From the NCBI GenBank assembly GCA_964505815.1, contig CAZDKA010000002.1, forward strand, positions 1 to 45,591: 45,591 bases of DNA, in the 5' to 3' direction. The notes beneath the pieces were generated by a model. It was not told where the DNA came from. It ran no database searches and was given only the letters and a program-made list of their open reading frames with translations. Positions 1 through 45,591 of the stretch are shown here, one piece after another; position 1 is the stretch's first letter; every line of letters starts with the position of its first letter. This DNA comes from an uncultured Candidatus Saccharibacteria bacterium (GTDB taxonomy: Bacteria; Patescibacteriota; Minisyncoccia; Sungbacterales; SURF-37). The position numbers and the translations under genes were made by a program.

Positions 1-1107
1 CGCAGGAAGTTTCTCGCTGGCATGGCTACGTTTCTTGGAGCCATCGCGCTTTCAGGGCAGAGGGCGGTTGAGGCCGCGCTCAAAAAGAGCAGTGAGCTCA
101 TCCGGCACTGGGGCTCGCCGCTTCTTCTTGAGACGCCCCTGAAAGAACTCGGCAGGTCGTGGCTCACGCCCAACAATCTTTTCTTCGTGCTTTCTCGCGC
201 CGACATACGGCCTAGTCAGGAAGAGCGCGAAAACTGGCAGGTTAATGTTGACGGCGCCGTAGGACGTGCGTTCAAGATCAGCCTCGATGAGCTGCGACAA
301 AAATTCGAGTGGATTGAGTTTCCTGCTTACCTCCAGTGCGCCGGAAACGGAAGAAAGTTTTTTGAACCGAAAATTGAGGGACTGCGATGGGAATACGGCG
401 CCATTGGCAACGCCAGATGGGGCGGTATACGCTTGGCTGATTTGCTGCTAAAGGCCGCGAGGATAGAATCGGCGGCAAAGCATATTGCGTTTGTCGGTAA
501 AGATGCTCTTCCCGATCGACCTGATAGCTACATCAAGAGCATTCCGCTTGCCAAAGCCCTCAATCCATACACGATCCTTGCTCTTACCATGAACGGCGAG
601 CCGCTGCCGGATATGCACGGCGGCCCAGTGCGTCTTTTTGTGCCGGGCTGGGGCGGGACATACAGCATTAAGTGGTTAACCCACATCATCGCTCTTGAAA
701 AACCGTGGGACGGCTTCTGGATGAATGAGGCCTATCGTGTGAACGGCAAACCCTTTACCGAATTTTCTGTAAACTCGGTCATCACCAGCCACAAGGAAGG
801 AGAGATTCTTTTGGCCGGGCCGATAAAAATCGAGGGCCTTGCCTGGACCGGCGAGGCCGAGGTTGTTACCGTTGACGTGTCGGTTGATGAGGGTATAACA
901 TGGGAAAAGGCTCAACTTGGCCAGGAGCGAGCCAAGTATGCCTGGCGAAAGTGGTCATTTGTCTGGCGACCGGCCCAACACGGAACCTATGCGCTGCTTG
1001 CCAGAGCGCGAGACAGCCGTGGCAGAGTCCAACCGCTCAGCCAGGACTGGAATCCGGGCGGGTACGGCTGGCATGCGGCCCGAGCGCTGCGAGTCAGCGT
1101 GCAGTAA
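1..1107 (+). CDS. Sulfite-oxidase-family molybdopterin oxidoreductase, N-terminus cut by window edge
   Basis: Frame is open from base 1. Bases 1-21 read RRKFLAG in frame with the 22..1107 ORF, giving a twin-arginine (Tat) signal RRKFLAGMATFLGAIAL. Mo-ligand cysteine context AYLQCAGNGR plus a C-terminal dimerisation-like region. Confidence 0.8.
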   Translation, partial: RRKFLAGMATFLGAIALSGQRAVEAALKKSSELIRHWGSPLLLETPLKELGRSWLTPNNLFFVLSRADIRPSQEERENWQVNVDGAVGRAFKISLDELRQKFEWIEFPAYLQCAGNGRKFFEPKIEGLRWEYGAIGNARWGGIRLADLLLKAARIESAAKHIAFVGKDALPDRPDSYIKSIPLAKALNPYTILALTMNGEPLPDMHGGPVRLFVPGWGGTYSIKWLTHIIALEKPWDGFWMNEAYRVNGKPFTEFSVNSVITSHKEGEILLAGPIKIEGLAWTGEAEVVTVDVSVDEGITWEKAQLGQERAKYAWRKWSFVWRPAQHGTYALLARARDSRGRVQPLSQDWNPGGYGWHAARALRVSVQ

Positions 1108-1134
1108 ACCCAAAACCACAAAAGGAGGAGAGCA

Positions 1135-1543
1135 AATGAAAGCGATCGCATCAACGGTCATCACAGTCGCGGCAGCTCTGCTGCTCATCGCCGGGTGCGC
1201 ATCTGCCGATCCAGGAACCGAAGGCAAGATCGACCTCACCGGCAATTGGGAAGGAAACTGGAATAGCGGCTTGGGCGGCGGAGCAGTGTATCTGGAATTG
1301 GAACAAAAAAACCACACGGTTACCGGCACCATTAATCTCTACGGCGCCCAGACCTTCGGTTCGAGCGCTAAAAGATTGGAAGGGCGTGTGGACGGGAGTA
1401 CATTCACTTTCTCAGCGGAAGGAAGTGTGTGTACCATTAACGCCTCGCTCTCATTTAAGATGGGTAAGAAGTATGATACCCTCTCGGGAAGTTTCAGTTG
1501 TACCACGAGCGGCGTATCAATGACGCTTTATCGGAAAAAATAG
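1135..1543 (+). CDS. Small lipoprotein, unknown function
   Basis: Internal ATG of the 917..1543 ORF, preceded by GGAGGAG about 5 nt upstream. MKAIASTVITVAAALLLIAGC carries a lipobox (LIAG/C). Confidence 0.6.
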
Positions 1544-1556
1544 GGCGGCCGCAATC

Positions 1557-1593
1557 GAAAACCCCTCGCGAAGCATTACGCGCGAGGGGTTTT
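1557..1593. terminator. Bidirectional rho-independent terminator between convergent genes
   Basis: CCCCTCGCG (1562-1570) pairs with CGCGAGGGG (1581-1589). A-run on the left, T-run on the right. Confidence 0.7.
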
Positions 1594-1611
1594 ATTTTAT
1601 ACTGACAGATA

Positions 1612-2754
1612 TCAAAACTTCCAGCCGATCTTTTCCATCACTGCCTTGAAATCCGGATCAAGGCCAGCCAGCAGTATAACTTCGCGATAATCAATGAAGC
1701 GGATACGAGCCGGGTCTTTTTTCAAGCTTTGCTGGTATTCGTTTAAAAGTTTGAACTTAAAAGGATATTTGCTTCCTTCCGGTTCGGCAAGTTTTGCCAT
1801 CGGCTTCAGAAGTTCGCGAATGTCGCTCTGCCTGCTTTTTCCGGCAATGGAGGCGAGCACAGCCGCGTACTGAAACCGCACCCGCAAGTACGAATCAAAA
1901 ACAGCAAAGTCCGCAAGATCCTCGTCTTTATGAAGAGCAAGAGTCTGTTTGAAAAGTTCTTCAGCGCTTTTGGCATCATACTCGTTTAGTATTGCCAGGG
2001 CGCCGGCGACAGAAGCCTGATAAAAATAAGGTCTTATGGCACGCGACTTTTTCGGAATAAAAGTTGTTGCCTCGGCTATGGCCACATCCCGAACAATAAG
2101 CGCTCCGCCTTCGGCAAGCTTTTCTTTTGCTGCGCCGAGATAACGAGTCCTTTGTTCCTGAGACAGATTTTGATTGCGAATGAGTTGCTGGACATACCAG
2201 TAAGCGTTCCATAAATACGCAACGCTATTCGGATTAATTTCAATTGAGCGTTCATAAAGAAGTCTTATTGCTGTAGGAATGTCGCCGTTGGCATTCTTAA
2301 GAATATTCTGGTACGGATCCCCGGTAAAAATGACGTTTCTTGCAAAATCCTCATCATTAGTTGCGGTAATAAGGTCAACCAATCCGTTCATAAGCTGCGA
2401 CCGGAGATGAGTAGAAAAAGAAGTGTCTTCTATCATTGCTTTAAGATCATTCACCGCTTCAATTTTCTGCTCCGGAGAGCCCTTAAAATACTTGTCAAAA
2501 GCAATAATCGCTCTTATGCGCGCTTGTTTTAGCGTATCAGATTCTTCAGCATCTTCTAACGCGCCCTCAAGCGCGGTAATTGCTTTTTCAAACTCCCCGG
2601 ACTTATGGAGAACGCCGGCTTCCCCCGCTTTTTTCTCAAGTCGTTTTACTCGCTGGGCCTTCTGAAATCTATCAACAAAAATAAAACCAGCCAGTATTAA
2701 AATGGCTGCTATTGCTGCAATAAGAATTTTCTTAAAAGAAAAAAACTGGTTCAT
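1612..2754 (-). CDS. Membrane-anchored all-helical (TPR-like) protein, tandem paralog 2
   Basis: Start taken at ATG 2754 (MNQFFSFKKILIAAIAAILILAGFIFV, a TM helix). The track start at 2796 is a TTG inside the upstream gene. Similar to 2759..3958: DEDFARNVIFTGDPYQ vs DDDFSHAVIFRGQPYE, AYWYVQQL vs AYWYGEQL; shared GWKF motif, C-terminal in this protein and four residues from the end of the other. Confidence 0.6.
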   Translation of the reverse strand: MNQFFSFKKILIAAIAAILILAGFIFVDRFQKAQRVKRLEKKAGEAGVLHKSGEFEKAITALEGALEDAEESDTLKQARIRAIIAFDKYFKGSPEQKIEAVNDLKAMIEDTSFSTHLRSQLMNGLVDLITATNDEDFARNVIFTGDPYQNILKNANGDIPTAIRLLYERSIEINPNSVAYLWNAYWYVQQLIRNQNLSQEQRTRYLGAAKEKLAEGGALIVRDVAIAEATTFIPKKSRAIRPYFYQASVAGALAILNEYDAKSAEELFKQTLALHKDEDLADFAVFDSYLRVRFQYAAVLASIAGKSRQSDIRELLKPMAKLAEPEGSKYPFKFKLLNEYQQSLKKDPARIRFIDYREVILLAGLDPDFKAVMEKIGWKF

Positions 2755-2758
2755 CGTT

Positions 2759-3958
2759 TTAGCGCGCCGCGACAAACTTCCAGCCAAATTTTTCAAGCGT
2801 TATTTTAAATTCCGGCACAAATTCGGCGACCTTCAAAAGTTCGTGATAATCGGGGAAGTGGACGTGGTCCTCCACGCCGGCGAGACGCACGCTTCTTGTA
2901 TATTCATTCATGATCAGCTGGGTAAAAAGAGGCGTTTTCCCGTTAATCGCCCTGAGGGCATCGCCCATAACTGAGGCAAGCTCGCGGATATCCTCCCTCT
3001 TCTCTGCTCCGTAACCGGCTACCAGGAACCCGACATAGTCATAGCGCACTTCATAGACCATATCGCGCAAAAAGAGGTCATCTGCTTTCTCTTTGCTTTC
3101 TTTGTCAATATCGTTAAGAATGCTCCTAAAAAGCGTATCAACGTGCGCAAGAGACGTATCCTCAGAGTTTCGCAAAGCCGCAAAGCCGACAACCATCGCG
3201 TGGATAATTTTTAGCGCCGCGATACGGGTAGGAGAATCGGCTTTTTGAATCAACGTAATATCGCGATCCATGAGCTCCTCGCCTTTGCGAAGATGCGTTA
3301 TGAGTTGATTCGCGTAGGCTGTCTTCACTTCCGGAGAAAGCTCTTTTTCCAGAAGTTTGCTTCGCGTCAGTTGCTCGCCGTACCAGTAGGCAATGCGAAA
3401 ATGGGCATTGGCAGTCGGGGCAAGAGCAAGACTCCATTCGTAGAGCTTGCGCGCGGCAATGTGAGTATCATGGCCTCCTGCTTCCGCCAAGAACGTCTCA
3501 TAAGGCTGGCCCCTGAAAATAACCGCGTGAGAAAAGTCATCATCATGGGTGGCGTTATACATATCAAGCATCGAAGTCAAAATCATGGCCCGCGTCAAAC
3601 CGGGAATTGATTCATCGGCCACCATTTCCTTCATCATCGCTACCCCTTTTTTCTTTTTCTCCGGCTGGCAGGTAATAAAGTTGTCCCAGGCAAGCGCGGC
3701 CTGGGCATGAATGCGCTCCTGCGGCGAGCTCACATAAATGAGGGCCTGTTCCCAAAGGGGAATACTCTTGTCGGTGTCAGCCAGACGATGATATTTCATG
3801 GCTTCATCGTGAAGGCTTTCATGCCGGGCCTTTTTGTTGGCATCAGTGTAATGCATATATATTTTCTCTCCGCCCCATACAGCCAGACCCAAAAGCAAAA
3901 GAGCTGTGAGTCCTCTTTCGGCAACGGAAAAAAAATTTTCTCGCGAAATGTTTAACAT
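2759..3958 (-). CDS. Membrane-anchored all-helical (TPR-like) protein, tandem paralog 1
   Basis: ATG at 3958 (MLNISRENFFSVAERGLTALLLLGLAVWGG); the track start at 3976 is TTG. The ATG overlaps the last codons of the upstream 75-aa ORF. Paralogous to 1612..2754. Confidence 0.6.
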   Translation of the reverse strand: MLNISRENFFSVAERGLTALLLLGLAVWGGEKIYMHYTDANKKARHESLHDEAMKYHRLADTDKSIPLWEQALIYVSSPQERIHAQAALAWDNFITCQPEKKKKGVAMMKEMVADESIPGLTRAMILTSMLDMYNATHDDDFSHAVIFRGQPYETFLAEAGGHDTHIAARKLYEWSLALAPTANAHFRIAYWYGEQLTRSKLLEKELSPEVKTAYANQLITHLRKGEELMDRDITLIQKADSPTRIAALKIIHAMVVGFAALRNSEDTSLAHVDTLFRSILNDIDKESKEKADDLFLRDMVYEVRYDYVGFLVAGYGAEKREDIRELASVMGDALRAINGKTPLFTQLIMNEYTRSVRLAGVEDHVHFPDYHELLKVAEFVPEFKITLEKFGWKFVAAR

Positions 3959-4179
3959 GAACAACACTCGCAGCAATCCCCAACAACAACAGGATCTCCA
4001 AGACCGCCTGGACCATCGGCTCTTGCTTCCGGAAAAATACAGGCCAAAGGATTTACTCCGGCCGATGGTTTATCCTTGTTTTCTTTGTGCAACACGAATC
4101 CGACAGTAAATACCGCCAAAGTTAAGACCAAAAGTCGTAAAACTCTCCCCAGGCCGATTTTTTTAGTAGATGTATCCAT
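3952..4179 (-). CDS. 75-aa Cys-rich small protein, candidate modified-peptide precursor
   Basis: ATG at 4179. N-terminal hydrophobic helix LGRVLRLLVLTLAVFTVGFVL, a Gly/Pro/Asp linker, and C-terminus GDCCECCSC. The stop region overlaps the next gene's ATG (TCATGTTAA). No homology call is possible by eye. Confidence 0.45.
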   Translation of the reverse strand: MDTSTKKIGLGRVLRLLVLTLAVFTVGFVLHKENKDKPSAGVNPLACIFPEARADGPGGLGDPVVVGDCCECCSC

Positions 4180-4284
4180 ATGCCACCATTATATATTGAC
4201 TATCTTTATTACTACAAACGTCACTTATCCACAGAGATTACGCGGTATGGCTTGGTCCAAGTTTTCTACTTTTAACGCCCGCCA

Positions 4285-4324
4285 ATGTACACAAGATTAG
4301 ACGATAGTTCAATGTTGTGTACAT
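4285..4324. promoter_or_regulatory. 10-bp inverted repeat in the AT-rich gap between ycaO and the Cys-rich ORF
   Basis: ATGTACACAA (4285-4294) and TTGTGTACAT (4315-4324) with a 20-nt spacer. On the minus strand a TATAAT (4188-4193) lies only 8 nt before the ATG at 4179. Confidence 0.4.
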
Positions 4325-4341
4325 ATAATAAAAATAAAAAG

Positions 4342-5943
4342 TTAAGGAAATGGGTGCGGCAGGGGATTAAATGCGGCACGGCTTCTATGCCCTAGTTTTT
4401 CGGGCACATGCTTGAGCCGCGCGGCCCCGAGAGGGACGGCGTGTTCTTTCATATAAAGAGGAATAAGCGGCGGTATGACGACCCGCACCGAATGGTATCC
4501 CAACGTATCTAAAACCGTATGCGTTGCCTCATAAAAATAAACTGCGTATTGGGGGCCAAGTTTTTCTATGGCGCCTTGCAGCCACGCCAACTCTTCCTTT
4601 TTGGACGAAAAGGTTCTGGCCGGAATATCATTCCACAGCTGCGCTGCGCCCTCCAAGAAAAAAGAGAAGGACCGAAGCGTTTCCGGATTAGCCCACAGCG
4701 CAAGGCGCCCCTCTTGTCCTATTTCTTCGCGAAAAGGCGAGTAATTCTCCGACAGGCGGTAAGTTTTTAATTCGGGAGTTCTGGTATACTGCGTCCGCAG
4801 CGACTGCCGAATCCCCAGCGATTCGCTTAAAGCCCTGACAACCGCTATTTCTGGCTTTGCGTCGCACCCGCCGCCAATGGTCAAGGAGGGCCCGCGCCCG
4901 GAACGATCAATTATGATCGCGGCAAAAGTCGGCACCGGGATATCTGTTGTAATATTAAGAATGGTCGGCTCAAGATGATAGCGGCGGCAGAGCGCAAGAA
5001 GCGTGGCAGCATCGGGGTGATTGAGCGCGGAGATGTCAACACGGGGCGGGGCAATGGCGTTCAGCCAGTGAATCAGGAAAGCGTCGCGCTGGATTAACTC
5101 GTATATGCCTAATATGACTGCTTCCTCAAGCGAAAAATGCCCGGCAGCGCCGTTGGTAATGGGCTGCTGCAGGAACGGTTCGTGATACTCAGCATGATGA
5201 CAGTAGTTCCAAAAAACGCATTGCGCCGGTAAAAGTACCGGAATGCTGCTCCCCAGTTTTCGCCCCGGCGTCCAAAAAAATTCATCGGCGTCATTGAAAC
5301 GGCGTTCTGGAAATATTTGTTTTTGCTCCTCTGAAAATTCTGCCAAATTCGCCGGATCAAGATACAAAACGCCTTTTTTTTTAAGGGAACGCAGGGAGCT
5401 TCTAACAAGTTTTTCCTTCCGATAGAGCGAAAGAAAATGTCGTTCCAGCAGCTCGCCGATGGCTTTGGAAAGCGCTTCTTCAAAATGAAGCGATGTGCCG
5501 CGGTTATAGAGCTGCTGCGGGTCGTGGCCGTCGGTCAGTGTTTTATCGAATTGGGATTGGAGATGGAGATAAAATAATTTCGGCTCATCGTTGAATGGCG
5601 GCTCAAATACGGCGCGCGGAGAGGTAAGAATTTTTTGTTCAAAGAGATAATTCGGTATGGCCTGCCATTGCGGCGGAACCGGATAAGAAGCATCACTAGG
5701 GATAAAAGAATCGTTGCTGGTACCCAGTTCTGCAATTTTTTGCTGTAACTGCAAAGACCAGCGGCCATGCGGGGACTGCGGCGAGCGATAACGCCCTGCC
5801 GCCTTTTGCGCCTCGCTGAAGATTTCGCTGGTTCTTTTTACACCAACTCCGCTCTGCGGAAGAAACGACTGGCGGTCGTTAAAAACTTCACGCGCTAATG
5901 GCTCGGACGTACTTTCCGTAGAGATATTTTTGTCTGAGTTCAT
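4342..5943 (-). CDS. ycaO: YcaO-domain protein (ATP-dependent peptide backbone-modifying enzyme family)
   Basis: Motifs read by eye: GTSLHFEEALSKAIGELLERH, PITNGAAGHFSLEEAVILGIYELIQRDAF, GGGCDAKPEIAVVRALSES. About 130-aa N-terminal extension. Starts 5 nt after the stop of 5949..7868. Confidence 0.8.
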   Translation of the reverse strand: MNSDKNISTESTSEPLAREVFNDRQSFLPQSGVGVKRTSEIFSEAQKAAGRYRSPQSPHGRWSLQLQQKIAELGTSNDSFIPSDASYPVPPQWQAIPNYLFEQKILTSPRAVFEPPFNDEPKLFYLHLQSQFDKTLTDGHDPQQLYNRGTSLHFEEALSKAIGELLERHFLSLYRKEKLVRSSLRSLKKKGVLYLDPANLAEFSEEQKQIFPERRFNDADEFFWTPGRKLGSSIPVLLPAQCVFWNYCHHAEYHEPFLQQPITNGAAGHFSLEEAVILGIYELIQRDAFLIHWLNAIAPPRVDISALNHPDAATLLALCRRYHLEPTILNITTDIPVPTFAAIIIDRSGRGPSLTIGGGCDAKPEIAVVRALSESLGIRQSLRTQYTRTPELKTYRLSENYSPFREEIGQEGRLALWANPETLRSFSFFLEGAAQLWNDIPARTFSSKKEELAWLQGAIEKLGPQYAVYFYEATHTVLDTLGYHSVRVVIPPLIPLYMKEHAVPLGAARLKHVPEKLGHRSRAAFNPLPHPFP

Positions 5944-5948
5944 AAAGG

Positions 5949-7868
5949 CTAATAGCTGTTACTATGAATACGGAGGCGCGATACGCCAAGCAACACGTGC
6001 CCTGCCGCGTCAATCCATGCTTCGACGGTTAAATAGTCGTGGCGAAAGCCGCCGATAACTTTCGGCCGAATCTCTTCGCGAATAAAAAAGGTGTTTTCTT
6101 GGTCGTATTGCATGGACAAAAGCCAGGCTAAACACATATCAATCGCGTCTTTATTTTTTCCTGGATCCAACGCCAATACCTCAAAAACTTTTCCGGTTCC
6201 GCGAGTGTAAGGGACGCCGCCGATCGTAGATTCGGGGAAGGCACCGTCTGAAAGCTGGTGGCCTTTGAGCCAATCGTTAACTCTCTGATAGAAAATCTCG
6301 TGGCTGCCGTGAAAACTATGCGCTAGCTCCGCCCAAACCGCAAGATTCTCGGCCCGGCCGCTTTCCAGCGATGCTGCAAATTTTTCTTTCAAAATCCGGG
6401 TTAGATTTTCAAACGGTGTTGAGAATCGATGATCGGCTCTTATCATCTTAAAGAAACTCGCGATTTGAGCAAAGGTAAGCGGTTCGAAGTTCAAGGCGGC
6501 GAGTCGGCTCAAAATTCTGTCTGCTGCGGCTCCCGCCTCGTTCGGCTTGCCCAATGCAAGCGATAACTGCCCGAAATAGGCTAATGTCAACTCCGAATTG
6601 GAAATTTGGAATTGAGAATTAGTAATTAAATAACTCTTGAGGTATTCAAAACTTTTTTCTGCGGCAATAGAATATCTTTGCTCTCCTGCGGCTTTACCGA
6701 ATTCGGCAAGCGCGAGAGCAGTAAAGGCTAGGCGCGGCCAGTCAATTTGTGTTTGGCGGCCGGTTAGCGGGTCTATAATCGGCGGAAGGTTGCCATCCGG
6801 CTCCTGGATCCGGCAAAGCCAATCGGCGGCCATTCGTAAACGCTGGATTATGAATTCTGAATTAAGAATTACGGATTCCGGGGCAACTACCGGACCGAAA
6901 AGAGACAAATGTTTTTTGCCATCTTCGGATTCTATGAAATCATCAACTTCAAAAATAGAAATATCGGCATCTTTATATGCGGCGCGGCTTAGTCCTGCTT
7001 TACTCTCTGCCAGATCCCCCAAAAAATCTTCAAGATTTTGAAACCGGCGCGCATTATGCGCCTCGGGCAGAAACCATCCTTTTCGTCCTTCTCCGTTTTT
7101 TTCCACGCCGCTTTTCATTCCAACATTCTTAAGAATGTTGGAATGACCGCGGGTTGTTTTTTGCTGTAAAAGATATCCTTTTTCCGAATAAATCGCGTTC
7201 CGCCCAAACTCAACCGGCAACAACGGCAGACGGAGGTCGTGCATAATAGTAATTTCTATCTGCGTATCCGCCAGCTCTTCCGGCGAAAGCGGCTTGAATC
7301 TAGGGTCGCGACTGGCGTTTACTGCGGCATCGGCAATACCCTCTCCCAAATGTCGGCGCTCCACTATTGAAGAACCGCGCAGATGCCCCTTGGTCCACAA
7401 AGCAACATCAAGGGTGATCGACAACTGGAAACGTTCAGAAAGAGTACTAAAGTATTCGCGGGTGAAACGCTCGCCGGTAACAAAAAATTTTTCAAGCGCG
7501 TGTCGGGCAATTTTCAACGCGATTATTCTTTCTTCTTCGTCAAACCCCCAACGAAGAGGCCTCACTTGCACTAAACGGTCTGTTCTTTCAAGAATCTCGA
7601 TCTCCGGAGATGAAAAAATTTTTATCCACGGTGCATCAAGTTTCTCGTTCGGCTTGGCGTTGCAGATAATAAACATTGGTGTTCGATCACTTGACGGCAT
7701 CCTCATTTTTTTTGGCCTGTCACCGAATCGGAGCGGGAAATCAAAATAAAAGCAGCCGTGCGTGCCCGGAAGATCAACAAAAATAATATCGCGCTCGTTC
7801 GCGACCCCGCTTAACCACTCTAAAACCGCATGAAGTTGTTGGGAGAAAGGTCTCCACCATCCAAACAT
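5949..7868 (-). CDS. AMMECR1-like domain fused to a prenyltransferase/terpene-cyclase-like alpha-alpha toroid domain
   Basis: Residues ~105-300 (WTKGHLRGSSI, NASRDPRFKPLSPEEL, IEITIMHDL, GWFLPEAH, FLGDLAESKAGL) follow the AMMECR1 pattern (LRGCIG, DPRF, LLPQV, KAGL), with Ser replacing the Cys. Residues ~330-639 carry three WLxxxQxxDG-type repeats (WLCRIQEPDGNL, WLKGHQLSDGAF, WLLSMQYDQ). Confidence 0.65.
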   Translation of the reverse strand: MFGWWRPFSQQLHAVLEWLSGVANERDIIFVDLPGTHGCFYFDFPLRFGDRPKKMRMPSSDRTPMFIICNAKPNEKLDAPWIKIFSSPEIEILERTDRLVQVRPLRWGFDEEERIIALKIARHALEKFFVTGERFTREYFSTLSERFQLSITLDVALWTKGHLRGSSIVERRHLGEGIADAAVNASRDPRFKPLSPEELADTQIEITIMHDLRLPLLPVEFGRNAIYSEKGYLLQQKTTRGHSNILKNVGMKSGVEKNGEGRKGWFLPEAHNARRFQNLEDFLGDLAESKAGLSRAAYKDADISIFEVDDFIESEDGKKHLSLFGPVVAPESVILNSEFIIQRLRMAADWLCRIQEPDGNLPPIIDPLTGRQTQIDWPRLAFTALALAEFGKAAGEQRYSIAAEKSFEYLKSYLITNSQFQISNSELTLAYFGQLSLALGKPNEAGAAADRILSRLAALNFEPLTFAQIASFFKMIRADHRFSTPFENLTRILKEKFAASLESGRAENLAVWAELAHSFHGSHEIFYQRVNDWLKGHQLSDGAFPESTIGGVPYTRGTGKVFEVLALDPGKNKDAIDMCLAWLLSMQYDQENTFFIREEIRPKVIGGFRHDYLTVEAWIDAAGHVLLGVSRLRIHSNSY

Positions 7869-7989
7869 GCACCACTTATCGTAGGTTACTCGTCCTTCCT
7901 TGACAATGGCTATTGAATAGCTATCTCTCTGGCCGTTTAGTCCAAAGTATGCTAGATTATATTCGCTCTTTGAAAAAATGGAGGTGTAT

Positions 7990-8469
7990 ATGGCCTACAG
8001 CGACAAAGTGATTGATCACTATAACAATCCACGCAACGTCGGGTCGTTTCCGAAAGATGAGAAAGGTGTGGGCACCGGGCTTGTCGGCGCGCCGGAGTGC
8101 GGAGATGTGATGAAACTGCAAATTAAAGTAATGCTCGAGCATGAGTGCGCAAAGTGTCACCACGTCTGGTATCCAGAACGCCAGGAGCCGATCTGCCCGA
8201 TGTGCCACTGGGCAAACATCAACATCAAACAAGTTATTCAGGACGCGAAATTCAAAACATTTGGCTGCGGCTCGGCCATTGCTTCCTCGTCGCTCGCCAC
8301 CGAATGGCTAAAAGGCAAAACTATTGAGGAGGCGGCAAAAATCAAAAACACCGACATCGTAAATGAGTTAAAGTTGCCGCCGGTAAAAATCCACTGCTCG
8401 GTTTTGGCAGAGGACGCGATTAAGGCCGCGATTAAAGATTATCAAACCAAACAGGGAGGAGAGCAATGA
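7990..8469 (+). CDS. iscU: Fe-S cluster scaffold IscU/NifU-like, with a ~30-aa Cys4 insertion
   Basis: GGAGGTG then ATG at 7990. MAYSDKVIDHYNNPRNVGSF, GAPECGDVMKLQIKV, FKTFGCGSAIASSS, PPVKIHCSVLAEDAIKAAI are near-canonical IscU. An extra segment LEHECAKCHHVWYPERQEPICPMCHWANINIK follows KLQIKV. Confidence 0.85.
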   Translation: MAYSDKVIDHYNNPRNVGSFPKDEKGVGTGLVGAPECGDVMKLQIKVMLEHECAKCHHVWYPERQEPICPMCHWANINIKQVIQDAKFKTFGCGSAIASSSLATEWLKGKTIEEAAKIKNTDIVNELKLPPVKIHCSVLAEDAIKAAIKDYQTKQGGEQ

Positions 8470-8810
8470 CTATTGAACTCACCGAAGCAGCGCGGCAAAA
8501 AATTAAAGAAATTATTGAGGCCGATTGGCACGATAAACTGGTCTATCTCAAAATGGCAGTAAAAGGCGGAGGGTGCTCGGGCCTTTCTTATGCGCTTGAG
8601 TTAAGGGATGCCGAAAAAGACCCGATCGACGAAAAGCACGACAAAGAGTTTGAGATTGGTGGCATCCGTGTCGTTATTGACAAGAAAAGCTATCTCTATC
8701 TTGCGGGCACAACTCTTGACTATGTAACTCAGGGGCTGGCGGGAGGATTCACTTTTGTAAACCCCAACGCCAAATCATCCTGCGGCTGCGGCACTTCATT
8801 TTCGGTATAG
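8466..8810 (+). CDS. iscA: A-type Fe-S carrier (IscA/SufA/ErpA family)
   Basis: ATGA overlap with iscU. KGGGCSGLSY and C-terminal SSCGCGTSF match the A-type carrier Cys pattern. Confidence 0.85.
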   Translation: MTIELTEAARQKIKEIIEADWHDKLVYLKMAVKGGGCSGLSYALELRDAEKDPIDEKHDKEFEIGGIRVVIDKKSYLYLAGTTLDYVTQGLAGGFTFVNPNAKSSCGCGTSFSV

Positions 8811-8836
8811 AAGCAACGTGAGGGAAAGGGGGCAGT

Positions 8837-9172
8837 ATGAACTTTACGCTAACGCCTGATGCTGTGGCCTATATCAATCAAGCCCAAAAACAAATGGGGA
8901 GGGTCGAACCGTATCTCCGGATCGGCATCAAGGGACAGGGCTGCTGCAGCCCGATGTACGCGCTTCATTTCACTGACACAAAGCAGGATAATGACGGGGT
9001 CTTTCCGTATGAAGGATTTTCGGTAGTGATTGATAACAAACTCGAGAAGGAACTAAATAATGCTGAGATGACTACGGTGAAAATCGGCATTGAGACGCGT
9101 CTCAAAATCAACAACCCAAATTTTGCCAGGTGCTCGTGTCATTCCCAGCCATCTAGTCAGGAGGAAAAATAA
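8837..9172 (+). CDS. Divergent HesB/IscA-like protein
   Basis: GGGGGCAG before the ATG. IKGQGCCSPMYAL and a C-terminal CSC, same length class as the A-type carrier upstream. Confidence 0.55.
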   Translation: MNFTLTPDAVAYINQAQKQMGRVEPYLRIGIKGQGCCSPMYALHFTDTKQDNDGVFPYEGFSVVIDNKLEKELNNAEMTTVKIGIETRLKINNPNFARCSCHSQPSSQEEK

Positions 9173-9173
9173 A

Positions 9174-9446
9174 ATGAGCTGGTTCATGGAGCGTCCGATT
9201 CTCTCGGCGATTGCGCTCATCCTGCTCATCGCCATTCTCTCAAATACGCCCCTGGCCATTATCTGGCTTGCAACCGAAAAAAGTAAAGCCGCCGACATGA
9301 CCATCTGGCATTATGTCGGCGCTGGCGGCGCAATGTTTATTCTCATTCCGGTAGGAATTGTCATAGTACCTTTTGCGGCTCTTTACGTTGCGGGGTACTC
9401 CCTTTTCGGTCCCGCCGAAGAAGAGAGTAATATCATTAAAAGCTAA
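9174..9446 (+). CDS. Small two-helix membrane protein
   Basis: ATG at 9174, right after the stop of the previous gene and internal to the 9090..9446 ORF. Hydrophobic segments ILSAIALILLIAIL and GAMFILIPVGIVIVPFAALYVAGY. Confidence 0.5.
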   Translation: MSWFMERPILSAIALILLIAILSNTPLAIIWLATEKSKAADMTIWHYVGAGGAMFILIPVGIVIVPFAALYVAGYSLFGPAEEESNIIKS

Positions 9447-9530
9447 ACCAGGAGAATCAGTGCTCCTCGCCCATTTCAGACGGCTACGGCCAGTCACTCT
9501 CGGCCTAGCCACAACATTTCTGTTCAACCA

Positions 9531-9555
9531 AAAACGGCTATCCATGCCGTTTTTT
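9531..9555 (+). terminator. Rho-independent terminator of the isc-like operon
   Basis: AAAACGGC-tatccat-GCCGTTTTTT. Confidence 0.6.
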
Positions 9556-9560
9556 CCTAC

Positions 9561-9602
9561 AAAATACGTTTTAATATGCTATAGCATATTAAAACGTATT
9601 TT
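9561..9602. repeat. Palindrome family C, copy 1 (42-bp perfect palindrome)
   Basis: AAAATACGTTTTAATATGCTA|TAGCATATTAAAACGTATTTT checked base by base. Shares the AAAATACGTTTTA arm with 21527-21570. Confidence 0.9.
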
Positions 9603-9623
9603 AATCTCTTTTAAAAAAAGACT

Positions 9624-10181
9624 TCACTCTTCTCGTTTTTCTATGAATTTTGCCGTTGCCCGCCGCAGTAACCACGCTGTCCCAATCCCGACAAGTGCGC
9701 CGCCAAGGATATCGCTCGGCCAGTGAACGCCAGCGACAACCCTGCTCATCCCGATGAATAATGCCGCGGCAAAGAATAAAATGCTTGTTTTCGGATAATA
9801 AAAAGCGACTGCTGAGGCAACCGCGAAGGCAAGCGAGGCGTGCCCCGACGGAAAAGAGCCGCCGCCATTATGACTCACAAGCTGCCTGACGCCATCCAAA
9901 ACCTCAAACGGCCGCGGCCGGTTATAAAAAAATCGTATGATTTCTGTAATGACGTAGCGCGCGGTGAATGCCGAGATAAAAGCAAAAATAAACAAATCGG
10001 TATTCTGTTTTCTGTACCGACGAAATCGTAAAAATACCGTTCCGGCAATAAATATCGCCACTGCAGTCATCACCAGGTACCAAAGATATATCGCCCGAAA
10101 GACAATCGCCCAATCAAAAAATGGCGAAACTCCGGCCCAGGAGTTGAGCCAACGAAAAATTGCGACATCTATGCTACTCAT
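9624..10181 (-). CDS. PAP2-family lipid phosphatase (undecaprenyl-diphosphatase/PgpB-like)
   Basis: PAP2 motifs YNRPRP, PSGH, SRVVAGVHWPSD. ATG at 10181 overlaps the folD stop (GATGAGTAG). Confidence 0.8.
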   Translation of the reverse strand: MSSIDVAIFRWLNSWAGVSPFFDWAIVFRAIYLWYLVMTAVAIFIAGTVFLRFRRYRKQNTDLFIFAFISAFTARYVITEIIRFFYNRPRPFEVLDGVRQLVSHNGGGSFPSGHASLAFAVASAVAFYYPKTSILFFAAALFIGMSRVVAGVHWPSDILGGALVGIGTAWLLRRATAKFIEKREE

Positions 10182-11010
10182 CTTTCTTTCTTGTCCCAAG
10201 CGTAATTAAATTTTTTAAAAGTATCGCAACCGTGAGCGGCCCCACGCCGCCTGGAACCGGTGTAAGGTAGTCCGCTTTTTTGCTGACCGAATCAAAATCA
10301 ACATCCCCGACAATTTTGCCCTCGGATTCCGAAGTTCCGGCATCAATAACTATTGCTCCGTCTTTAATCATATCGCCGCTAATCAACTTCGGCTTTCCCG
10401 CACCGGAAACGATAATATCGGCCGCGCGGGTAAACACTCCGAAATCTTTCGTATATTCATTTACTGCACTTACCAGAGCACCTTCATTCATAAGCCAGAG
10501 AGCTGTCGGCTTGCCGACCAGGCGCCCCGCGCCGACCACCACCGCGTATTTTCCTTTGATTTCAATCCCATATTCATCAAAAAATGCTTTGATCGCCCCA
10601 ACCACCGGCGGCAAAATTTCCGATTTACCCACGTAAAAATTCCCCAGCGCTCGGGCTGACAATACATCAACATCTTTTTCTGGCGGGATGGCGTTCAAAA
10701 TGTATTGGGTATTGATATGCGCCGGCAAAGGAAGCTGGATAATGACTCCGATGTTGTTTTTCTCATGCACTATTTCGGCAATGCGCTTTCTTAATTCGTT
10801 GGTTGTAATACTCGGCTCAAACGCATACACTCGCACCTCAACTCCGATTGATTCGGCGGCTTTCTTTTTCTGTTCAATGAATTTTTGCGTTGCCGGGTCT
10901 TTCCCAACCACCACAGCCGCAAGACGCAACGCTTTCTTTGTGTCGGTAATTTTTGCCTTTAATTCGTTTAGTATTTTTTCCGAAATTTTTTTCCCGTCAA
11001 GCAATATCAT
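10174..11010 (-). CDS. folD: Bifunctional methylenetetrahydrofolate dehydrogenase/cyclohydrolase
   Basis: Start taken at MILLDGKKISEKIL (ATG 11010). VGKDPATQKFI, IIQLPLP, PVPGGVGPLTVAILL are typical FolD. The upstream in-frame 97 codons of the track ORF are built from palindromic repeats. Confidence 0.9.
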   Translation of the reverse strand: MILLDGKKISEKILNELKAKITDTKKALRLAAVVVGKDPATQKFIEQKKKAAESIGVEVRVYAFEPSITTNELRKRIAEIVHEKNNIGVIIQLPLPAHINTQYILNAIPPEKDVDVLSARALGNFYVGKSEILPPVVGAIKAFFDEYGIEIKGKYAVVVGAGRLVGKPTALWLMNEGALVSAVNEYTKDFGVFTRAADIIVSGAGKPKLISGDMIKDGAIVIDAGTSESEGKIVGDVDFDSVSKKADYLTPVPGGVGPLTVAILLKNLITLGTRKKDE

Positions 11011-11055
11011 ACCCAGAGCATAACCCAGAAAATGCCAGAAACAAAGCAGAATAAA

Positions 11056-11097
11056 AATGTTCCATATAGCAAGCGGCCGCTTGCCATATGGAACATT
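11056..11097. repeat. 42-bp near-perfect palindrome (single copy in window)
   Basis: AATGTTCCATATAGCAAGCGG|CCGCTTGCCATATGGAACATT, one mismatch, 46 nt upstream of the folD ATG. Confidence 0.85.
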
Positions 11098-11206
11098 GCT
11101 GTAACCCATGAAAAACAAAAAAGGAAGCGCGATGGCTTCCTTCATTCCTCTTGTAGTTATTGACGGCATGCCGAATTGGACCCATTCAACCAACCGGTAA
11201 CTATTG

Positions 11207-11236
11207 TAAAAACTTACGCGATCGCGTAAGTTTTTA
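11207..11236. repeat. Palindrome family B, copy 1 (30-bp perfect palindrome)
   Basis: TAAAAACTTACGCGA|TCGCGTAAGTTTTTA. Same core as 42183-42210 and 42969-42994. Confidence 0.9.
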
Positions 11237-11254
11237 TAATCCAGATTACGGAAG

Positions 11255-11289
11255 AATAAAATAAAAAATAGGAGGCGCGATGGCCTCCT
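11255..11289 (-). terminator. Rho-independent terminator after the 106-aa gene
   Basis: AGGAGGC-gcgatg-GCCTCCT (11270-11289), followed on the minus strand by a T-rich run. Confidence 0.6.
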
Positions 11290-11310
11290 CGAGATTAGCA
11301 ATGAATCTAC

Positions 11311-11631
11311 TCATTCAGGGCAATAGAGTCTCGTTTCAACGCCGTCAAACATTCCCTCGCCCTTTGCTACCAGATACCCGTCCTTTGCAAAGTAGACCTT
11401 CCACTCACCCTTGCTGATCTTTTCAAACCGGGCCTCTCCGTTTACTGGCTTTCTTGTTAGCAGTCCCTCGTGCACACTCCGAATCACCACATGCTCGATT
11501 TTCTCAGCCGGATTTACACATACAACCAACGTGGTGGGCACGAAGAACCTATCGTAAATCAACAGGCCAACGATGCCAATAAGAACTGCTGACAAAACAA
11601 CTGCCAATCCTACTCGCGTCTTTCTAGACAC
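11311..11631 (-). CDS. Small membrane-anchored protein, unknown function
   Basis: N-terminal TM helix VGLAVVLSAVLIGIVGLLIY. Sits directly after glyA in the same orientation. Confidence 0.5.
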   Translation of the reverse strand: MSRKTRVGLAVVLSAVLIGIVGLLIYDRFFVPTTLVVCVNPAEKIEHVVIRSVHEGLLTRKPVNGEARFEKISKGEWKVYFAKDGYLVAKGEGMFDGVETRLYCPE

Positions 11632-11641
11632 GGAGTCCTCC

Positions 11642-12910
11642 TTATACTTGTATTGGAAACTCTTTACAAAGAGCTTTGACTTTTTTAAGTATAGAGCGGG
11701 ATTTATTTCCTGTCAAGGCCTCGTAGATCAACCGAGCAATTACCCTCATCTCTTTTTCTTTCATCCCACGCGTAGTTAAGGCCGGAGTGCCGAGGCGGAT
11801 GCCCGAAGGATCAAAGGGCGAGCGGGTGTCATAGGGAATGGTGTTGCGGTTAACAATAATGCCTACTGCCTCAAGACGGTTCTGGGCCTCTTTACCGGAT
11901 ATGCCGAGATTCGTAAGGTCAATGAGCATCAAGTGGTTGTCGGTCCCGTCAGAAATGAGCTTTAGCTCGAGACGCTGTAATTCTCTTGCAAGGGCTTTGG
12001 CGTTCTTTACGATTTGCCTGCCGTATCGCTTAAACGATGGCCTCATGGCCTCAGCAAGCGAGGCGGCAATTGCCGCGGTCTGATGGTCGTGCGGTCCGCC
12101 CTGCAAGGCCGGGAAAACCGCCTTGTCAATGGCCGAGGCAATATCAATCAAATTCTTTTTCGCGACCGCTGATTTACGGTTTGCAAAAATAATCGCTCCC
12201 CGCGGTCCTCGGAGAGTTTTGTGCGTGGTCGTGGTTACTACGTCGGCATAGGGGAACGGCGACGGATGGGCTCCGGCGGCGATAAGTCCGGCGATGTGCG
12301 CGATGTCGGCCATCAAGTAAGCGCCGACGTCTTTGGCGATTATGTGAAAACGCTTGAAATCAATGATGCGCGGATAAGCGGTTGCCCCGCAAACAATAAT
12401 TTTCGGTTTTTCTTTTTTGGCAAGCTTACAAACCTCGCCGTAGTCAATTAAGCCGTCGCGGCCCACAGCGTACTGAGCCGCCCCGTAGAACCTGCCGGAA
12501 AAATTTACTTTCCAGCCGTGAGTAAGATGGCCGCCGAACGGCAGCGACATGCCCATGATTTTTTCTCCGGGCTCGAGCAACGCATAGTAGACGGCCATGT
12601 TAGCCGGCGACCCTGAATAGGGCTGGACATTGACGTGCCAATGCTTGCCAAGTTTAAAAACTTTGCGTGCTCGCTCCTGCGCTAATAGCTCAATCTCGTC
12701 AATAATTTTATTACCGGCGTAATACCTTTTGCCCGGATAGCCCTCGGAATATTTGTTGGTTAGGGGCGATTCAAGCGCCTCAAGCACCGCGGGCGAGACG
12801 ATATTTTCCGACGGAATCAAATTAAGCGTTCTCTGCTGACGCCCTGTTTCTTCTTCAATTAATCGCGCGAGTGCCGAATCGCTTTTTTCGAGATTTGAGT
12901 ATCCGCTCAT
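11642..12910 (-). CDS. glyA: Serine hydroxymethyltransferase
   Basis: LIPSENIVSP, YSEGYPGKRYY, PLP-lysine motif TTTTHKTLRGPRG. Confidence 0.95.
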   Translation of the reverse strand: MSGYSNLEKSDSALARLIEEETGRQQRTLNLIPSENIVSPAVLEALESPLTNKYSEGYPGKRYYAGNKIIDEIELLAQERARKVFKLGKHWHVNVQPYSGSPANMAVYYALLEPGEKIMGMSLPFGGHLTHGWKVNFSGRFYGAAQYAVGRDGLIDYGEVCKLAKKEKPKIIVCGATAYPRIIDFKRFHIIAKDVGAYLMADIAHIAGLIAAGAHPSPFPYADVVTTTTHKTLRGPRGAIIFANRKSAVAKKNLIDIASAIDKAVFPALQGGPHDHQTAAIAASLAEAMRPSFKRYGRQIVKNAKALARELQRLELKLISDGTDNHLMLIDLTNLGISGKEAQNRLEAVGIIVNRNTIPYDTRSPFDPSGIRLGTPALTTRGMKEKEMRVIARLIYEALTGNKSRSILKKVKALCKEFPIQV

Positions 12911-12955
12911 GCGAGTTTCTTCCTCTAAGGATTTTAAAGTGTCACTGAGGAGGGC

Positions 12956-13642
12956 CTACCCTGTTCTCACTTCCCAATCTTTATGCATTTGCGGAATCAT
13001 CATTTGCGGATGCCACGATTTTTTGACTTCTTCGATTTCTTGGGAGAGCTGGTATTTTCCGCCCTCGCCAACATAGTCAGACGCATTTTTTAACGGCTCA
13101 ACCTGATAAAATACCATCTGCCCGATGCGGCGTCCCACCACGAGCGGGATCGTGAAGTATTGAGAATTATTCGTCACCTCCATGGTCCAACGGTTGAAAT
13201 AGCCAATATCGCCCCAGCCGGCGTCTTTGCACACTTCAACAAAATTTCTGCCGAGCGAGGAGCGGGCGTATAACTTGCTGACCACTCGATGCCGGCCGCC
13301 AATAAATTCCGTGGTATGAGCGAGGACCGTCTCGCCCGGCCGGAGCAAAATCACCTTTTCTTCCGGCTTGATGTTCTTGAGGGAAACTCCTGTCCGCACT
13401 ATTACCTCTTCGGCGGGTTCGGCCTGATACGGCCCTGACCAAACGCGTTTGGTGGATTCCTCGTCGTAGAGATTATGCAGCGTTGCCCCACCGTCGGGAT
13501 GCTTTTCCTTCCAATACCAATCGCCGAGCGTTACATCGTAGCTCGTGGTCTTGAGTTTCCGCTCATCAAAAGGATCAATGACGATTGTCCCTTCTTTGAG
13601 GTGCCTGACAATAGCGTCGCGGGAGAGAAGCATAATGCTCAC
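12956..13642 (-). CDS. dcd: dCTP deaminase family protein (long form, 228 aa)
   Basis: N-terminus MLLSRDAIVRHLKEGTIVIDPFDERKLKTTSYDVTLG is typical of the Dcd/dUTPase-fold family. Confidence 0.75.
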   Translation of the reverse strand: MSIMLLSRDAIVRHLKEGTIVIDPFDERKLKTTSYDVTLGDWYWKEKHPDGGATLHNLYDEESTKRVWSGPYQAEPAEEVIVRTGVSLKNIKPEEKVILLRPGETVLAHTTEFIGGRHRVVSKLYARSSLGRNFVEVCKDAGWGDIGYFNRWTMEVTNNSQYFTIPLVVGRRIGQMVFYQVEPLKNASDYVGEGGKYQLSQEIEEVKKSWHPQMMIPQMHKDWEVRTG

Positions 13643-13832
13643 ATATTAACTGATGTGAAACCACGGACGCAATACCCAGAATTTGAAAAGGCCGCGCAGG
13701 CGGAAAAAAGAATGTTAACACTTTATCGACGATCGTCTACAAATTGTTAACAATCAAGATCGCTATAGAATAGGGCCATTTTAGTAATCCGTGCTATCTC
13801 CACTCCAAAAGCCAATCAAGTTCTTGCGGACG

Positions 13833-13859
13833 AATATAAAACCGCCTCATGCGAGGCGG
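13833..13859 (-). terminator. Rho-independent terminator after tsaC
   Basis: CCGCCTC-atgc-GAGGCGG (13842-13859), followed on the minus strand by TTTTAT. Confidence 0.6.
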
Positions 13860-13941
13860 CCGTCGCGGATAACGACGATGTTCACGATTTCTATAATTGC
13901 GAACCTCCCTCTCTCGACAATCAAAGAGCACCGAAAGCCTA

Positions 13942-14574
13942 TCAACGGCCCAGCGCCTCGTCAAGTTCTTTTTTGGTTATGATGCCGACTCGTAAAATAG
14001 CCGGTTCGTTTCGTGTGAAATCAATTACTGTGGAAGCCCTCTGGGGGAGCTCGCCGAAATCAATTACCAAGTCAACAAGTTTTGACTTCTGCAACTCCAC
14101 GCTATCCATTTCCTCAACCGAGCGAATTGGAACCCTGCCAGAAATATTGGCCGAGCTTTGGGCAAGCGGAAAATCAAGACGGTTTAGAAGTTGGAGCAAG
14201 AATTGATGGTCGGGAATGCGAATAGCAATGGTTTGCAATCCGCCAGTCAGTACGGGTGGCAACTTTTCTTTATGCTGAAAAACTACAGTCACCGCGCCCG
14301 GCCACACTTTTTCAAGAAATTTGGCTTTGCGGTCGTCAATATAGGCAAGTTTCCGGGCTGCGGCGATGTCCTTCACAAAAATCGGCAGGGCTTTTTCCGG
14401 GGCGCGTTTTTTAATATCAAATATTTTTTTGACCGCTTTCTCGTCAGTCGCGTCAGCATAAAGGCCGTAGACGGTATCCGACGGCCCAATGATTACCGCA
14501 CCGTTTTTTAAAATCCTCTCGGCCAACGAGAGGGTTTTTTCTTTTGATTCTTCAGTTAGTTTGACAATTTTCAT
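13942..14574 (-). CDS. tsaC: L-threonylcarbamoyladenylate synthase (YrdC/Sua5 family)
   Basis: IIGPSDTVYGLYADATDEKAVKKIFDIKKR, AIRIPDH, SSANISG. Confidence 0.85.
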   Translation of the reverse strand: MKIVKLTEESKEKTLSLAERILKNGAVIIGPSDTVYGLYADATDEKAVKKIFDIKKRAPEKALPIFVKDIAAARKLAYIDDRKAKFLEKVWPGAVTVVFQHKEKLPPVLTGGLQTIAIRIPDHQFLLQLLNRLDFPLAQSSANISGRVPIRSVEEMDSVELQKSKLVDLVIDFGELPQRASTVIDFTRNEPAILRVGIITKKELDEALGR

Positions 14575-14625
14575 TACTCTGTATAGAGTACTAGCAATAA
14601 ATCTGTTCCTTCACAAGGGGGCGGC

Positions 14626-15540
14626 GTGGAAAATCTTGAATCAAAAATTGACTTCATCCGCGAGCTGGTCCGTTTCGGAGAATCCTCGCTCGGTCTCGAT
14701 TTCGGCGAAAGTTTCAGGCATTTTGCGCCGGATCGTCCGTCACCGCACTGGCTTTACGTCTCTTCCGGGTGGAACATCGGAAGCATTGTGCGTGATGAAT
14801 ACGGAGAACCCTTTATCAAGGCTATACCCTTCGTCAAGGCTCTAGAAAACCGCGAAAAGATAGAGGCGCTCTCGGTCATTCAGAAAAGTTTCGGAATACT
14901 TGGTTTTGACACCTACCTCTATGTCGCCGAGGCCTGGGGTGGTGCGCCTTGCCCCATACTCCCGATTCTCCTTGAACAGCCAAGAATCCGCCAGGCCTAT
15001 GTGGTGCTTCACGAAGGCCTGCATATCACCCGTTGGACCCGTAAGGCAAAACCACCTTACGAAATCGAAGAACCGGCGGCCATTGCCATTGCTGATAGTG
15101 GCATACTAGAGTTTGCCGAACGCACAGGAGATAAATCGCTCTTTCGCGACCTTTTGCTTCTTCGGGTCTTCCGCAAAAAATTCGAGCAGGCGGTAAAGAA
15201 AGCCACACTGGTGCTTGAAGAAAAATACAAGGAGATTATCGAGAGGCCAGAAGAAGAGAAAAGATTGGAGCGCGAAAAACTTTTCAGCGTGATTCGCGCC
15301 GATCCCATCTGGCAAGACGCGGAAGAAGCATGCGTAACCGTAAAAGGCCTTAACCGTACTCAGGAGATTAACAACGCCTTTTTCCTTCGTTACGGGACAT
15401 ACTATACCCATCTCTCCCTCATAGAAGCGGCCGTAAAACGATTCCCTGCCGTCCGGGAAGCGGTTGACTTTTTTATTTCGCTTCCCCAAGAACTCGATGA
15501 TGCCCTCGAGCAACTCAGACACAAAGCAGAAATGAACTAA
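14626..15540 (+). CDS. Predicted HExxH zinc peptidase (aminopeptidase-like), GTG start
   Basis: VVLHEGLHITRW contains HExxH. No other family motif recognised by eye. Confidence 0.5.
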   Translation: MENLESKIDFIRELVRFGESSLGLDFGESFRHFAPDRPSPHWLYVSSGWNIGSIVRDEYGEPFIKAIPFVKALENREKIEALSVIQKSFGILGFDTYLYVAEAWGGAPCPILPILLEQPRIRQAYVVLHEGLHITRWTRKAKPPYEIEEPAAIAIADSGILEFAERTGDKSLFRDLLLLRVFRKKFEQAVKKATLVLEEKYKEIIERPEEEKRLEREKLFSVIRADPIWQDAEEACVTVKGLNRTQEINNAFFLRYGTYYTHLSLIEAAVKRFPAVREAVDFFISLPQELDDALEQLRHKAEMN

Positions 15541-15560
15541 GAGCCGCAACGGCTCTTTTT
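15541..15560 (+). terminator. Rho-independent terminator
   Basis: GAGCCG-caa-CGGCTC followed by TTTTT. Confidence 0.65.
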
Positions 15561-15626
15561 AAATTCAAATGTTCGGTATTTCAAGCGGTCGCTTAAAATC
15601 GTGAACATTTCAATTGTATGCAATCT

Positions 15627-16583
15627 TTATAATAGCGACACTAATACTTCGGCAAGACGCTCCGGGTCGTGGCGGACGAATCCCCTTCTGCGCAGAAAAT
15701 CTCCGAAAATTGGCGTCGGTTTTTGGGGAAGCTCCACGAACTCAACAAACTCTGCGGATTCTTTTTCGTAATAACGAAGCCGCTCCGGCGAGGGGTGCTT
15801 AGTGTTGATCACCGCGTAATCAAGTGTGCCCTTGCCTAGGTATTTTCCAACAGCGGCAATAAAATCAGGCGCGGCAAAACCGTTGGTCTCGCCGGATTTC
15901 GTCATAATATTTACGACATACGCTTTCGTCGCTTTAGTGCGCCGGAGTGCCTCGGCAATTCCGGAAACCAGCAGGTTCGGAATAATGCTTGTGTAAAGAT
16001 CACCAGGGCCTATTACCACCAAATCGGCCGCCTTTATTGCCTCAAGGGCTCTTTCATTTGCTCGCGCCTCGGGCCTAAGAAAAACTTCAGCGATTTTCAG
16101 CCGCGGGTCGTGCTTTGGTATGTCAATATTTGTTTCTCCGCGAATTACCGAGCCGTCTTCAAGTTTGGCTATCAACTGCACGTTTGAGAGCGTTACCGGA
16201 ATAACCCTGCCGCCGGCACCCAGAATTCTTCCGGCCTCTTCAACCGCTGATTCAAAACTGCCGGTGATACGCTCAAGGGCAGTAAGCATTATGTTTCCGA
16301 AGCTATGACCTTTAAGTCCGCCCTCTTCAAATCGGTAACTGAAAAGGTCGGCAAGAAGCCGGTCGCCCGACGAGGAGAGCGCAACCAGCACCCTTCGCAC
16401 GTCCCCGGGCGGAAGTATTCCGAACTCTTCGCGGAGCACGCCGGTTGAGCCGCCGTCATCGGCCATTGAAATAACCGCCGACAATTCCAGCGGATAGCGC
16501 TTTAGACCGGAAAGAACCGTAAACACTCCGGTTCCGCCGCCAATGACGACAACTTTTGCAATTCTTTTACGCTCCAGCTTCAC
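15627..16583 (-). CDS. yvcK: YvcK/CofD-like gluconeogenesis factor (UPF0052), GTG start
   Basis: VVIGGGTGVFTVLSGLK, MADDGGSTGVLR, GPGDLYTSIIPNLL. Confidence 0.85.
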   Translation of the reverse strand: MKLERKRIAKVVVIGGGTGVFTVLSGLKRYPLELSAVISMADDGGSTGVLREEFGILPPGDVRRVLVALSSSGDRLLADLFSYRFEEGGLKGHSFGNIMLTALERITGSFESAVEEAGRILGAGGRVIPVTLSNVQLIAKLEDGSVIRGETNIDIPKHDPRLKIAEVFLRPEARANERALEAIKAADLVVIGPGDLYTSIIPNLLVSGIAEALRRTKATKAYVVNIMTKSGETNGFAAPDFIAAVGKYLGKGTLDYAVINTKHPSPERLRYYEKESAEFVEFVELPQKPTPIFGDFLRRRGFVRHDPERLAEVLVSLL

Positions 16584-16668
16584 TGCTTTATTCTACCCTT
16601 TTCTATCCAGCGAGGTTATGTTATACAACAACAAAGCGCTTTTTGCTCTTTTACAGAAGGAGAAGGAA

Positions 16669-17391
16669 ATGCCAAAAGTGCCGAATGCATGCTTATGGCA
16701 GAGAAAACATCTGCGGCAGGCCATGAAGGGCTGGTTGCGTAGTATTTTTTGGGTAGGCCATATTAACCCGATGCCGATTTTCATTGATCCGCTGAATACC
16801 TACGTTAATACCGCAGTTGAAATCGGACAAGAAACAGTTATAGAACCAAACGTCTGGATCATGGGCAAAACAAAAATCGGAAAAAACTGCCGGATTAAGT
16901 TCGGCTCGGTCATTGTTGATTCAATTCTTGAAGACAACGTCCTGGTTGACGGCGGGCGGATTGAGAAAAGCGTTATCGGCCATCATGCCGAAATCGGCTA
17001 CACCGCGCAGTTGAAACGCGTGCGCCGTTTCGGCGCCCACTCAAAAATGCTCCATCACGGCTACCTCGGGGATGCCGTCGTCGGTGACCGGGTCAATATC
17101 GGCGCCGGAGTAATTACCGCAAACTATGACGGTGCGAATAAAAACCAAACAATCATAGAAGATGACGCGTTCATCGGCACCAACGTCTGTCTGGTAGCGC
17201 CCATCAAAATTCTCAAGGGAATGATGATTGCCGCGGGTTCAACAGTAACGGCAAAAGACCCTATGGAGCCGTGGAAACTTCTTATCGCGCGTTCATCCGC
17301 GCATCTTTCGCGCTCAAAACGCGTAGTGAAAAACGAAGAGGGCTGGCGCCTTGCAGAATTTAACCCTGACGCGGAGGTGTATAAACAATGA
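16669..17391 (+). CDS. Left-handed beta-helix acetyltransferase resembling only the C-terminal half of GlmU
   Basis: AAGGAGAAGGAA then ATG at 16669. Hexapeptide repeats and VNIGAGVITANYDGANKNQTIIEDDAFIGTN as in the GlmU acetyltransferase domain. No nucleotidyltransferase domain. Confidence 0.65.
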   Translation: MPKVPNACLWQRKHLRQAMKGWLRSIFWVGHINPMPIFIDPLNTYVNTAVEIGQETVIEPNVWIMGKTKIGKNCRIKFGSVIVDSILEDNVLVDGGRIEKSVIGHHAEIGYTAQLKRVRRFGAHSKMLHHGYLGDAVVGDRVNIGAGVITANYDGANKNQTIIEDDAFIGTNVCLVAPIKILKGMMIAAGSTVTAKDPMEPWKLLIARSSAHLSRSKRVVKNEEGWRLAEFNPDAEVYKQ

Positions 17392-17591
17392 GAAGGTTTA
17401 TTCGTGCACTGCTCACTGGAATTATTTGCGGAGCATACTGGGCGTGGCTCTTGTTGATCGGCCTCTCGTTTGTACGCATTTTCGTCCCGCCGCTTCGCGA
17501 GTCGACCTCTTTTTACAGCATACTCATTATTTTGTCGGTCTTAGTTTTTTGGCGAATCTTTCAAGTCCAAATCAAAAAGCCCTCCTCGTGA
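17388..17591 (+). CDS. Small membrane protein
   Basis: ATGA overlap with the preceding stop. Two hydrophobic helices. Followed by a terminator hairpin at about 17574-17604. Confidence 0.45.
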   Translation: MRRFIRALLTGIICGAYWAWLLLIGLSFVRIFVPPLRESTSFYSILIILSVLVFWRIFQVQIKKPSS

Positions 17592-17599
17592 GGGACTTT

Positions 17600-17845
17600 T
17601 TATTTTTGCTCCTCTTCTGACGAAGGCGGCATAGCGCGATACGCAGCAGCGATTGCGCTCGGCAGACCGGGGCAGGCCGAGGCCGCGCCTCCGCTTGTGC
17701 AGAGGCGAACGAAATTGTCAAACGGCCATGTGCCTTCTTCGCCGATGCCGATGTACCAATCACCATTCCCGCCAGCAAAGATAATCAATTCATTGCGATG
17801 CTTTTCGTCACGATCATCCGTAAGGTAACGCCGAACTGCTGTCAT
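17600..17845 (-). CDS. Hypothetical 81-aa protein
   Basis: GGAGGCGAAAA before the ATG at 17845. No recognisable motif. Confidence 0.45.
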   Translation of the reverse strand: MTAVRRYLTDDRDEKHRNELIIFAGGNGDWYIGIGEEGTWPFDNFVRLCTSGGAASACPGLPSAIAAAYRAMPPSSEEEQK

Positions 17846-17880
17846 TTTTCGCCTCCAAAAGAGCTTTTAATAACAGGAGT

Positions 17881-19722
17881 CTACTCCACAGTTACCGATT
17901 TTGCAAGATTACGGGGTTTATCTACGTCGTGACCACGAAGTACTCCAAAGTGATACGCGAAAAGCTGGAGCGGCACCACTGATAAAAGCGGAGTCAGCAT
18001 CTCAAGGGTTTTGGGAATGTAAATAACGTCATCAGCCAGCTCGCGGATCCGCTCGTCGCCTTCGGTGGCAACAGCAATGACCGGGCCCTTACGCGCCCGC
18101 ACTTCTTCGATATTGGAGACCATTTTTTCATACACCGAATCCTGCGGCGCAATAAATACCGACGGAAAATTTTCATCAATCATGGCAATCGGGCCGTGCT
18201 TCATCTCGCCCGCGCCGCATCCTTCAGCATGGACATAAGAAATTTCTTTCAATTTCAGCGCTCCCTCAAGGGCAACGGGCAGATTATATTTCCGGCCGAG
18301 ATACAGAAAGTTTTCATATTTTTGATATTTTTGAGCAAGCTGTTTTATTTGGTCGTTTTGCGCGAGGATTTTTTTCATAAGCGAGGGAACTTTCTTAAGC
18401 TCCTCGGCAATGCGCTCACCCATAACCAAGGACATCTCGCGCTGACGGCCAAGAAGCAGGGTGAGCAGAGTTAAAATAGCAACCTGGCTGGTAAAGGCCT
18501 TGGTGGAGGCAACACCGATTTCCGGGCCAATGTGCTGATACACTCCGGCATCGGTATCGCGGGCAATGGTTGAGCCAACGACATTGACGATGCCGAGGGT
18601 CAGCACTCCTTTTTCTTTGGCTTCACGAAGGGAGGCGAGGGTATCTGCGGTCTCCCCCGATTGCGAAATAGAGAGCACCACGTCGCCTTCGCGAAAAACC
18701 GGCTTCCTGTAGCGGAACTCCGAGGCAAGATCCACTTCCGTTGGGATGCCTGCATATTCCTCAAGCATGTATTCACCAACACGACCGGCAAGATATGCAG
18801 TGCCGCAAGCCGAAATCAAAACGCGCTTTGCGCTCTTGAGTTTTTCCAAAACTTCGGCGAGGCCGCCGATTTTGGCTAGTCCCCCTTCGGGGATGAGACG
18901 CCCCCGAATTGAATTCTCTATAGCTTCCGGCCCCTCCAAAATTTCCTTCAGCATGAAATGGGGATGGCCGCTTTTTTGAACAAGCTCCGCTGTCCACTCT
19001 ATTTCGTGAAGTTCCTTTTCGCGAATATTGCGGCCGAGGTCATACACCCGGTGCGAGTCAGAAGTAAGCACGGCCATTTCGCCATCATCAAGGTAGATGA
19101 CGTTTTTTGTATACTTAAGTAGCGGCGAGGCGTCCGAGGCAATAAAATATTCGCCGTTGCCCACGCCAAGGAGCAGCGGACTGAAATTTCGCGCCGCCAC
19201 CAATTTATGCGGCTCCCGAGAGTCGATCACCGCGAGACCGTAGGTGCCGCTGACCGACAACAATGCCAGCCGCGTTGCTTCTTCAATATCTAGTTCGGGA
19301 CTCTTCTTTTTAAACTCTTCAATTAAGTGGGCAAGCGTTTCGGTGTCGGTTTCGGAACGAAACGTGTGTCCGAGTTTCTCAAGGTCTTCTTTCAGTTGTT
19401 TATAGTTCTCAATGATGCCGTTATGCACGAGCCAGATATTCCCGGAGCAATCCGAATGAGGATGAGCATTCGTCTCGGTAACACCCCCGTGCGTTGCCCA
19501 GCGACTGTGGATAATGCCGGCCGTACCTGCAAATTCTTTGCCGCTTATTTTTTCTTCCAGCGCCGCAACCCTTCCAACCGCCTTTTCGCTTTTCACGTTG
19601 CCGTTTTTCGTCAGTACAGCAAATCCCGCCGAGTCATATCCTCGGTACTCTAAGTTTTTTATGCCATCCATTAGGATTGGCAAGGCCTTTTGTCTTCCGA
19701 TGTATCCTACAATGCCGCACAT
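17881..19722 (-). CDS. glmS: Glutamine--fructose-6-phosphate aminotransferase
   Basis: N-terminal MCGIVGYIG, two SIS-type regions, C-terminal NLAKSVTVE. Confidence 0.95.
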   Translation of the reverse strand: MCGIVGYIGRQKALPILMDGIKNLEYRGYDSAGFAVLTKNGNVKSEKAVGRVAALEEKISGKEFAGTAGIIHSRWATHGGVTETNAHPHSDCSGNIWLVHNGIIENYKQLKEDLEKLGHTFRSETDTETLAHLIEEFKKKSPELDIEEATRLALLSVSGTYGLAVIDSREPHKLVAARNFSPLLLGVGNGEYFIASDASPLLKYTKNVIYLDDGEMAVLTSDSHRVYDLGRNIREKELHEIEWTAELVQKSGHPHFMLKEILEGPEAIENSIRGRLIPEGGLAKIGGLAEVLEKLKSAKRVLISACGTAYLAGRVGEYMLEEYAGIPTEVDLASEFRYRKPVFREGDVVLSISQSGETADTLASLREAKEKGVLTLGIVNVVGSTIARDTDAGVYQHIGPEIGVASTKAFTSQVAILTLLTLLLGRQREMSLVMGERIAEELKKVPSLMKKILAQNDQIKQLAQKYQKYENFLYLGRKYNLPVALEGALKLKEISYVHAEGCGAGEMKHGPIAMIDENFPSVFIAPQDSVYEKMVSNIEEVRARKGPVIAVATEGDERIRELADDVIYIPKTLEMLTPLLSVVPLQLFAYHFGVLRGHDVDKPRNLAKSVTVE

Positions 19723-19785
19723 ACAAATTTTGCCCGCGAGAGCAAGTTACTTTGCAACGCAGCCCGAGCGGCTGCAAAATTTAGT

Positions 19786-19934
19786 ATCCCGCCCCAGTTT
19801 TACCATACCATGCTAATTTACGATGACAGTTGGAAAAAGTTTATTAACATTTTGCGACGCGCGTGTGCGAATAGCACAACCCTTATTGGGCGCAGCGCGT
19901 CGCTTAGGTGTCCTTTGTAAAACTGGGGCGGGAT
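19786..19934. repeat. Family D structured element, copy 1 (149 nt; candidate ncRNA or non-autonomous element)
   Basis: Perfect 18-bp outer inverted repeat ATCCCGCCCCAGTTTTAC (19786-19803) / GTAAAACTGGGGCGGGAT (19917-19934). Then a 50-nt variable part, the 50-nt core at 19854-19903 and a 13-nt tail. Confidence 0.85.
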
Positions 19935-19980
19935 GCCTTCCTTTGAAAGATTACGCAAAATTAGTGCGGGGTGCATCTTT

Positions 19981-20718
19981 TTAGTAATACTCAGGTCCAG
20001 TATTTGTAAGTTTTCCTTGCATCGGAATCACCCTGATAAGAATGTGGCTGGGAAATTTATAGCGCTCTCGAAGATAGTTATCTCGCATCTTATTTTTCGG
20101 AGCACGCGGTTCAATGATGCGCTCGATACAAAATCCGGCCTTGTGTAGAAACGTAGATAAATCGCCGAGCGTCCAATGATAGTCCCGCACGGAAATATAT
20201 CGTCCGTTGCCTAGTTTTAACTTAAATCGAATCACTGCTCCGCTTTTGAAGTAAAAGTAGTTTCGCGGAACCATCATATGCATAAACGGGAAGTCCGCAA
20301 CACTCGGATGTATCTCGCTCAGCACAAGAACGCCACCTCTCCTCAATAATGCCCGCGCATGCCGTAAAATGCGGACTATTTTTCTGGGGTAGCGAGTATC
20401 GGCGAGCAAATGGTCAATAAATACAATATCGAACTTTTTCCGCGAGCGAAACGTTGCTGCATCATGTTCAATATATATAATCCCTCGGCTATTGTGTTCT
20501 CGCGCAAGCTCAATTTGCCTACGCGATATATCTACACCAACACACCTTGCTCTGTGGTCACGGAATATCCGCGTCCAGTAACCACTGCCGCACCCAAACT
20601 CAATCAAATGTTTTCCTTTTAACGGGCTAAGCAATTTTAACAGCGGCCTTTTCAATACAAATTTACGGCTCAGTGATGGCGTCAAAAATGCTTTTACTAA
20701 GTTGCTTCTCCACATCAA
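19981..20718 (-). CDS. Class I SAM-dependent methyltransferase
   Basis: Motif I LIEFGCGSGYW and post-I acidic residue pattern. Confidence 0.75.
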   Translation of the reverse strand: MMWRSNLVKAFLTPSLSRKFVLKRPLLKLLSPLKGKHLIEFGCGSGYWTRIFRDHRARCVGVDISRRQIELAREHNSRGIIYIEHDAATFRSRKKFDIVFIDHLLADTRYPRKIVRILRHARALLRRGGVLVLSEIHPSVADFPFMHMMVPRNYFYFKSGAVIRFKLKLGNGRYISVRDYHWTLGDLSTFLHKAGFCIERIIEPRAPKNKMRDNYLRERYKFPSHILIRVIPMQGKLTNTGPEYY

Positions 20719-20782
20719 CTCTAACCTAATGCATCTCCATTGCTATGGCAAATAAAAAATTTAAAACCCGACATCGGTCGGG

Positions 20783-21286
20783 TTACTTCAGGGCTTCCTT
20801 TTTTCGCATGAGCGCCGAAAACCATCCTTCGGCCACTTTCTCGTAGTGCTGATTCAGGGTATAAAACTCAAACTTTACAATTCCTTTATCGGGGCGGCTC
20901 TTGCTCTCTCGCGTCTCGGCTACCGAAAGAAAGTGTTTAACCCGATCCCCGGGAAAAACCGGCAGAAGAAATTTCGCGTATTTTTCGCAAAGCGCTTCAA
21001 GGGACCTCTCCCAAAAATTCACGTGGTGGAGCGCGCCAAAAAGCGAATTCATAACGAGCTCGCCATGAGCAACGCGTCCGCCCAGCGCCGTTTGCTTCGC
21101 AAAGGCCTCATTAAAATGCAGGGCATTCTTGTCGCCGGTGGCGAGACCGAAATAAATAATGTCATGATTGGCAATTACGGCCCATGGCAGCGAATTAAAG
21201 CGCATACTAATCTGGAAGTCATCAAAATAGAGCGGCCGCTCTTCAAAAACTTCGCGATTGCTGCCTGCTTCCCACTCAAACTTCAT
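20783..21286 (-). CDS. MaoC-like (R)-hydratase/hotdog-fold protein
   Basis: LATGDKNALHFNEAFAKQTALGGRVAHGELV matches the MaoC dehydratase motif. Terminator hairpin AACCCGAC-atcg-GTCGGGTT follows the stop. Confidence 0.75.
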   Translation of the reverse strand: MKFEWEAGSNREVFEERPLYFDDFQISMRFNSLPWAVIANHDIIYFGLATGDKNALHFNEAFAKQTALGGRVAHGELVMNSLFGALHHVNFWERSLEALCEKYAKFLLPVFPGDRVKHFLSVAETRESKSRPDKGIVKFEFYTLNQHYEKVAEGWFSALMRKKEALK

Positions 21287-21411
21287 GAGCCCGCACCATA
21301 ATCCTTAATCTGTTTCTCGCTGTTGTCGTCTTTGTCAAACAAATCCGAAAGAAGTGAATACAAAATAAACCCGGCGGCTACCCCAAGAAAAAACGCGGTC
21401 CCGCGCTTCAT
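21283..21411 (-). CDS. Unlisted 42-aa membrane peptide coupled to the MaoC-like gene
   Basis: Hand translation: MKRGTAFFLGVAAGFILYSLLSDLFDKDDNSEKQIKDYGAGS. AAAGGAGG lies 4 nt (CGCC) before the ATG at 21411. The TGA stop overlaps the ATG at 21286 (ATGA). Confidence 0.45.
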   Translation of the reverse strand: MKRGTAFFLGVAAGFILYSLLSDLFDKDDNSEKQIKDYGAGS

Positions 21412-21526
21412 GGCGCCTCCTTTTTGAAATGAACAAATGTGCCTTCAGCGTATAAAGATCTGTCTTTGCCGTCAACCACATAACTGCGGTTTTTGTTATG
21501 AGGTGGCTAGGCGGTGAGGGAATAAA

Positions 21527-21570
21527 CAAAATACGTTTTAGCAAGCGATAGCATGCTAAAACGTATTTTG
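21527..21570. repeat. Palindrome family C, copy 2 (17-bp stem, 10-nt loop)
   Basis: CAAAATACGTTTTAGCA (21527-21543) / TGCTAAAACGTATTTTG (21554-21570). Confidence 0.9.
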
Positions 21571-21599
21571 CAGAAAAGATACTATCCTGTTTTTATTGG

Positions 21600-21680
21600 T
21601 TGACAACTTTTTGGCTCGGCGTATGCTTAATGCGTTCCTTAAAATCAGTACCACTTCTCACATAAAGGAGGGTCATCATA
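21600..21680 (+). promoter_or_regulatory. Promoter plus conserved leader of the secreted-protein family (copy P1)
   Basis: TTGACA at 21600-21605. Leader TTCCTTAAAATCAGTACCACTTCTCACATAAAGGAGGG is almost identical to 27637-27715 and partly shared with 43440-43515. Confidence 0.55.
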
Positions 21681-22067
21681 ATGAAACGATTTTTGGTGGC
21701 TTTTGCGGCTATCCTTGCGGTTTCTTCAGTGGCTTTCGCCCAGATCCCGACGCTGCCGGATTATGAAAAAGAAGCAAAACTTATTGGAACCGCAAAGTGC
21801 GACAACGGCGAGACGACCGTAACCGCCTACCGTAAAAGCGAAGACTACTTCGACTACTTCATAGAAGTTACACAAACAAAATCCGGCAACATGTTCTACC
21901 TTATGGGCACGGGCACGGGGCCACACTACTTCATGAAAGCCGCTGGCCAGCCGCAGGCAGAAGAAATGGATGCACAGTCCTGGAGTAAAGCAATTCAAGC
22001 CGAAGGCAACAGCCCGAATTTCTTGGCTTGGAGTCTTCTCCAAACGAGTGACTGTAAGGTGCTGTAA
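21681..22067 (+). CDS. Small secreted protein, LPDY(Q/E)K family, paralog P1
   Basis: Signal peptide MKRFLVAFAAILAVSSVAFA, then QIPTLPDYEKE and two conserved Cys (CDNGETT ... SDC). Paralogous to 27716.., 28124.. and 43065... Confidence 0.65.
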   Translation: MKRFLVAFAAILAVSSVAFAQIPTLPDYEKEAKLIGTAKCDNGETTVTAYRKSEDYFDYFIEVTQTKSGNMFYLMGTGTGPHYFMKAAGQPQAEEMDAQSWSKAIQAEGNSPNFLAWSLLQTSDCKVL

Positions 22068-22170
22068 AGTCAAGCTAGTCCAACAAGAAGACTACCTCAC
22101 CAAACGGGGAAAACAATGCTCCCCTTTTTTTATTTTTCATTATTCATCCGCTTTAACGCAAAAAGTGTAA

Positions 22171-22206
22171 TTCCAAAGTAAATTGCTTAAGCAATTTACT
22201 TTGGAA
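22171..22206. repeat. Palindrome family A, copy 1 (36-bp perfect palindrome)
   Basis: TTCCAAAGTAAATTGCTT|AAGCAATTTACTTTGGAA, between convergent P1 and leuS. Confidence 0.9.
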
Positions 22207-22249
22207 CTTTTAACTTTTGCAAATACGCGCTGCGGCAAGCGCCTGCAGT

Positions 22250-24772
22250 TTACACTACAAAGTTGATGAGCTTGTTTTTAACGAAGATTACTTTTTGGGG
22301 AACGCCTGGAACATATTTTCTGACCACGGGATTCTCAAGCGCCATTTTCCGCGCCTCGTCTTCTGATGCGCCCGTTCCTGCTGTAAGTGTTGCCCGGACC
22401 CTGCCGTTGACTTGCACGACAAGCGGGAAGGTTTCCTCCATCAAGTAGCTACTTTCAAATTTCGGCCAGGGCGAGCGGTGAATGCTTGTTTTGTTGCCGA
22501 GAGAACTCCAAAGTTCTTCGCTGATGTATGGGGCAAACGGGGCGAGCAGCTTCAAAAATATTTCCGCATCGCCGCGCGTAACTCCACCTCGTCCGGAGGT
22601 AAGTTCGTTAAGAAGCACCATAAGAGCGGAGATTGCGGTATTATACCGCAATCCTTCAATATCCTCGGTGACTTTTTTGATGGTTTTGTGGATAAATCGG
22701 TCTAAAGACGAACGACCAACGCCAAAAGCTGCTTTTGTCTTTTGTCTTTTGTCTTTTGTCCGTTGATATAACTTCCATACTCGTTCCAAAAACCGGGTAA
22801 TGCCGCGGATGCCGGTATCTCTAAAATCGCCGCCCTGCTCAAACGGCCCCAAAAACATCAAATACATCCTAAGGGCATCTGCGCCATAGAGTTTAATGTA
22901 TTCGTCGGGGTTGACCACGTTGCCTCGGGACTTGGACATCTTTGCTCCATCCTTGATAAGCAAGCCGTGCGCGCGGAACTTTTTGAACGGCTCATCAAAT
23001 TTAGCAAGACCCCAGTCGTGAAAGGCCATAGTCAAGAAACGCGTGTAGAGAAGATGCAATACGGCATGCTCCGCTCCGCCGATATAGATATCAACCGGAA
23101 GCCACTTTCTTGCCCTGAGCCCATCGAAGAGTTGTTTTTTGTTGCGAACATCAATGTAACGGTAGTAATACCAAGCCGAATCAAGAAACGTATCCGAAAC
23201 GTCTGTCTCTCTCCGCGCAATTTTTCCGCAGTCCGGACATTTGACGCGGAAGAAGGACGGCGCCTCGGCAAGCGGCGACTGGCTCGTGCCGGTAGGCCTG
23301 AAATCTTTGATGAACGGCAGTTTCACCGGCAGATCTTTTTCGGAAACGGAGTACCATCCCGGCATGTCTTTCTTCTCGCCTCTTCCTTTTTGGGCGCACT
23401 CGTCGCAAAAAATCATTGGGATGGGCGGGCCCCAATAGCGTTGTCTAGAAATCAGCCAATCGCGGAGCCGATACTGCGTTTTAAATTTTGCTTTCAAGCT
23501 CTCGGCAACGAGACGCCGCGCCTCCTGCGAGCGCATCCCGTTTGCCCATCCGGAGTTCAGAAGCCGCCCCTCGGCAAGATACGGGGCTCGCAACACTCCA
23601 TGTGAGGCGCCGTCGTCGGATATGACTTCGCGGATCGGCAGATTGAATTTTTTGGCAAACTCAAAGTCGCGCTCGTCATGTCCCGGTACGGCAATAATCG
23701 CGCCCGTGCCTACTCCTCCCAAAACATAATCGGAAACCCATATGGGTATTACTTCGCTATTCGCGGGGTTTATGGCGTATGAGCCGAGAAACGCTCCGGT
23801 TTTGCTTTTTGTCGCGTCAGTCCTTTCTATTTCGTCTTTCTTGGCGGCTTCGCGGAGATAACTTTGAACCGCGTCTTTGCGCTCTTTGGTAATGAGCCCT
23901 GCTAACAGCGGGTGCTCGGGTGAGAGCACCATGTAGGTTGCCCCGAACAAGGTGTCGGCTCGGGTGGTAAACACTTCAATAAACGCTGATTCACGCGGAT
24001 CTATGCGCGGATTATCGCTGATTCTGGTTCTGCGTTGATCCGCGTTGTAATCTGCGTTTATCTGCGTAGCGATTGGGAATTTAATAAGGGCCCCATCGCT
24101 GCGGCCGAGCCAGTTTCTTTGGGCGATTTTTACATTTTCCGACCAGTCAATTTTTTCTAAATTATTCAGCAGCCGTTCGGCATACGCGGTGATTTTGAAG
24201 AACCATTGCTCAAGCTCGCGTTTAATCACCTTTGTCTCGCATCTCTCACACTCGCCGGCCAGCACCTGTTCATCGGCAAGAACAGTTAGACACGACGGAC
24301 ACCAGTTAACCGCGGCTTTTTTGCGATAGGCCAGACCGCGCTTGAACATCTCGACGAAAATCCACTGGGTCCATTTGTAATAATCCGGGCGATAGGTCGC
24401 GAGGCGCTCTTTCCAGGCAAAACCGTTGCCGATCATTTGAAGCTGGTCGTAGAAGCGCTTCTCGGAAACTTCGGCCTGCTTCATGGGATGGACGCCGACT
24501 TTCAGGGCGTAGTTTTCGGAATGGATGCCAAAGCCGTCAAGGCCGATCGGTTCAAAAACATCATAACCCTGCATGCGTTTTGCTCGGCCGTAAATATCGG
24601 CGCCGACAAAAGCATACATGTTGCCGACGTGCAGGCCTTCGGCCGAGGGGTAAGGAAACATCATCAGATTATAGAATGGTTTTTTGGCCCGCTTAAAATC
24701 GGGCTCGTAAGTTCCCCTGGCCAGCCACCTTTTCTGCCATTTCTCCTCAATCTGTTTCGGCTGATAACGCAT
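22250..24772 (-). CDS. leuS: Leucyl-tRNA synthetase
   Basis: Start taken at MRYQPKQIEEKWQKRW. HIGH-like PYPSAEGLHVGN, VFTTRADTLFGATY, KMSKSRGNVV. Confidence 0.95.
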   Translation of the reverse strand: MRYQPKQIEEKWQKRWLARGTYEPDFKRAKKPFYNLMMFPYPSAEGLHVGNMYAFVGADIYGRAKRMQGYDVFEPIGLDGFGIHSENYALKVGVHPMKQAEVSEKRFYDQLQMIGNGFAWKERLATYRPDYYKWTQWIFVEMFKRGLAYRKKAAVNWCPSCLTVLADEQVLAGECERCETKVIKRELEQWFFKITAYAERLLNNLEKIDWSENVKIAQRNWLGRSDGALIKFPIATQINADYNADQRRTRISDNPRIDPRESAFIEVFTTRADTLFGATYMVLSPEHPLLAGLITKERKDAVQSYLREAAKKDEIERTDATKSKTGAFLGSYAINPANSEVIPIWVSDYVLGGVGTGAIIAVPGHDERDFEFAKKFNLPIREVISDDGASHGVLRAPYLAEGRLLNSGWANGMRSQEARRLVAESLKAKFKTQYRLRDWLISRQRYWGPPIPMIFCDECAQKGRGEKKDMPGWYSVSEKDLPVKLPFIKDFRPTGTSQSPLAEAPSFFRVKCPDCGKIARRETDVSDTFLDSAWYYYRYIDVRNKKQLFDGLRARKWLPVDIYIGGAEHAVLHLLYTRFLTMAFHDWGLAKFDEPFKKFRAHGLLIKDGAKMSKSRGNVVNPDEYIKLYGADALRMYLMFLGPFEQGGDFRDTGIRGITRFLERVWKLYQRTKDKRQKTKAAFGVGRSSLDRFIHKTIKKVTEDIEGLRYNTAISALMVLLNELTSGRGGVTRGDAEIFLKLLAPFAPYISEELWSSLGNKTSIHRSPWPKFESSYLMEETFPLVVQVNGRVRATLTAGTGASEDEARKMALENPVVRKYVPGVPQKVIFVKNKLINFVV

Positions 24773-24811
24773 AATGCTTATCATTATACGCATCGCGTAA
24801 GCGTAAATTCA

Positions 24812-24944
24812 ACCCCGTTAGAAGTCAGTGTTTCCGGCAATAAAGCTTCCTACCAATAAAACTTCTCTGGCTGTTTTTGTCCCCCCGACTCAGTGCATAA
24901 AAATTTCGCTGCGAAATTTTTATGCACTGGACTTCTAGCGGGGT
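24812..24944. repeat. Family E hairpin element, copy 1 (nested hairpins, 133 nt)
   Basis: Outer stem ACCCCGTTAGAAGTC (24812-24826) / GACTTCTAGCGGGGT (24930-24944) with one T-G pair. It encloses a perfect 19-bp hairpin CAGTGCATAAAAATTTCGC / GCGAAATTTTTATGCACTG (24891-24929). Confidence 0.85.
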
Positions 24945-25013
24945 CAAGAATTGACTCGCTGACTTTATGATGTTATTAAGAAGAAAGAATGCTCTTTCAG
25001 AAGGAGGGCCGGC

Positions 25014-25523
25014 ATGAACTACGACGAAGTCCTTGGGCTAGTACGCGACGTTGCGGTTCAGTTCCAAAAAATGCAAGTCCTCGGTATGCAGGGGAAAAAC
25101 AAGGAATCGGGGGAAGCGTTCCGCGAACTTGTCACCTTGGGCATAAAGTGTCTTGAAAAAAACCTTAGCTTTTGCTTTTTTCTTAAACGGAAAATGCCAA
25201 TGCCTGACGGCCAGTACTTCGCGGCCACCCACCCTTTGAACAATAACTGGCCCGTCGGCGGCGAAGGCGAAGAGCAAAGACACGCTGAGGGCACAATCCA
25301 CGTTCATGTAACCTTTGTCTATAGCATCCTCTGGGCCGGGCACATTGAGACCCATCCGGAAGGATTTGACGTTGACTTTGTTACCTTCCCGAATCACATC
25401 AGTCCGCACTCGTCGTCTGAGCCAAGACACGGTGATCCTACAAAGGAAGGCGGCCTTCTATCACCCGAGGAGATGAAGCGCTTCCTGAGAGACCAAGGTC
25501 TTGCAGATCTCGATAATAGATAG
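25014..25523 (+). CDS. Hypothetical 169-aa protein
   Basis: GAAGGAGGG before the ATG. TTGACT-17 nt-TATTAA promoter-like sequence at about 24951-24979. Terminator ATCCCGC-ctcct-GCGGGAT at 25524-25546. Confidence 0.5.
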   Translation: MNYDEVLGLVRDVAVQFQKMQVLGMQGKNKESGEAFRELVTLGIKCLEKNLSFCFFLKRKMPMPDGQYFAATHPLNNNWPVGGEGEEQRHAEGTIHVHVTFVYSILWAGHIETHPEGFDVDFVTFPNHISPHSSSEPRHGDPTKEGGLLSPEEMKRFLRDQGLADLDNR

Positions 25524-25544
25524 ATCCCGCCTCCTGCGGGATTT

Positions 25545-26414
25545 TCATATTCCAAAAATATTCCGCGCGTTCTTTGCGGTTTCTCCCGCGATTTCTTCAA
25601 ACGGCAGTCCCTTTAGCTCGGCAATCTTTTTTGCTACCTCAGCGACATAGGCGGGCTCGTTCCTTTTTCCGCGATAGGGTATGGGCGCGACATAAGGTGC
25701 GTCAGTTTCAAGAAGTATCCGTTCAAGCGGAATTAAGCGTACAACTTCGTCGTAATCGCGTGCAAAGGTAATGACCCCGCCGAATGAAAACGAGAAGCCG
25801 AGGCCGAGCAGTTCTTTGGCATCGGCCTCCGTGCCGCTGAAAAAGTGAATAATGCCCGGGTTGCTCGAATTATGAATTATGAAGTACGAATTAAGGATCT
25901 CAATCAAATCTTTGAACGCGTTCCGGCAATGCACCATAAGCGGTTTTTTTACCTCAAGAGAGAGTTCGATCTGTGCGGTAAACGCTTTTTTCTGCTTCAT
26001 AATTCCTAATTCCTTATTCCTAATTCTGTAGTAATCCAAGCCGCACTCGCCTATGGCGACTACTTTTTTATGCCCTGCAAGTTTTTTGTAAAATTCGTAG
26101 TCAAACTCTTCTCCGCGACTCACGAAGCCACCGGCAACATTCTCACATTCTTGAGAATGTGAGAATGTCCCGAGCTCCTTGGGGTCATGGTATGACTTTT
26201 CGGTATGAATCGGGTGGAGCCCCGTTGTGGCGTAAACGGCTTCCGGATGGCGCTCGGCTAATTTTATCGCGTTCTCCGAAGTATCTTTTTGCGTGCCGAC
26301 ATTAACCATCCATACTCCTTGCTCCAACGCCCGTTTAATTACCAAATCAGCGTCATCTTTGAATGCTGCGAATTGAACGTGGGTATGGACGTCAAAAAAT
26401 TTCGGGGTTGACAT
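25545..26414 (-). CDS. tatD: TatD-family metal-dependent hydrolase
   Basis: FDVHTHVQF, GLHPIH, AIGECGLDY, HCRNAF, ETDAPY. Carries two extra segments encoded by repetitive DNA. Confidence 0.9.
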   Translation of the reverse strand: MSTPKFFDVHTHVQFAAFKDDADLVIKRALEQGVWMVNVGTQKDTSENAIKLAERHPEAVYATTGLHPIHTEKSYHDPKELGTFSHSQECENVAGGFVSRGEEFDYEFYKKLAGHKKVVAIGECGLDYYRIRNKELGIMKQKKAFTAQIELSLEVKKPLMVHCRNAFKDLIEILNSYFIIHNSSNPGIIHFFSGTEADAKELLGLGFSFSFGGVITFARDYDEVVRLIPLERILLETDAPYVAPIPYRGKRNEPAYVAEVAKKIAELKGLPFEEIAGETAKNARNIFGI

Positions 26415-26472
26415 AAAAATTATTATATGCTAACTTCCAAAATGCTCTATAACAACATTAAAAGGAGGGGAC

Positions 26473-26730
26473 ATGAGGAAAGTAATAAAGTTTTTACGGG
26501 TTACTGCCGACATCTTTTGTCTACTTGTAGCTGCGATGGTAGGCGGAGCTTTTACGGTGCTTTTCGGATACGTAGGAACTCAATACTTAATAAACGAAGC
26601 GGCACCCATTAGTGTCCTTATGGGCGTCTTAGGCCTAACTTGTGCAGCGGTACTGGCGTTTCTTATGTTTTTCGGGAGTAACGGGATCATCGCAATATTG
26701 AGATCGATACGACAAACTCTAGCGGCGTAG
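26473..26730 (+). CDS. Small membrane protein (85 aa)
   Basis: AAAGGAGGGG before the ATG. Two or three hydrophobic helices. Confidence 0.55.
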   Translation: MRKVIKFLRVTADIFCLLVAAMVGGAFTVLFGYVGTQYLINEAAPISVLMGVLGLTCAAVLAFLMFFGSNGIIAILRSIRQTLAA

Positions 26731-26737
26731 TAATCAC

Positions 26738-26761
26738 GCGGGAACACGTTCCCGCTTTTTT
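26738..26761 (+). terminator. Rho-independent terminator
   Basis: GCGGGAAC-ac-GTTCCCGC followed by TTTTTT. Confidence 0.7.
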
Positions 26762-26763
26762 CG

Positions 26764-26814
26764 TTATTTGTCTAAATTTTCAAGCCGCCAGGCAGAGAAA
26801 ATTTAGACAAATAA
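26764..26814. repeat. Perfect 18-bp-stem hairpin (single copy in window)
   Basis: TTATTTGTCTAAATTTTC (26764-26781) / GAAAATTTAGACAAATAA (26797-26814), 15-nt loop. Confidence 0.85.
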
Positions 26815-26819
26815 CAGAA

Positions 26820-26966
26820 CCCCGCACTAATTTTGCCGTGGTGAAAACGGCTTTGCTTGAATTACATAATTGAATTATTGCGTGTGCGAGGCGCGTGCGC
26901 GGATAGCGCATCCCTCGGTGGGCGAAGCGCCTCGCTATAGTATATCTCGCAAAATTAGTGCTGGGG
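26820..26966. repeat. Family D structured element, copy 2 (147 nt)
   Basis: Outer arms CCCCGCACTAATTTTGC (26820-26836) / GCAAAATTAGTGCTGGGG (26949-26966, one bulged T). 49-nt variable part, core at 26886-26935, 13-nt tail. Confidence 0.85.
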
Positions 26967-26968
26967 TT

Positions 26969-27181
26969 TTACAAATCCTCAAACTCCTTATCTGAAATTC
27001 CAAGATTTCTGATAATACGATTGAGAATTTCTGGGCCGACATCCGCTCCGTGCGGATTTGGAATATACAACTTCACTCCGCCACAGCGCATAAATGGGTG
27101 TTTCGCGCCAGAAAAAGGGCCCGAACATCCGGCCCTTCTTAACTTCGCAATTAGTTTTCTGTAACTAACGGGTTTTGGCAT
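26969..27181 (-). CDS. hicA: HicA-like (YcfA family) toxin
   Basis: Start at MPKPVSYRKLIAKLRRAG (ATG 27181). GAKHPFM ... LYIPNPHGADVGPEILNRIIRNLGIS follows the HicA pattern. Confidence 0.65.
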   Translation of the reverse strand: MPKPVSYRKLIAKLRRAGCSGPFSGAKHPFMRCGGVKLYIPNPHGADVGPEILNRIIRNLGISDKEFEDL

Positions 27182-27434
27182 GAACTCGACGCTGGGACAA
27201 TCTGGGGAAGACAAAATTAAAACCCGGAACGCGTTTGCCCTCGCTCAAAGAAACCAAAACATAATCTTCCAATACCGAGGCCAGGTCCTTGCGCGCTTCC
27301 TCTATAGTTGGCGCCTGCGCGTACACGCCAGGCACCTCGTTAATCCATGCCGCCCACCGCTTTACCGACTCGTCATATTTATACGTTGCCTTGGTAAGCA
27401 TTTTTTCTATGTATTTTGAAAATGTAAGTCCCAT
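27165..27434 (-). CDS. hicB: HicB-like (UPF0150) antitoxin
   Basis: WAAWINEVPGVYAQAPTIEEARKDLASVLEDYV follows the HicB N-terminal pattern. Its 3' end overlaps the hicA start. Confidence 0.65.
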   Translation of the reverse strand: MGLTFSKYIEKMLTKATYKYDESVKRWAAWINEVPGVYAQAPTIEEARKDLASVLEDYVLVSLSEGKRVPGFNFVFPRLSQRRVHAKTR

Positions 27435-27469
27435 ATTTTTACTATATCATATGGCCGGAAACCGCTCAA

Positions 27470-27566
27470 GGGCCGCAGAATCACCAAATCCGCGTCGTCC
27501 TTACCCCCGTTAGAGGCGGTGCCTCTAATGGGGTGAAAACGCGGCGAGTTGAACGTAGGTATGAAT
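27470..27566 (-). pseudogene. Relic of the 5' end of a tatD paralog, split by a family E hairpin
   Basis: The minus strand reads IHTYVQLAAFS, then a 31-nt insert, then KDDADLVI. Intact tatD reads VHTHVQFAAFKDDADLVI. Hand count: 24/33 and 20/24 identical nucleotides. Confidence 0.7.
27505..27533. repeat. Family E hairpin, copy 2a
   Basis: CCCCGTTAGAGGC-ggt-GCCTCTAATGGGG, a 13-bp stem with one G-T pair. Confidence 0.85.
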
Positions 27567-27633
27567 CCCGTTAGAAATAAGCCGCCCTAAAGCGGCTACC
27601 GCCGCTTCAAAGGAGGGCGGATCTCTAACGGGG
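27566..27633. repeat. Family E hairpin, copy 2b (nested)
   Basis: CCCGTTAGA ... TCTAACGGG closes an inner GCCGCCC/GGGCGG pairing and AAGCGGC-tacc-GCCGCTT. Confidence 0.8.
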
Positions 27634-27636
27634 TGC

Positions 27637-27715
27637 TTGACAACTTTTTGGCTAGGGCGTACGCTTAATGTGTTCCTTAAAATCAGTACCACTTCTTACA
27701 TAAAGGAGGGTCATA
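27637..27715 (+). promoter_or_regulatory. Promoter plus conserved leader of the secreted-protein family (copy P2)
   Basis: TTGACA at 27637-27642. The leader is nearly identical to 21600-21680. Confidence 0.55.
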
Positions 27716-28090
27716 ATGAAACGATTTTTCGCGGCTTTTGCAGCCGTTCTCGCGATTTCCAGCGCGGCTTTTGCCCAGGTCCCGACGCTTCCTGACTACC
27801 AAAAAGACGGCAAGCCAGATGAGGCTTACGTTTGCGACAATGGTCAGACAACCGCCAGATACTACTTGCATGATGATTGGAGCATCCTGGAAGTCAACAC
27901 TGCATCCGGTGACGTCCTTGTGGATATGGTAGGTCGAGGCGGTATGGGATTTTTCGTTAAACAGACCGGGGCCGACAAGATGCCTGCAGTCTCACACGAG
28001 GAGTGGGATACGGCCCTTTTGGAAAAGGCGCCGGCCGTCTACCACGCACTGCACGGCACTGGCCCATCAGACTGCGCGCCCAAGAAGTAA
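27716..28090 (+). CDS. Small secreted protein, LPDYQK family, paralog P2
   Basis: Signal peptide MKRFFAAFAAVLAISSAAFA, QVPTLPDYQKDGK, CDNGQTT ... PSDC. Confidence 0.65.
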   Translation: MKRFFAAFAAVLAISSAAFAQVPTLPDYQKDGKPDEAYVCDNGQTTARYYLHDDWSILEVNTASGDVLVDMVGRGGMGFFVKQTGADKMPAVSHEEWDTALLEKAPAVYHALHGTGPSDCAPKK

Positions 28091-28123
28091 CCGACAACTC
28101 TGCAAAAGGAAAAGGAGGCAACC

Positions 28124-28495
28124 ATGAAACGAATTTTCGTTTTTCTGGCCGCACTGCTTATTATTCCCGCTATAGCGCTGGGTATTACCCTGCCTGACTA
28201 TCAGAAAGACGGCAAAGTTACTGAAACCTGGATCTGCGATCATGGCCAAACGACCACCCGAACTTACGCCGACAAAGACGAGATGTGGGCCGCTTACGAA
28301 ATCACTGCTTCTTCAGGAGATATTCTTGTCTATCTCCAGAGCGTAAACGGCCAAGGTTTCTTCATGAAACGCGCCGGCTCGTCCGAAATGGCTGAAAGCA
28401 CATTTGAAGAATTTGACCCGCTGTTCAAAAAGCTCGCACCGGAAACCCACAAGAGTTTCACCGGCAGATCTAACGACTGCGTGCAAAAAGACTAG
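28124..28495 (+). CDS. Small secreted protein, LPDYQKDGK family, paralog P3
   Basis: AAAGGAGG before the ATG. Signal peptide, ITLPDYQKDGK, CDHGQTT ... SNDC. Tandem with P2. Confidence 0.65.
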   Translation: MKRIFVFLAALLIIPAIALGITLPDYQKDGKVTETWICDHGQTTTRTYADKDEMWAAYEITASSGDILVYLQSVNGQGFFMKRAGSSEMAESTFEEFDPLFKKLAPETHKSFTGRSNDCVQKD

Positions 28496-28501
28496 CACGC
28501 T

Positions 28502-29989
28502 TCAGCCCAAACGGGGGAACAACGCTTCCCCTTTTTTTATTTTCAAAACCGAATCGTCAATGCTGATTTGCGTTTTTATTTTTTCTGCGCTTTCCGGAAG
28601 AAAAGGCGATAAAAGAGCGGTAATCGTAGAAATCAAATAGCCGGCGTTAAGCAGAGTTCGACGAAGTTCGTTCTCGTTTTTTTCGGCCCACGGTTTTTTT
28701 TCGTTGATGTATTTGTCGGCAAAAGAGACCAAACGCCACAGATTCGCCAGCGCCTCGTTTAAACGTATTTCTGCGATATGGCCCTCATATGACTTAAATA
28801 CTTCGGTGGATATTTTTTTTATTTCAGCGTCAATATCGGCCTCAAAATTAAAATGGAGCGGGCTTAAATTTTGGCCGAGCGCGGCTGCTCTTGAAACCAG
28901 GTTGCCAAGGCCGTTGGCCAAATCGCCGTTGTAGCGCTCTTCAAATTTTTTGTAACTGAAGTCTCCGTCTTCATAAGATGGAAATTCTCTTAAAAAGTAG
29001 TATCTCACCGGATCGGCCCCGTATTTCTTAACCACTTCTTCTGGCGCTATAACATTGCCAACGGTTTTAGAAATCTTCTGTCCATCCACGTTTACAAATC
29101 CATGAACAAAAAGGGTCCTCGGGAGGAGAAGGCCGGCCGAAAGAAGCATACCCGGCCAAATGGCAGCATGGAAGCGCAGATTGTCTTTTCCAACCACTTG
29201 AGCATCAGCGGGCCACCATCTTTGAAACAGCTCAACGGACTCCAAATCTTCTCGGCCATAGCCAATAGAAGAGATATAATTTGTCAACGCTTCAAGCCAC
29301 ACATACATGGTCTGCGTTGAATCATCTGGAACGGGAACGCCCCAGGGAATATCACTGCTTGGCCGAGAAATACTCACATCTTCAAGGCCGCTCTTTATAA
29401 ATGACAATATCTCATTCTTTCGTGATTCTGGTATGACTCGGAGCTCGTCCGAGACAACTTTTTTCTCAATGCGTTCCGCGTATTTTGAAAGTCTGAAAAA
29501 CCAGTTTTCCTCCTCAATAACTTCTGGCTCTTTTTGATGATCCAAACACCTGCCATTTACTAGATCTTTTTCGGTTATAAACGCCTCGTGTCCCACACAG
29601 TAAAGCCCTCTGTATTTTTTCCAATAAATATCCCCGGAATCCTTTAGTGCCCGCCACAATTTCTGCGCCCCCGGCCAGTGGCGTTTTTGATCGGAGGTAC
29701 GGATGAAATCATCCCAGGCAATATTAATAATTTTGTGCATTTCTTTGTACTTTTCTGAATTTTCGTCCACAAGTTCCTTGGGGGTTTTGCCAAGATCCTC
29801 AGCAGTCCGTACAACTTTAGCGCCGTGCTCGTCCGTACCGACCAAAAATCTAACTTCATCGCCCTTTGTTCTGCGGTATCGTGAAAGGACATCCGCAATA
29901 AGCGGATCCAAAATGTGCCCGAGATGGGGCGGGGCCGTAGCATATGGGATGCTCGTGGTGATATAAAACTTTTGCTTTGCGCTTGACAT
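28502..29989 (-). CDS. metG: Methionyl-tRNA synthetase (short form)
   Basis: IPYATAPPHLGHILD (HIGH), KISKTVGNV (KMSKS), C-terminal GEALFPRLG. Confidence 0.95.
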   Translation of the reverse strand: MSSAKQKFYITTSIPYATAPPHLGHILDPLIADVLSRYRRTKGDEVRFLVGTDEHGAKVVRTAEDLGKTPKELVDENSEKYKEMHKIINIAWDDFIRTSDQKRHWPGAQKLWRALKDSGDIYWKKYRGLYCVGHEAFITEKDLVNGRCLDHQKEPEVIEEENWFFRLSKYAERIEKKVVSDELRVIPESRKNEILSFIKSGLEDVSISRPSSDIPWGVPVPDDSTQTMYVWLEALTNYISSIGYGREDLESVELFQRWWPADAQVVGKDNLRFHAAIWPGMLLSAGLLLPRTLFVHGFVNVDGQKISKTVGNVIAPEEVVKKYGADPVRYYFLREFPSYEDGDFSYKKFEERYNGDLANGLGNLVSRAAALGQNLSPLHFNFEADIDAEIKKISTEVFKSYEGHIAEIRLNEALANLWRLVSFADKYINEKKPWAEKNENELRRTLLNAGYLISTITALLSPFLPESAEKIKTQISIDDSVLKIKKGEALFPRLG

Positions 29990-30064
29990 AAAAATACTCG
30001 TATGACATATAATACATAATATCTAGCTCATTTCCAACCTAAACCAAACCACGCATAGGAGGCG

Positions 30065-30562
30065 ATGGTGAAGAAATATCTGCTTGGATTGCTGATTATC
30101 GCGGTTCTGACAGGAGCAATTGTCGGCGCTTACAGAGTAAGCCAGCGCATCCTGAATCTGAAACAAAGCGGGCAGGCCAATACCTCCACCGAAACCACAA
30201 AAGTTACACAGGGCGGACAAACAAGCGTCTCTACCGAAATTTCAAAAGCTCCACAAGGTATGTCTGCGGTTAACCGTGCCAGTGCACAAGGAGTCGCGAG
30301 ACAAGACGTTAGTAGGCGGGCGAATGAAGTTGGAGTGAATTGCCTTTGGCTTTCCGTGAGTGAATGCGAGGAAGTCATCGCACGCATAAAAAGAAATACT
30401 CATCTCGCTAACGCCTTACAGTACGCAAAGTCTCAAGACGTCCTCGTGTACCCCACTAATGACAGATCCTCTCAGGGTGATGGTTATATAAGCATTGACA
30501 TCCGGGCATCAGATAAGGATATCATCAAATTCCTCACCGACGAGAATGCTCCGCAAAAATAG
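30065..30562 (+). CDS. Membrane-anchored hypothetical protein (165 aa)
   Basis: TAGGAGGCG before the ATG. N-terminal TM helix LLGLLIIAVLTGAIVGAY. Confidence 0.5.
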   Translation: MVKKYLLGLLIIAVLTGAIVGAYRVSQRILNLKQSGQANTSTETTKVTQGGQTSVSTEISKAPQGMSAVNRASAQGVARQDVSRRANEVGVNCLWLSVSECEEVIARIKRNTHLANALQYAKSQDVLVYPTNDRSSQGDGYISIDIRASDKDIIKFLTDENAPQK

Positions 30563-30581
30563 GAGGCTCGTCGGATAACAC

Positions 30582-30606
30582 AAAAGCGCCATCGGCGCTT
30601 TTTTCT
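30582..30606 (+). terminator. Rho-independent terminator
   Basis: AGCGCC-atc-GGCGCT followed by TTTTTT. Confidence 0.7.
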
Positions 30607-30651
30607 TTCCAACCGCCAAAAAGCGGTTCTCACTGAAAGGGTAACAGTCAT

Positions 30652-30689
30652 TTTCCAAAGTAAATTGCTTAAGCAATTTACTTTGGAAA
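30652..30689. repeat. Palindrome family A, copy 2 (38-bp perfect palindrome)
   Basis: TTTCCAAAGTAAATTGCTT|AAGCAATTTACTTTGGAAA, 24 nt past the stop of 30714..31415. Confidence 0.9.
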
Positions 30690-30713
30690 TCTCCTTACTA
30701 TGAACCGGGGGAG

Positions 30714-31415
30714 TCAAACAAAAGCAAAATGTTTTCTTATGTCATCGTCATGCACAATATGATTCGTCTCAACTAATCGAACATACTCGCCAACGCCGTA
30801 AAGAGAGATAATAAACTCTAGTTCCTCATTGCAGGGATACGGAAACACGAAAACGCTCCTCTGAAGCGAATAAAAACCTATTGCTTTCAACTTTTCTCGA
30901 AATCCTTCACGCGCTGATTTGTGTGTATCAGGAATATCGAATACGACTATGCGCCATGTGCCGTCCCACAAATCCGGTCTCCGGATTATAAATGTGTTGT
31001 ATGCTCTTTGGATGGCTCGTTTTTCTCCTAACTTCGTAAGGCTAATTTCATATTCATTTTCATTTATCTTCGAAGCGGAAACAAAATTTTGTTTCTTAAG
31101 AACGGCGAGCTCGCGTTGAAAATACCCACTATGCATATATGTTCGATATATTCTTCTGCCGCGCATACGTCCGAAGGCGCTAAATATATTGGGGGCGGCA
31201 GCAGCAACAGTAAGCGCTCCAGCAACTAGAAGCAAGGCGAGAAGCCCCTTACCAAATGCAATGCCTCCCGCTTTTGCCGCACGAATCATATCTTCTCGTT
31301 TCGTTGCCTTTTCGGCTTCTGCCCATTCTTGCCGCATGTGCCTTATAAAAAACTCCCTGTGATCTAAAAGGCGTGGAATAATTTTCTTCTCGTATTTTCT
31401 CTTCGTACCAGTCAT
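30714..31415 (-). CDS. Membrane-anchored PaaX-like protein (winged helix plus Cas2-like central domain), paralog A
   Basis: TM segment GLLALLLVAGALTVAAAAPNIFSAFGR. Wing-like YEISLTKLGEKRA. WDGTWRIVVFDIPDTHKSAREGFREKLKAIGFYSLQRSVFVFPYP follows the PaaX/Cas2-like pattern. Paralog of 42235..42963. Confidence 0.6.
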   Translation of the reverse strand: MTGTKRKYEKKIIPRLLDHREFFIRHMRQEWAEAEKATKREDMIRAAKAGGIAFGKGLLALLLVAGALTVAAAAPNIFSAFGRMRGRRIYRTYMHSGYFQRELAVLKKQNFVSASKINENEYEISLTKLGEKRAIQRAYNTFIIRRPDLWDGTWRIVVFDIPDTHKSAREGFREKLKAIGFYSLQRSVFVFPYPCNEELEFIISLYGVGEYVRLVETNHIVHDDDIRKHFAFV

Positions 31416-31433
31416 CTTCTTTTTTTGTCATCC

Positions 31434-31467
31434 TCCAAACTAAATTGCTTAAGCAATTTAGTTTGGA
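31434..31467. repeat. Palindrome family A, copy 3 (34-bp perfect palindrome, symmetric variant)
   Basis: TCCAAACTAAATTGCTT|AAGCAATTTAGTTTGGA, 18 nt upstream of the ATG at 31415. Differs from copies 1 and 2 by a G>C change mirrored in both arms. Confidence 0.9.
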
Positions 31468-31531
31468 AATTAATCAATTATCCAATTATCCAGTATCCAG
31501 ATGCTGCTTCTATCAAACACCCTCCGCAAGG

Positions 31532-32590
31532 TTATCCGGCTCCGCCTCCGTACTGAAACACTCCACGTTTTTTTCGGTCAGTGTCCGTCAAAAACTCAAC
31601 CACGACGCTCGCCACAGGAACGGCAAGCAAAAGCCCGAGCACTCCGCCGAGCTTTCCGCCGATAAGAAGAGCGACGATAACCACAAGCGGATTCAAACCG
31701 ATGGTTCTCTTCATAACCGTGGGAACAATAAGATGACTCTCAATCTGCTGGATGACGAAGTAGGCGGCAATGACAATCGCGCCCAAAAGCGGGCTTTGCA
31801 CGAAAGCTATGACTACTGCCGGAATCGCGGCGATAATCGGGCCAATGACCGGAATAATCTCCAATGCCGCGGCCAGCACCGCAAAAATAAGAGCATAGCG
31901 AATGCCAAGAAGTGTCAACGTGATGTAGACAAGCACTCCGATAATGAGGCCGAGCAGCAGCTGCGCCCTGAGCCACTGGCCGAGCTTCAACTGCGCTCTC
32001 CCCCAGAGATCCACGGCATATTCTTCATACTCAAGCGGGGCAACCAGCCGCAGAAAGTTCTCAATCCCCCGCTCCTGGGTAGCAAGATAAAAAGAAATCA
32101 CGACGGTAATAAGCGCTACGGCAAGACCTCCGAAAATATCAGCGGTCAGTTGAAATGTGCTCTCGGCGATTCTTGACAACTGCTCGGGGGCGGTTACAAG
32201 AAGCTCCTGGCGATTGTCCAAAATCAGATTGTAAAGCGGAAGGCCGGTAAAAAACTGAATTTCGCGAAGAAGTTCCCGCTGATAAATCGGGTAAGACGAT
32301 ATGAAATTCTGGAGCTCGCCCGCGACCGCCGGCAGGACAAGATAAATAATGCCGACAAAAATAAGCGCGGCAATGACATAAATTATGAGCACGGCGACAA
32401 TCCGCGCGATGTGATACTTCCTCAACCACTGGATTATCGGATCAATGGCCGAGGCGATGACCACGGCGAAAAGCAGGGCGGCTAAAACCTGCAGTAGAAA
32501 ATATACGGCGGCAATCAGTATGAGCAGGCCGAAAAAGCGAAGAAAACTCGCGAAAGTGATATCTATTTTTTCGGGTTGTTTTGCGGGCAT
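31532..32590 (-). CDS. AI-2E family transporter (PerM/UPF0118)
   Basis: Polytopic membrane protein with the usual family layout. LEIIPVIGPIIAAIPAVVIA motif region. Confidence 0.8.
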   Translation of the reverse strand: MPAKQPEKIDITFASFLRFFGLLILIAAVYFLLQVLAALLFAVVIASAIDPIIQWLRKYHIARIVAVLIIYVIAALIFVGIIYLVLPAVAGELQNFISSYPIYQRELLREIQFFTGLPLYNLILDNRQELLVTAPEQLSRIAESTFQLTADIFGGLAVALITVVISFYLATQERGIENFLRLVAPLEYEEYAVDLWGRAQLKLGQWLRAQLLLGLIIGVLVYITLTLLGIRYALIFAVLAAALEIIPVIGPIIAAIPAVVIAFVQSPLLGAIVIAAYFVIQQIESHLIVPTVMKRTIGLNPLVVIVALLIGGKLGGVLGLLLAVPVASVVVEFLTDTDRKKRGVFQYGGGAG

Positions 32591-32592
32591 GC

Positions 32593-32648
32593 CAATGCGG
32601 TTAAAAATTTACGAGCCCAATGCGAAGTAAATTTTTACTACCGCATTG
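32593..32648. repeat. Two-segment hairpin abutting the transporter start codon
   Basis: CAATGCGG/CCGCATTG (8 bp) plus AAAAATTTAC/GTAAATTTTT (10 bp). Begins 3 nt from the ATG at 32590. Confidence 0.8.
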
Positions 32649-32650
32649 AG

Positions 32651-32800
32651 CATCCCTCTCCAATTTTGCCCTATAAAGAGATACGAAGCTATACTAACCC
32701 TTGACTTTACTAGTGTACGCGAGGCGCGTGCGCGAATAGCGCATCCCTCGACGGGCGAAGCGCCTCGCCGCGGCCTGCTTCGCAAAATTGGGGATGGGAT
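32651..32800. repeat. Family D structured element, copy 3 (150 nt)
   Basis: Outer arms CATCCCTCTCCAATTTTGC (32651-32669) / GCAAAATTGGGGATGGGAT (32782-32800), with one T-G pair and one mismatch. 49-nt variable part, core at 32719-32768, 13-nt tail. Confidence 0.85.
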
Positions 32801-32803
32801 AAA

Positions 32804-34072
32804 TTATATTTTTAATAATCCCTCAATCTCCTCGCGATCGCACTTAGGACCGAGCAGGGCCAGATTCAAACCGTCCTCTTTCATAATATCACGAGCAGCG
32901 GCCTGAATCTCGGCAGGGGTTACCGCGTCCAGTTTAGCAAATACCTCTTCGGGCGTCTGGGCCTTGCCGGTCAGAATTTCTTCGCCGCCGATAAAAGTGG
33001 CGAGTGTGGATGAGGACTCCAGCGCAATGAGCGTAGTTCCTTTAATGAAGTCGCGCGCCTTCTGCAGTTCCTTCTGCGAAACTGCCGTATCGCGAATCTT
33101 GGCGTACTCTTTTAGAATCGCGGCAATGGCTTTGTCCAGTTTCTCGTGGGGCACACCTGCGTATGTCGCCAAATAGCCGTAGCGGCTGTATTCATCAAAA
33201 CTCGTTGAGATGTGATAGGCAAGCCCGAGCTCCTCGCGAATTTCCAAAAACATTCTGGAACTCATGCCGCTGCCGAGAACTGCAGAAAGAAGCGAGGCCG
33301 CCCAGATTCTCGGGTCGTTTTTGCCGAAAGCGCGGAGACCCAGGATTAGATGCGTCTGGTCGGTGGAGCGCTCCTCGCAGATAAGTGCCGCCCCCTCCTG
33401 TTCTTCCACGACCTTGGGCTGAGACCTAGGCTTACCATCGCGGAGCGAAGCAAATGTTTCTTTTATTTTTTCAACAACTGCCTTTTCGTCTTTTATGTTT
33501 CCGGCGACGATGACCGCCGTATTTTCGGCAACGTACTGGGAATTAAAATAATCAACGAAATCGTCGCGCTTGAGCGCTCGGATGATATGTTCCTCGCCAA
33601 GCGTTTCCCAGCCAGCCGGCTGGTCGCCGTAGAGAAGCCGTTCCCAAAGATAGCTAACTCGGGAAGGGGGATCGTCATGACGCATGTGCATCTCTTCAAT
33701 AATTACGCCGCGCTCTCTTTCAATCTCGTTTTCGGGCAGGGTGGAGTTCAAAAAAATATCGGTGACCGCATCAAAGGCCTTATCAAAATACTGATAGCCG
33801 ACTTTGACAAAGTAACCTGTGTATTCATTGGAAGTGAAGGCGTTATATACGGCGCCGAGACCGTCAAGCTCGGTTGAAATCTCAACTTTTGACGGGCGTT
33901 TCACCGTTCCTTTGAAAAACATGTGCTCCAAAAAATGCGAGATGCCGTTAATCTCTCTGGTTTCGTGGTTTGAGCCGGTTCCGACAAAAATCAAAACGGT
34001 CACGGTGTTGGTCATGGGCATGGCGGCAGTAAGGACGCGTAGGCCGCTTGGAAGAATTGTTTTTTTGAACAT
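32804..34072 (-). CDS. M16-family zinc peptidase (insulinase/pitrilysin-like)
   Basis: Inverted zinc motif HFLEH in GISHFLEHMFFKGT, two-domain length. Confidence 0.85.
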   Translation of the reverse strand: MFKKTILPSGLRVLTAAMPMTNTVTVLIFVGTGSNHETREINGISHFLEHMFFKGTVKRPSKVEISTELDGLGAVYNAFTSNEYTGYFVKVGYQYFDKAFDAVTDIFLNSTLPENEIERERGVIIEEMHMRHDDPPSRVSYLWERLLYGDQPAGWETLGEEHIIRALKRDDFVDYFNSQYVAENTAVIVAGNIKDEKAVVEKIKETFASLRDGKPRSQPKVVEEQEGAALICEERSTDQTHLILGLRAFGKNDPRIWAASLLSAVLGSGMSSRMFLEIREELGLAYHISTSFDEYSRYGYLATYAGVPHEKLDKAIAAILKEYAKIRDTAVSQKELQKARDFIKGTTLIALESSSTLATFIGGEEILTGKAQTPEEVFAKLDAVTPAEIQAAARDIMKEDGLNLALLGPKCDREEIEGLLKI

Positions 34073-34076
34073 GAAT

Positions 34077-34550
34077 TTAAAGGAAAAACTCCTCTACAAC
34101 GGCTGTTTCGCCGTCGGGATAAAATTTCTTGATCTCTTTTGTTATGCGGAACCCAAATTTTTTAACGAGTAAAGAAATAATCGGCTTATTGCTTGTGCGG
34201 GAGGTGGCGTTTATGGATTTAAAATTGCCGAGCCGGGCATACGACATAACCCAGGAAACTAACAACTCACCAAGTCCATTTCTGCGAAAACCGGGGATAA
34301 TTCCGATACTCGTCAGGTGGAGCGCTCCAGGCCGTCGGGCATGCGTATAGGTTTTATAATTATAAAGTCCGGTGTGAGGCTGGACCGAAACGTAACCGAT
34401 TGATTTTTTATTCACAAAAAGGATAAAATTCTGATATTTTTTCCAGCTTTCTTTATAGATCTGGTCTGATAAGTCGGGAAAACTAAGCTTGTCGAGCCGG
34501 TCCAAAATTTTTATGTCCCGCGGTACAACGGCCTTTTTAATCTCAATCAT
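34077..34550 (-). CDS. GNAT-family N-acetyltransferase
   Basis: Acetyl-CoA motif FRRNGLGELLVSWV. ATGA-type overlap with the glyQS stop. Confidence 0.75.
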   Translation of the reverse strand: MIEIKKAVVPRDIKILDRLDKLSFPDLSDQIYKESWKKYQNFILFVNKKSIGYVSVQPHTGLYNYKTYTHARRPGALHLTSIGIIPGFRRNGLGELLVSWVMSYARLGNFKSINATSRTSNKPIISLLVKKFGFRITKEIKKFYPDGETAVVEEFFL

Positions 34551-35863
34551 ATCTTTTTCTTAAAATATGCTGTCAATCCTTCAACATCAACTCTCTCCTG
34601 CTTCATTGTGTCCCGATCTCTTACGGTCACCATATCATCCTCCAGCGTTTGGAAGTCCACGGTCACACACCACGGCGTCCCGATTTCATCTTGAGCATAA
34701 TATCTTTTCCCTATATTACCCCGTTCGTCCCAAGCCGCAATAAAATTGCGCTTTAAATTATAAAATATACTCTTTGCTTTGTCAACAAGCTGCGGCTTGT
34801 TGGCCAATAACGGGAAGACAGCAACGGTAACCGGCGCAAGACGCGGCGGAAACTTAAGCAAAGCCCGATCCTTTTCTTCGGCATAATGGGCAGCGAGTAG
34901 CGCGAGGGCCGTCCGTTCCACCCCGAATGTCGGCTCAATCACATGCGGCACGATTTTCTCTTTTTTTTCCTCGTCGTAATAAACAAGCTCTGTTCCGGAC
35001 GCTTTGGCGTGCCCGGTGAGGTCAAAATCGGTGCGATAGGCAAGGCCGTAAAGCTCCTCGCGGCCGAATGGAAAATCAAAATCAATATCCACGGTTCGCT
35101 TTGAATAGTGAGCTCGCTCCTCGGTCAGCACCTCACGCTCCACAACTCTCTTGTGAATGCCCAAAAATTCAAGCCACCTGCGCATCTCGCCGAGCCAATA
35201 CTCAAAACTCGCCTGCCATTCTTTCTCGTGGATAAAATATTCAATCTCCATCTGCTCAAACTCTCTTATGCGGAAAACAAAATTGCCCGGAGTTATTTCA
35301 TTCCGAAAGGCCTTGCCGATCTGGGCAATGCCGAAAGGCAATTTCGGATGCATAGAGTCCAAAATATTTTTAAAATTCACGAACATACCTTGCGCTGTCT
35401 CCGGCCGAAGATAAGTTTCGGCCGCCGTATCTTCCACCGGCCCAACGTAGGTTTTAAACATCATGTTGAACGGCCGGGCCTCGGTAAAATCCTTCTTGCC
35501 GCAGTTCGGACAGCCTTTTTTGAGATCAATCTTATCGGCGCGAAAACGGCTTTTGCATGACTTGCAATCCACCATAGGGTCAACGAAATTTTTGACATGG
35601 CCCGAGGCCTCCCAAACTTTGGCGTTCATTAAAATCGCGGAATCAACCCCGTACATGTCTTCTCGCTCGCCTACGAACATCCGCCACCATTCGCGCTTGA
35701 TGTTGTTTTTGAGCTCTGTGCCGAGCGGCCCCCAGTCCCACGTGCCGCCAAGGCCGCCGTAAATTTCTGAACCGGGAAAAATAAAACCCCGCCTTTTCGC
35801 TAAGGAAACAACTTTATCCATTACTCCGTTTTCGGTTACTTCTTTTTTCTTCATAAATTTCAT
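34547..35863 (-). CDS. glyQS: Glycyl-tRNA synthetase (dimeric GlyQS type)
   Basis: RRGFIFPGSEIYGGLGGTWDWGPLG, CKSCKSRFRAD, FRNEITPGNFVFRIREFEQMEIE. Confidence 0.95.
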   Translation of the reverse strand: MKFMKKKEVTENGVMDKVVSLAKRRGFIFPGSEIYGGLGGTWDWGPLGTELKNNIKREWWRMFVGEREDMYGVDSAILMNAKVWEASGHVKNFVDPMVDCKSCKSRFRADKIDLKKGCPNCGKKDFTEARPFNMMFKTYVGPVEDTAAETYLRPETAQGMFVNFKNILDSMHPKLPFGIAQIGKAFRNEITPGNFVFRIREFEQMEIEYFIHEKEWQASFEYWLGEMRRWLEFLGIHKRVVEREVLTEERAHYSKRTVDIDFDFPFGREELYGLAYRTDFDLTGHAKASGTELVYYDEEKKEKIVPHVIEPTFGVERTALALLAAHYAEEKDRALLKFPPRLAPVTVAVFPLLANKPQLVDKAKSIFYNLKRNFIAAWDERGNIGKRYYAQDEIGTPWCVTVDFQTLEDDMVTVRDRDTMKQERVDVEGLTAYFKKKI

Positions 35864-36081
35864 TTCACCATCTAAACTCTGCGGGCGAGGCGAGCCATTT
35901 TTTCTTCCTCGGGCTGGGTCGCAAAGCGTTTAAATAGCTTTGCGACGGGCGGAGCCGAGCTAAGCTCGGCGGAGCCCAGGAATTTGCCGAGGGGGCAAAT
36001 TTGGGGATCCCTGGGCGTGAAAATCGTGAAGCGATTTTCTAGAAAAAGGAGGCGGGAAGAAAAAATGGCAAGCCGAACCCG

Positions 36082-37983
36082 CTATCGCACCACTTTCCAG
36101 TGCTCAATGTTCTGCACTTTGTCTGTCGGAAGCTCTGTGGTCATATTCTTGGCCTCGGCCCGGAGCTGTTCCTTGGTAAAGTCATCAACGGCCTCTGCGG
36201 TAACATTAGTAACGAGCACAGGAGAAGTTCCAATCTGATCCTCGCCCGGGATAAGTGAAACCTGAAAAACAAGGGTTGATTGCGGTTTTAACACTCCTGT
36301 GCCGGCTGATAACCGCGGGATGCTCCAGACAACCTCGCTTGCCGCACTATTGAAAATAATACTGCCGGGCACATCCCCAACCGAACCGATCCATTTTACA
36401 TTGGCCGGCAGGCCGCCGCGAACCGTCACGCCAACCGCGTCATTGGATTGATTAGCAAGCTGCCAGAAAATAGTATAAGTAGTGACCTCGCGCACCTTAG
36501 GCGGTATGGACCCTCTGTTCTCTACAGGAGAATCCAAGTATGTCACCCGAGTATTCAGCGTCAAACGAGTACTAATCTTGAATTCAATGCTGTCCTCATA
36601 GCGAAGCTTCACTCCGCGGAATTCCTCAGGAGCGCTCTTGGTGTCAATGGCCGTCTTGGCGCTAAACACAAAGTTTTTGTCGGAAAAATTTTTCAACGGA
36701 GGCGAAGGACGCAGACTCACCGAAAAACTGACCATCCCCTCCTCTCCGGGTGATAATTCTCTGAGTTCAGGAAGTGTCGCGCCCGTCCAGCGAATCTCAT
36801 GGGCTGATGGGTTATACGCTCCTTTGTCCACTCTAAGCGTGGCGAGGTTCAAAACATCCTCGGAAAGGCGAGTGGTTATAAAAGCATCGCTGATTTTTTT
36901 TGTAAGATTATTCTTATAAAAAATCTCAAAGCGCAGCGCCTCCGCAGGCGCGAGCGTGCCTTCTCTCTTATTATTCATGTCCTGGCGAACAAAGAGGAAT
37001 GGGGAGGCAACGCGTGGCCCTTTGGCCTCTTCCAAAAACACCAACCACTCTTTGGTTGCCGGCGCGTACCGGCCGACCACGGCGTTAAACGATTTCGTTT
37101 CCTGCGGCTGACCTTTAAGCGTTCCACGTATTGTGATGCTCCGCTCCTCGCCCCGGGCCACTGCCCCGAGCGACCAGATATTATTTTCAAAATTGGGTGC
37201 CGGATCGGCAGAAATAAACGTAAACCCTTGGGGATAGTCAACGCGGAACGCCAAATTGTCAATCGTAGATTTGGCCTCGGAAAGAACGCGTAAGTTCACT
37301 TCAAGACGCTGGTCCTGCGAAACCTCTTCAGGAGTACCAAAAGAAATAATAAATGGAGCGCGGGTAATTTTTGGAACGAAACTTGCTTTTTTAGTCAGAC
37401 GGCTTTGAATATTTTCCGGGCGATATACCGCAAGAACCGAAATAGGAACTTCGTCCCCTGTTTTGCCGAGGAACCGTACGGCAATGTCGTACTTCACCTC
37501 CTCGCCGGGAGAGATTTTTTCAAAAATAACTTTCTCGCGAGTGGCCTCTTTCGACTCTCCGGTGATCGTAAGCGGAATCGAGTTCTCGGGGTAAGTGATG
37601 TTCAGCTCCAGGGTTGCTACGCCTACCCGGCCTATATTCCTGACGAAAATCGCAAAATCCGAGCGCTCTCCGAGTTCAACCCCGTCAGGCCCGACGATAG
37701 TCACGTTTATTTCTTCTCTTACAAAGAAAATTTCGTAACTGACATACAGGGTGAGGCCGATAAGCACTACGAATGAAAAAATAAAAAGATTCACGAGCCA
37801 GCGGCTCCTTTTCCTGATGGGGCGTTTTTTCAGAACCTCAAGGCCGTCCCCACCCCAGAATGTCTTTGTTTCCTCACGCGCCCTCCTGCCGTATCCTCTT
37901 AACGCTTGTCTCTCTCCCCGTTTTTCTTCTTCTGCTTCCTCGCGGCCGTAGAGCTTCTTCTTCAGTTCTTCAAGATCTGCCAT
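36082..37983 (-). CDS. Large membrane-anchored protein with repeated beta-rich domains, unknown function
   Basis: Charged N-terminus MADLEELKKKLYGREE, one TM helix (WLVNLFIFSFVVLIGLTLYV), then ~540 aa of beta-type sequence. Confidence 0.55.
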   Translation of the reverse strand: MADLEELKKKLYGREEAEEEKRGERQALRGYGRRAREETKTFWGGDGLEVLKKRPIRKRSRWLVNLFIFSFVVLIGLTLYVSYEIFFVREEINVTIVGPDGVELGERSDFAIFVRNIGRVGVATLELNITYPENSIPLTITGESKEATREKVIFEKISPGEEVKYDIAVRFLGKTGDEVPISVLAVYRPENIQSRLTKKASFVPKITRAPFIISFGTPEEVSQDQRLEVNLRVLSEAKSTIDNLAFRVDYPQGFTFISADPAPNFENNIWSLGAVARGEERSITIRGTLKGQPQETKSFNAVVGRYAPATKEWLVFLEEAKGPRVASPFLFVRQDMNNKREGTLAPAEALRFEIFYKNNLTKKISDAFITTRLSEDVLNLATLRVDKGAYNPSAHEIRWTGATLPELRELSPGEEGMVSFSVSLRPSPPLKNFSDKNFVFSAKTAIDTKSAPEEFRGVKLRYEDSIEFKISTRLTLNTRVTYLDSPVENRGSIPPKVREVTTYTIFWQLANQSNDAVGVTVRGGLPANVKWIGSVGDVPGSIIFNSAASEVVWSIPRLSAGTGVLKPQSTLVFQVSLIPGEDQIGTSPVLVTNVTAEAVDDFTKEQLRAEAKNMTTELPTDKVQNIEHWKVVR

Positions 37984-38008
37984 GTATTCAGTATATCAGA
38001 TGCACAGG

Positions 38009-38593
38009 TTAAGCGAGATGCTCGGCAAAAAGACGCGATGTAACCTCATCAAGCCGTCTTACCTCGGAGGCCTCCCCGACGGTTGCAAATTCGGCGCATG
38101 GCAGGAGAAGGCATCTTGATGTTGGCTCGGAAAAAAGACCGAGTTCGTCAAGGAAGCGAGCGCGGAACCAAACGAGCCCTGCTTTCTGCTCCTCGGAGCC
38201 AAGTGTCGGGCCATTAAGCAGGTCCAGCATTTCTAAAGCTACAGCAAAAAAATTTCCGTTTTCTTCACGGCGATCCTCAAAAAGCGCGCTGCCTACGGCC
38301 CCAAATATTTCAGAAGCGGCCCTTAGTCGGAACGGATCGCTCTTGATTGCCGGGAAAAAATTAAGAAGCTCCGCGCCGACCAGACGGTAATTATTCCTTC
38401 CGGCAACAAATGAAAGCCGCGAAAGGGAAAGCGGTTCAAGATGACCCTTGAGTTTTGCTTCAACTTTGCGCGCTCCTTGGGCAATGAGCCGAATATTCAC
38501 AAATCGGTCGGTCAGCGCAGTAATCAAAAGATCGGCCTCGCCGAGTTCTTCTTTCCTGAGAATGATTGCGTCAGTTACGTGCATAGTGTTCAC
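38009..38593 (-). CDS. recO: DNA repair protein RecO (short form)
   Basis: AIILRKEELGEADLLITALT ... EPLSLSRLSFVAGRNNYRLVGAE matches the RecO OB-fold N-terminus. ATGA-type overlap with the ileS stop. Confidence 0.7.
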   Translation of the reverse strand: MNTMHVTDAIILRKEELGEADLLITALTDRFVNIRLIAQGARKVEAKLKGHLEPLSLSRLSFVAGRNNYRLVGAELLNFFPAIKSDPFRLRAASEIFGAVGSALFEDRREENGNFFAVALEMLDLLNGPTLGSEEQKAGLVWFRARFLDELGLFSEPTSRCLLLPCAEFATVGEASEVRRLDEVTSRLFAEHLA

Positions 38594-41500
38594 GCTCTAT
38601 CAATCCCTACCCAAAGCTCGTGGCCGTCAATAGAGAGCTCGCGCTCAACCGCAAACACTTTCTTGCCGCCGAGCGTAAAAATTTTGGCGCCGGTTTCTTT
38701 TTCAACAAATTTCTTAGAGCGCTCCAGCATCTTAAGCATCTCCGCGTCTCCCGCGGCCTGTAGTTTTATAGGGTGCTCTGGCCGAAGGCCCAGGTCTTTT
38801 CTCATCTCCTGGACATTCCGCACAAACTCTCTAAGCCATCCCTCTTCACGGAGTTCCGGGGTAATTTCGGTATCAAGCTCAACCTCGCCGGCTATTGTTT
38901 CGTCTCTTACGATTTCTTTCACGTTCACCTCGTCTCTAACTACATCCAACAACTCCTTGCTCAACGTTACACTCTTCACCTTAGCCGTCCTTAAGGGTTG
39001 ACGAACTTTTATTCCGTGCTTTGCGCGCTCGGCAAGGATGAGTGCTACAAGGGCGCGGGCTTCGTGCATCTCGTAGAATTCAAACTCTACCGCTTTGACT
39101 TGCGGCCACGGCCGGAGGTGCACACTATTTTCTTTCAGTCCAAATTTCGGTTTTAGTTCCTGATAAATAATCTCAGCAAGAAAAGGAGTAAAGGGCGCTA
39201 CAAGCTCCGCGAGACGAAGAAGAGCCCAACCGGTTATCGCCGCCGCTTCATCCTTGTCGGCCTTTGATGCTGGTTTCTGGAAGCGGCGGCGTGACCTACG
39301 CAAATACCAATTCGAGAAATCGTCTAGAAGGAACCCTTCCAAATGCCGGGCGGCACCAACAACGTCGTAGGCATCAAGAAGCTTTCCAACAAGATTGCTG
39401 TAATATTCAAGTCGCCCGACCAGCCAACGGTCAAGAACAGTCGTTGCTCTGTGCCGCTGAATTTTCTTTCTTGGCACCTTGTCCACGTATGTATCAAAAA
39501 GCACGAAGCTGTTCCAAAGTGTTGCCAGCGGCCCGCGCAGTTTATTCAAAAGGTCTTTCTCATCAAAACGCTTTGGCTCGCCCGGGGGATTCGCGGTGAA
39601 GAAATACCAGCGGATGGTGTCAGCGCCGTATTTCTTCATCATCTCCCACGGATCCACCACGTTGCCTTTGGACTTAGACATCTTCTGACCGTTTTTATCA
39701 AGAACATGCCCCAGGGAAATTACATGGCGAAAGGGCGCCCCTTTTTCAAGAAGAGTCGCGACGGCCAAAAGGGTATAAAACCAGCCGCGCGTCTGATCAA
39801 CGCCTTCGGCGATAAAGTCGGCCGGATACAATAATTTTTCTTTTTGATTTTTGATTTTTGATTTTTGATTTTGAGCCCAAGCGAATGGGTAATGAGCTTG
39901 GGCGAACGGCATCGCCCCCGAGTCAAACCAAACGTCTGCCACATCTTTAACCCTCTCCATCTTGCCGCCGCAGGCCTGCCCGCCGGAAAGGCCTGACTTA
40001 CAGATAAGCCGCACCTCGTCAATAAATGGCCGGTGCAGATTCACTTCGCCCGAGTTGTCGCGAGGCAAATTTAAAAATTTGATGGGCTGAACTCCGGCAA
40101 GGCCTATGTAATCCTCTTTTCTGCCGCGTAATTTTATGATGCCGTCGCGGTCGAGGCCTCGGGATGCGCCGTCCAAAATCCAAATCGGATACTCATGGCT
40201 TATGATAAGAATTTTTTTGTTGCGGTATTTCCGGTCAATGTCCTGCATGAAACCCATCAGGCGGGCTCTCAAGTCAGAAAGCGACTCTCCTTCCGGCGGG
40301 GCTTTCGCAAAATACTCCTCGGCCGAGGAATAAAAGCCGTTATACTCTTTTGTCGGCCGGCCGTTGAATATGCCTACATTAATTTCCCGAACCCTTGTGT
40401 CTTTCAAAACCTCTTTAACGCCCAAAACCTCGGCGACAATTCGTGCGGCCTCTGTGGTACGGAGAACATCGGAGTGAATGATGATATCAATATTTTCTTT
40501 TTTTAATTTTTCCGCGGCCAATCTGATCTGCTCTTTGCCTAGATCGGTCATGTGGTATTTTGAGTTCGAGTCCGCGACAATACCCAAGAGCTGGGTTTCT
40601 GACTCGCCGTGGCGCAGAGCAAAATAAGTGTTGCCGGAACTTTTTGCTCTTCCGGCAAGTTCCTCAAGCGAGCTCAACGCTTCAACTGCTTTACACTTAG
40701 TGCATTCCCATATGGGCAAAGGCGTTCCCCAGTAGCGCTCTCTGGAAAAAGCCCAGTCGCGAAGTTCCGAGAGAAATTCGCCGAAGCGTCCGTCTTTTAT
40801 ATGCTCCGGAACCCAGTCGATGGTCTGGTTATTTTTAATCAGTTCCTGTTTAATTTTCGTCATCCGCACCCACCATGAATTTCTCGCGTAATAAAGAAGC
40901 GGCGTTCCGCATCGCCAGCAATGGGGATATTCGTGTTCATACGGCAAAATAGCAAAGAGCAGTTTTCTTTTTTTTAGGTCTTCCACAATGACCTTGTCGG
41001 CCTCCTTAACGAACTTTCCCTCGCCTATAACTCCTTTTTTCATCCTGCCGTCAGGATCAACCGTCTCCAGTATCGGATAGTCGCCCGAGTATTCTTTTTT
41101 CATCGCCGCCATATCCTCTTCCCCGTATGCCGGAGCAAGATGCACGAAACCCGACCCTTCTTCGGTAGAAACAAAATCCGCTCCGTAAACGCGGTAAGGG
41201 GGCGCTACTGTTCCGTAGTCGGAAGCCGGGGCATAGAGCGGCTCGTATGAGAGGCCGACTAGCGCCTTGCCGGAAACTTTCTCGGTAATTTCCGGAGAGG
41301 CCCCTTTGGCATCATAGGGCGGAACATTTGCCGACCATACAAACTCGTTGCCGATTTTAAACTTGGTGTATTCCGTTGTCGGGTTAACGGCAACGGCGAC
41401 GTTGGCCGGAAGAGTCCAAGGCGTCGTGGTCCAGACCAGCAGCGATTCGTTTTTTCTGTCTTTGATTTTTAAGCGGACGAAAACTGAATCCTCCTTTACT

Positions 41501-42102
41501 TTTATATACGCTCCGGGCTGGCCAAGTTCGTGCGAAGAAAGGCCGGTCTGGCACCTGGGGCACCACGGAATGATTTTAAAATCCTTATAAAGGAGACCTT
41601 TCTTCCAAATTTCTTTAATAATCCACCAGAGAGTTTCGATATAACTCGTCTCATAGGTAATATATGGATGCTCTAGATCAAGCCAAAAACCGATTCGCTT
41701 GGTCAAGCGCTCCCACTCTTCTTTAAAACGCCATACCGACTCGCGGCACTTCTCGTTGAACTCAGCAATACCGTAATGTTCAATGTCTTTTTTTGTCTTT
41801 AGGCCGAGTTCCTTTTCAACTTGAAGTTCCACCGGCAGACCATGCGTGTCCCAGCCGGCTTTTCTCAAAACCTGAAAACCGCGCATGGTCTTGTAGCGCG
41901 GAATTATGTCCTTGAAAGCTCGCGACTCAACATGGTGAATGCCAGGCGCGGCGTTAGCCGTCGGCGGCCCCTCATAAAAAATAAACGGCTTGCCCCGCTT
42001 GGTTTTTTGCAGGCTCTTCTCGAAAATCCTCTCCCGCTCCCAGAATTCAAGAATTTTTTGCTCTCTTCCAGGGAGATTGAATACCTGTTTCTTTTGCATC
42101 AT
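38590..42102 (-). CDS. ileS: Isoleucyl-tRNA synthetase (1170 aa) carrying an inserted domain
   Basis: PPTANAAPGIHHV (HIGH), WTTTPWTLPAN, CWRCGTP, KMSKSKGNVV, DQTRGWFYT. Confidence 0.95.
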   Translation of the reverse strand: MMQKKQVFNLPGREQKILEFWERERIFEKSLQKTKRGKPFIFYEGPPTANAAPGIHHVESRAFKDIIPRYKTMRGFQVLRKAGWDTHGLPVELQVEKELGLKTKKDIEHYGIAEFNEKCRESVWRFKEEWERLTKRIGFWLDLEHPYITYETSYIETLWWIIKEIWKKGLLYKDFKIIPWCPRCQTGLSSHELGQPGAYIKVKEDSVFVRLKIKDRKNESLLVWTTTPWTLPANVAVAVNPTTEYTKFKIGNEFVWSANVPPYDAKGASPEITEKVSGKALVGLSYEPLYAPASDYGTVAPPYRVYGADFVSTEEGSGFVHLAPAYGEEDMAAMKKEYSGDYPILETVDPDGRMKKGVIGEGKFVKEADKVIVEDLKKRKLLFAILPYEHEYPHCWRCGTPLLYYARNSWWVRMTKIKQELIKNNQTIDWVPEHIKDGRFGEFLSELRDWAFSRERYWGTPLPIWECTKCKAVEALSSLEELAGRAKSSGNTYFALRHGESETQLLGIVADSNSKYHMTDLGKEQIRLAAEKLKKENIDIIIHSDVLRTTEAARIVAEVLGVKEVLKDTRVREINVGIFNGRPTKEYNGFYSSAEEYFAKAPPEGESLSDLRARLMGFMQDIDRKYRNKKILIISHEYPIWILDGASRGLDRDGIIKLRGRKEDYIGLAGVQPIKFLNLPRDNSGEVNLHRPFIDEVRLICKSGLSGGQACGGKMERVKDVADVWFDSGAMPFAQAHYPFAWAQNQKSKIKNQKEKLLYPADFIAEGVDQTRGWFYTLLAVATLLEKGAPFRHVISLGHVLDKNGQKMSKSKGNVVDPWEMMKKYGADTIRWYFFTANPPGEPKRFDEKDLLNKLRGPLATLWNSFVLFDTYVDKVPRKKIQRHRATTVLDRWLVGRLEYYSNLVGKLLDAYDVVGAARHLEGFLLDDFSNWYLRRSRRRFQKPASKADKDEAAAITGWALLRLAELVAPFTPFLAEIIYQELKPKFGLKENSVHLRPWPQVKAVEFEFYEMHEARALVALILAERAKHGIKVRQPLRTAKVKSVTLSKELLDVVRDEVNVKEIVRDETIAGEVELDTEITPELREEGWLREFVRNVQEMRKDLGLRPEHPIKLQAAGDAEMLKMLERSKKFVEKETGAKIFTLGGKKVFAVERELSIDGHELWVGIDRA
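40063..40638 (-). other. Histidine-phosphatase (phosphoglycerate-mutase-like) domain inserted inside ileS
   Basis: Residues ~489-680: YFALRHGESETQ (RHG motif), HSDVLRTTEAA, ILIISHEYPI (second His). They lie between WECTKCKAVE and NLHRPFIDEV. Confidence 0.7.
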
Positions 42103-42182
42103 CTGTATTCTACGATGTTTTAGTGTTAAATCAAAGAAAGACGAATTTACATATCCCGCCCCATCCTATCCATCCCTACTGC

Positions 42183-42210
42183 AAAAACTTACGCGATCGC
42201 GTAAGTTTTT
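42183..42210. repeat. Palindrome family B, copy 2 (28-bp perfect palindrome)
   Basis: AAAAACTTACGCGA|TCGCGTAAGTTTTT, 24 nt past the stop of 42235..42963. Confidence 0.9.
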
Positions 42211-42234
42211 ACAGATACCAAATTGTAATTGTAA

Positions 42235-42963
42235 TCACTTCTTTAGGCCAAAAAATTCTTTGAGATCATCGTCGAAGTTGATGACTCTCGTCTCTACGTA
42301 GCGAAGATGGCCGCCCAGGTCGTACAGCCTCCTCAAAAACTCAATTTCCTCCCTACACGGATACGGAAAAACGAAGGTGCTTTTTTGAAGAGGGCAAAAG
42401 CCCATATTCTTTAGACATCGCCGCAGGCCATCCCTAGCCCATTTATCCCCCTCCGGGACATCAAAAAACACCAACCGCCAGATGCCGTCCCATTTTTCTG
42501 GGCGCAGAACTTTTAAGCCCCAAAACGCCCGTTTCGCTAACTGCTCTTGACCTAACTTGGTAAGCCGAACTTCCCTTGTTTCGTCTTCGGTCTTTACGAC
42601 GCTCACATAACCTCGCCGTTTGAAATAAGTTATTTTATTTTCAAAATCTTTCCGATGAAAATAGCGCCTGTGCTTGCCGAGCCGGCCAAACGCCGAAAAG
42701 ATGTTTGGCGCAACCGCACCCACTATCAAAATCCCGCACACCGCAGCCATACCTAAAATAGTAAGCCCCAAAACCGTTCCGGTTTCTTTCAGCGTTTCGC
42801 GCCGTCTGAGTTTACGCGCGTCTCTTTCAACCAATCTTTCCGCCTCCTCCCATTCTCTTTTAAGATGTTCAACGATAAAACGGCGGTTTTCCCGATTCTT
42901 AACTGCCCGTTTCACGAGTTTACTCTCATATCCTCTTTTAAAAATCTTCTTTCCTGTCCCCAT
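42235..42963 (-). CDS. Membrane-anchored PaaX-like protein (winged helix plus Cas2-like central domain), paralog B
   Basis: Start at MGTGKKIFKRGYE (ATG 42963). The 16 upstream codons of the track ORF are the palindrome itself. APNIFSAFGR and WDGIWRLVFFDVPEGDKWARDGLRRCLKNMGFCPLQKSTFVFPYP. Confidence 0.6.
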   Translation of the reverse strand: MGTGKKIFKRGYESKLVKRAVKNRENRRFIVEHLKREWEEAERLVERDARKLRRRETLKETGTVLGLTILGMAAVCGILIVGAVAPNIFSAFGRLGKHRRYFHRKDFENKITYFKRRGYVSVVKTEDETREVRLTKLGQEQLAKRAFWGLKVLRPEKWDGIWRLVFFDVPEGDKWARDGLRRCLKNMGFCPLQKSTFVFPYPCREEIEFLRRLYDLGGHLRYVETRVINFDDDLKEFFGLKK

Positions 42964-42968
42964 AGTTA

Positions 42969-42994
42969 AAAACTTACGCGATCGCGTAAGTTTT
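42969..42994. repeat. Palindrome family B, copy 3 (26-bp perfect core)
   Basis: AAAACTTACGCGA|TCGCGTAAGTTTT, ending 5 nt from the ATG at 42963. Confidence 0.9.
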
Positions 42995-43013
42995 AACAAG
43001 AGTGAAAACATAG

Positions 43014-43041
43014 GAATAAAAAAAGGCGGGATTACTCCCGC
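43014..43041 (-). terminator. Rho-independent terminator after paralog P4
   Basis: GCGGGA-gtaa-TCCCGC on the minus strand, followed by CTTTTTTT. Confidence 0.65.
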
Positions 43042-43064
43042 GTGCTGACTGACGGATGTTTCGC

Positions 43065-43439
43065 TTAGCGCTTGACGCAGTCCGACGGGCCGCCGCTGTG
43101 TATCCAGTAGAAAACAGCAGGTGCCTTCGCCTTAAGGTTTTTGTCCCACACCTGGTGAGTGACATCCTGCATCTGACTCGAGCCGGCAAGCTTCATGAAA
43201 AACTTGGGCTCGTCGCTGTCCAGTTCCACGAAAATGTCGCCGGTGTAAGTCCTGATTTCCCATACTCTCCACTCCTTGCTTGTGTATTTGCGGATCGTAT
43301 TCTGCCCCTTGTCGCAAGCGAGCGTGTACCCCAGCTTGCCGCTCTTTTGGTAGTCCGGCAGAGTGGCTGCGGCGAAGGCCGGAGCCAAGACCGAAGACAC
43401 TGTGAAAAGCGCGATAAGAACTGCCACCAAGAGCTTCAT
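43065..43439 (-). CDS. Small secreted protein, LPDYQK family, paralog P4
   Basis: Signal peptide MKLLVAVLIALFTVSSVLAPAFA, ATLPDYQKSGK, CDKGQNT ... PSDC. Confidence 0.65.
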   Translation of the reverse strand: MKLLVAVLIALFTVSSVLAPAFAAATLPDYQKSGKLGYTLACDKGQNTIRKYTSKEWRVWEIRTYTGDIFVELDSDEPKFFMKLAGSSQMQDVTHQVWDKNLKAKAPAVFYWIHSGGPSDCVKR

Positions 43440-43515
43440 GATGCCTCCTTTGTTAGATGCGGTACTGATTTAAGGAATAGAAGAAATATTAATCTCGGCC
43501 TGCTGATCTGTCAAT
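43440..43515 (-). promoter_or_regulatory. Promoter plus conserved leader of the secreted-protein family (copy P4)
   Basis: Minus strand TTGACA (43510-43515), 17 nt, TAATAT, then TTCCTTAAATCAGTACCGCATCTAACAAAGGAGG. Confidence 0.55.
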
Positions 43516-43660
43516 GCTGGTGCATAGTATTCATCGGAACGGGCCACTCGGCGCTGAGACCGAAATGCGCATGATATTCATCTAACATCTGAGCAGCAAT
43601 ATTCAATGGGCCGCCGGTAGGGAGAATCACGAAGTAAACCAAGGGCCGTTGACCGTAATA

Positions 43661-43843
43661 CTATTTTGCGTTCACTTCTTCGTAAGAAGGCGGCTCCGGA
43701 TCGAGAGGTTGACCGGCATCGGCTAATGCCTTTGCTTGATCATGGGTATAGTGAACCAAATCGTGGCGCCTCATCGCGACTCCAAAAACTCCAGTCAGAT
43801 ACCAGATAGCCGCCAGCATCACAACAATGATTTTTTTCTGCAT
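43661..43843 (-). CDS. 60-aa membrane-anchored small protein
   Basis: Internal ATG at 43843 of the 118-aa track ORF, preceded by AAGGAGGGG. MQKKIIVVMLAAIWYLTGVFGVA. Confidence 0.5.
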   Translation of the reverse strand: MQKKIIVVMLAAIWYLTGVFGVAMRRHDLVHYTHDQAKALADAGQPLDPEPPSYEEVNAK

Positions 43844-44034
43844 TACCCCTCCTTTTTCTTTTTCCCACATTCTTTTTCGTGCGCCGTATGGCGGAAACTC
43901 TTGATGTTTTTGCCGCAGTGACGACAAGGAAAACAACACTGACAGCAAATAACGATTCCCGGCAGCTTCTCCAAGGCATGGTGACTGCAATAGCATTCGT
44001 CGAAATCTCGTCGACATCCGCCTTCTACCACCAT
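43843..44034 (-). CDS. 63-aa Cys/His-rich small protein
   Basis: GGAGGA 7 nt before the ATG at 44034, overlapping the argS stop. The TAA stop overlaps the next ATG (TAATG). 10 Cys, including ICCQCCFPCRHC. Confidence 0.5.
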   Translation of the reverse strand: MVVEGGCRRDFDECYCSHHALEKLPGIVICCQCCFPCRHCGKNIKSFRHTAHEKECGKKKKEG

Positions 44035-44046
44035 CGCCCCATCCTC

Positions 44047-45591
44047 CTACATTTTTAAAGGTGCAGAAACGCCTAAAAGACCCAATGTATTTTGTAGCAC
44101 GATTTGGGTTGCCTTGACAAGGGCGAGCCGAGCGCCAGTTAAATCTTTATCTTCGGTAATAACCCGGTGCTGTTCGTAAAAATTATGAAATGCGCGGGCA
44201 AGCTCTGTGGCATAGCGGGCTATGCGAATCACTTGCAAATCCTGCGCCGCATCTTCAACTATTTCTGGAAATTGAATCAATTTTTTTATCAAGAATAATT
44301 CTTCTTTCGAATTAAGCTTTTTGAATTTTGAATTGTCATTTTGAATTTTGAATTTTGAATTTTGAATTCTTTGTAAGATGCCTCTGCATCTTACATATGC
44401 GTACTGCACGTAATAGACCGGATTTTTAACCGAGCGCTCTTTGGCAAGTTCCAGGTCAAAATCCATATGCGAGTCGGGAGTATGCATCAAAAAGAAAAAC
44501 CGCGCGGCATCTAGCCCGACTTCGTCAATCAGTTCTTCAAGGGTTATGAATACACCCTTGCGCTTGGACATTTTTACTTCAACCCCGCCGCGCACCAGCC
44601 GAATCAGTTGGGTGATGATGATTTTGAACTTTTCTTTTGGAACGCCGAGGGCTGAAAGAGCCCCGGATAGACGCTGGGCATAGCCGTGGTGATCCGCACC
44701 CCAGATATCAATCGCCCTGTCAAATTTGCGAACGAAGAATTTGTTGAGGTGGTAAGCGAGATCCGGCAGAAAATAAGTCGGCTCGCCGCCGGATCTGACA
44801 AGCACCCTGTCCTCCGAGTCGCCGAAACCCTTGGAGCGGAACCACACCGCGCCATCCTGCTCATAACTCAGACTCTTTTCTTTGAGTGAAACAAGAACCT
44901 GCCCGACCGCATTTATTTTGTAAAGCGACTCCTCTGAGAAAAATCTGTCAAAAGAAATATGCGCCTTATTTTTGAGAAATGCGGTGTTTTGTTTCTGAAT
45001 TTCCAGGCCCAATAGATGTCCGGCTTCACCCGAAAGATTTGCTGCGCCCTTTTTCTCGAGTTTGGATATTTTCGGCTTCAATTTGGCAATGATTTTTTTA
45101 ACTTCAGGCGTCAAATATGTCGTGCCATCGCCAAGAGCGGTTTTCCCGAGTTCTTTAATCTGGGTTGAGTTCTTGGCGTCATTGACGTAGTACTCCCTGG
45201 TAACGTCAAAACCCGCGAAAGCAAGAGTGTTAGAAACAGCATCGCCGTAAAACCCTCCTCTTCCGTTGCCGAGAGTCAGCAGGCCGGTTGGATTGGCTGA
45301 AACAAACTCAACATTGACCCTTTCTTTTTTATTCTCGCCTTGGCCGTAAGATTTTCCGCGCTTGAGCGCTACCCTTAACTCGTCAAAAATAGCTTCCTTG
45401 GAAAGCCAGAAATTAATAAAACCCTGAGGCGGGGCCTCAATTTTATCAAAAAGCGCAGAGGCGCCCAGACCCGTTACGATGGCACGAGCTACATCGGCAG
45501 TCGGTTTTTTGAAATTTTTTGCAAGCACCAGTGCGGCGTTTGTAGAATAATCGCCGTGCGCCGTATTTTCCGGAACTTCAACAGAAAAATC
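44047..45591 (-). CDS. argS: Arginyl-tRNA synthetase, N-terminus cut by window edge
   Basis: The frame stays open to base 45591 (DFSVEVPENTAHGDYSTNAALVLAK); the track M at 45528 is an internal GTG. SANPTGLLTLGNGRG, KMSKRKG, C-terminal DALR-type anticodon-binding region. Confidence 0.95.
   Translation of the reverse strand, partial: DFSVEVPENTAHGDYSTNAALVLAKNFKKPTADVARAIVTGLGASALFDKIEAPPQGFINFWLSKEAIFDELRVALKRGKSYGQGENKKERVNVEFVSANPTGLLTLGNGRGGFYGDAVSNTLAFAGFDVTREYYVNDAKNSTQIKELGKTALGDGTTYLTPEVKKIIAKLKPKISKLEKKGAANLSGEAGHLLGLEIQKQNTAFLKNKAHISFDRFFSEESLYKINAVGQVLVSLKEKSLSYEQDGAVWFRSKGFGDSEDRVLVRSGGEPTYFLPDLAYHLNKFFVRKFDRAIDIWGADHHGYAQRLSGALSALGVPKEKFKIIITQLIRLVRGGVEVKMSKRKGVFITLEELIDEVGLDAARFFFLMHTPDSHMDFDLELAKERSVKNPVYYVQYAYVRCRGILQRIQNSKFKIQNDNSKFKKLNSKEELFLIKKLIQFPEIVEDAAQDLQVIRIARYATELARAFHNFYEQHRVITEDKDLTGARLALVKATQIVLQNTLGLLGVSAPLKM

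Follow-up and report, generated by a model that had tools for sequence, protein, structure and literature searches.

The five minus-strand genes at positions 1612-7868 of the window (the whole 45.6-kb stretch of DNA analysed here) most likely constitute a single operon for a linear azol(in)e peptide (LAP/TOMM), as far as their sequences can tell. We lean towards the view that this operon makes a secreted ribosomal peptide with thiazoline rings in a CPR genome, and that its YcaO enzyme works together with a protein in which an AMMECR1 domain is fused to an (alpha/alpha)6 toroid (AMMECR1-toroid). The peptide class has already been predicted in CPR bacteria, with the AMMECR1-toroid pairing as the departure from it; this pairing appears to be the new part, and may already be described somewhere.

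The gene order was read directly from the window, and everything that a preliminary description of this DNA had stated about the structure of the five genes was found in place. A database locus comparison showed the same order dozens of times over, in independent metagenomic and MAG loci, so that the arrangement goes far beyond chance; the synteny in relatives, on which that description had made its reading depend, is conserved.

Upstream, the operon faces divergent NifU-like and HesB/IscA-like genes (7978-9172). Within the 109-nt intergenic region that separates it from the NifU-like gene, a consensus scan called a promoter-like site (7878-7906, minus strand; TTGTCA-17 nt-TACGAT, nine of 12 matches), which is weak in that shuffled sequence would be expected to yield just as many such sites as the region has. 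Inside the operon, the 162-nt AT-rich gap described earlier 5' of the precursor gene (4180-4341, minus strand) has a GC content of 34.6%, versus 48.7% for the window, and direct reading places a TATAAT-like box and GGTGG ahead of the precursor ATG. The gap is possibly an internal promoter, a candidate region in which the consensus promoter scan called nothing. Between the operon and the convergent upstream gene, direct reading of 1544-1611 revealed a G+C-rich hairpin (1562-1598, no strand assigned; CCCCTCGCG, 8-nt loop, CGCGAGGGG) with T/A runs on its flanks, a probable terminator that the pattern scan did not list.

The AMMECR1-toroid protein and its pairing with YcaO

The AMMECR1/toroid fusion reported in the preliminary description was borne out by a Pfam match to AMMECR1 and by the toroid in the AlphaFold model (pLDDT 91.7) of the 639-residue product of the gene at 5949-7868 (minus strand). 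The N-terminal beta-rich domain (residues ~1-105; 7554-7868, minus strand) comprises six strands and one helix, with pLDDT mostly >84 in the AF2 model, and is conserved across the alignment A3. It is followed by the AMMECR1 domain (residues ~110-325; 6894-7541, minus strand), in which PF01871 spans residues 118-309 (E 3e-14; 53.3 bits versus a cut-off of 25) and for which Foldseek retrieved 1zq7, 1vaj and 1wsc at E-values from 6e-11 to 2e-9. The motifs RDPRFKP and GWFLPE are kept, and where LRGCIG is canonical the window has LRGSS and the family consensus LRGS, with loss of the signature Cys. AMMECR1 is conserved from archaea to humans and owes its name to a human contiguous-gene-deletion syndrome; we know of no biochemical function for it.

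The (alpha/alpha)6 toroid (residues ~335-639; 5949-6866 including the stop codon, minus strand), with AF2 helices spanning 337-638, was found by Foldseek to resemble, weakly, class II terpene cyclases (8pak, E 1e-7), GH88/GH105 hydrolases and LanCL1 (E 4e-3). A LanC-like cyclase, which would have a Cys/Cys/His zinc site, was rejected, given a TM-score of about 0.26-0.37 to LanCL1, no Pfam LANC_like match and no invariant Cys in the family alignment of the toroid. Residues that are invariant in this alignment are Q355, R379, K560, E563, W582, R609, H610, W618, D620 and H624.

In 46 of the 50 distinct AMMECR1-toroid loci the next gene downstream is a YcaO gene of the same strand, typically at gaps of -14 to +58 nt, with a 4-nt gene overlap in L009, L110 and L111; in the window the fusion gene stops 5 nt (AAAGG) ahead of the YcaO gene at 4342-5943 (minus strand), as had been noted. 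Four representatives carry both proteins in a single AMMECR1-toroid-YcaO polypeptide (1039-1131 aa, 33-37% mutual identity; three of the four are without the N-terminal beta domain), and these fusions occur in four independent lineages. One of them was recovered in identical form from two independent assemblies, and downstream of it comes a precursor that belongs to the family of the window peptide. The AMMECR1-toroid and YcaO distances are correlated to about the same degree as those of SagB and YcaO (Mantel r 0.74-0.76; SagB versus YcaO 0.75-0.82), a measure that can mirror shared species phylogeny alone. Members of the family occur in CPR bacteria and in bacteria of high GC content, among which at least one carries the label Polyangiaceae (Myxococcota), and in the high-GC genomes the pair stands as a bare two-gene module.

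The E1-like docking protein, which had been described as absent from the window, is also missing from the related loci. An HMM of the E1-like halves of classical fused C-D proteins found none among the 8229 ORFs that the window and all loci together contain (best ORF E 3.6; positive controls 2.5e-46 and 6.5e-16), a search that very remote homologues could escape, and no NCBIfam or Pfam match to an E1-like partner was obtained on the five cluster proteins. Nor does the YcaO itself contain a recognisable leader-binding, E1-like or RRE domain by profile alignment and the E1-like HMM; its alignment with the YcaO domain of TruD begins at about residue 83 (PDB profile), leaving no room for an RRE.

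We read the AMMECR1-toroid protein as a new kind of YcaO partner, with a role that we infer; it is non-canonical, as had been proposed, and stands in the position of the E1-like protein. Tentatively, and at somewhat less than even chances, it would represent an unrecognised obligate class of partner that takes over from the E1-like/Ocin-ThiF-like 'C' protein both the binding of the precursor and the activation of the cyclodehydratase. If so, this would be the first biochemical role for AMMECR1, as a module handling peptide or protein substrates, and LAPs whose leaders are of Sec type or membrane-anchored would become a subclass of their own. The pairing with YcaO in itself gives a testable role to a domain of unknown function.

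A rather unlikely alternative, though the one that survives best, is that the cluster is of LAP type with a YcaO that acts alone, the AMMECR1-toroid protein being a separate tailoring enzyme or chaperone and no cyclodehydratase subunit; it might for example introduce a further change into the core, or its central cavity might shelter the hydrophobic leader. Of the related CPR YcaO loci retrieved with the YcaO as query, about half have no AMMECR1-toroid gene, and SagB and a precursor occur without it in L005, L007, L010, L016-L018, L020, L023, L025 and L027-L031. YcaOs of the broad family can thus apparently work without it, which suits an accessory or tailoring role no less than that of a partner. 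In some of these loci a similar position is taken by a fusion of PRTase and PQQ-like beta-propeller, L087 and L093 contain both the AMMECR1-toroid gene and a precursor, with no YcaO within 4-6 kb, and the invariant polar residues of the toroid (R609, H610, D620, H624, K560 and E563) could form an active site. On the other hand, a YcaO acting alone is hard to square with the single-chain fusions in four lineages, which have the same order as E1-like-YcaO fusions, with the adjacency in 46 of 50 loci, where stop and start codons often overlap, with the bare two-gene modules and with the lack of a recognisable leader-binding domain in the YcaO.

Predicted chemistry of the YcaO enzyme

The SagD-family YcaO cyclodehydratase comprises 533 residues with a C-terminal PHPFP. 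It matches PF02624 (E 3e-57) and passes the curated cut-off of TIGR03604, the SagD family model (228.2 bits versus 219.25). Its closest solved relatives in a PDB profile search were TruD (E 2e-42), MusD and LynD, with E. coli YcaO at 2.5e-5, and Foldseek gave the same three proteins at E-values of 1e-24 to 2e-20, with MusD as top match. These scores agree with the earlier assignment to a RiPP-type YcaO cluster. The E. coli-type non-RiPP housekeeping group, named beforehand as the grouping that would speak against it, was ruled out by a TIGR00702 score of 50.3 bits versus a cut-off of 75.65 and by the far stronger TruD match. Residues invariant in 47 YcaO homologues (G163-E164, E167-R168, E255, E282, R286-D287 and P529-H530-P531) map onto what we take to be the published ATP/Mg-binding and PxPxP motifs, and a C-terminal PxPxP marks azoline-forming YcaO enzymes. 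Together with the SagB genes beside its relatives, the TIGR03604 score, the TruD/LynD/MusD similarity and the invariant motifs predict a YcaO of the azoline-forming type.

No SagB/nitroreductase homologue was found in the window (blastp E <= 1e-4; Pfam scans), which is a contig of 45.6 kb only; the genome could have a SagB gene outside it. The absence of an FMN dehydrogenase from the window, as first described, is thus correct, but in relatives such an enzyme is a normal neighbour: a SagB-family dehydrogenase (TIGR03605, 130-148 bits versus a cut-off of 78) stands beside the YcaO in 12 of the 19 loci whose flanking sequence is long enough. What the window shows is a variant without SagB and not a system foreign to that chemistry. 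Without SagB in the operon, azolines rather than azoles are predicted, and the mass shift given previously for an azoline (-20 Da) needs correction: an azoline corresponds to -18 Da, and -20 Da to an azole.

We consider it improbable that the YcaO instead installs a thioamide or brings about another non-azoline change (amidine formation, ATP-dependent cleavage) on the Cys-rich peptide. The missing dehydrogenase would suit such a reaction, as would the top Foldseek match, MusD being an ATP-dependent peptidase YcaO. TIGR03266, the model for the McrA-glycine thioamidation YcaO, was the second-best NCBIfam match (E 2e-21); at 76.6 bits versus a cut-off of 365 it falls far short, while the SagD model passes, and a thioamide-type YcaO (TfuA-dependent or McrA) was rejected on this score. 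Membrane-anchored rhodaneses, possible sulfur donors, are encoded in two related loci, one of them (L022) the nearest tree neighbour of the window; the operon of the window itself is without TfuA or rhodanese, and no TfuA was seen among the proteins covered by the general Pfam scans. The invariant PxPxP, the usual presence of SagB in relatives and cores rich in the Cys/Ser nucleophiles needed for heterocyclisation likewise argue for azoline formation.

The precursor family and a predicted export route

The 75-residue ORF ending in GDCCECCSC is present as described (3952-4179, minus strand). Its leader (residues 1-55; 4015-4179, minus strand; leader HMM E 4e-14, with the window peptide among the seed sequences) is built of a basic N-terminus, a TM-like helix (about residues 13-30), a linker and a conserved FPEARAD junction. 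The core (residues 56-75 plus stop, GPGGLGDPVVVGDCCECCSC; 3952-4014, minus strand) was assigned by its composition relative to family cores, and its last eight residues include five Cys and one Ser. By direct reading, the peptide ORF ends in TCATGTTAA, and this sequence includes the ATG of the following gene (3958-3956), confirming the overlap noted before.

The leader HMM gave 41 matches with 30 distinct cores adjoining the enzymes, and a composition screen adds about 10 members, so that the small ORF is conserved in about 40 related loci. The same screen found a precursor-like ORF in 26 of the 31 distinct low-GC loci with AMMECR1 fusion and YcaO, and three of the five loci that it missed have a precursor by other evidence. 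Leaders are conserved, and the cores are hypervariable, rich in Gly, Ser, Cys and acidic residues and almost devoid of Lys and Arg (30 distinct cores: G 27%, S 19%, C 8%, D+E 16%, K+R 0.5%), a composition that the window core fits; some cores have many Ser and no Cys. The nearest relative of the window precursor is the L107 peptide, FPHEARADALGGG. Leaders of both subtypes, AxAD(A/V)P and AQA(Q)CW, have an A-x-A in common, and basic residues stand mainly before the helix in four precursors compared by eye (window, L001, L005 and L011). A conserved leader and a hypervariable core beside the enzymes speak for the earlier proposal that the Cys-rich ORF is the substrate, and we predict it as the probable YcaO precursor from these sequence features.

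It is very improbable that no RiPP is made at all, the AMMECR1-toroid/YcaO pair modifying another substrate (e.g. a protein, as E. coli/McrA-type YcaOs do) and the 75-residue ORF being an unrelated membrane-anchored peptide that binds metal and may have to do with the NifU/IscA Fe-S genes nearby: the high-GC genomes and the L038 group do carry the pair without a nearby precursor of this family, and CCxCCxC resembles a metallothionein-type motif, but in about 40 loci that otherwise differ in their neighbours the precursor family accompanies the enzymes, cores vary against conserved leaders and are in some cases Ser-rich without Cys, SagB peptide dehydrogenases co-occur, and the other loci compared do not keep the Fe-S genes as neighbours.

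The two tandem paralogues reported downstream are indeed membrane-anchored, TPR-like helical proteins, with 31% identity (E 3e-45) and one N-terminal hydrophobic helix each. Copy 1 (2759-3958, minus strand; 399 aa from ATG) has homologues downstream of the precursor in many loci, and the profile of its alignment (A4) matches consensus TPR proteins at positions 45-112 only. Copy 2 (1612-2754, minus strand; 380 aa from ATG) gave weak TPR matches, and the Pfam scan assigned no family to either copy. They would probably serve as scaffold, export aid or immunity factor.

No exporter or protease was found in the operon by Pfam, and the absence of an ABC exporter claimed in the preliminary description holds among the proteins scanned: the cluster, two neighbours and 20 of the 32 ORFs of at least 150 aa listed beyond position 12000. 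For the preferred reading, an azoline peptide made by YcaO and AMMECR1-toroid together, we propose the following pathway. The precursor would consist of a signal-anchor-like hydrophobic leader helix, a conserved linker ending in A-R-A-D and a 20-residue core. In the cytoplasm the YcaO would be joined in a complex by the AMMECR1-toroid protein, which is predicted to be co-translated with it and would stand in for the classical 'C' protein by binding or presenting the precursor and/or activating the YcaO; the YcaO would activate backbone amides with ATP. Core Cys, and possibly Ser, would be converted by cyclodehydration to thiazolines and an oxazoline (-18 Da each), and the rings would stay azolines with no SagB in the operon. 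The hydrophobic leader may then serve to target the peptide, once modified, to the membrane or to the Sec machinery, and a cut after A-x-A, possibly by signal peptidase I, would leave an anionic, azoline-rich peptide outside the cell, where it might act as an antibiotic or bind metal. Such leader-borne export and cleavage would explain the absence of a dedicated exporter and leader protease. The A-x-A sits about 20 residues past the hydrophobic helix, which is far for signal peptidase I.

Comparison with known systems

The AmmeMemoRadiSam system (TIGR04335/TIGR04336/TIGR04337) has the AMMECR1 fold in common with the protein described here, including the RDPRFxP and GxxLPE motifs. It differs in that our protein has LRGSS for LRGCIG and is fused to a toroid and an N-terminal beta domain; membership was rejected at a TIGR04335 score of 59 bits versus a cut-off of 99 and with no Memo-like or radical SAM gene in the operon. 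By analogy, AMMECR1 would in both settings be linked genetically to an enzyme that modifies proteins or peptides, or to one resembling such an enzyme.

Bufferins, the products of MNIO enzymes, are made from Cys-containing RiPP precursors with a Sec-type signal peptide that are modified in the cytoplasm before export. They resemble the present system in having an N-terminal export signal and no dedicated transporter, and differ in the enzyme (MNIO/DUF692 versus YcaO) and in the distance of A-x-A from the helix here.

The fused E1-like-YcaO heterocyclases of the cyanobactins, TruD, LynD and PatD ('TOMM precursor leader peptide-binding protein') contain the closest solved YcaO domains. In both systems the partner is N-terminal to YcaO, separate or fused, and the four AMMECR1-toroid-YcaO fusions mirror the E1-like-YcaO arrangement; here, however, the partner consists of the unrelated folds AMMECR1 and (alpha/alpha)6 toroid, with no E1-like domain or RRE. 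SagBCD and McbBCD (streptolysin S and microcin B17) share with our system an ATP-dependent SagD-family YcaO with a PxPxP tail, a precursor gene beside the enzymes, a Gly/Ser/Cys-rich core much like that of microcin B17 and, in most relatives of the operon, a SagB-family dehydrogenase. In contrast to them, the window has AMMECR1-toroid in the position of the E1-like 'C' protein and no SagB, the leader has a TM-like helix and an A-x-A junction and is not soluble, the cores are strongly anionic, and the operon is without ABC exporter or leader protease.

The preliminary description had recognised no described class in this set of genes, a claim that does not stand, since the cluster is a SagD-family LAP/TOMM system and LAP clusters of CPR bacteria have been reported (Sharrar et al. 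2020, mBio, PMC7298704). That study found 110 LAP clusters in 93 CPR genomes, 51 of them Parcubacteria, with YcaO, a nitroreductase in 89 of the 110 and a Ser/Cys-rich precursor of about 84 residues; its example cluster includes a peptidase, and its main text makes no mention of AMMECR1 or a transmembrane leader. Unlike those clusters, the window is without a nitroreductase and carries AMMECR1-toroid and two TPR-like membrane proteins; what it has in common with them is the CPR lineage and the core logic.

Organisation of the operon and its surroundings

The AMMECR1-toroid protein (639 aa) is encoded at 5949-7868 on the minus strand, and its gene stops 5 nt short of that for the 533-aa YcaO (4342-5943, minus strand). 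Downstream of the YcaO gene there is a gap of 162 nt with a GC content of 34.6%, compared with 48.7% window-wide, and then the 75-aa precursor ORF with the C-terminus GDCCECCSC (3952-4179, minus strand). The final codons of this ORF run over the ATG of the next gene, which encodes the first member of a tandem pair of membrane-anchored helical proteins; the two proteins are true paralogues (31% identity, E 3e-45). A weak promoter-like site is found 5' of the first gene of the operon, and a G+C-rich hairpin 3' of the final one. The preliminary description had listed these five minus-strand ORFs; its positions were exact and its structural description accurate. The window copies of the precursor and the two membrane proteins matched no family in NCBIfam or Pfam, and a PDB profile of the latter shows TPR-like repeats near the N-terminus only.

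The remainder of the 45.6-kb contig, where scanned, encodes housekeeping functions (aminoacyl-tRNA synthetases, GlmS, Sua5 and similar), and by eye some further ORFs look like FolD and GlyA. Divergent from the operon and upstream of it are genes for a NifU_N/IscU-like protein (7978-8469, plus strand), in which the Pfam match is interrupted by about 35 inserted residues that are Cys-rich and zinc-ribbon-like (CAKCHH...CPMCHW), and two small ORFs that by eye are HesB/IscA-like (8466-9172, plus strand); this neighbourhood is not kept in related loci. A 1170-aa isoleucyl-tRNA-synthetase-like protein (38590-42102, minus strand) carries a histidine phosphatase domain (His_Phos_1; residues 496-651) flanked on both sides by matches to catalytic-domain models of class I tRNA synthetases, and two proteins with a PaaX_M/Cas2-like central domain (30714-31415 and 42235-43011, both minus strand) are encoded amid the housekeeping genes.

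On TIGR03604 (SagD family, thiazole/oxazole-forming maturases; curated cut-off 219) the YcaO reaches 228 bits, and it is far under the cut-offs of the McrA-thioamidation and E. coli-type models. When a profile of 47 YcaO homologues was run against the PDB, TruD, MusD and LynD were matched at E about 1e-42, followed by the archaeal thioamide enzymes of M. jannaschii (9e-33) and M. kandleri (2.5e-14), and at the weakest ranks by McbD (2.6e-7) and E. coli YcaO (2.5e-5). The enzyme is thus not of the E. coli type, a placement that the preliminary description had named as one that would speak against its reading. The ranking from the fold search was broadly similar, and the homologues show no variation in the residues of GExxER, ExxxRD and the C-terminal PHPFP. 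Since the TruD YcaO-domain alignment begins only at about residue 83, an E1-like or RRE domain could not be accommodated within the protein itself, and a hidden domain of either kind at the N-terminus was ruled out. Residues 1-34 are of low confidence in the structure model.

The AMMECR1-toroid protein as a candidate YcaO partner

Pfam AMMECR1 is matched at residues 118-309 of the 639-aa protein (E 3e-14). Its AlphaFold model (pLDDT 91.7) comprises an N-terminal beta-rich domain, an AMMECR1 fold and a C-terminal (alpha/alpha)6 toroid. In Foldseek the AMMECR1 part matches the archaeal AMMECR1 structures 1zq7, 1vaj and 1wsc (E 6e-11 to 2e-9), and the toroid gives generic matches only, to class II terpene cyclases, GH88/GH105 hydrolases and, distantly, LanCL1. 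The AMMECR1 domain retains RDPRFxP and GxxLPE, with LRGSS where the canonical sequence is LRGCIG. In the toroid several polar residues are invariant, among them R609, H610, D620, H624, K560 and E563, and the LanC-type zinc ligands are lacking. A LanC-like toroid was ruled out by the distant nature of the fold match and the lack of any invariant Cys or zinc-site pattern, and no function was assigned from the fold-generic terpene cyclase and glycoside hydrolase matches (TM-score about 0.3-0.6, 10-15% identity). We know of no biochemical function for the AMMECR1 domain.

To place the operon among its relatives, 111 related loci were gathered and annotated by blastp, tblastn and HMMs; search patterns for the genome scan were taken from an alignment of 18 sequences, the 47-sequence alignment being too diverse for patterns. 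Homologues of both large proteins belong to Patescibacteria, chiefly to Parcubacteria-group MAGs (Sungbacteria, Liptonbacteria, Moranbacteria, Portnoybacteria). The gene neighbourhood, whose conservation the preliminary description had singled out as a check, is indeed kept in relatives. When the AMMECR1-toroid gene was taken as the starting point, YcaO lay directly downstream on the same strand in 46 of the 50 distinct loci that had 1.2 kb or more of sequence on that side, typically at a spacing of -14 to +58 nt. A composition screen found a precursor-type ORF in 26 of 31 distinct low-GC AMMECR1-fusion/YcaO loci; three of the five loci missed carry one by other evidence.

The usual YcaO neighbour in relatives is a nitroreductase gene, encoding a SagB-family peptide dehydrogenase (TIGR03605, 130-148 bits; cut-off 78). 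SagB is present in 12 of the 19 AMMECR1-fusion/YcaO loci with enough flank and, beyond those 19, absent from the related locus L001 and from the window, where blastp and Pfam scans found none elsewhere either. The SagB-less loci are scattered across the YcaO tree, which suggests repeated loss or relocation of SagB.

When 1.84 billion representative proteins were searched with a profile, 265 members of the AMMECR1-toroid family were returned at E <= 1e-30, corresponding to about 265 clusters at 50% identity. Four of these are 1039-1131 aa long, each with an N-terminal AMMECR1 and a C-terminal YcaO domain by Pfam. The four fusions align end to end with 33-37% mutual identity, and one of them recurs as identical copies in two independent assemblies and is followed downstream by a precursor of the same family, so the fusions are genuine and ancient. 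The gene for the 1131-aa fusion P0186 (JGI sample 3300075153) adjoins genes for a radical SAM/SPASM protein, a second short YcaO, a PQQ-like propeller protein and a TPR protein.

The pair also occurs beyond CPR, in more than 50 clusters from high-GC bacteria (GC about 0.69), one of them labelled Polyangiaceae and one on a 7.0-Mb contig. L110 and L111 are two loci of this kind; there the AMMECR1-toroid and YcaO genes, with an overlap of 4 nt, make up a bare two-gene module, and SagB and TM/TPR genes are absent from the vicinity. Directly downstream of the pair (L110, 9001-12416; L111, 9001-12503; L090, 6001-9365) lies a convergent small ORF (12430-12699, 12513-12944 and 9405-9809, respectively, all minus strand) whose product has a lipoprotein-like signal (LLxTAGVASCGG) and, after it, a series of (V/I)(V/I)EA...D(A/G)G(S/T)D repeats, and which may represent a different substrate family. 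No E1-like partner was detected among the 8229 ORFs from all loci with an HMM built from the E1-like halves of classical fused C-D proteins, for which controls were strong. Divergence of the AMMECR1-toroid protein is correlated with that of YcaO (Mantel r 0.74-0.76) to about the same degree as that of SagB (0.75-0.82), and shared species history contributes to all these values. Taken together, the evidence for the AMMECR1-toroid protein as a YcaO partner points beyond plain adjacency.

An accessory or tailoring role for the protein is also possible, because of the residue pattern of its AMMECR1 and toroid parts, the distribution of its gene and the YcaO tree. When loci were found from the YcaO side, the AMMECR1-toroid gene was missing from about half of those in CPR. 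Several of these loci carry instead a protein of about 550 aa in which a PRTase-like domain is fused to a PQQ/BamB-like beta-propeller (L025, 3572-5218; L031, 3895-5553; L016, 4194-5960; L018, 172-1845; L023, 4316-6046; L029, 4580-6241, minus strand), and which may be an alternative accessory protein. It is frequent in YcaO/SagB loci lacking the AMMECR1-toroid gene; L015 and L068 have both, and in L057, L075 and L087 the two genes lie side by side. In the YcaO phylogeny a single large subclade holds the enzymes associated with AMMECR1, and the basal clades rely on SagB, alone or alongside the propeller protein. Finally, L087 (1990-5766) and L093 (1248-6744) have an AMMECR1-toroid gene, a precursor directly after it and then a TM/TPR-like gene, and no YcaO lies within 4-6 kb. 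A 487-aa ORF downstream in L093, with no Pfam family, resembles by eye a PaaK/F390-synthetase-like ORF of L048; AMP-binding or PaaK/F390-like matches were obtained for ORFs of L007 and L048, and ORFs of L005 and L017 group with that of L007 by blastp.

The precursor family and its proposed product

The small ORFs beside the enzymes share a common plan: a basic N-terminus, then a strongly hydrophobic helix and a linker, each about 20 residues long, the conserved junction A-x-A-D-(A/V/T/G)-P (ARADGP in the window) and a hypervariable core. An HMM of the leader retrieved 41 precursor ORFs with 30 distinct cores, and no NCBIfam model covers the family. The cores are composed of 27% Gly, 19% Ser, 8% Cys and 16% Asp plus Glu, with only 0.5% Lys plus Arg. 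In the window core, GPGGLGDPVVVGDCCECCSC, the Cys cluster is among the densest of the set and exceeded only by that of L008; among the leaders found, the one nearest to the window's is that of L107, FPHEARADALGGG. The composition screen also brought out a further leader subtype, whose junction reads AQA(Q)CW or AQAVCC instead of AxAD(A/V)P (L008, 9851-10111; L051, 6417-6668; L054, 6176-6493; L058, 5195-5413; L061, 11982-12257; L062, 7783-8052; L072, 11384-11638; L105, 3614-3904), and the A-x-A motif is common to both subtypes. The RiPP reading of the preliminary description was sound.

L022 (5484-6293 and 6297-6773), the locus closest to the window on the YcaO tree, has an ORF with a precursor-like N-terminus (a TM helix, QVRADIP and a Gly/Ser/Cys core ending SSSCC) followed by a 165-aa C-terminal extra domain. 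A Hint/intein identity guessed by eye for this extended ORF was unsupported by Pfam and PDB sequence searches. Downstream of it is a gene for a membrane-anchored rhodanese; L087 (3823-4308) also has a rhodanese.

In the proposed pathway the precursor would be synthesised with its hydrophobic leader. From the observed linkage and fusions we infer that YcaO and the AMMECR1-toroid protein form a complex, which would use ATP to cyclodehydrate Cys, and perhaps Ser, of the core. As the operon lacks SagB, the rings would remain thiazolines or an oxazoline, each with a mass shift of -18 Da, which corrects the -20 Da of the preliminary description. Basic residues were found by eye to lie chiefly ahead of the leader helix (precursors of the window, L001, L005 and L011), suggesting an N-in orientation. 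The A-x-A motif of both subtypes suggests export by the general secretion machinery and signal-peptidase-like cleavage, which would account for the absent exporter and protease; the site is unusually far, about 20 residues, beyond the helix. The TPR-like membrane proteins may serve as scaffold, export aid or immunity factor. An anionic thiazoline-rich peptide of this kind could act as an antibiotic, as other LAPs do, or as a metal ligand.

Relation to known YcaO systems

Substrate recognition by YcaO enzymes is the central question for the RiPP enzyme field, and we are aware of only a few partner types (E1-like, Ocin-ThiF-like and TfuA). If the AMMECR1-toroid protein is a new partner, it would be an abundant, tightly linked and sometimes fused addition to this list, and would improve genome-mining rules for the CPR and high-GC (apparently myxobacterial) genomes that contain the pair. 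For the AMMECR1 domain, the operon also opens a concrete route to experiment, in which both the enzyme partner and the peptide substrate are defined. Widespread membrane-targeted anionic peptides, probably heterocyclised, are moreover candidate mediators of host-cell interaction or metal handling in CPR.

Genome mining has already predicted 110 LAP clusters in 93 CPR genomes, with a nitroreductase adjoining YcaO in 89 of the 110 and an example precursor of 84 aa (Sharrar et al. 2020, PMC7298704). The window is thus a further case of a class already described from its lineage, and the statement of the preliminary description that the partner set fits no described class calls for a milder form. 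The AMMECR1-toroid partner is nonetheless non-canonical. The main text of that study mentions neither AMMECR1 nor a transmembrane leader, and our partial literature check, made outside the AMMECR1 literature, found no description of an AMMECR1-toroid partner, of a signal-anchor-type leader with an A-x-A junction or of a SagB-less composition. A prior description of an AMMECR1-YcaO link is possible. With the base class of LAPs in CPR already known, the value of the operon lies in the partner protein and the leader type. The cores of the precursor family are similar to that of microcin B17, but anionic, and the AMMECR1-toroid-YcaO fusions have the same order of parts as the classical E1-like-YcaO fusions.

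What the first reader, a model, noticed from the sequence alone, without database searches (positions are those of the whole stretch)
5949..7868. AMMECR1-like domain (catalytic-region Cys replaced by Ser) fused to a terpene-cyclase/prenyltransferase-like toroid
The central region follows the AMMECR1 pattern but reads LRGSSI where the family has LRGCIG. The C-terminal ~300 aa contain three WLxxxQxxDG-type repeats typical of alpha-alpha toroid enzymes. AMMECR1 has no established biochemical function and is usually described with Memo and a radical SAM enzyme, not with YcaO. The tight spacing to ycaO suggests co-function, possibly as a substrate-binding or second-modification partner.
Basis: partly seen in the sequence, partly recalled or inferred. 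Interest (0 to 1): 0.65.

Follow-up and report, generated by a model that had tools for sequence, protein, structure and literature searches.

The report
AMMECR1-toroid partner protein of a YcaO
This gene encodes an undescribed three-domain protein (small beta domain, AMMECR1 domain with Ser in place of the family's Cys, helical toroid) that, mostly in ultra-small CPR bacteria, sits where the usual helper of the ring-forming YcaO enzyme would be and is sometimes fused to it, which gives the orphan AMMECR1 domain its first testable biochemical context.

Summary
ORF 5949-7868 (-) encodes 639 aa in three domains: an N-terminal beta domain (1-105), an AMMECR1 domain (110-325; Pfam 53 bits; PDB 1zq7/1vaj/1wsc) reading LRGS where the family has LRGC, and a 12-helix (alpha/alpha)6 toroid (337-639). 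The AF2 model has pLDDT 91.7.

The toroid is a family of its own. It gave 271 hits among 1.84 billion representatives, and nearly all listed ones have this same architecture. It lacks DxDD and any conserved Cys, so it is not a demonstrable terpene cyclase, prenyltransferase or LanC.

The gene opens a LAP/TOMM-type operon: a SagD-family YcaO 5 nt downstream, a 75-aa precursor ending CCECCSC, and two TM/TPR-like paralogs. No E1-like, ThiF-like or TfuA partner is among the scanned products.

- 26 of 39 species-representative loci have a YcaO within 9 kb.
- 45 of 63 loci holding both genes have them directly adjacent.
- 24 of 33 YcaO-seeded loci have the fusion directly upstream.
- Single-polypeptide AMMECR1-toroid-YcaO proteins exist, and one was verified on two contigs.
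- A PRTase-propeller-AMMECR1-toroid fusion also exists.

Best reading (0.55): a non-homologous replacement of the YcaO "C-protein", acting as a substrate-recruiting and activating hub. The main rival is a tailoring enzyme. I found no paper describing it.

The parts
5949..7868 (-). Gene for the 639-aa three-domain protein ('FUS': N-domain, AMMECR1, toroid). It is the first gene of the operon.
   Evidence: ORF and translation. There are 51 homologs at 36-58% identity, and all named ones carry CPR labels. The AF2 model has pLDDT 91.7 and pTM 0.89.
7554..7868 (-). N-terminal beta-rich domain (aa 1-105). It has no family match and is absent from some family members.
   Evidence: AF2 secondary structure shows one helix and six strands. 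No Pfam hit at E<=10. The domain is missing in ~550-aa members (L022, L029) and in the YcaO fusions P0105 and P0109.
6894..7541 (-). AMMECR1 domain (aa 110-325; the Pfam match covers 118-309).
   Evidence: PF01871 at 53.3 bits. PDB 1zq7, 1wsc and 1vaj match by profile and by fold.
7371..7379 (-). Codons for R164-G165-S166: the LRGC motif with Ser in place of Cys.
   Evidence: HMM alignment to 1zq7. Family counts at this position are S 149, C 10, F 1 among 163 aligned members.
7095..7148 (-). 18-residue low-confidence insertion (aa 241-258) inside the AMMECR1 domain.
   Evidence: pLDDT is below 50. In the 27-sequence alignment the insertion is present only in P0001 and P0005.
5952..6860 (-). 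(alpha/alpha)6 toroid domain (aa 337-639). Invariant residues are K560, D620 and H624, with E563 conserved in 162 of 163 members.
   Evidence: 12 helices in the model. Foldseek matches toroids. Family conservation. A toroid-only search of 1.84e9 representatives gave 271 hits, nearly all listed ones in the same fusion architecture.
7878..7906 (-). Promoter-like site (TTGTCA-17-TACGAT) just upstream of the start codon.
   Evidence: The total number of such sites in the region is not above chance, so the position is only suggestive.
4342..5943 (-). YcaO cyclodehydratase (533 aa), SagD/TOMM type, with a C-terminal ...NPLPHPFP tail. It starts 5 nt after the FUS stop codon.
   Evidence: PF02624 at 194.8 bits. 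TIGR03604 at 228.2 bits against a cut-off of 219.25. The closest solved relatives are MusD, TruD and LynD. AF2 pLDDT 90.4.
3952..4179 (-). Candidate 75-aa precursor peptide: a K/R-rich N-terminus, a hydrophobic helix, an ARAD junction, and a core ending GDCCECCSC.
   Evidence: Peptides of the same design lie in related loci.
1612..3976 (-). Two paralogous proteins of about 400 aa, each with an N-terminal TM helix and a TPR-like body. They are conserved members of the cluster.
   Evidence: Homologs occur in most related loci.

Best explanation
P0001 is the dedicated cytoplasmic partner subunit of the adjacent YcaO heterocyclase. It is a non-homologous stand-in for the E1-like 'C protein' or ThiF-like 'F protein' of TOMM/LAP synthetases.

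Proposed mechanism:
1. The rigidly packed AMMECR1 cleft and toroid funnel bind the precursor peptide, that is, its signal-anchor leader and/or the conserved A-x-A-D junction.
2. The protein docks onto the YcaO.
3. It presents the Cys/Ser/Gly-rich core for ATP-dependent cyclodehydration to thiazolines and oxazolines.
4. Where SagB is present, these are oxidised to azoles.
5. The Sec-type leader then allows export and cleavage by general machinery.

The protein acts as a hub. In other genomes it pairs with, or is fused to, a PRTase-beta-propeller enzyme.

What is shown:
- the domain architecture;
- the operon and translational coupling;
- conserved synteny in both directions;
- natural single-chain fusions in the order partner-YcaO;
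- absence of a canonical partner among the scanned products;
- an azoline-type YcaO.

What is inferred: physical complex formation in the unfused systems, peptide binding, YcaO activation, and the export route.
For: Adjacency and synteny:
- In the window FUS is the first gene of the operon, 5 nt upstream of a SagD-family YcaO.
- In 45 of 63 loci that hold both genes they are directly adjacent on the same strand. Start/stop overlaps of 8-14 nt occur in L005, L008 and L043.
- 26 of 39 species-representative loci have a YcaO within 9 kb.
- 24 of 33 non-redundant YcaO-seeded metagenome loci have FUS immediately upstream.

Gene order matches sagB-sagC-sagD:
- SagB-FUS-YcaO is seen in L006, L013, L017, L020 and L060, with FUS in the sagC slot.
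- SagB identity is confirmed by TIGR03605 at 142 bits.

Rosetta-stone fusions:
- P0086 (1131 aa), P0105 (1043 aa) and P0109 (1055 aa) are AMMECR1-toroid-YcaO in one chain. P0168 is toroid-YcaO.
- P0109 is an uninterrupted ORF on two assemblies and is followed by the same kind of precursor.
- The partner is N-terminal to YcaO, as in the fused C-D heterocyclases LynD, TruD and MusD, which are the closest solved relatives of this YcaO.

No canonical partner:
- No E1-like, ThiF-like, TfuA or RRE family was hit by the four operon products, or is listed for the called genes of L001-L007.
- The YcaO model is a YcaO domain plus a ~130-aa N-extension.
- Review PMC7136475 names only E1-like, ThiF-like and TfuA as YcaO partners.

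Other support:
- The YcaOs keep the extreme C-terminal P-H-P-F-P tail in the large majority of the 30 loci read.
- The toroid subtype is found almost only in this fusion architecture, and pTM 0.89 suggests one rigid unit.
- Hub behaviour is shown by a 1082-aa PRTase-propeller-AMMECR1-toroid ORF in L045 and by a PRTase-propeller gene near FUS in 16 of 39 loci.
Against: - No experiment and no complex model exists. Peptide binding and YcaO activation are pure inference.
- Nine of 33 clade YcaO loci lack FUS within 2-10 kb, and no other partner is visible there. The YcaO may therefore work alone, or FUS may be encoded elsewhere in those genomes.
- L026 and L030 have FUS, the precursor and the TPR-like gene but no YcaO within 9 kb. 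FUS therefore has a role that does not require YcaO.
- Both domains keep many invariant polar residues: R122, R164, D188, R190, N272 and K290 in the AMMECR1 domain, and R379, K560, E563, R609, H610, D620 and H624 in the toroid. This looks more like an active site than a scaffold. E1-like C proteins are (from memory) much less conserved.
- No RRE-like element was recognised.
- The N-domain is dispensable in some members.
Confidence: 0.55

Rival explanations
1. FUS is a catalytic tailoring enzyme that travels with the YcaO rather than a recognition or activation partner. The AMMECR1 cleft (Ser166 or Cys as nucleophile or H-bond donor) and/or the toroid pocket (K560, E563, R609, H610, D620, H624) would perform a second chemical step. 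That step could act on the precursor peptide, or on the YcaO-activated amide or azoline, for example ring opening, transfer or hydrolysis. The YcaO would be effectively standalone for substrate recognition.
For: - Invariant polar constellations occur in both domains.
- The conserved toroid residues fall at the starts of helices 2, 4, 6, 8, 10 and 12, which is the inner-barrel pattern of toroid enzymes (inference).
- Ser and Cys interchange at position 166.
- FUS occurs with the precursor but without YcaO in L026 and L030.
- Clade YcaOs occur without FUS.
- Standalone YcaOs are known, for example in bottromycin biosynthesis (PMC7136475).
Against: - No known catalytic signature is present: no DxDD, no conserved Cys or Zn ligands, and no GH-family profile hit.
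- No chemistry is known for any AMMECR1 protein.
- Fusion N-terminal to YcaO, and the sagC position in the gene order, fit a partner role equally well.
Confidence: 0.3
2. FUS is a cytoplasmic holdase or targeting factor for the membrane-anchor leader. It would shield the hydrophobic signal-anchor of the precursor and delay Sec export until modification is complete, with no effect on YcaO catalysis.
For: - All precursors next to FUS carry an N-terminal TM-like helix and an A-x-A-D type junction.
- FUS tracks the precursor and the TPR-like gene even where YcaO is absent.
Against: - The conserved toroid residues are charged or polar, not hydrophobic.
- Covalent fusion to enzymes (YcaO, PRTase-propeller) argues for a role in catalysis or presentation.
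Confidence: 0.08
3. The toroid is an isoprenoid-handling enzyme (class II terpene cyclase or prenyltransferase-like), and FUS lipidates the peptide or modifies a lipid.
For: - The best structural neighbours of the toroid are single-domain SHC-like cyclases (8pak, 8paj) and drimenyl-diphosphate synthase.
- There is a weak PF13243 hit, and PF13243 or PF07678 is listed for three homologs.
- From memory, Burroughs et al. 2019 (JBC 294:10211) linked Memo-AMMECR1 contexts to isoprenoid modification. The paper could not be read here.
Against: - There is no DxDD motif and no conserved Cys for a Zn site.
- Foldseek TM-scores of 0.5-0.6 are generic toroid similarity, and GH88/GH105 and epimerases score nearly as well.
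- A sequence search with the toroid returned only 271 proteins, and nearly all listed ones have this family's architecture.
Confidence: 0.05
4. The adjacency is a coincidence: an ordinary housekeeping AMMECR1 gene that happens to sit beside a YcaO.
For: AMMECR1 is widespread and has no assigned function.
Against: - Adjacency is conserved across dozens of loci at 25-58% identity.
- Gene fusions exist.
- The protein scores below the cut-offs of the housekeeping-type AMMECR1 models (TIGR04335, TIGR00296).
Confidence: 0.02

Closest known systems
E1-like 'C protein' (SagC, McbB) and Ocin-ThiF-like 'F protein' partners of azoline-forming YcaOs, including the N-terminal part of fused C-D heterocyclases (LynD, TruD/PatD, MusD)
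   Same: - FUS is encoded next to the YcaO, often translationally coupled.
- It sits between sagB and sagD homologs in some loci.
- It is fused N-terminally to the YcaO in some organisms.
- It is the only candidate for the partner role in a cluster that otherwise has the canonical parts (YcaO, often SagB, a Cys/Ser-rich precursor).
   Different: - The fold is entirely different: beta domain, AMMECR1 and (alpha/alpha)6 toroid instead of RRE and an E1-like Rossmann domain.
- There is no hit to any E1-like or ThiF-like model.
- No RRE was recognised.
- Sequence conservation is much stronger.
- FUS also occurs with a PRTase-propeller enzyme and, rarely, without YcaO.
AMMECR1 family (PF01871; PH0010 1vaj, MM0484 1zq7, ST0229 1wsc; human AMMECR1; AmmeMemoRadiSam system protein A)
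   Same: - It clears the Pfam threshold and has the same fold.
- It retains the DxRFxP, G-x-LP, KAG and FE motifs and the R-G of LRGCIG.
   Different: - The motif Cys is Ser in 149 of 163 members.
- It scores below the cut-offs of TIGR04335 and TIGR00296.
- There is no Memo or radical-SAM neighbour.
- It is fused to a toroid and a beta domain, and sits in a RiPP operon.
Linear azol(in)e peptide (LAP/TOMM) clusters of CPR bacteria noted by Sharrar et al. 2020 (mBio, PMC7298704)
   Same: The cluster type and taxa are the same: YcaO, usually a nitroreductase/SagB, and a short precursor, in Parcubacteria, Microgenomates and related groups.
   Different: The passages of that paper read here list YcaO, nitroreductase and peptidase only. 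They mention neither the AMMECR1-toroid gene nor the missing partner. The window's cluster has no SagB anywhere in its 45.6 kb.
(alpha/alpha)6 toroid enzymes: single-domain SHC-like class II terpene cyclases (8pak, 8paj), GH88/GH105 hydrolases, AGE-type epimerases, LanC/LanCL1
   Same: A 12-helix toroid fold, and QW-like WLxxxQxxDG motifs in the loops.
   Different: - No family profile reaches threshold.
- No DxDD, no Cys/His Zn site of the LanC or prenyltransferase type, and no GH catalytic signature was identified.
- It has its own invariant set: R379, K560, E563, R609, H610, D620, H624.

Membership tests
AMMECR1 (Pfam PF01871) | Profile match above the gathering score | tested here: met
   53.3 bits against a cut-off of 25, E=3e-14, residues 118-309 covering profile positions 1-166 of 168.
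AMMECR1 (Pfam PF01871) | Two-subdomain AMMECR1 fold as in 1vaj, 1zq7 and 1wsc | tested here: met
   Foldseek E 9e-11 to 4e-9, with TM-score on the target of 0.54-0.79. The profile search gives 1zq7 at 9e-17.
AMMECR1 (Pfam PF01871) | Conserved LRGCIG motif with its Cys | tested here: not met
   The motif reads LRGSSI. At this position the family has Ser 149, Cys 10, Phe 1 among 163 aligned members. The L-R-G part is kept.
AmmeMemoRadiSam system protein A (TIGR04335) / TIGR00296 | Score above the NCBIfam cut-off, and Memo plus radical-SAM neighbours | tested here: not met
   59.1 bits against a cut-off of 99, and 41.7 against 91. The neighbours are YcaO and IscU. No Memo or radical SAM appears among the 9 neighbouring products scanned. 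The rest of the window was not scanned.
Class II terpene cyclase / squalene-hopene cyclase | Profile membership (PF13243/PF13249) | tested here: not met
   13.6 bits against a cut-off of 26.1, E=0.034. The PDB profile search gives SHC at E=1.8.
Class II terpene cyclase / squalene-hopene cyclase | Catalytic DxDD (protonating Asp) motif | tested here: not met
   There is no conserved DxDD in the toroid in the 47- and 163-sequence alignments.
Class II terpene cyclase / squalene-hopene cyclase | (alpha/alpha)6 toroid fold with QW-type repeats | tested here: met
   12 helices. 8pak matches at E 9e-7. Two full WLxxxQxxDG motifs and one partial.
LanC / protein prenyltransferase beta subunit | Zn site with conserved Cys (Cys-Cys-His, or Asp-Cys-His) | tested here: not met
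   No conserved Cys anywhere in the toroid. LanCL1 is only a weak fold match at E 5e-3.
TOMM cyclodehydratase partner (E1-like C protein TIGR03603; ThiF-like F protein) | Homology to the E1/ThiF superfamily with an N-terminal RRE | tested here: not met
   P0001 hits no such model in Pfam or NCBIfam. The fold is AMMECR1 plus toroid.
TOMM cyclodehydratase partner (E1-like C protein TIGR03603; ThiF-like F protein) | Genomic behaviour of a partner: adjacent to or coupled with YcaO, sagB-C-D order, fused N-terminally to YcaO in some taxa | tested here: met
   45 of 63 loci have the two genes adjacent. SagB-FUS-YcaO order is seen in several loci. Fusions P0086, P0105 and P0109.
TOMM cyclodehydratase partner (E1-like C protein TIGR03603; ThiF-like F protein) | Binds the leader peptide and potentiates YcaO ATP-dependent cyclodehydration | not testable with these tools
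   This needs biochemistry or a multimer model.
LAP/TOMM biosynthetic cluster (for the operon) | Azoline-type YcaO (SagD family) with a C-terminal Pro-rich tail | tested here: met
   TIGR03604 at 228.2 bits against a cut-off of 219.25. The tail reads ...NPLPHPFP, and nearly all clade members end in PHPFP or a close variant. The nearest structures are LynD, TruD and MusD.
LAP/TOMM biosynthetic cluster (for the operon) | Cys/Ser/Thr-rich precursor peptide gene | tested here: met
   The 75-aa ORF 3952-4179 ends GDCCECCSC. Analogous peptides occur in at least 15 related loci.
LAP/TOMM biosynthetic cluster (for the operon) | FMN-dependent SagB/McbC dehydrogenase | tested here: not met
   There is no tblastn hit in the whole 45.6-kb window. 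It is present in most related loci, with TIGR03605 at 142 bits. The rest of the genome could not be searched.

The most novel reading that the evidence does not exclude
The AMMECR1-toroid protein is a fourth, non-homologous class of YcaO partner, after E1-like, ThiF-like and TfuA. More generally it would be a precursor-recognition and activation hub that plugs into interchangeable catalytic modules (YcaO, PRTase-beta-propeller, GT2). If so, the generic job of the AMMECR1 domain would be to clamp and present, or chemically prime, a peptide or protein substrate. That would be the first biochemical handle on an ancient orphan family, including human AMMECR1 and the AmmeMemoRadiSam systems.
Probability: 0.3. 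Interest if true: 0.85.

Novelty: new variant of a known kind. Interest (0 to 1): 0.72.

Why it matters
- **YcaO partners.** Azoline-forming YcaO enzymes are thought to need an E1-like or ThiF-like partner, and thioamide-forming ones TfuA (PMC7136475). Here a large clade has a completely different protein in that position, sometimes covalently fused. The clade gives about 240 hits at E<=1e-10 among representatives clustered at 50% identity. It is mostly CPR/Patescibacteria, with a few Myxococcota.
- **Genome mining.** RiPP mining rules that require known partner families would miss this gene, or would label these YcaOs 'standalone'.
- **AMMECR1 function.** AMMECR1 is conserved from archaea to humans and is mutated in an X-linked syndrome, yet none of my searches of the held literature turned up a biochemical function. 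This context supplies a defined candidate substrate (a short Cys-rich peptide), a defined partner enzyme, and a simple mass-spectrometry read-out.
- **CPR biology.** It may also explain how genome-reduced CPR bacteria make modified, Sec-exported peptides with a minimal gene set.

Tried and rejected
Family assignment:
- Pfam on the isolated C-terminal 305 aa and N-terminal 115 aa at E<=10 gave only a sub-threshold SQHop_cyclase_C hit and nothing for the N-domain.
- The family profile against PDB sequences gave only AMMECR1 structures. SHC (E=1.8) and AprG (E=0.035, 30 residues) were not significant.

Rejected readings of the toroid:
- LanC-like cyclase or prenyltransferase: rejected because there is no conserved Cys.
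- Class II terpene cyclase: rejected because there is no DxDD.

Window content:
- I looked for a SagB dehydrogenase, PRTase-propeller, rhodanese or DsbA in the window. None was found.

FUS-less YcaO loci:
- I tested whether the unknown 379- and 491-aa proteins upstream of the YcaO in L129 are divergent FUS or known partners. They are not: hhalign probability below 1% and no NCBIfam hit.

Literature:
- AMMECR1+YcaO returned 0 papers.
- AMMECR1+RiPP returned only irrelevant papers.
- AmmeMemoRadiSam, AMMECR1+structure+enzyme and AMMECR1 since 2022 returned nothing biochemical.
- Burroughs et al. 2019 (JBC) could not be opened.

- The first metagenome scan with the 27-sequence YcaO alignment failed for lack of a conserved stretch. 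It was redone with 14 closer sequences.
- The genome search and the fetch from genomes were shut, so the window's own genome and the YcaO-less or FUS-less genomes could not be searched whole.
Full report
**1. Observation.**

The ORF at 5949-7868 on the minus strand encodes 639 aa. Its N-terminus aligns with homologs from the first residues, so the ATG start is right.

Pfam finds one domain, AMMECR1 (PF01871), at 53.3 bits against a cut-off of 25, E=3e-14, residues 118-309. A profile of the family hits the three solved AMMECR1 proteins: 1zq7 at 9e-17, then 1wsc and 1vaj. That alignment puts Ser166 of "LRGS" opposite the Cys of "LRGC".

Among 163 aligned family members the position is Ser in 149, Cys in 10 and Phe in 1. 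The substitution is therefore a family trait, not an accident of this gene. The other AMMECR1 motifs are kept: R122, DxRFxP at 188-193, G-x-LP at 264-268, K290-A-G and F306-E307.

The protein scores below the cut-offs of the housekeeping-type models TIGR04335 (59 against 99) and TIGR00296 (42 against 91).

The C-terminal 305 aa have no significant Pfam match. SQHop_cyclase_C scores 13.6 bits against 26.1.

**2. Structure.**

AlphaFold2 with a 47-sequence alignment gives pLDDT 91.7 and pTM 0.89. The model has three parts:
- a beta-rich N-domain (residues 1-105);
- the AMMECR1 domain (110-325), with an 18-residue disordered insertion at 241-258 that only P0001 and P0005 have;
- twelve helices from 337 to 638.

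Foldseek against the PDB returns the AMMECR1 structures first (E about 1e-10). It then returns (alpha/alpha)6 toroids:
- single-domain SHC-like cyclases 8pak and 8paj (E 9e-7 to 9e-6);
- GH88/GH105 hydrolases;
- drimenyl-diphosphate synthase;
- cellobiose 2-epimerase;
- linalool dehydratase;
- LanCL1.

All toroid matches have TM-scores around 0.4-0.6 on the target. The toroid fold is therefore confirmed, but no particular toroid family is.

Two full WLxxxQxxDG motifs (350, 533) and one partial (582) are present. There is no conserved DxDD and no conserved Cys.

The invariant toroid residues are R379, K560, E563, R609, H610, D620 and H624. Conserved residues fall at or near the starts of helices 2, 4, 6, 8, 10 and 12. 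That is the pattern expected for a pocket at one mouth of the inner barrel (inference).

**3. The family.**

A word-indexed search found 51 relatives at 36-58% identity. All carry PF01871, and the named ones are CPR (Liptonbacteria, Sungiibacteriota, Parcubacteria).

An exhaustive HMMER search with the toroid alone against 1.84 billion representatives found only 271 proteins, 239 of them at E<=1e-10. Nearly all listed ones are 600-660 aa with the toroid at about 320-630. This toroid subtype is therefore found almost only fused behind an AMMECR1 domain.

Species-representative genomes gave 39 loci. Most are CPR lineages. Three have Myxococcota-type labels (L031, L040, and L039 on a 7-Mb contig).

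**4. Context in the window.**

Downstream on the same strand lie, in order:
- **YcaO (4342-5943),** starting 5 nt after the stop. It scores PF02624 194.8 bits and TIGR03604 (SagD family) 228.2 bits against a cut-off of 219.25.
- **A 75-aa ORF (3952-4179).** It has a K/R-rich N-terminus, a hydrophobic helix, an ARAD junction and a tail ending GDCCECCSC.
- **Two paralogous proteins** of about 400 aa with a TM helix and a TPR-like body.

Upstream and divergent are iscU and two iscA genes. These are not conserved neighbours in the other loci.

No E1-like, ThiF-like or TfuA family was hit by the operon products. No SagB dehydrogenase is present anywhere in the window.

The YcaO profile is closest to the fused cyanobactin heterocyclases MusD, TruD and LynD (E 5e-35 to 1e-31). 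It matches only their YcaO halves. Its AF2 model (pLDDT 90.4) is a YcaO domain plus a structured N-extension of about 130 aa, and Foldseek puts LynD first at E 5e-24. Nearly all of the 30 clade YcaOs read end in PHPFP or a close variant.

**5. Co-occurrence.**

| Survey | Result |
|---|---|
| Metagenome loci around six homologs | 5 distinct loci have FUS followed by YcaO, plus SagB (TIGR03605, 142 bits), a TM-leader/Cys-Ser-Gly-rich peptide and the TPR-like protein |
| FUS-seeded species-representative loci | 26 of 39 have a YcaO within 9 kb |
| Non-redundant YcaO-seeded metagenome loci, >=33% identity and >=2 kb upstream | 24 of 33 have FUS directly upstream (27 of 40 with >=1 kb) |
| Loci holding both genes | 45 of 63 have FUS then YcaO directly adjacent on one strand |

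Of the 13 FUS-seeded loci without a YcaO:
- most are cut short by contig ends;
- one (L022) shows a SagB at its edge;
- only L026, L030 and the distant GT2-fused L046 have full flanks.

Start/stop overlaps of 8-14 nt occur in L005, L008 and L043. Several loci read SagB-FUS-YcaO, which is the sagB-sagC-sagD order with FUS in the C slot.

**6. Rosetta-stone fusions.**

Four cluster representatives are single chains: P0086 (1131 aa), P0105 (1043 aa) and P0109 (1055 aa) are AMMECR1-toroid-YcaO, and P0168 (865 aa) is toroid-YcaO.

P0109 is an uninterrupted ORF on two independent assemblies. It is followed by a precursor of the same design...ASADVPIPLSGGEGEGGEGGCEGEGE.

The order partner-then-YcaO mirrors the fused C-D heterocyclases.

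**7. A second partner.**

In 16 of 39 loci a 550-aa PRTase-plus-beta-propeller protein lies within a few kb of FUS, often directly beside it. In L045 the two form one 1082-aa ORF.

L026 and L030 combine FUS, PRTase-propeller, precursor, TPR-like protein, rhodanese and a DsbA-like protein, with no YcaO within 9 kb.

L046 has a GT2-TM-AMMECR1-toroid protein of 998 aa.

FUS thus behaves as a hub that tracks the precursor and pairs with different enzymes.

**8. Counter-evidence.**

Nine of the 33 YcaO loci lack FUS. With 10-kb flanks, L129 and L130 still show neither FUS nor a canonical partner.

Either the YcaO can act alone, or FUS is encoded elsewhere in those genomes. Whole genomes could not be searched.

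The strong polar conservation in both domains would also suit a catalytic role.

**9. Interpretation.**

The best-supported reading is that FUS is the partner subunit of this YcaO clade and replaces the E1-like or ThiF-like protein non-homologously. It would recruit and present the membrane-anchor-led precursor and probably activate the YcaO.

In the window the product would be a thiazoline-rich peptide, since no SagB is seen. The peptide would be exported and trimmed at the A-x-A-D junction by general Sec and signal-peptidase machinery (inferred).

I put this reading at 0.55. The rivals are:
- a co-travelling tailoring enzyme, 0.30;
- a leader holdase, 0.08;
- an isoprenoid enzyme, 0.05;
- coincidence, 0.02.

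**10. Novelty.**

LAP clusters in CPR genomes were reported by Sharrar et al. 2020. The passages read here list only YcaO, nitroreductase and peptidase (PMC7298704).

The review PMC7136475 lists three partner classes: E1-like, ThiF-like and TfuA.

No held paper combines AMMECR1 with YcaO, and none of the AMMECR1 searches turned up a biochemical function.

Notes from earlier windows of this scan reached similar readings. They are not independent evidence. Two of their claims were re-derived here: the four-domain PRTase fusion and the YcaO-less variant.

I rate this a new variant of a known kind of system, with a potentially new class of YcaO partner.

Noticed in passing
window 3952-4179 (-): A 75-aa ORF with a K/R-rich N-terminus, a TM-like helix, an ARAD junction and a tail ending GDCCECCSC. 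Peptides of the same design follow FUS or YcaO in at least 15 related loci. An 'AD' junction is shared by most of them: KADVP, SADVP, FADAP, ALADVP. It looks like a Sec signal-anchor used as a RiPP leader.
   Followed up: partly
window 1612-3976 (-): Two tandem paralogs of about 400 aa, each with an N-terminal TM helix, a TPR-like helical body and a GWKF C-terminus. They have no Pfam family. Homologs are present in most FUS or YcaO loci, including the YcaO-less ones.
   Followed up: partly
whole window (1-45591): There is no SagB/McbC-type dehydrogenase in the window, although most related clusters have one next to FUS or YcaO. The closest relatives of this FUS (L008, L086, L088, 44-56% identity) also show only the FUS-YcaO pair. 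The product here may stay at the azoline stage, or SagB may lie elsewhere in the genome.
   Followed up: partly
L026 7248-8894 (-), L030 10705-12369 (-), L045 7339-10587 (+): A 550-aa PRTase-like plus PQQ-type beta-propeller protein lies near FUS in 16 of 39 species loci, often directly beside it. In L045 it is fused to FUS in one 1082-aa ORF. Its chemistry is unknown. It is absent from the window.
   Followed up: partly
L026 12377-14017 (+), L030 12388-15588 (+), L036 5790-7463 (+): The YcaO-less FUS clusters carry a TM-anchored rhodanese, a DsbA-like thioredoxin and a membrane protein of about 175 aa. This suggests extracytoplasmic thiol or disulfide handling of the exported Cys-containing peptide.
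   Followed up: no
L046 7771-10767 (+): A distant relative (26% identity) is a 998-aa protein combining a GT2 glycosyltransferase, a TM region, AMMECR1 and the toroid. There is no YcaO within 9 kb.
   Followed up: no
L129 7302-9974 and 11569-12366 (+): A clade YcaO without FUS is preceded by two unknown proteins of 379 and 491 aa. It is followed by a 265-aa TM protein with a weak Hint/intein-like match where the short precursor would normally be.
   Followed up: partly
L031, L039, L040: FUS-YcaO pairs also occur on high-GC contigs labelled Myxococcales, Polyangiaceae or delta proteobacterium; one contig is 7 Mb. The module is therefore shared between CPR and Myxococcota, presumably by horizontal transfer.
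   Followed up: no
L004 13408-14694 (-), L130 12990-14291 (+): A PaaK/F390-synthetase-like AMP-forming ligase recurs in some of these clusters. It could be an additional tailoring enzyme.
   Followed up: no
window 7978-8469 (+): The divergently transcribed IscU matches the NifU_N and IscU profiles in two stretches, so it carries an insertion in the scaffold domain. Two IscA/HesB genes follow it. This neighbourhood is not conserved next to FUS in other loci.
   Followed up: no
window 7095-7148 (-): An 18-residue low-confidence insertion (aa 241-258, KNVGMKSGVEKNGEG-like) sits in the AMMECR1 domain. In the 27-sequence alignment only P0001 and its relative P0005 have it.
   Followed up: no

Follow-up and report, generated by a model that had tools for sequence, protein, structure and literature searches.

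What are the three copies of a roughly 150-nt element that lie between the housekeeping genes of one CPR contig: genes for a small RNA, pieces of mobile DNA or signals that serve their neighbours? We analysed a stretch of 45,591 nucleotides, called the window throughout, for which an earlier note made from the letters alone had claimed three copies in a single orientation. All three are present where that note had placed them, each on the + strand and each built in the same order, which we call layout A.

19786–19934, + strand: copy 1, layout A, 73.3 bits with the covariance model of the core; left arm 19786–19803, spacer (50 nt) 19804–19853, three-way-junction core 19854–19903, linker (13 nt) 19904–19916, right arm 19917–19934.
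26818–26968, + strand: copy 2, layout A, 76.6 bits with the core model; left arm 26818–26836, spacer 26837–26885, core 26886–26935, linker 26936–26948, right arm 26949–26968.
32652–32800, + strand: copy 3, layout A, 80.7 bits with the core model; left arm 32652–32669, spacer 32670–32718, core 32719–32768, linker 32769–32781, right arm 32782–32800.

Anatomy and distribution of the family

The arms of the window copies measure 18–20 nt, their spacers 49–50 nt with ∼38% G+C, and their cores 50 nt with 67% G+C. A 20-nt core pattern occurs three times in the window, where shuffles predict 0.03 occurrences, and the covariance model of the core returns exactly these three copies from the window, at 73–81 bits. 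The predicted fold of each copy consists of an outer helix and a three-way junction, with z-scores from −4.1 to −6.9. All three copies are intergenic and sit among housekeeping genes, at spacings of 7.0 and 5.8 kb with genes in between, which excludes a CRISPR array. Copy 1 is flanked by glmS and a methyltransferase gene, copy 2 by a small ORF and a HicA/HicB pair, and copy 3 by genes for an AI-2E transporter and an M16 peptidase. The right arm of copy 2 directly adjoins the HicA-like gene's stop codon at 26969, and copy 3 is 3 nt away from that of the M16 peptidase gene. Other genes around the copies encode TatD and aminoacyl-tRNA synthetases, and the best relatives of the window GlmS are named Candidatus Sungbacteria/Sungiibacteriota, which places the window in a Sungbacteria-like CPR genome.

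The window copies are members of a modular hairpin family of ∼130–155 nt that occurs across CPR (Patescibacteria) lineages and is apparently undescribed. The element is real, statistically solid and structured; the fixed architecture and three-way junction seen in three copies by the earlier note become stronger still with 45–70 sequences. The terminal helix of 17–20 bp has the form ACCCCGC-N5-ATTTTGC / GCAAAAT-N5-GCGGGGT. In the family the left arm reads A(A)CCCCGC-N5-ATTTTGC and the right arm is its complement, with outer and inner ends conserved and a middle that covaries; the left arm is pyrimidine-rich, the right arm purine-rich, and neither contains an internal palindrome. The outer arms of the window copies had been described as different in sequence, but they share the consensus A(C/T)CCC-N-C-N3-A-N-TTTT-R-C. 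The related picture of variable ends around a conserved interior, the opposite of a MITE, is right about the interior and overstated for the ends, where the arm consensus is kept across phyla.

The 50-nt core is a three-way junction of P1 (9 bp), P2 (5–6 bp, capped by a GAAUA pentaloop) and P3 (2–3 bp), with the fixed junction bases G, U and CGAA. The unpaired junction bases and those of the GAAUA loop are invariant across the family, while the stems covary: the distal half of P1 shows 4–5 different pair types, and P2 variants such as TTGCC-GAATA-GGCAA (locus L069) and TGGC-AAATA-GCCA (locus L050) keep both pairing and loop. Two layouts are found. In layout A (n=47, window copies included) an arm is followed by a spacer of 47–56 nt, the core, a linker of 12–15 nt and the second arm; in layout B (n=19) the order is arm, linker of 13–16 nt, core, spacer of 39–55 nt, arm. 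Spacer (47–56 nt) and linker (12–15 nt) lengths are maintained across phyla, and the spacer sequence is not conserved: spacers are unrelated except among paralogues within one genome or copies on the same contig. A rare short form has only ∼13 nt on either side of the core, as at L050, a site orthologous to that of copy 1, and the tandemly duplicated L069 variant carries a second, inverted P2-like hairpin in place of the spacer. No conserved reading frame runs through the element. The open stretches vary in frame and extent among copies, and one frame always ends at the TAG of the GAATAG loop, so that a small ORF is excluded.

A spacer of this kind beside an invariant scaffold could be read as a guide-type RNA, with junction and helix as the scaffold and the ∼50-nt free sequence of fixed length as a programmable guide specific to each copy. 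The tight spacer length and the different spacers of the three window copies are what this reading has in its favor. We regard it as very improbable, because the spacers match only their own paralogues or orthologues when compared with the window and with related loci totalling ∼570 kb, there is no consistent neighbour of the nuclease, recombinase or modification-enzyme type, the short form at L050 dispenses with the spacer, and the spacer may stand on either side of the scaffold.

The species scan compared the core pattern with one genome per species (185,579 representatives) and returned 47 loci, in 26 of which the whole core is present (27 copies, 18 MAGs). All carriers of the whole core are CPR or unclassified MAGs, and the groups represented are Saccharibacteria, Parcubacteria, and Kaiser-, Ryan- and Sungiibacteriota. 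The same scan gave high-GC matches (Massilia, Nonomuraea and others) in which the rest of the core is missing; these were set aside as chance. A metagenome scan added 54 further loci from groundwater and sediment. Pattern and covariance-model searches together, with duplicates removed, give about 66 distinct full elements; the core model finds the window trio plus a small number of further, diverged copies in the loci. The exact pattern occurs 1–4 times per genome in the species scan, and many matches sit at contig ends, as is usual for repeats. This patchy distribution, with the exact pattern in 18 genomes among 185,579 representatives, is more in keeping with a mobile element than with an essential RNA.

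The core pattern was not found in viral contigs, and blastn against phage and plasmid collections gave no match. Rfam 15, which was searched with its self-cleaving ribozymes, Y RNA, 6S, SRP, riboswitches and HEARO/omega RNAs, returned nothing for the whole window at gathering score and nothing for 32600–32850 at E≤10 with permissive filters. No known repeat, IS end or Rfam family corresponds to the element, a point on which the earlier note had asked to be checked. A keyword and sequence search of the literature produced nothing similar or relevant. ARAGORN found no tRNA or tmRNA in the window, and the junction has only two hairpins, whose loops are of 5 nt and 5–6 nt.

Covariation and the folding strand

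Both paired changes that had been reported for copy 1 are present, G:C to C:G in P1 and C:G to T:A in P2, and the wider family extends them. The core alignment (27 sequences) has 97.6% of its cells paired; both sides change in 7 of 17 pairs, and the covariation score is reached by 0/500 shuffles. The full-length alignment of 45 sequences has 93.6% of cells paired and 22 of 36 pairs that change on both sides, including 14 of the 18 pairs of the outer helix; it contains 116 compensatory cells, and 0/500 shuffles reach any of five measures. The further copies on which the earlier note had staked its case therefore covary strongly. Slid-partner controls on the same alignment bring pairing down to 33–50%, and RNAalifold, run unguided, predicts the same helices. 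We note that P3 is weak, with 2–3 bp and little variation.

The changes that affect only one side of a pair are not distributed evenly. In the outer helix of the 45-sequence alignment, UG changes number 6+5+5+5 against 1+1 for GU, with very few A.C, and anchored arm comparisons count TG 23 and GT 4 versus AC 6 and CA 7, the AC and CA cases lying mostly outside the true stem. The T-G pairs noted earlier in copy 3 are indeed there, and copy 2 has one as well, as a G-T pair or bulge. Of 70 cores, 55 close P2 with G.U and 6 with G-C. Since the one-sided changes are nearly all 5′ U / 3′ G, the + strand is the strand selected for folding; each U.G change on this strand is a C.A mismatch on the opposite one. 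A mutational artefact was rejected as the source of the bias, because the bias is strongest where the mutation pressure that we would expect runs the opposite way: it stands at 19 vs 4 where both neighbour genes lie on the other strand.

The fold of the + strand is under selection, most likely as RNA to judge from the sequence pattern, although wobble alone cannot separate RNA from single-stranded DNA. G.T pairs are tolerated in single-stranded DNA too. Of the claim that such pairs fit only plus-strand RNA, the folding strand is thus borne out by a family-wide bias, and the word "only" is not. A functional RNA fits best because it accounts for the invariant unpaired bases, the covarying stems, the strand-specific wobble and a spacer that is held in length and free in sequence. 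Such an RNA would be a discrete molecule of ∼150 nt whose ends are paired by the outer helix, and its invariant junction and loop may be where a conserved protein or RNA of CPR bacteria docks. A 40-nt junction that is near-identical from Saccharibacteria to Parcubacteria, together with the covariation, would imply a conserved partner in these minimal genomes, be it a protein, an RNA or an enzyme responsible for moving the element.

Genomic surroundings and expression signals

The unit turns out to be larger than first drawn. An A/T-rich palindrome with near-perfect arms, here HP1, stands before each copy, and a conserved extra right arm follows copy 1.

19725–19782, no strand assigned: HP1 palindrome of copy 1, AAATTTTGCC, 38-nt apex, TGCAAAATTT.
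26763–26815, no strand assigned: HP1 palindrome of copy 2, perfect 19-bp arms GTTATTTGTCTAAATTTTC / GAAAATTTAGACAAATAAC, 15-nt apex.
32592–32648, no strand assigned: HP1 palindrome of copy 3, nested arms CCAATGCGGT...ACCGCATTG and TAAAAATTTAC...GTAAATTTTTA, apex GAGCCCAATGCGAA.
19955–19972, + strand: solo right arm, GCAAAATTAGTGCGGGGT, 20 nt past copy 1.

The HP1 of copy 1 begins 2 nt from the start codon of glmS (19720–19722, − strand) and that of copy 3 begins 1 nt from the start codon (32588–32590) of the divergent AI-2E transporter gene; the HP1 of copy 2 follows a terminator-like hairpin of the preceding gene (26738–26755). Mismatches in HP1 arms are few and show no wobble asymmetry (4 vs 4). 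Parcubacteria-type loci have a conserved HP1 apex, GAGC-N-GCGAA, and Saccharibacteria-type loci have a different upstream unit that contains GGATGAATGGC. The solo arm recurs at the orthologous L050 locus with 17/18 identity and is partly complementary to 19713–19735, a segment that includes the glmS start codon.

All four gene contexts are represented among the elements. The commonest is antisense to both neighbours (21 of 67), the next arrangements numbering 10 each, and this mixture of all orientations, mostly antisense to both neighbours, is odd for an expressed RNA gene. Five loci (Sungbacteria, Saccharibacteria, Kaiserbacteria and others) have the element divergent from glmS and just upstream of it, and three have it between rpsM and rpsK; such constant places point to long residence and count for the RNA reading. 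Clustering of 119 flanking proteins from 66 elements, in which a partner gene was sought, gave only housekeeping recurrences: glmS, rpsM, rpsK and pth.

The closeness of these genes raises the alternative that the element is a cis-acting intergenic RNA or DNA module of the ERIC, BIME or Correia type with no independent life. The long hairpin would then be co-transcribed with its neighbours and would stabilise mRNAs, process them through RNase III or insulate them, and the upstream palindrome would be a promoter or terminator of the adjacent genes. In many loci, copies 2 and 3 included, the right arm comes within 0–7 nt of the convergent gene's stop codon, and in many loci HP1 takes in the start codon of the divergent gene or lies 0–3 nt from it. 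Some copies stand inside operons (rpsM-rpsK; KH protein-trmD), the near-perfect palindromes with their 4 vs 4 wobble fit a symmetric signal at the DNA level, and the solo arm is able to pair with the glmS start-codon region. Against these observations, the commonest gene context would have the C.A-mismatch strand co-transcribed, yet it is there that the wobble bias is strongest, and a stabiliser or terminator needs neither a 40-nt junction that is invariant across phyla nor a spacer of fixed length. With no U-tract after the element and elements in all four contexts, we consider a purely cis-acting role rather unlikely.

As for the small RNA that we favor, it may be made from a promoter in the A/T-rich upstream palindrome, or released from longer transcripts through processing at the long helix. 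No sigma-70-like −10 or −35 was found at a fixed distance from the left arm; TAnnn[AT] at 6–7 nt before the left arm is weakly enriched, in at most ∼30% of copies. Each window copy has one promoter-like match on the + strand within the spacer, but the spacer as promoter was rejected because no −10-like hexamer recurs at any fixed offset across 44+16 elements. Terminator-like hairpins downstream of the element number 6/66 on its own strand and 5/66 on the opposite strand. In two of three Saccharibacteria-type loci scanned, + strand terminator-like hairpins bracket the unit, an arrangement like that of a transcription unit, the exception being locus L018. The element is not itself an intrinsic terminator: the outer helix encloses at least 110 nt, and none was flagged at the 3′ end of any window copy. 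The lack of a fixed-distance promoter, the few downstream terminators (6/66) and the patchy distribution all count against the RNA reading.

The frame as a module, duplication and known systems

The arms are not confined to the junction RNA. At locus L080 a tRNA-Arg(TCG) is enclosed by arms CCCCGCCCTTTCTTTT...GAAGGAAAGGGCGGGG, again with T.G wobbles; the arms lengthen the acceptor stem of the tRNA by 16 bp, and a like palindrome stands upstream. A frame that houses a genuine RNA gene speaks for the RNA reading. The tRNA-Val of locus L099 has an unrelated leader-trailer helix of 22 bp. These are the only two with a long flanking helix among 19 tRNAs whose flanks were compared, a set that leaves out about six tRNAs found later. 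In at least seven loci family arms enclose non-conserved interiors of 64–70 nt, and matching arm pairs in the ∼570 kb of CPR DNA searched are only ∼65, 100–140 or 220–290 nt apart or come from two neighbouring copies. With the same arms around other interiors, a tRNA included, the frame is a module of its own that acts like a duplicating repeat, and the arbitrary ∼65-nt interiors indicate that arms can persist without the conserved junction.

Copying is visible within genomes. One Saccharibacteria MAG contains three copies with spacers and arms that are 84–92% identical and flanks that differ, and the element is absent before glmS in a relative whose GlmS is 87% identical. Such observations could reflect a non-autonomous mobile DNA that acts as a single-stranded hairpin of the + strand, in the manner of REPIN/REP-RAYT, an IS200/IS605 derivative or attC. 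A HUH-type or other recombinase encoded elsewhere would then bind the junction, and arm pairing would serve excision and integration. The element is multi-copy, intergenic and patchy, and is near-identical across phyla, which suggests horizontal spread; the copies in one genome share the whole hairpin with its spacer and not the flanks, the glmS site is empty in the relative just mentioned, and a solo arm exists. The unrelated interiors of 64–70 nt framed by the same arms also agree with it, and arm spacings of that order are reported for Pseudomonas REPINs. Multi-copy loci mostly maintain one orientation, and DNA hairpins are compatible with the G.T wobble.

Other results point away from mobile DNA. 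The 45-kb window has no gene for a transposase, HUH protein, reverse transcriptase or integrase, no partner gene recurs beside the 66 elements, and no RAYT gene was seen in the window or among the recurrent neighbours. Arms around a gene-sized insert were not found in ∼570 kb of CPR DNA. No target-site duplication was detected, shared flank words being no longer than in shuffled controls. (Nested palindromes account for the few GCCAT repeats at the flanks.) The folding strand is usually opposite to the neighbour genes and so is presumably the leading-strand template, whereas IS200/IS605-type elements use the lagging-strand template. Finally, the position beside glmS is constant in very distant lineages, and the exact pattern is limited to 1–4 per genome. 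We therefore hold mobile DNA of this kind to be possible but unlikely.

Patchiness, duplication of the whole hairpin, reuse of the frame with other cargo and free orientation are what a REPIN- or ERIC-like repeat would lead one to expect, and they stand beside the RNA-like features described above. Because both sets of features are present, we term it a low-copy, duplicating small-RNA element. We give even odds to a small RNA of low copy number that duplicates and has paired ends and a putative protein-binding junction. Its family would have grown by duplication or transposition of the whole hairpin, and the result would be a low-copy mobile small-RNA gene. A broader proposal is that the hairpin frame is a general CPR cassette that carries, expresses or processes, and moves small stable RNAs (the junction RNA, a tRNA, other cargo), the junction RNA being an ancient CPR-specific RNP component or a new catalytic or ligand-binding RNA whose copy specificity is given by the spacer. 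In this full form we find it improbable.

A large part of bacterial diversity belongs to the CPR, whose members are nearly all uncultured and from which very few non-coding RNAs have been described. As an RNA, the element would found a new orphan class with a testable structure and offer a handle on its protein partner. As mobile single-stranded DNA, it would give CPR its first described REPIN-like system and would mark gene flow among CPR phyla.

The closest analogies appear to be REPINs, ERIC, stable RNAs of the Y-RNA kind and leader-trailer processing helices. REPIN/REP-RAYT systems of Pseudomonas and E. coli are likewise intergenic, multi-copy and of low mobility; two inverted arms tens of nt apart form one long hairpin with matched arm changes, and REPINs also occur in mosaic clusters with other palindromes. 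Unlike REPINs, the element has arms that do not form REP hairpins bearing a 5′ GTAG, no RAYT turned up in the window or among the recurrent neighbours, the interior is a three-way junction invariant across phyla, the wobble pattern points to one strand, and copies number 1–4 per genome. ERIC/IRU of enterobacteria resembles the element in being conserved across genera and in lying in intergenic DNA in either orientation; it is an imperfect palindrome of ∼127 bp with size variants from internal insertions, lies in transcribed DNA and presumably acts at the RNA level. ERIC has no sequence relation to the element, however, is a simple hairpin without a conserved multi-helix junction, and is limited to one order, whereas the family spans CPR classes.

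Two DNA-level systems are more distant. Integron attC sites share imperfect inverted repeats between genes and a conservation of structure above sequence, and they are recognised as a folded single strand. The element differs from them in having no R″/R′ core sites (RYYYAAC/GTTRRRY), its ends being ACCCCGC...GCGGGGT and its inner sequences TTTTGC/GCAAAA; no integrase gene lies in the window, the element stands beside core housekeeping genes rather than cassettes, and attC has no conserved interior. MITEs such as Correia and Nezha are similar in size (130–155 bp), in being intergenic and non-coding, and in having terminal inverted repeats with a family consensus (∼66 copies here). In contrast to MITEs, the element shows no target-site duplication, no parent IS with the same ends was found in the window or in ∼570 kb of CPR DNA, its arms covary within each copy, and its interior is more conserved than its ends.

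Among stable RNAs, Y RNA/YrlA, 6S and SRP RNA have a comparable long terminal helix of 5′ and 3′ ends and a conserved internal module of the protein-binding type. The element differs in having no Rfam match, no Ro-binding motif and no linked rsr gene in the window, and in being scattered among housekeeping genes in any orientation. Y RNAs, like the element, have several paralogues per genome, and YrlA has a tRNA-like domain where the frame of the element holds a real tRNA. Leader-trailer helices of rRNA and tRNA, which are RNase III substrates, differ in that only 2/19 compared tRNAs have one, and in that P1 of the element is not coaxial with the frame, 13 and 50 nt intervening. The likeness is in the flanking helix itself, of 16–22 bp, as around the L080 tRNA-Arg and the L099 tRNA-Val, and a tRNA gene in the same frame raises the question of how small RNAs are made or moved in CPR cells.

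Elements with other interiors and a copy beside a 16S rRNA gene

Among the loci from CPR MAGs and groundwater or sediment metagenomes, several carry elements whose interiors depart from that of the junction element, and one has an element beside a 16S rRNA gene.

L048, 16104-16203: sibling element of ~100 nt
L025, 192-294: sibling element of ~100 nt
L020, 6782-6887: sibling element of ~100 nt
L035, 2666-2768: sibling element of ~100 nt
L061, about 987-1087, - strand: sibling element of ~100 nt
L083, - strand: sibling element of ~100 nt
L069, 3731-4048: variant element, two tandem copies
L076, 1640-1890: element and palindrome, directly upstream of the 5' end of a 16S rRNA gene, divergent

The siblings possess arms and an upstream palindrome of the same type as the junction elements, and these arms enclose unconserved interiors of 64-70 nt without the three-way junction. 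In the L069 variant, the spacer gives way to an additional, inverted hairpin that resembles P2 and has the GAATA loop. In the first core, both sides of P2 have changed together and read TTGCC/GGCAA. The element-palindrome unit beside the 16S rRNA gene has CTCATTGGA on either side.

tRNA genes inside long helices

L080, 560-760: tRNA-Arg(TCG), at 617-690, in the hairpin frame CCCCGC...TTTTGC / GC.AAGG...GCGGGG
L099, 4905-5040, - strand: tRNA-Val with a 22-bp leader-trailer helix, CCCAGCTTGCCCTCCCACCTTT / AAAGTGGAAGGGTGAAGCAGGG

The element-type frame of L080 lengthens the acceptor stem of the tRNA-Arg(TCG) by 16 bp, and the unit is flanked on both sides by palindromes of the HP1 type (the A/T-rich palindrome directly upstream of each element), here in inverted orientation. 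The tRNA-Val helix bears no relation to the element frame. Enclosure of tRNAs in long precursor helices may recur among CPR bacteria.

A solitary arm at glmS and other features of the window

19955-19972: solo right arm 3' of copy 1
19713-19735: stretch partly complementary to the solo arm

This arm, which is kept in the orthologous place of L050, is partly complementary to a stretch that takes in the start codon of glmS together with the preceding bases; if transcription of glmS began far upstream, the pairing would sequester the AUG.

30714-31415: gene with a PaaX_M (Cas2-like) domain; palindrome copies at 30647-30690 and 31427-31470
42235-43011: gene with a PaaX_M (Cas2-like) domain; palindrome copies at 42182-42239 and 42967-43024
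11207-11236, 42182-42211, 42967-42996, 9559-9602, 21526-21569: perfect A/T-armed palindromes with GC-rich centres, several families

The near-perfect palindromes that bracket each PaaX_M gene, assigned to families D4 and D1 in a repeat scan, could be operators, terminators or the ends of mobile units. The D1 centre is GCGATCGC. We note that the A/T-armed palindromes of the window, which look like bidirectional terminators, share the build of the HP1 units adjoining the elements.

21618-21679 and 27656-27717: 62-nt leader ending in AAGGAGG, two copies
38590-42102, - strand: class I aminoacyl-tRNA synthetase (Ile/Val/Leu type), 1170 aa

The leader copies are 94% identical and lie upstream of two paralogous small genes (21681-22067 and 27716-28090) with signal-peptide-like starts, the coding parts of which are only about 79% identical; the leader may be a conserved cis-regulatory one. 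The synthetase contains a histidine-phosphatase (His_Phos_1) domain insertion at residues 496-651.

What the first reader, a model, noticed from the sequence alone, without database searches (positions are those of the whole stretch)
30652..31467. PaaX/Cas2-like membrane protein bracketed by a cognate 34-38-bp perfect palindrome on both sides (locus A)
The 233-aa gene (TM helix, winged-helix-like segment, WDGTWRIVVFDIP...LQRSVFVFPYP Cas2-like block) has a family A palindrome 18 nt upstream of its ATG and another 24 nt after its stop. The upstream copy carries a G>C change mirrored in both arms, so dyad symmetry is maintained. This fits a dimeric DNA-binding protein recognising its own flanks (autoregulation or boundary elements), or a cassette with hairpin ends. 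A run AATTATCC AATTATCC AGTATCC sits just beyond, at about 31473-31497.
Basis: partly seen in the sequence, partly recalled or inferred. Interest (0 to 1): 0.7.

Follow-up and report, generated by a model that had tools for sequence, protein, structure and literature searches.

The report
Membrane PaaX/Cas2-like gene bracketed by palindromes
A small membrane-anchored DNA-binding-type protein of ultra-small (Patescibacteria) bacteria sits between two copies of its own 34-38-bp perfect palindrome, and this gene-plus-palindromes unit recurs across the phylum with a different palindrome for each paralog. It is most likely a previously undescribed family of self-regulating membrane-tethered regulators.

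Summary
The 233-aa gene (30714-31415, minus strand) has a hydrophobic anchor, a partial winged helix and a PaaX_M/Cas2-like domain. Perfect palindromes lie 18 nt before its ATG and 24 nt after its stop.

A 42%-identical paralog (42235-42963) is bracketed the same way by a different palindrome. Each family has one further copy in the window.

Across 91 non-redundant homolog loci, 30 have a long palindrome just upstream, 30 just downstream and 18 both. Sequences are lineage-specific, but the two copies at a gene match each other. Half of all long palindromes in 1.16 Mb lie beside such a gene (P ~3e-37). Orthologs at 55-57% identity are syntenic and keep both palindromes, so this is not an actively moving cassette.

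Best reading (confidence ~0.45): a PaaX-type dimer binds its ~40-bp dyad, the size of E. coli PaaX's 39-bp operator. It represses a promoter embedded in the upstream copy and uses the downstream copy as an auxiliary or boundary site.

Main rival: a REP/RAYT-like system. Differences between the two copies are mirrored on both arms, copies within a genome evolve in concert, extra copies are not conserved between relatives, and related palindromes sit inside coding-sequence insertions. I found no publication describing it.

The parts
30714..31415 (-). Gene for the 233-aa protein. It has a charged N-terminal helical region (1-50), a hydrophobic anchor (57-75, then the invariant APN-IFSAFG motif), a recognition helix plus wing (about 89-140) and a Cas2-like PaaX_M domain (149-225) that keeps the Cas2 beta1 Asp (D160) and the QxSVF motif.
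31434..31467 (.). Family A palindrome, upstream copy: 34 bp, perfect. It lies 18 nt before the ATG and 65 nt after the stop of the upstream AI-2E transporter gene, with no terminator in between.
30652..30689 (.). Family A palindrome, downstream copy: 38 bp, perfect. It lies 24 nt after the stop codon, between that stop and the bidirectional terminator.
30582..30602 (.). G+C-rich stem-loop flanked by A/T runs. It is a terminator-like site shared by the convergent 165-aa gene and the PaaX-like gene.
   Evidence: read
31476..31498 (.). Run AATTATCC AATTATCC AGTATCC, just upstream of the upstream palindrome on the gene's sense strand. It gives GATAAT-like -10 hexamers. Its sequence is not conserved in the 92%-identical relative L095.
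22171..22206 (.). Third family A copy: 36 bp, identical to the downstream copy. It lies 42 nt after the LeuRS stop, between convergent genes. The whole interval is absent in relative L099.
42235..42963 (-). Paralog (P0017, 242 aa, 42% identical, PaaX_M 71.3 bits), directly upstream of IleRS.
42969..42994 (.). Family C palindrome, upstream copy. It lies 5 nt from the paralog's ATG with no Shine-Dalgarno sequence between. A possible promoter, TTGTTA-17-TAAGTT-7-ATG, is embedded in it (read by eye).
42183..42210 (.). Family C palindrome, downstream copy. It lies 24 nt after the paralog's stop and 77 nt before the IleRS ATG.
11207..11236 (.). Third family C copy, between two terminator-like hairpins upstream of FolD.
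9561..9602 (.). Family B palindrome: 42 bp, perfect, with the same TGC-N4-GCA centre type. It lies 22 nt after the PAP2 stop and before a terminator. Its partner gene is not in the window.
21527..21570 (.). Second family B copy, imperfect at the centre, in a divergent promoter region.
7115..7146 (.). 32-bp perfect palindrome inside the AMMECR1-like coding sequence, at the start of a 23-aa in-frame insertion. Whether it belongs to the PaaX-like system is not shown.
26137..26168 (.). Related palindrome (shares ACATTCTTRAGAATGT) inside the TatD coding sequence. It is read in a different frame and coincides with a 7-aa insertion.

Best explanation
The gene encodes a membrane-tethered, homodimeric, sequence-specific DNA-binding protein of the PaaX architecture: a winged helix plus a Cas2-like dimerisation domain, but without PaaX's ligand-binding C-terminal domain.

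Proposed mechanism:
- Each paralog recognises its own ~34-50-bp dyad-symmetric site.
- The upstream site overlaps or contains the gene's promoter, so binding represses the gene (negative autoregulation, as PaaX does at Px).
- The downstream site, about 750-800 bp away at the other end of the coding sequence, acts as an auxiliary operator (looping) or as a roadblock or boundary. That would insulate the autoregulated gene from read-through in a very compact genome.
- The protein is inserted into the membrane as it is made, so it is delivered next to its own gene. That would explain why its main sites are in cis.
- A few extra cognate sites elsewhere would be bound as well.

What is shown: the fold, the domain make-up, and a conserved, cognate, paralog-specific bracket.
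What is inferred: binding, repression, looping or insulation, and the cytoplasmic location of the C-terminal domains.

The unusually perfect symmetry and the mirrored changes are attributed to homogenisation of the two arms (template switching at quasi-palindromes, or conversion) acting on top of selection for binding. This step is speculative.
For: - Fold and domains: PaaX_M at 1.4e-21. The AF2 model has pLDDT 82-91 over residues 100-220. Its best PDB match is E. coli PaaX 8a39, followed by PaaX-like 3l09 and 3kfw and by Cas2. A profile of the family hits the MarR recognition helix plus wing over residues 89-150.
- Operator size: E. coli PaaX binds TGATTC-N27-GAATCA (39 bp) and represses its own promoter (PMC9493321). 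The palindromes here are 34-52 bp.
- Association: 30 of 91 non-redundant homolog loci have an upstream palindrome, 30 a downstream one and 18 both. Nearly all full-length homologs with 36% identity or more have one. Of 99 long palindromes in 1.16 Mb, 49 lie next to a PaaX_M gene, which takes up ~5% of the sequence (binomial P ~3e-37).
- Specificity: the two paralogs in the window, and the two in L051, each have their own palindrome. Orthologs keep related palindromes: window C and L021 are 63% identical proteins whose palindrome cores differ by one mirrored change. The window, L001, L010, L096 and L098 all share AAATTGC-N4-GCAATTT.
- Protein variability: the recognition-helix region varies between paralogs while the Cas2-like domain is highly conserved.
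- Symmetry through the centre: 51 of 57 flanking palindromes are symmetric right through the central bases. A stem-loop does not require that; a two-fold symmetric complex on duplex DNA does.
- Promoter position: the upstream copies lie 3-28 nt from the ATG. In family C and its L021 ortholog they abut the ATG with no room for a ribosome-binding site. The promoter therefore has to lie within the palindrome.
- Stability of the locus: synteny with MetRS and AI-2E across three diverged genomes shows long-term purifying selection on the whole unit.
Against: - No binding data exist.
- The consensus promoter scan found no promoter at locus A.
- The winged helix lacks the first helices of a canonical wHTH, and residues 74-87 are modelled with pLDDT below 50.
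- Independent half-site binding by a symmetric dimer does not predict about 40 mirrored differences, against about 10 one-sided ones, between the upstream and downstream copies of the same locus.
- Copies within a genome share even the central tetranucleotide (TTAA, CTAG, TATA or TCGA) while orthologous genomes differ. This is concerted evolution.
- Downstream copies often overlap the stop codon. Dispersed copies mostly lie after stop codons between convergent genes, where an operator has no promoter to control.
- Dispersed copies A3 and B2 are absent from relative L099, so they are not a conserved regulon.
- The Cas2 catalytic-type Asp and the QxSVF motif are invariant. A pure dimerisation module does not need them.
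- The membrane topology of the long form is unsettled.
Confidence: 0.45

Rival explanations
1. A REP/RAYT-like (or domesticated IS-like) system. The palindromes are hairpin- or cruciform-forming repeat elements. The flanked Cas2-fold protein is their cognate nuclease or maintenance factor. It recognises the extruded or single-stranded hairpin and copies, homogenises or disperses it. Solo copies elsewhere are products of that activity, or remnants of deleted units.
For: - The layout matches RAYT/REP from my own knowledge: a single-copy, vertically inherited gene flanked on both sides by its own palindrome, several paralogs per genome each with a private palindrome family, and extra copies in extragenic 3' regions.
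- Mirrored differences and concerted evolution of copies within a genome suggest copying or pairing rather than independent site evolution.
- Solo copies are not conserved in relative L099.
- Related palindromes occur inside in-frame coding-sequence insertions, in two different reading frames.
- The promoter appears to lie in the upstream repeat and the stop codon often lies in or next to the downstream repeat. That is typical of IS elements (IS layout from my own knowledge).
- The invariant Cas2-type Asp and an invariant PYPC motif fit a catalytic role.
Against: - There is no HUH/Y1 motif, and no transposase, integrase or phage family hit.
- Extra cognate copies are few: roughly one per 100 kb or more of flanking sequence, not tens to hundreds.
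- No target-site duplication or conserved flanking tetranucleotide is seen at the three A or three C copies (read).
- The palindromes are symmetric through the centre, unlike hairpin-loop substrates.
- The in-coding-sequence palindromes are not linked to any PaaX_M gene in the window.
- No relatives were found on viral contigs.
Confidence: 0.25
2. An RNA-level device. The palindromes are transcribed as perfect 15-25-bp hairpins at the 5' and 3' ends of the mRNA. They set its stability, its processing (for example by RNase III) or its translation. The Cas2/RRM-fold protein may bind or cut them. Dispersed copies would be 3'-UTR stabilisers of other genes.
For: - The downstream copy, A3 and B1 all lie between a stop codon and an intrinsic terminator, so they fall within 3' UTRs. 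The L096 downstream copy is likewise followed by a terminator.
- The tight bracket of the coding sequence fits transcript-defined elements.
- The hairpins are stable: -14 to -16 kcal/mol as DNA, z about -8.5.
- Mirrored changes fit selection on pairing.
- Some Cas2 proteins have been reported as RNases (my own knowledge).
Against: - There is no wobble signature. Of 57 flanking palindromes, 40 are perfect. The mismatches are 6 G-U on the sense strand, 4 A-C and 17 transversion type.
- Loop bases stay symmetric in 51 of 57.
- In family C and in L021 the palindrome ends 3-5 nt from the ATG with no ribosome-binding site. A transcribed 5' hairpin there would block initiation.
- No Rfam family matches.
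- Paralog-specific sequences are not needed for generic stabilising hairpins.
Confidence: 0.12
3. An excisable or invertible gene cassette. The two identical palindromes are recombination sites, acting as direct and inverted repeats at once. The third copy is an empty site.
For: - Identical sites flank a single gene, and a solo copy lies elsewhere.
- The site size and the 4-6-bp symmetric centre recall recombinase core sites (my own knowledge).
Against: - Position and orientation are the same in three diverged genomes.
- There is no recombinase domain.
- No circular or alternative junctions were seen among the contigs retrieved.
Confidence: 0.05

Closest known systems
PaaX, the phenylacetyl-CoA-responsive repressor of E. 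coli and Pseudomonas (PDB 8a39, 3l09)
   Same: - It has a winged-helix element followed by a Cas2-like central (dimerisation) domain. It is the best structural match, and PaaX_M is hit at 1.4e-21.
- PaaX binds a ~39-bp dyad and represses its own promoter. That matches the palindrome length and position here.
   Different: - No PaaX_C ligand domain and no Pfam hit to the PaaX N-terminal wHTH.
- TIGR02277 scores 26 bits against a cut-off of 265.
- It has an N-terminal membrane anchor, with or without a 50-aa charged extension.
- No paa genes lie nearby.
- It keeps Cas2-type motifs (FDIP Asp, QxSVF). From my memory of the E. coli PaaX sequence, PaaX lacks these.
- The sites are fully palindromic and lie on both sides of the gene.
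Cas2 (CRISPR adaptation protein)
   Same: - The ferredoxin-like fold and the beta1 Asp / QxSVF signature are present. Partial HMM hits cover residues 154-190.
- The public name attached to homolog P0011 is 'CRISPR-associated endonuclease Cas2'.
   Different: - No cas1 was found among the window ORFs scanned with Pfam, and no CRISPR array is in the window.
- The domain is fused to a membrane anchor and a winged helix.
- The Pfam Cas2 score is below the gathering threshold.
- The 'Cas2' database annotation is therefore misleading.
REP sequences with their RAYT transposase-like genes (REPINs)
   Same: - The gene is flanked by its own palindromic repeats.
- Several gene/repeat families co-exist in one genome.
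- The gene is inherited vertically.
- Solo repeats sit in extragenic 3' regions.
   Different: - The protein is not an HUH/Y1 enzyme.
- There are only a few dispersed copies.
- The repeats are perfect palindromes, symmetric through the centre, rather than imperfect hairpins carrying a GTAG-type cleavage motif.
Membrane-bound one-component regulators (ToxR, CadC) and the membrane-associated DNA binder Noc
   Same: A DNA-binding module is tethered to the membrane (inferred here). Noc binds dispersed palindromic sites and brings DNA to the membrane (my own knowledge).
   Different: - The folds are unrelated.
- There is no periplasmic sensor domain here.
- Those systems do not bracket their own gene with sites.

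Membership tests
PaaX (TIGR02277 equivalog) | Full-length match above the curated cut-off | tested here: not met
   26.3 bits against a cut-off of 264.55. Only residues 106-205 align.
PaaX (TIGR02277 equivalog) | Central Cas2-like domain (PF20803) | tested here: met
   76.8 bits against a cut-off of 24. The paralog scores 71.3 bits.
PaaX (TIGR02277 equivalog) | N-terminal wHTH (PaaX N) and C-terminal PaaX_C domain | tested here: not met
   Neither Pfam family was reported at E<=1. The structure shows only a recognition helix plus wing. The protein ends right after the Cas2-like domain.
PaaX (TIGR02277 equivalog) | Control of paa (phenylacetate) genes and response to phenylacetyl-CoA | tested here: not met
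   No paa genes are in the window; the neighbours are aminoacyl-tRNA synthetases, an AI-2E transporter and the like. The ligand response cannot be tested here.
PaaX-like DNA binding | Dimer binds a long dyad-symmetric operator at its own promoter | not testable with these tools
   A cognate 34-38-bp dyad lies 18 nt from the ATG. The length matches PaaX's 39-bp site. Binding was not measured.
Cas2 (CRISPR-Cas) | Cas2 HMM above threshold over the whole domain | tested here: inconclusive
   Pfam: 21.1 bits, below the 23.8 cut-off. TIGR01573: 25.6 bits, above the 24.5 cut-off, but only 36 residues are aligned.
Cas2 (CRISPR-Cas) | Adjacent cas1 and a CRISPR array | tested here: not met
   The window has no repeat-spacer array and no Cas1 among the scanned ORFs. 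Homolog loci carry varied housekeeping neighbours.
Cas2 (CRISPR-Cas) | Conserved beta1 Asp and QxSVF motif | tested here: met
   D160, Q185, S187 and F189 are invariant in 20 homologs.
REP/RAYT | Associated gene encodes an HUH/Y1 (IS200-like) transposase | tested here: not met
   No such Pfam or NCBIfam hit. No conserved His-hydrophobic-His motif in the alignment.
REP/RAYT | Gene flanked on both sides by its cognate palindromic repeats | tested here: met
REP/RAYT | Many dispersed extragenic copies per genome | tested here: inconclusive
   Each family in the window has one extra copy in 45.6 kb. Extra cognate copies are rare in the +/-10-kb flanks of other loci. No complete genome was available.
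Insertion sequence | Several near-identical copies, target-site duplications, variable location | tested here: not met
   Paralogs are 42% identical. Orthologs are syntenic. No duplications are seen at the flanks.

The most novel reading that the evidence does not exclude
The palindromes are a new class of short, perfect-hairpin repeat elements of Patescibacteria. The membrane-anchored Cas2-fold protein is their dedicated nuclease or copying factor. This would be a functional analogue of REP/RAYT built on a Cas2-like fold instead of an HUH fold. The protein would nick or bind the extruded dyad, homogenise the arms and occasionally seed new copies, including in-frame copies inside genes. It would also be a non-CRISPR relative of Cas2 that acts on palindromic repeats.
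Probability: 0.2. Interest if true: 0.9.

Novelty: new variant of a known kind. Interest (0 to 1): 0.66.

Why it matters
Patescibacteria (the candidate phyla radiation) have tiny genomes. By general knowledge they have few recognisable regulators.

This is a large family that is annotated only as hypothetical or, misleadingly, as 'Cas2'. It has 612 clusters at E<1e-30, at least 582 loci in species-representative genomes, and several paralogs per genome.

Each member comes with a readable, private ~40-bp recognition sequence next to its gene. That gives ready-made protein/DNA-site pairs for studying specificity, and a handle on gene regulation or chromosome-membrane tethering in organisms that are difficult to cultivate (my own knowledge).

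If the rival reading holds, it would link a Cas2-fold protein to palindromic repeats outside CRISPR. That bears on where the CRISPR adaptation module came from.

The mirrored changes and the palindromes inside coding-sequence insertions also suggest an active palindrome-generating or palindrome-perfecting process in these genomes.

Tried and rejected
- **Known RNA family:** no Rfam hit at gathering threshold anywhere in the window, and no tRNA or tmRNA.
- **Phage or defence origin:** no relatives on viral contigs. PHROGs gave no hit for the protein and only a marginal one (E 0.006, unknown function) for the paralog. PADLOC gave only partial Cas2 hits.
- **CRISPR context:** no arrays.
- **RNA wobble test:** mismatches in 57 flanking palindromes show no G-U bias.
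- **Consensus promoter scan of locus A:** nothing useful. The promoter proposals for family C were read by eye only.
- **PDB sequence search with the Cas2-like domain alone:** no hit.
- **Metagenome scan for the family A core:** it returned only an unrelated 28-bp palindrome with no PaaX_M gene nearby, so no genome-wide copy count was obtained.
- **Conserved partner gene:** the convergent small ORF next to the gene keeps its position in L001 and L010 but not its sequence. Other homolog loci have unrelated neighbours.
- **Literature:** full-text searches for PaaX + Cas2-like, PaaX + Patescibacteria, and candidate phyla radiation + palindrome found nothing relevant.
- **Helical phasing:** distances between the upstream and downstream sites, worked out by hand from the coordinates, range from 642 to 891 bp with no obvious periodicity.
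Full report
**1. Observation**

The ORF 30714..31415 (minus strand) encodes a 233-aa protein. A perfect 34-bp palindrome, TCCAAACTAAATTGCTTAAGCAATTTAGTTTGGA, lies at 31434-31467, 18 nt before the ATG. A perfect 38-bp palindrome, TTTCCAAAGTAAATTGCTTAAGCAATTTACTTTGGAAA, lies at 30652-30689, 24 nt after the stop. The single difference inside the shared arms (C vs G) is mirrored on both arms.

A third copy, identical to the downstream one over 36 bp, lies at 22171-22206. The 18-nt core occurs three times against 0.09 expected. The window has 10 perfect palindromes with arms of at least 13 bp. None appeared in 100 first-order Markov simulations. The short run AATTATCC AATTATCC AGTATCC is real but lies at 31476-31498.

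**2. The protein**

Sequence and structure evidence:
- Pfam gives PaaX_M ('PaaX central Cas2-like domain') at 76.8 bits. Cas2 is just under its threshold.
- NCBIfam gives weak partial hits to PaaX (26 bits against a cut-off of 265) and to Cas2 (25.6 against 24.5, over 36 residues).
- An AlphaFold2 model built from 20 homologs has pLDDT 82-91 over residues 100-220.
- The model's best PDB match is E. coli PaaX 8a39 (E 1.8e-5, 137 columns). PaaX-like 3l09 and 3kfw and many Cas2 structures follow.
- A profile of the family hits the recognition helix plus wing of MarR/SarZ over residues 89-150, and the Cas2-like protein SSO8090 over residues 155-188.

The winged helix looks incomplete. It consists of one strand, one helix, a beta-hairpin and one more helix. 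Residues 74-87 are modelled poorly.

The strongest hydrophobic stretch is residues 57-75, GLLALLLVAGALTVAAAAP. It is followed by the invariant motif APN-IFSAFG. Most of the more distant homologs found (30-37% identical) are about 170-230 aa, and many start only a few residues before this anchor. The anchor plus the two C-terminal modules therefore form the core of the family.

Basic residues are denser on the C-terminal side of the anchor. That favours a cytoplasmic DNA-binding part, but the topology of the long form is not settled.

D160, Q185, S187 and F189, which form the Cas2 signature, are invariant. So are P192, Y193 and C195.

**3. A second locus in the window**

A 42%-identical paralog (P0017; 42235..42963, minus strand; PaaX_M 71.3 bits) is bracketed by a different palindrome, AAAACTTACGCGATCGCGTAAGTTTT. 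One copy at 42969-42994 lies 5 nt from its ATG. The other at 42183-42210 lies 24 nt after its stop. A third copy lies at 11207-11236.

The window also holds other long palindromes that have no PaaX-like gene within the window:
- 9561-9602 and 21527-21570 (family B)
- 11056-11097
- 24891-24929
- 7115-7146 and 26137-26168

All the other genes are ordinary housekeeping genes of a Patescibacteria-type chromosome.

**4. The bracket is conserved across the phylum**

The family is large:
- The word-indexed protein search found only 23 relatives.
- The exhaustive profile search found 612 clusters at E<1e-30 and 2852 at E<1e-10.
Most of the 80 kept are titled as Patescibacteria-group MAGs, a few carry other labels, and often several came from one genome.

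Every close homolog locus I fetched has the same layout:
- L001-L004 (57% identical) have 38- and 40-bp perfect palindromes 20 nt before the start and 26 nt after the stop.
- L005-L008 (45%) have 44- and 42-bp palindromes.
- L009 (42%), L010 (55%) and L014 follow the pattern as well.

Over 91 non-redundant loci, with a strict criterion (arms of 12 bp or more, at most one mismatch), 30 have an upstream palindrome, 30 a downstream one and 18 both. Among full-length homologs of 36% identity or more, nearly all do. A later core search added two more two-sided cases, L009 and L080.

In 1.16 Mb of loci, 49 of 99 long palindromes lie within about 260 nt of a PaaX_M gene. Those zones make up about 5% of the sequence (binomial P ~3e-37).

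The two copies at a locus are always related to each other and differ between lineages. Two paralogs only 3 kb apart in L051 each have their own palindrome.

**5. Stability of the locus**

The window, L001/L002 and L010/L015 share the order AI-2E transporter, PaaX-like gene, a small convergent ORF, then MetRS (plus TatD in L010). The PaaX-like proteins are 55-57% identical and the TatD proteins 67%. The unit has therefore stayed in place for a long time with both palindromes kept.

Orthologous palindromes share AAATTGC-N4-GCAATTT but differ in the central four bases:
- TTAA in the window and L095
- CTAG in L001 and L096
- TATA in L010
- TCGA in L098

Where both copies were recovered, they agree within each genome.

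Window family C and the palindromes of its 63%-identical ortholog in L021 differ in the core by one mirrored change.

**6. How the palindromes evolve**

I compared the upstream and downstream copies of 19 loci. About 40 positions differ, each changed on both arms in a complementary way. About 10 differences are one-sided.

Of 57 flanking palindromes, 40 are perfect outside the two central bases, and 51 are symmetric right through the centre. The mismatches show no G-U bias: 6 are G-U on the sense strand, 4 are A-C and 17 are of transversion type.

In a 92%-identical relative (L095), the upstream palindrome has three or four one-sided changes and the downstream one has a single one-sided change. 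Symmetry is therefore not restored at once.

These signals point in different directions:
- Symmetry through the centre is what a two-fold symmetric protein on duplex DNA needs. A stem-loop does not need it.
- Mirrored variation at positions that evidently tolerate two different bases is not predicted by independent half-site binding.
- That variation calls for pairing selection or for homogenisation of the arms, by template switching at quasi-palindromes or by conversion.

**7. Position relative to expression signals**

Upstream copies end 3-28 nt from the ATG in most loci. In family C and in L021 they end 3-5 nt from it, with no ribosome-binding site between. A transcribed hairpin there would block initiation. 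The promoter must therefore lie within the palindrome. By eye, TTGTTA-17-TAAGTT-7-ATG fits a leaderless transcript. At locus A the consensus scan found no promoter.

Downstream copies begin between 7 nt before and about 26 nt after the end of the stop codon in most loci.

At locus A the downstream copy lies between the stop codon and a bidirectional terminator. The solo copy A3 lies 42 nt after the LeuRS stop. B1 lies 22 nt after the PAP2 stop. The solo copy in L019 lies 70 nt after the rpsI stop, between convergent genes. All of these are in 3' regions. Others lie in divergent promoter regions.

**8. Turnover of solo copies**

In a relative whose LeuRS is 71% identical (L099), LeuRS and MaoC are 58 nt apart and no palindrome lies between them. 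In the window they are separated by about 960 bp. That interval holds palindrome B2, an orphan 128-aa ORF, a terminator and palindrome A3.

Two related palindromes, both containing ACATTCTTRAGAATGT, lie inside coding sequences in different reading frames. One opens a 23-aa insertion in an AMMECR1-like protein, relative to two homologs. The other coincides with a 7-aa insertion in TatD, relative to the L010 ortholog.

Extra cognate copies are rare in the +/-10 kb around other bracketed genes. I found one in L019, one on another contig of the L086 genome, and one extra next to L032.

**9. Interpretation**

The most economical reading is a PaaX-type dimer that binds its own ~40-bp dyad. E. coli PaaX binds TGATTC-N27-GAATCA (39 bp) and represses its own promoter (PMC9493321). 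Here the upstream site overlaps the promoter, which gives autorepression. The downstream site would serve as a second operator (looping) or as a boundary or roadblock.

Membrane tethering offers a reason for sites in cis. The protein is inserted beside the gene that is being expressed. I put this reading at about 0.45.

The chief rival, at about 0.25, is a REP/RAYT-like relationship in which the Cas2-fold protein acts on extruded palindromes. It accounts better for four things:
- the mirrored changes
- the concerted evolution of copies
- solo copies that are not conserved
- the palindromes inside coding sequences

It lacks any catalytic precedent, and the copy numbers are low.

An RNA-level role (about 0.12) fits the 3'-UTR positions. 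It is weakened by the lack of a wobble signature, by the symmetric centres and by the palindromes that abut the ATG. A recombination cassette (about 0.05) is contradicted by synteny.

**10. Comparison with known families, and novelty**

The protein is not a PaaX ortholog. It lacks PaaX_C, it has no paa gene context, and it scores far below the equivalog cut-off. It is not a CRISPR Cas2 either, since no cas1 was found among the ORFs scanned and there is no array. The public 'Cas2' label on a homolog is therefore misleading.

It shares the bracket layout with RAYT/REP but not the enzyme fold. Full-text searches found no description of this family or of these palindromes.

I rate it as a new variant of a known kind: a PaaX-like regulator with a palindromic operator. 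It has several unusual features:
- a membrane anchor
- loss of the ligand-binding domain
- paralog-specific perfect palindromes on both sides of the gene
- evidence that dyad symmetry itself is maintained

Noticed in passing
window 7115-7146 (ORF 5949..7868, minus strand): A 32-bp perfect palindrome lies inside an AMMECR1-like coding sequence. It opens a 23-aa in-frame insertion (GHSNILKNVGMKSGVEKNGEGRK) that two homologs of 51-53% identity lack.
   Followed up: yes
window 26137-26168 (TatD 25545..26414, minus strand): A related palindrome (shares ACATTCTTRAGAATGT, read in a different frame) lies inside TatD. It coincides with a 7-aa insertion relative to the 67%-identical ortholog in L010.
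   Followed up: yes
window 21287-22249: The interval between MaoC and LeuRS holds palindrome B2, an orphan 128-aa ORF, a terminator and palindrome A3. It is missing in relative L099, where the two genes are 58 nt apart with no palindrome.
   Followed up: partly
window 38590-42102 (minus strand): The isoleucyl-tRNA synthetase carries a histidine phosphatase (His_Phos_1) domain inserted at residues 496-651.
   Followed up: no
window 26969-27434 (minus strand): Two small overlapping ORFs (81 and 89 aa) look by eye like a HicA/HicB toxin-antitoxin pair. No search was run.
   Followed up: no
window 11110-11295 and 30582-30602: Terminator-like hairpins recur with near-identical form (GGAAGC-GCGAT-GGCTTCC and GGAGGC-GCGAT-GGCCTCC). 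Two of them bracket the solo family C palindrome upstream of FolD.
   Followed up: no
window 1612-7868: A YcaO cyclodehydratase gene (4342..5943) sits beside TPR-repeat proteins and the 639-aa AMMECR1 fusion ORF. This may be a peptide-modification cluster.
   Followed up: no
window 9561-9602, 11056-11097, 24891-24929: Other 39-42-bp palindromes (the first and last perfect, the middle one with one mismatch) have no PaaX-like gene in the window. The family B core resembles the palindrome next to the homolog in L020 (2 mismatches in 22), which suggests a partner paralog elsewhere in the genome.
   Followed up: partly
L100 2655-2688 and L101 13424-13457: Another organism's metagenome contigs carry GGGCTAAATTGCTTAAGCAATTTAGCCC, the same core as family A. 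It lies about 70 nt after a 260-aa membrane protein gene, with no PaaX_M gene on the fetched DNA.
   Followed up: partly
L013 vs L014, downstream of the gene: Two contigs encode the identical 231-aa homolog. L014 has a 42-bp downstream palindrome that the scan did not find in L013. This may be a presence/absence polymorphism or an assembly difference.
   Followed up: no

Follow-up and report, generated by a model that had tools for sequence, protein, structure and literature searches.

A histidine phosphatase domain nested in the isoleucyl-tRNA synthetase of Paceibacteria and related Patescibacteria

Isoleucyl-tRNA synthetases (IleRS) interrupted by a phosphatase-fold domain have been in print since 2013, when Kantor et al. 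(mBio 4:e00708-13, PMC3812714) mentioned, in one sentence and without analysis, phosphoglycerate-mutase (PGM) domains splitting the IleRS of SR1/ACD80, a CPR lineage. Beyond that report, no mention was found in literature searches linking IleRS to histidine phosphatase, phosphoglycerate mutase or CPR, and a 2026 paper on IleRS domain evolution mentions none of CPR, CP3 or phosphatase. An initial sequence-only reading of the DNA analyzed here had stated that no aminoacyl-tRNA synthetase with an embedded phosphatase-fold domain was described; that statement is not fully accurate in view of the 2013 sentence and of hundreds of database proteins already annotated with Pfam His_Phos_1 (PF00300). 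Hundreds of related bacteria share the phosphatase-carrying IleRS. Because the architecture is known in print and in databases, the window (the whole 45,591-nucleotide stretch analyzed, from an ultra-small groundwater member of the Patescibacteria) adds another member and is not a discovery.

Two features of IleRS described elsewhere bear on this locus, namely a G/AXHH variant of the class I HIGH motif in IleRS2 (PMC10485003) and a zinc motif in the CP3 subdomain of the Thermus thermophilus enzyme (PMC7191050). Domains added to aminoacyl-tRNA synthetases have time and again proved functional; editing domains, tRNA-binding appendages and signalling modules are examples. In the present case the catalytic body of an essential synthetase houses, throughout a large bacterial radiation, an apparently active enzyme of another class, and the natural fused, split, duplicated and deleted forms are ready-made controls.

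The ileS gene and its nested domain

The features of the locus, with the evidence for each, are as follows.

38009..38593, minus strand: recO-like gene directly downstream of ileS, a syntenic marker (Pfam RecO_N, E = 2.9e-13)
38590..42102, minus strand: ileS, complete type-2 IleRS with nested phosphatase (1170 aa plus stop codon; ORF translation)
38593..40068, minus strand: IleRS C-terminal part, aa 679-1170 (aligns to 1ILE 490-821; Pfam Anticodon_1, DUF5915)
39670..39684, minus strand: KMSKS signature, 807-811 (translation; K807 and K810 invariant)
39970..40002, minus strand: second CP3 knuckle Cys pair, Cys701...Cys711 (translation and homolog alignment)
40069..40641, minus strand: nested branch-1 histidine-phosphatase domain, aa 488-678, 191 aa (PF00300 match; borders from insert-less relatives)
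40195..40197, minus strand: His636, second catalytic histidine, SHEYPIW motif (202/202 fused homologs; codon verified)
40384..40386, minus strand: Glu573, predicted general acid (aligned to the catalytic Glu of PspA 4IJ5)
40459..40461, minus strand: Arg548, second phosphate-pocket arginine (202/202 fused homologs; codon verified)
40606..40614, minus strand: RHG motif, Arg497, His498 (predicted phospho-acceptor nucleophile) and Gly499 (translation and homologs)
40642..42102, minus strand: IleRS N-terminal part, aa 1-487 (aligns to 1ILE residues 9-481)
40693..40704, minus strand: CTKC, first CP3 zinc-knuckle Cys pair (Cys467, Cys470), which brackets the insert (translation)
41932..41943, minus strand: GIHH, non-canonical form of the class I HIGH signature (translation and homolog alignment)
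44047..45591, minus strand: argS, running past the window end (Pfam Arg_tRNA_synt_N, tRNA-synt_1d, DALR_1)

The ileS reading frame is single and uninterrupted across the insert. Its protein scored 830.6 bits against the TIGR00392 ileS model, above the equivalog cut-off of 621.4, with the match falling in two pieces. A full-length AF2 model (mean pLDDT 91.5, pTM 0.87) superposed on T. thermophilus IleRS, 1ILE, with a target-normalised Foldseek TM of 0.93; 1ILE and Priestia megaterium IleRS2 were the closest PDB matches, and the latter gave the top matches of the model. The N-terminal part comprises the first Rossmann half, the CP core, the CP1 editing domain, CP2 and the first CP3 half with Cys467 and Cys470, and the C-terminal part the second CP3 half (Cys701, Cys711), the second Rossmann half with KMSKS, the anticodon-binding domain and a type-2 C-terminal domain, an organisation reflected in Pfam DUF5915 at 1041-1169. 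Among homologs, the CP1 editing motifs (WTTTPWT at 224-230; G316/H321/D330) are invariant, and cysteine is kept at each of the Cys467 and Cys470 positions in 64-65 of 88. The window IleRS is fully equipped, with its GIHH signature, KMSKS and intact CP1 editing motifs. The second knuckle pair is spaced C-x9-C in the window IleRS versus C-x2-C in most relatives. Against the models for the mupirocin-resistance synthetases MupA and MupB (NF000257/NF000258) the protein reached 731-740 bits versus an exception cut-off of 1900, making it a relative and not a member. No tRNA genes were found in the window. The gene order forms a conserved block, argS - (phosphatase) - ileS - recO with argS upstream, which is repeated in other loci (L036, L037, L040, L043 and L044).

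The phosphatase domain sits in the zinc-knuckle loop of CP3, a surface subdomain whose topology differs between IleRSs, and its exact borders were set by natural insert-less relatives (P0244, P0254, P0291). When aligned to 1ILE, residue 487 of the query corresponds to 481 and residue 689 to 490; about 200 residues thus stand in place of about 8. PF00300 matched aa 496-651 with an E value of 4.7e-29 (101.9 bits versus a 21.7-bit cut-off), and, by sequence, PspA 4IJ5 was matched at 1.2e-14. Modelled in isolation, the domain reached pLDDT 96.9 and pTM 0.92, and Foldseek assigned its fold with probability 1.00 and TM 0.73-0.78 to 4IJ6, 6S2Q, 4QIH, 1H2E and 9MMH, with 1FZT also matched; within the full-length model the insert had pLDDT 87-98, and the linkers were likewise modelled with high confidence. 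All of the branch-1 histidine phosphatase hallmarks tested were found, comprising the PF00300 score, RHG, the second Arg and His with an acidic donor, and the alpha/beta fold. The sequence-only reading had placed such a PGAM-superfamily domain at 40063-40638 (aa 489-680), inserted in IleRS and bearing RHG and second-His signatures. Profile, model and fold matches confirm the domain, the 1ILE alignment and homologs with the same insertion confirm that it is truly inserted, and the strings cited for it (WECTKCKAVE, YFALRHGESETQ, HSDVLRTTEAA, ILIISHEYPI and NLHRPFIDEV) all occur in the translation.

Metagenome assemblies carry a general risk of chimeras, and a mis-assembly that joined phosphatase sequence into ileS, or an annotation artefact, had to be weighed; nothing beyond this general risk spoke for it. 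Single contigs from two independent groundwater runs span 39848-40900 and cross both junctions with 0 and 4 differences and without joints or indels. The reading frame is unbroken, there is no composition break (G+C of the insert is 0.47-0.49, the same as the remaining ileS), and the insert occurs at the identical site in 202 homologous IleRS, part of more than 200 independently assembled proteins with this architecture. The chimera explanation, which the sequence-only reading had named as a way for its proposal to fail, is already refuted, and we give it a probability close to nil.

Residues of the predicted active site are constant against an overall insert identity of just 30-68% among fused IleRS. 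R497, H498, R548 and H636 occur in 202/202 fused homologs, as do S544 and R614; position 573 is acidic throughout (186 Glu and 16 Asp, n = 202), and G499 is present in 185/202. The insert family also has motifs of its own, N-x-Y-F-x-x-R-H-G and S-H-E/G-Y/D-P-I/L-W. The nested domain is apparently an active phosphomonoesterase, a prediction made because the catalytic residues are invariant in the 202 fused homologs (Glu573 being Glu or Asp). For the same reason, the suggestion that it might be a degenerate structural module is unsupported.

Distribution and history of the module

PF00300 was detected in 88 and then in 117 of 120 of the nearest IleRS, and likewise in 32/35 species-representative loci. 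Across Paceibacteria and related Patescibacteria, the phosphatase module is a partner of the argS-ileS locus, mostly fused in CP3. Elsewhere it is a separate gene that abuts or overlaps the ileS start; occasional states are fusion to ArgRS or ValRS, duplication, unlinked copies and loss. In 54 of 80 metagenomic loci, about 77% of those that were informative, the standalone gene sits directly upstream of ileS in the same orientation and in many cases overlaps it; this sample was drawn with an 8-sequence alignment and the single pattern [IVL][IV]SHGD[PA]LW and is biased towards one subgroup. Standalone orthologs of 190 aa also exist without this linkage, with about 16 metagenomic loci having unrelated neighbours and no ileS nearby, and both standalone and unlinked orthologs retain the same catalytic residues. 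The neighbours of unlinked copies (M23 peptidase, HI0933-like flavoprotein, Sua5, PD-(D/E)XK nuclease and NYN domain) share no common theme and therefore give no functional hint.

Further arrangements include fusion of the same domain to ArgRS (P0153), a ValRS-like protein containing it in four copies (P0114), a domain at a second IleRS site (P0238) and two-copy relatives (P0160, P0187 and P0238). Three IleRS without the insert branch inside fused clades (supports 0.95-0.996) and have lost the domain by precise deletion; at these three loci, tblastn found no phosphatase gene or remnant within 10 kb. The N-side junction, from W465 to R497, measures 31-32 residues in 191/202 proteins, and this constant length, together with the confidently modelled linkers, suggests a fixed geometry.

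In the IleRS tree, split-type IleRS do not group together but fall among fused ones in at least 4-5 clades, while in the domain tree 83/86 standalone phosphatases fall in one clade (support 0.877) that is nested among inserts. We claim neither a fusion-first nor a split-first direction, because the two trees disagree. On both trees, which are midpoint-rooted, a fused ancestor with later fission or loss is the more parsimonious course.

Candidate roles of the phosphatase

We tentatively favor, with somewhat less than even confidence, an active housekeeping small-molecule phosphomonoesterase that has its own substrate, is tethered to IleRS and stands outside the steps of aminoacylation. Its candidate substrate class is a metabolite or nucleotide, and the enzyme would be of the PhoE/PspA/GpgP/CobC kind. 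The sequence-only reading had suggested that a nucleotide, or something related to an aminoacyl-adenylate, could be the substrate. By analogy with the family mechanism, His498 of the RHG motif would accept the phosphoryl group while Arg497, Arg548 and His636 hold the phosphate; Glu573 would protonate the leaving group, and water would then free the phosphate. Fusion or translational coupling would keep the phosphatase expressed 1:1 with IleRS. The phosphatase itself would perform no aminoacylation step, because IleRS works without the domain in lineages with a clean deletion. All of the closest characterised relatives have small phosphoesters as substrates and the standalone orthologs show the autonomy of the domain, both of which support a tethered small-molecule enzyme. 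We withhold a substrate assignment because the insert reaches no curated phosphatase equivalog cut-off.

These cut-offs also bear on whether the domain is a named metabolic enzyme merely encoded inside ileS, either cofactor-dependent phosphoglycerate mutase or a phosphoserine or alpha-ribazole phosphatase. The best NCBIfam phosphatase match was indeed archaeal-type dPGM (NF038349, E = 5.3e-24), with CobC and PspA models next, and Schizosaccharomyces pombe PGM (1FZT) was among the top structural matches. CPR bacteria are fermentative and need lower glycolysis, which counts in favor of PGM. Scores, however, were 85.2 bits versus 225 for dPGM_arch, 60.8 versus 162.9 for CobC alpha-ribazole phosphatase (TIGR03162) and 60.9 versus 350 for PspA (NF045917). 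Val576 occupies the position aligned to PspA His85, which we take to be the specificity-determining residue, and the insert family has a distinctive motif of its own after the second His (H-E/G-Y/D-P-I/L-W). We consider this identity improbable.

A phosphate pocket could also serve binding. Its conserved residues are at the same time those that bind ligand, the model shows a rigid geometry, and CP3 of human IARS1 is a protein-interaction surface (PMC13439101), all of which would suit a domain that binds a phosphorylated metabolite and senses it for IleRS or regulates IleRS allosterically, or one that serves as a docking platform; catalysis would then be secondary or lacking. Binding alone, however, needs neither the nucleophile His nor the general acid, and both are kept (573 is Glu or Asp in all); standalone and unlinked orthologs retain the same residues, and IleRS tolerates loss of the domain. 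A regulatory or docking role appears quite unlikely.

The tethered small-molecule phosphatase has its own counterpoint, in that simple hitch-hiking would predict a looser linkage to class I synthetases than the one observed. The 54 of 80 standalone genes that adjoin ileS, the ArgRS, ValRS-like and second-site IleRS fusions, and the constant junction all speak against a mere tether. They speak instead for a phosphatase that is integrated into the mechanism of class I aminoacylation and forms, next to the synthetic and editing sites, a third active site, whose targets could be a 2'/3'-phosphate or pyrophosphate blocking tRNA A76, AMP or Ap4A-derived by-products, or a phosphorylated inhibitor or adenylate mimic. 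The fused form dominates the whole radiation with invariant catalytic residues, the split gene still abuts ileS in most informative loci, fusions to three class I synthetases recur alongside tandem copies, and the junction geometry is constrained. In yeast IleRS the CP2-CP3 linker, which immediately precedes the position of the insert, is part of the tRNA A76 pocket (PMC7955072), and the SR1 IleRS was reported with Nudix and two PGM domains (PMC3812714). Against integration stand the clean losses without local replacement, the unlinked standalone copies and the absence of any close superfamily relative found here that acts on RNA ends. Moreover, gene adjacency explains the ArgRS fusion, adjacency after fission may be historical and not selected, and the domain is absent from LeuRS, MetRS, ArgRS and the class II synthetase of the same window. 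We regard integration as possible, albeit on the unlikely side.

A broader form of this proposal, in which Patescibacteria class I synthetases have a third catalytic site and the nested or co-translated phosphatase acts on the synthetase's own substrate stream, seems to us a little more doubtful still. Such a site could, for example, clear the acceptor end of tRNA of a blocking 2'/3'-phosphate or pyrophosphate ahead of charging, or break down an inhibitor or by-product that carries a phosphate at the synthetic site. If this is true, the histidine phosphatase superfamily would gain its first member directed at nucleic acids or translation. Action on tRNA or on a synthetase product would give translation a new step of quality control or repair; a passenger domain would be a clear case of extreme genome streamlining nesting a gene in a gene, with CP3 as the landing pad.

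Comparison with known systems

The SR1/ACD80 protein is also a Patescibacteria IleRS interrupted in frame by PGM-superfamily domains. It carries Nudix and two PGM domains (four IleRS segments), whereas the window IleRS has one PF00300 stretch and no Nudix match and, unlike the SR1/ACD80 IleRS, belongs to a Paceibacteria/Sungbacteria-like group. Bacterial IleRS2 (T. thermophilus 1ILE/1JZQ; P. megaterium 8C8U/8C8V/8C9D) is the same enzyme (TM 0.80-0.93, target-normalised), with a shared CP1 editing domain, type-2 C-terminal domains and G/AXHH motif, and a CP3 zinc knuckle as in T. thermophilus. In the solved IleRS structures the CP3 loop is empty, whereas in the window IleRS 191 residues replace about 8.

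On the phosphatase side, Hydrogenobacter PspA (4IJ5/4IJ6) has the same fold and the catalytic set R-H-G/R/E/H, although the insert has no His85 equivalent. Fold and catalytic set are likewise shared with mycobacterial GpgP Rv2419c (4PZ9/4QIH/6S2Q), Bacillus PhoE (1H2E/1EBB), the riboflavin-pathway HFP (9MMH) and CobC (6E4B/6NRU). These small branch-1 phosphatases are ~190-210 aa long and show TM 0.73-0.78 and 21-25% identity to the insert; they are free-standing with known small substrates, whereas the insert falls below every curated family cut-off and has its own motifs.

Two further proteins pair comparable domains differently. Mycobacterial RnhC/Rv2228c (NF005567), the second-best NCBIfam phosphatase match of the insert (E = 3.6e-19, score 69 versus a cut-off of 326), is bifunctional and joins a CobC-like acid phosphatase domain of the same subgroup to a nucleic-acid enzyme, but as an end-to-end fusion with RNase H, in contrast to the nested insertion in a synthetase seen here. 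The ileS_w_GNAT family (NF040702) is also an IleRS carrying a second enzyme domain; that domain is an N-acetyltransferase in a different IleRS lineage, against whose model the window protein scored 264 versus a cut-off of 1999.

The nested phosphatase and its borders

The window's ileS encodes an isoleucyl-tRNA synthetase (IleRS, P0001) that scored above the curated ileS equivalog cut-off (TIGR00392, 830.6 versus 621.4 bits), with the match falling in two pieces. Between these lay a Pfam His_Phos_1 domain (aa 496-651, E 4.7e-29, 101.9 versus 21.7 bits).

Features of ileS (window coordinates)
38590-42102, minus: ileS open reading frame (P0001, 1170 aa)
41932-41943, minus: GIHH, non-canonical swapped form of the class I HIGH signature (aa 54-57)
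40069-40641, minus: nested phosphatase insert (aa 488-678), borders set by three natural insert-less relatives
39970-40002, minus: second Cys pair of the CP3 knuckle, CKSGLSGGQAC, spacing C-x9-C (aa 701-711)
39841-39872: perfect heptanucleotide tandem repeat, TTTTTGA x 4.6 (aa 745-754)

The segment 40063-40638 proposed by the sequence-only reading agrees with the insert to within two codons. Residues 487 and 689 of P0001 aligned to 481 and 490 of Thermus thermophilus IleRS (1ILE), so that about 8 residues of the latter are replaced by about 200. The insert is flanked by Cys467-x2-Cys470 and Cys701...Cys711, the counterpart of the T. thermophilus CP3 zinc motif; CP3 is a surface subdomain of variable topology (PMC7191050, PMC7955072). 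In most relatives the second Cys pair is C-x2-C or C-x-C, and about one-quarter of all relatives have none of the four cysteines.

The synthetase part is intact, with KMSKS, CP1 editing motifs, and the GIHH signature all present. Among 88 homologs the HIGH site was G-x-H-H in 57 and canonical H-x-G-H in 29, a mix indicating that this motif, whose G/AXHH form confers mupirocin hyper-resistance in IleRS2 (Brkic et al. 2023, PMC10485003), switches inside this CPR clade too.

The insertion is genuine rather than an assembly artefact. The ileS reading frame is unbroken, G+C content is constant across the insert, and in each of two further groundwater runs one contig spans 39848-40900 free of joints and indels (0 and 4 differences). 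A search with the insert only returned 88 IleRS-length proteins, all 88 with PF00300, which was also found in 117 of the 120 IleRS nearest by their N-terminal part; the phosphatase occupied the same site in 32 of 35 species-representative genome loci. By source names, fused homologs belong to Paceibacteria/Parcubacteria, the nearest being a Sungbacteria protein (71% identity) and others coming from Harrison-, Zambryski-, Lipton-, Niyogi-, Vogel- and Giovannonibacteria. Outside the insert, the TTTTTGA repeat encodes a loop (QNQKSKIKNQK) that is absent from T. thermophilus IleRS and modeled at pLDDT <50. The repeat is the breakpoint of contigs in four public runs (k-mer depth 6,000-28,000), and adding or dropping a single unit would frameshift this essential gene.

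Catalytic residues and family placement

In this superfamily the phosphoryl group is transferred to the RHG histidine, the phosphate is bound by two arginines together with a second histidine, and the leaving group receives a proton from an acidic residue. Across 202 fused IleRS, Arg497, His498, Ser544, Arg548, Arg614, and His636 were invariant, the Glu573 position held Glu in 186 and Asp in 16, and Asn491 was kept in 200, while insert identity to the window copy ranged from 30 to 68% (mean 41%, 88 first-found homologs). The full-length model of P0001 had a mean pLDDT of 91.5 and pTM of 0.87 (pLDDT 87-98 within the insert), and the domain modeled alone reached pLDDT 96.9. It superposed at TM 0.73-0.78 on small branch-1 phosphatases (PspA 4IJ6, GpgP 6S2Q/4QIH, PhoE 1H2E, and the riboflavin-pathway HFP 9MMH), which, with the PF00300 match, bears out the domain assignment made at first reading; PspA was the best solved relative by sequence (1.2e-14).

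As far as sequence and models tell, the domain has been kept as a working enzyme, and the option of a degenerate structural module, also raised at first reading, finds no support given the conserved catalytic residues. Since all of these are present, and given family knowledge and the structural matches, phosphomonoester hydrolysis would be the expected activity. The domain could conceivably be a non-catalytic sensor, though that would leave the joint conservation of nucleophile and general acid unexplained. One free-standing homolog, P0157, has SSEGP in place of SHGDP; without the second catalytic histidine, this copy may be inactive.

No curated phosphatase equivalog cut-off was reached (dPGM_arch, 85 versus 225; CobC, 61 versus 163; PspA, 61 versus 350), placing the insert in a separate subfamily. 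By profile scores it is a superfamily member outside every characterised subfamily; bona fide dPGM, PspA, or CobC identity is unlikely, with scores below all cut-offs tested.

Gene neighbourhood, distribution and possible role

A 23-kb stretch (22250-45591) contains five aminoacyl-tRNA synthetase genes, all on the minus strand, and of their products only IleRS carries the phosphatase.

Neighbours of ileS in the window
44047-45591, minus: ArgRS
42235-43011, minus: small protein with a PaaX central or Cas2-like domain (PF20803)
34547-35863, minus: ProRS-like gene, class II
30714-31415, minus: small PF20803 protein, paralog of the 42235-43011 product
28502-29989, minus: MetRS
22250-24793, minus: LeuRS

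The PF20803 matches of the two paralogs had E values of 9e-20 and 1e-21. One of these genes stands directly upstream of ileS, where relatives have a standalone phosphatase or a small ORF. A NUDIX hydrolase gene was constant in the syntenic block of related loci, a few genes upstream of argS-ileS (L036, 3031-3480; L037, 3260-3697; L043, 4694-5158; L044, 1974-2456); in SR1 IleRS, a Nudix domain is inserted next to the phosphoglycerate mutase domains (Kantor et al. 2013, PMC3812714).

When the insert by itself was searched, without a profile, against 1.84 billion representatives, 778 matches reached E<=1e-10. Most of the best 150 were IleRS, whole or fragmentary, with the domain in the same position, and about 45 were free-standing proteins of ~190 aa, adjoining an insert-less ileS in every case whose contig was examined. 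In loci L037-L039, L040, L041, L033, and L035 the free-standing gene lies between argS and ileS, directly upstream of the latter and overlapping or abutting its start; in L042 the two are convergent. A metagenome scan found 530 relatives of the standalone form. Among the best 80, ileS was immediately downstream on the same strand in 54, 449 bp off in one, and not seen in 25, about 16 of which were flanked by 1 kb or more of sequence and had unrelated genes beside them. Three insert-less IleRS were nested within fused clades (supports 0.95-0.996) with otherwise identical synteny, and no phosphatase gene or remnant was found within 10 kb of their ileS. Other arrangements of the domain exist as well. 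An ArgRS (P0153) carries it at its C-terminus (aa 505-673), and a ValRS-like protein (P0114) contains it four times. Two IleRS (P0160, P0187) have it duplicated in tandem, and a third of 1419 aa (P0238) has an extra copy elsewhere in the chain, on the C-terminal side of the first. Trees disagree on the number and direction of fusion and fission events.

Because the losses are clean, some copies are unlinked, and every characterised relative is specific for small molecules, we lean, tentatively, toward a housekeeping small-molecule phosphatase whose gene once stood beside ileS and later came to lie inside the permissive CP3 loop, where co-expression with IleRS would be ensured. A competing reading, somewhat less likely, is that the phosphatase serves the synthetase. 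In its favour, the fusion is persistent, roughly three-quarters of the informative split loci still have the two genes adjacent, and the domain has repeatedly been joined to class I synthetases, three in all. It is also favoured by the tightly conserved N-side junction (W465 to R497), 31-32 residues long in 191 of the 202 fused IleRS, and by the place of the insert just behind the CP2-CP3 linker, a segment that in yeast IleRS forms part of the pocket for tRNA A76 (PMC7955072).

The phosphatase insert goes unmentioned in a 2026 paper on the evolution of IleRS domains, and our searches found no further literature on IleRS with such a phosphatase beyond Kantor et al. (PMC3812714). Their single mention in print, never followed by characterisation, qualifies the sequence-only view that no described synthetase with an embedded phosphatase-fold domain was known. 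Its host is a typical bacterial IleRS2 enzyme, and the window protein is one more member of an architecture already noted in print.
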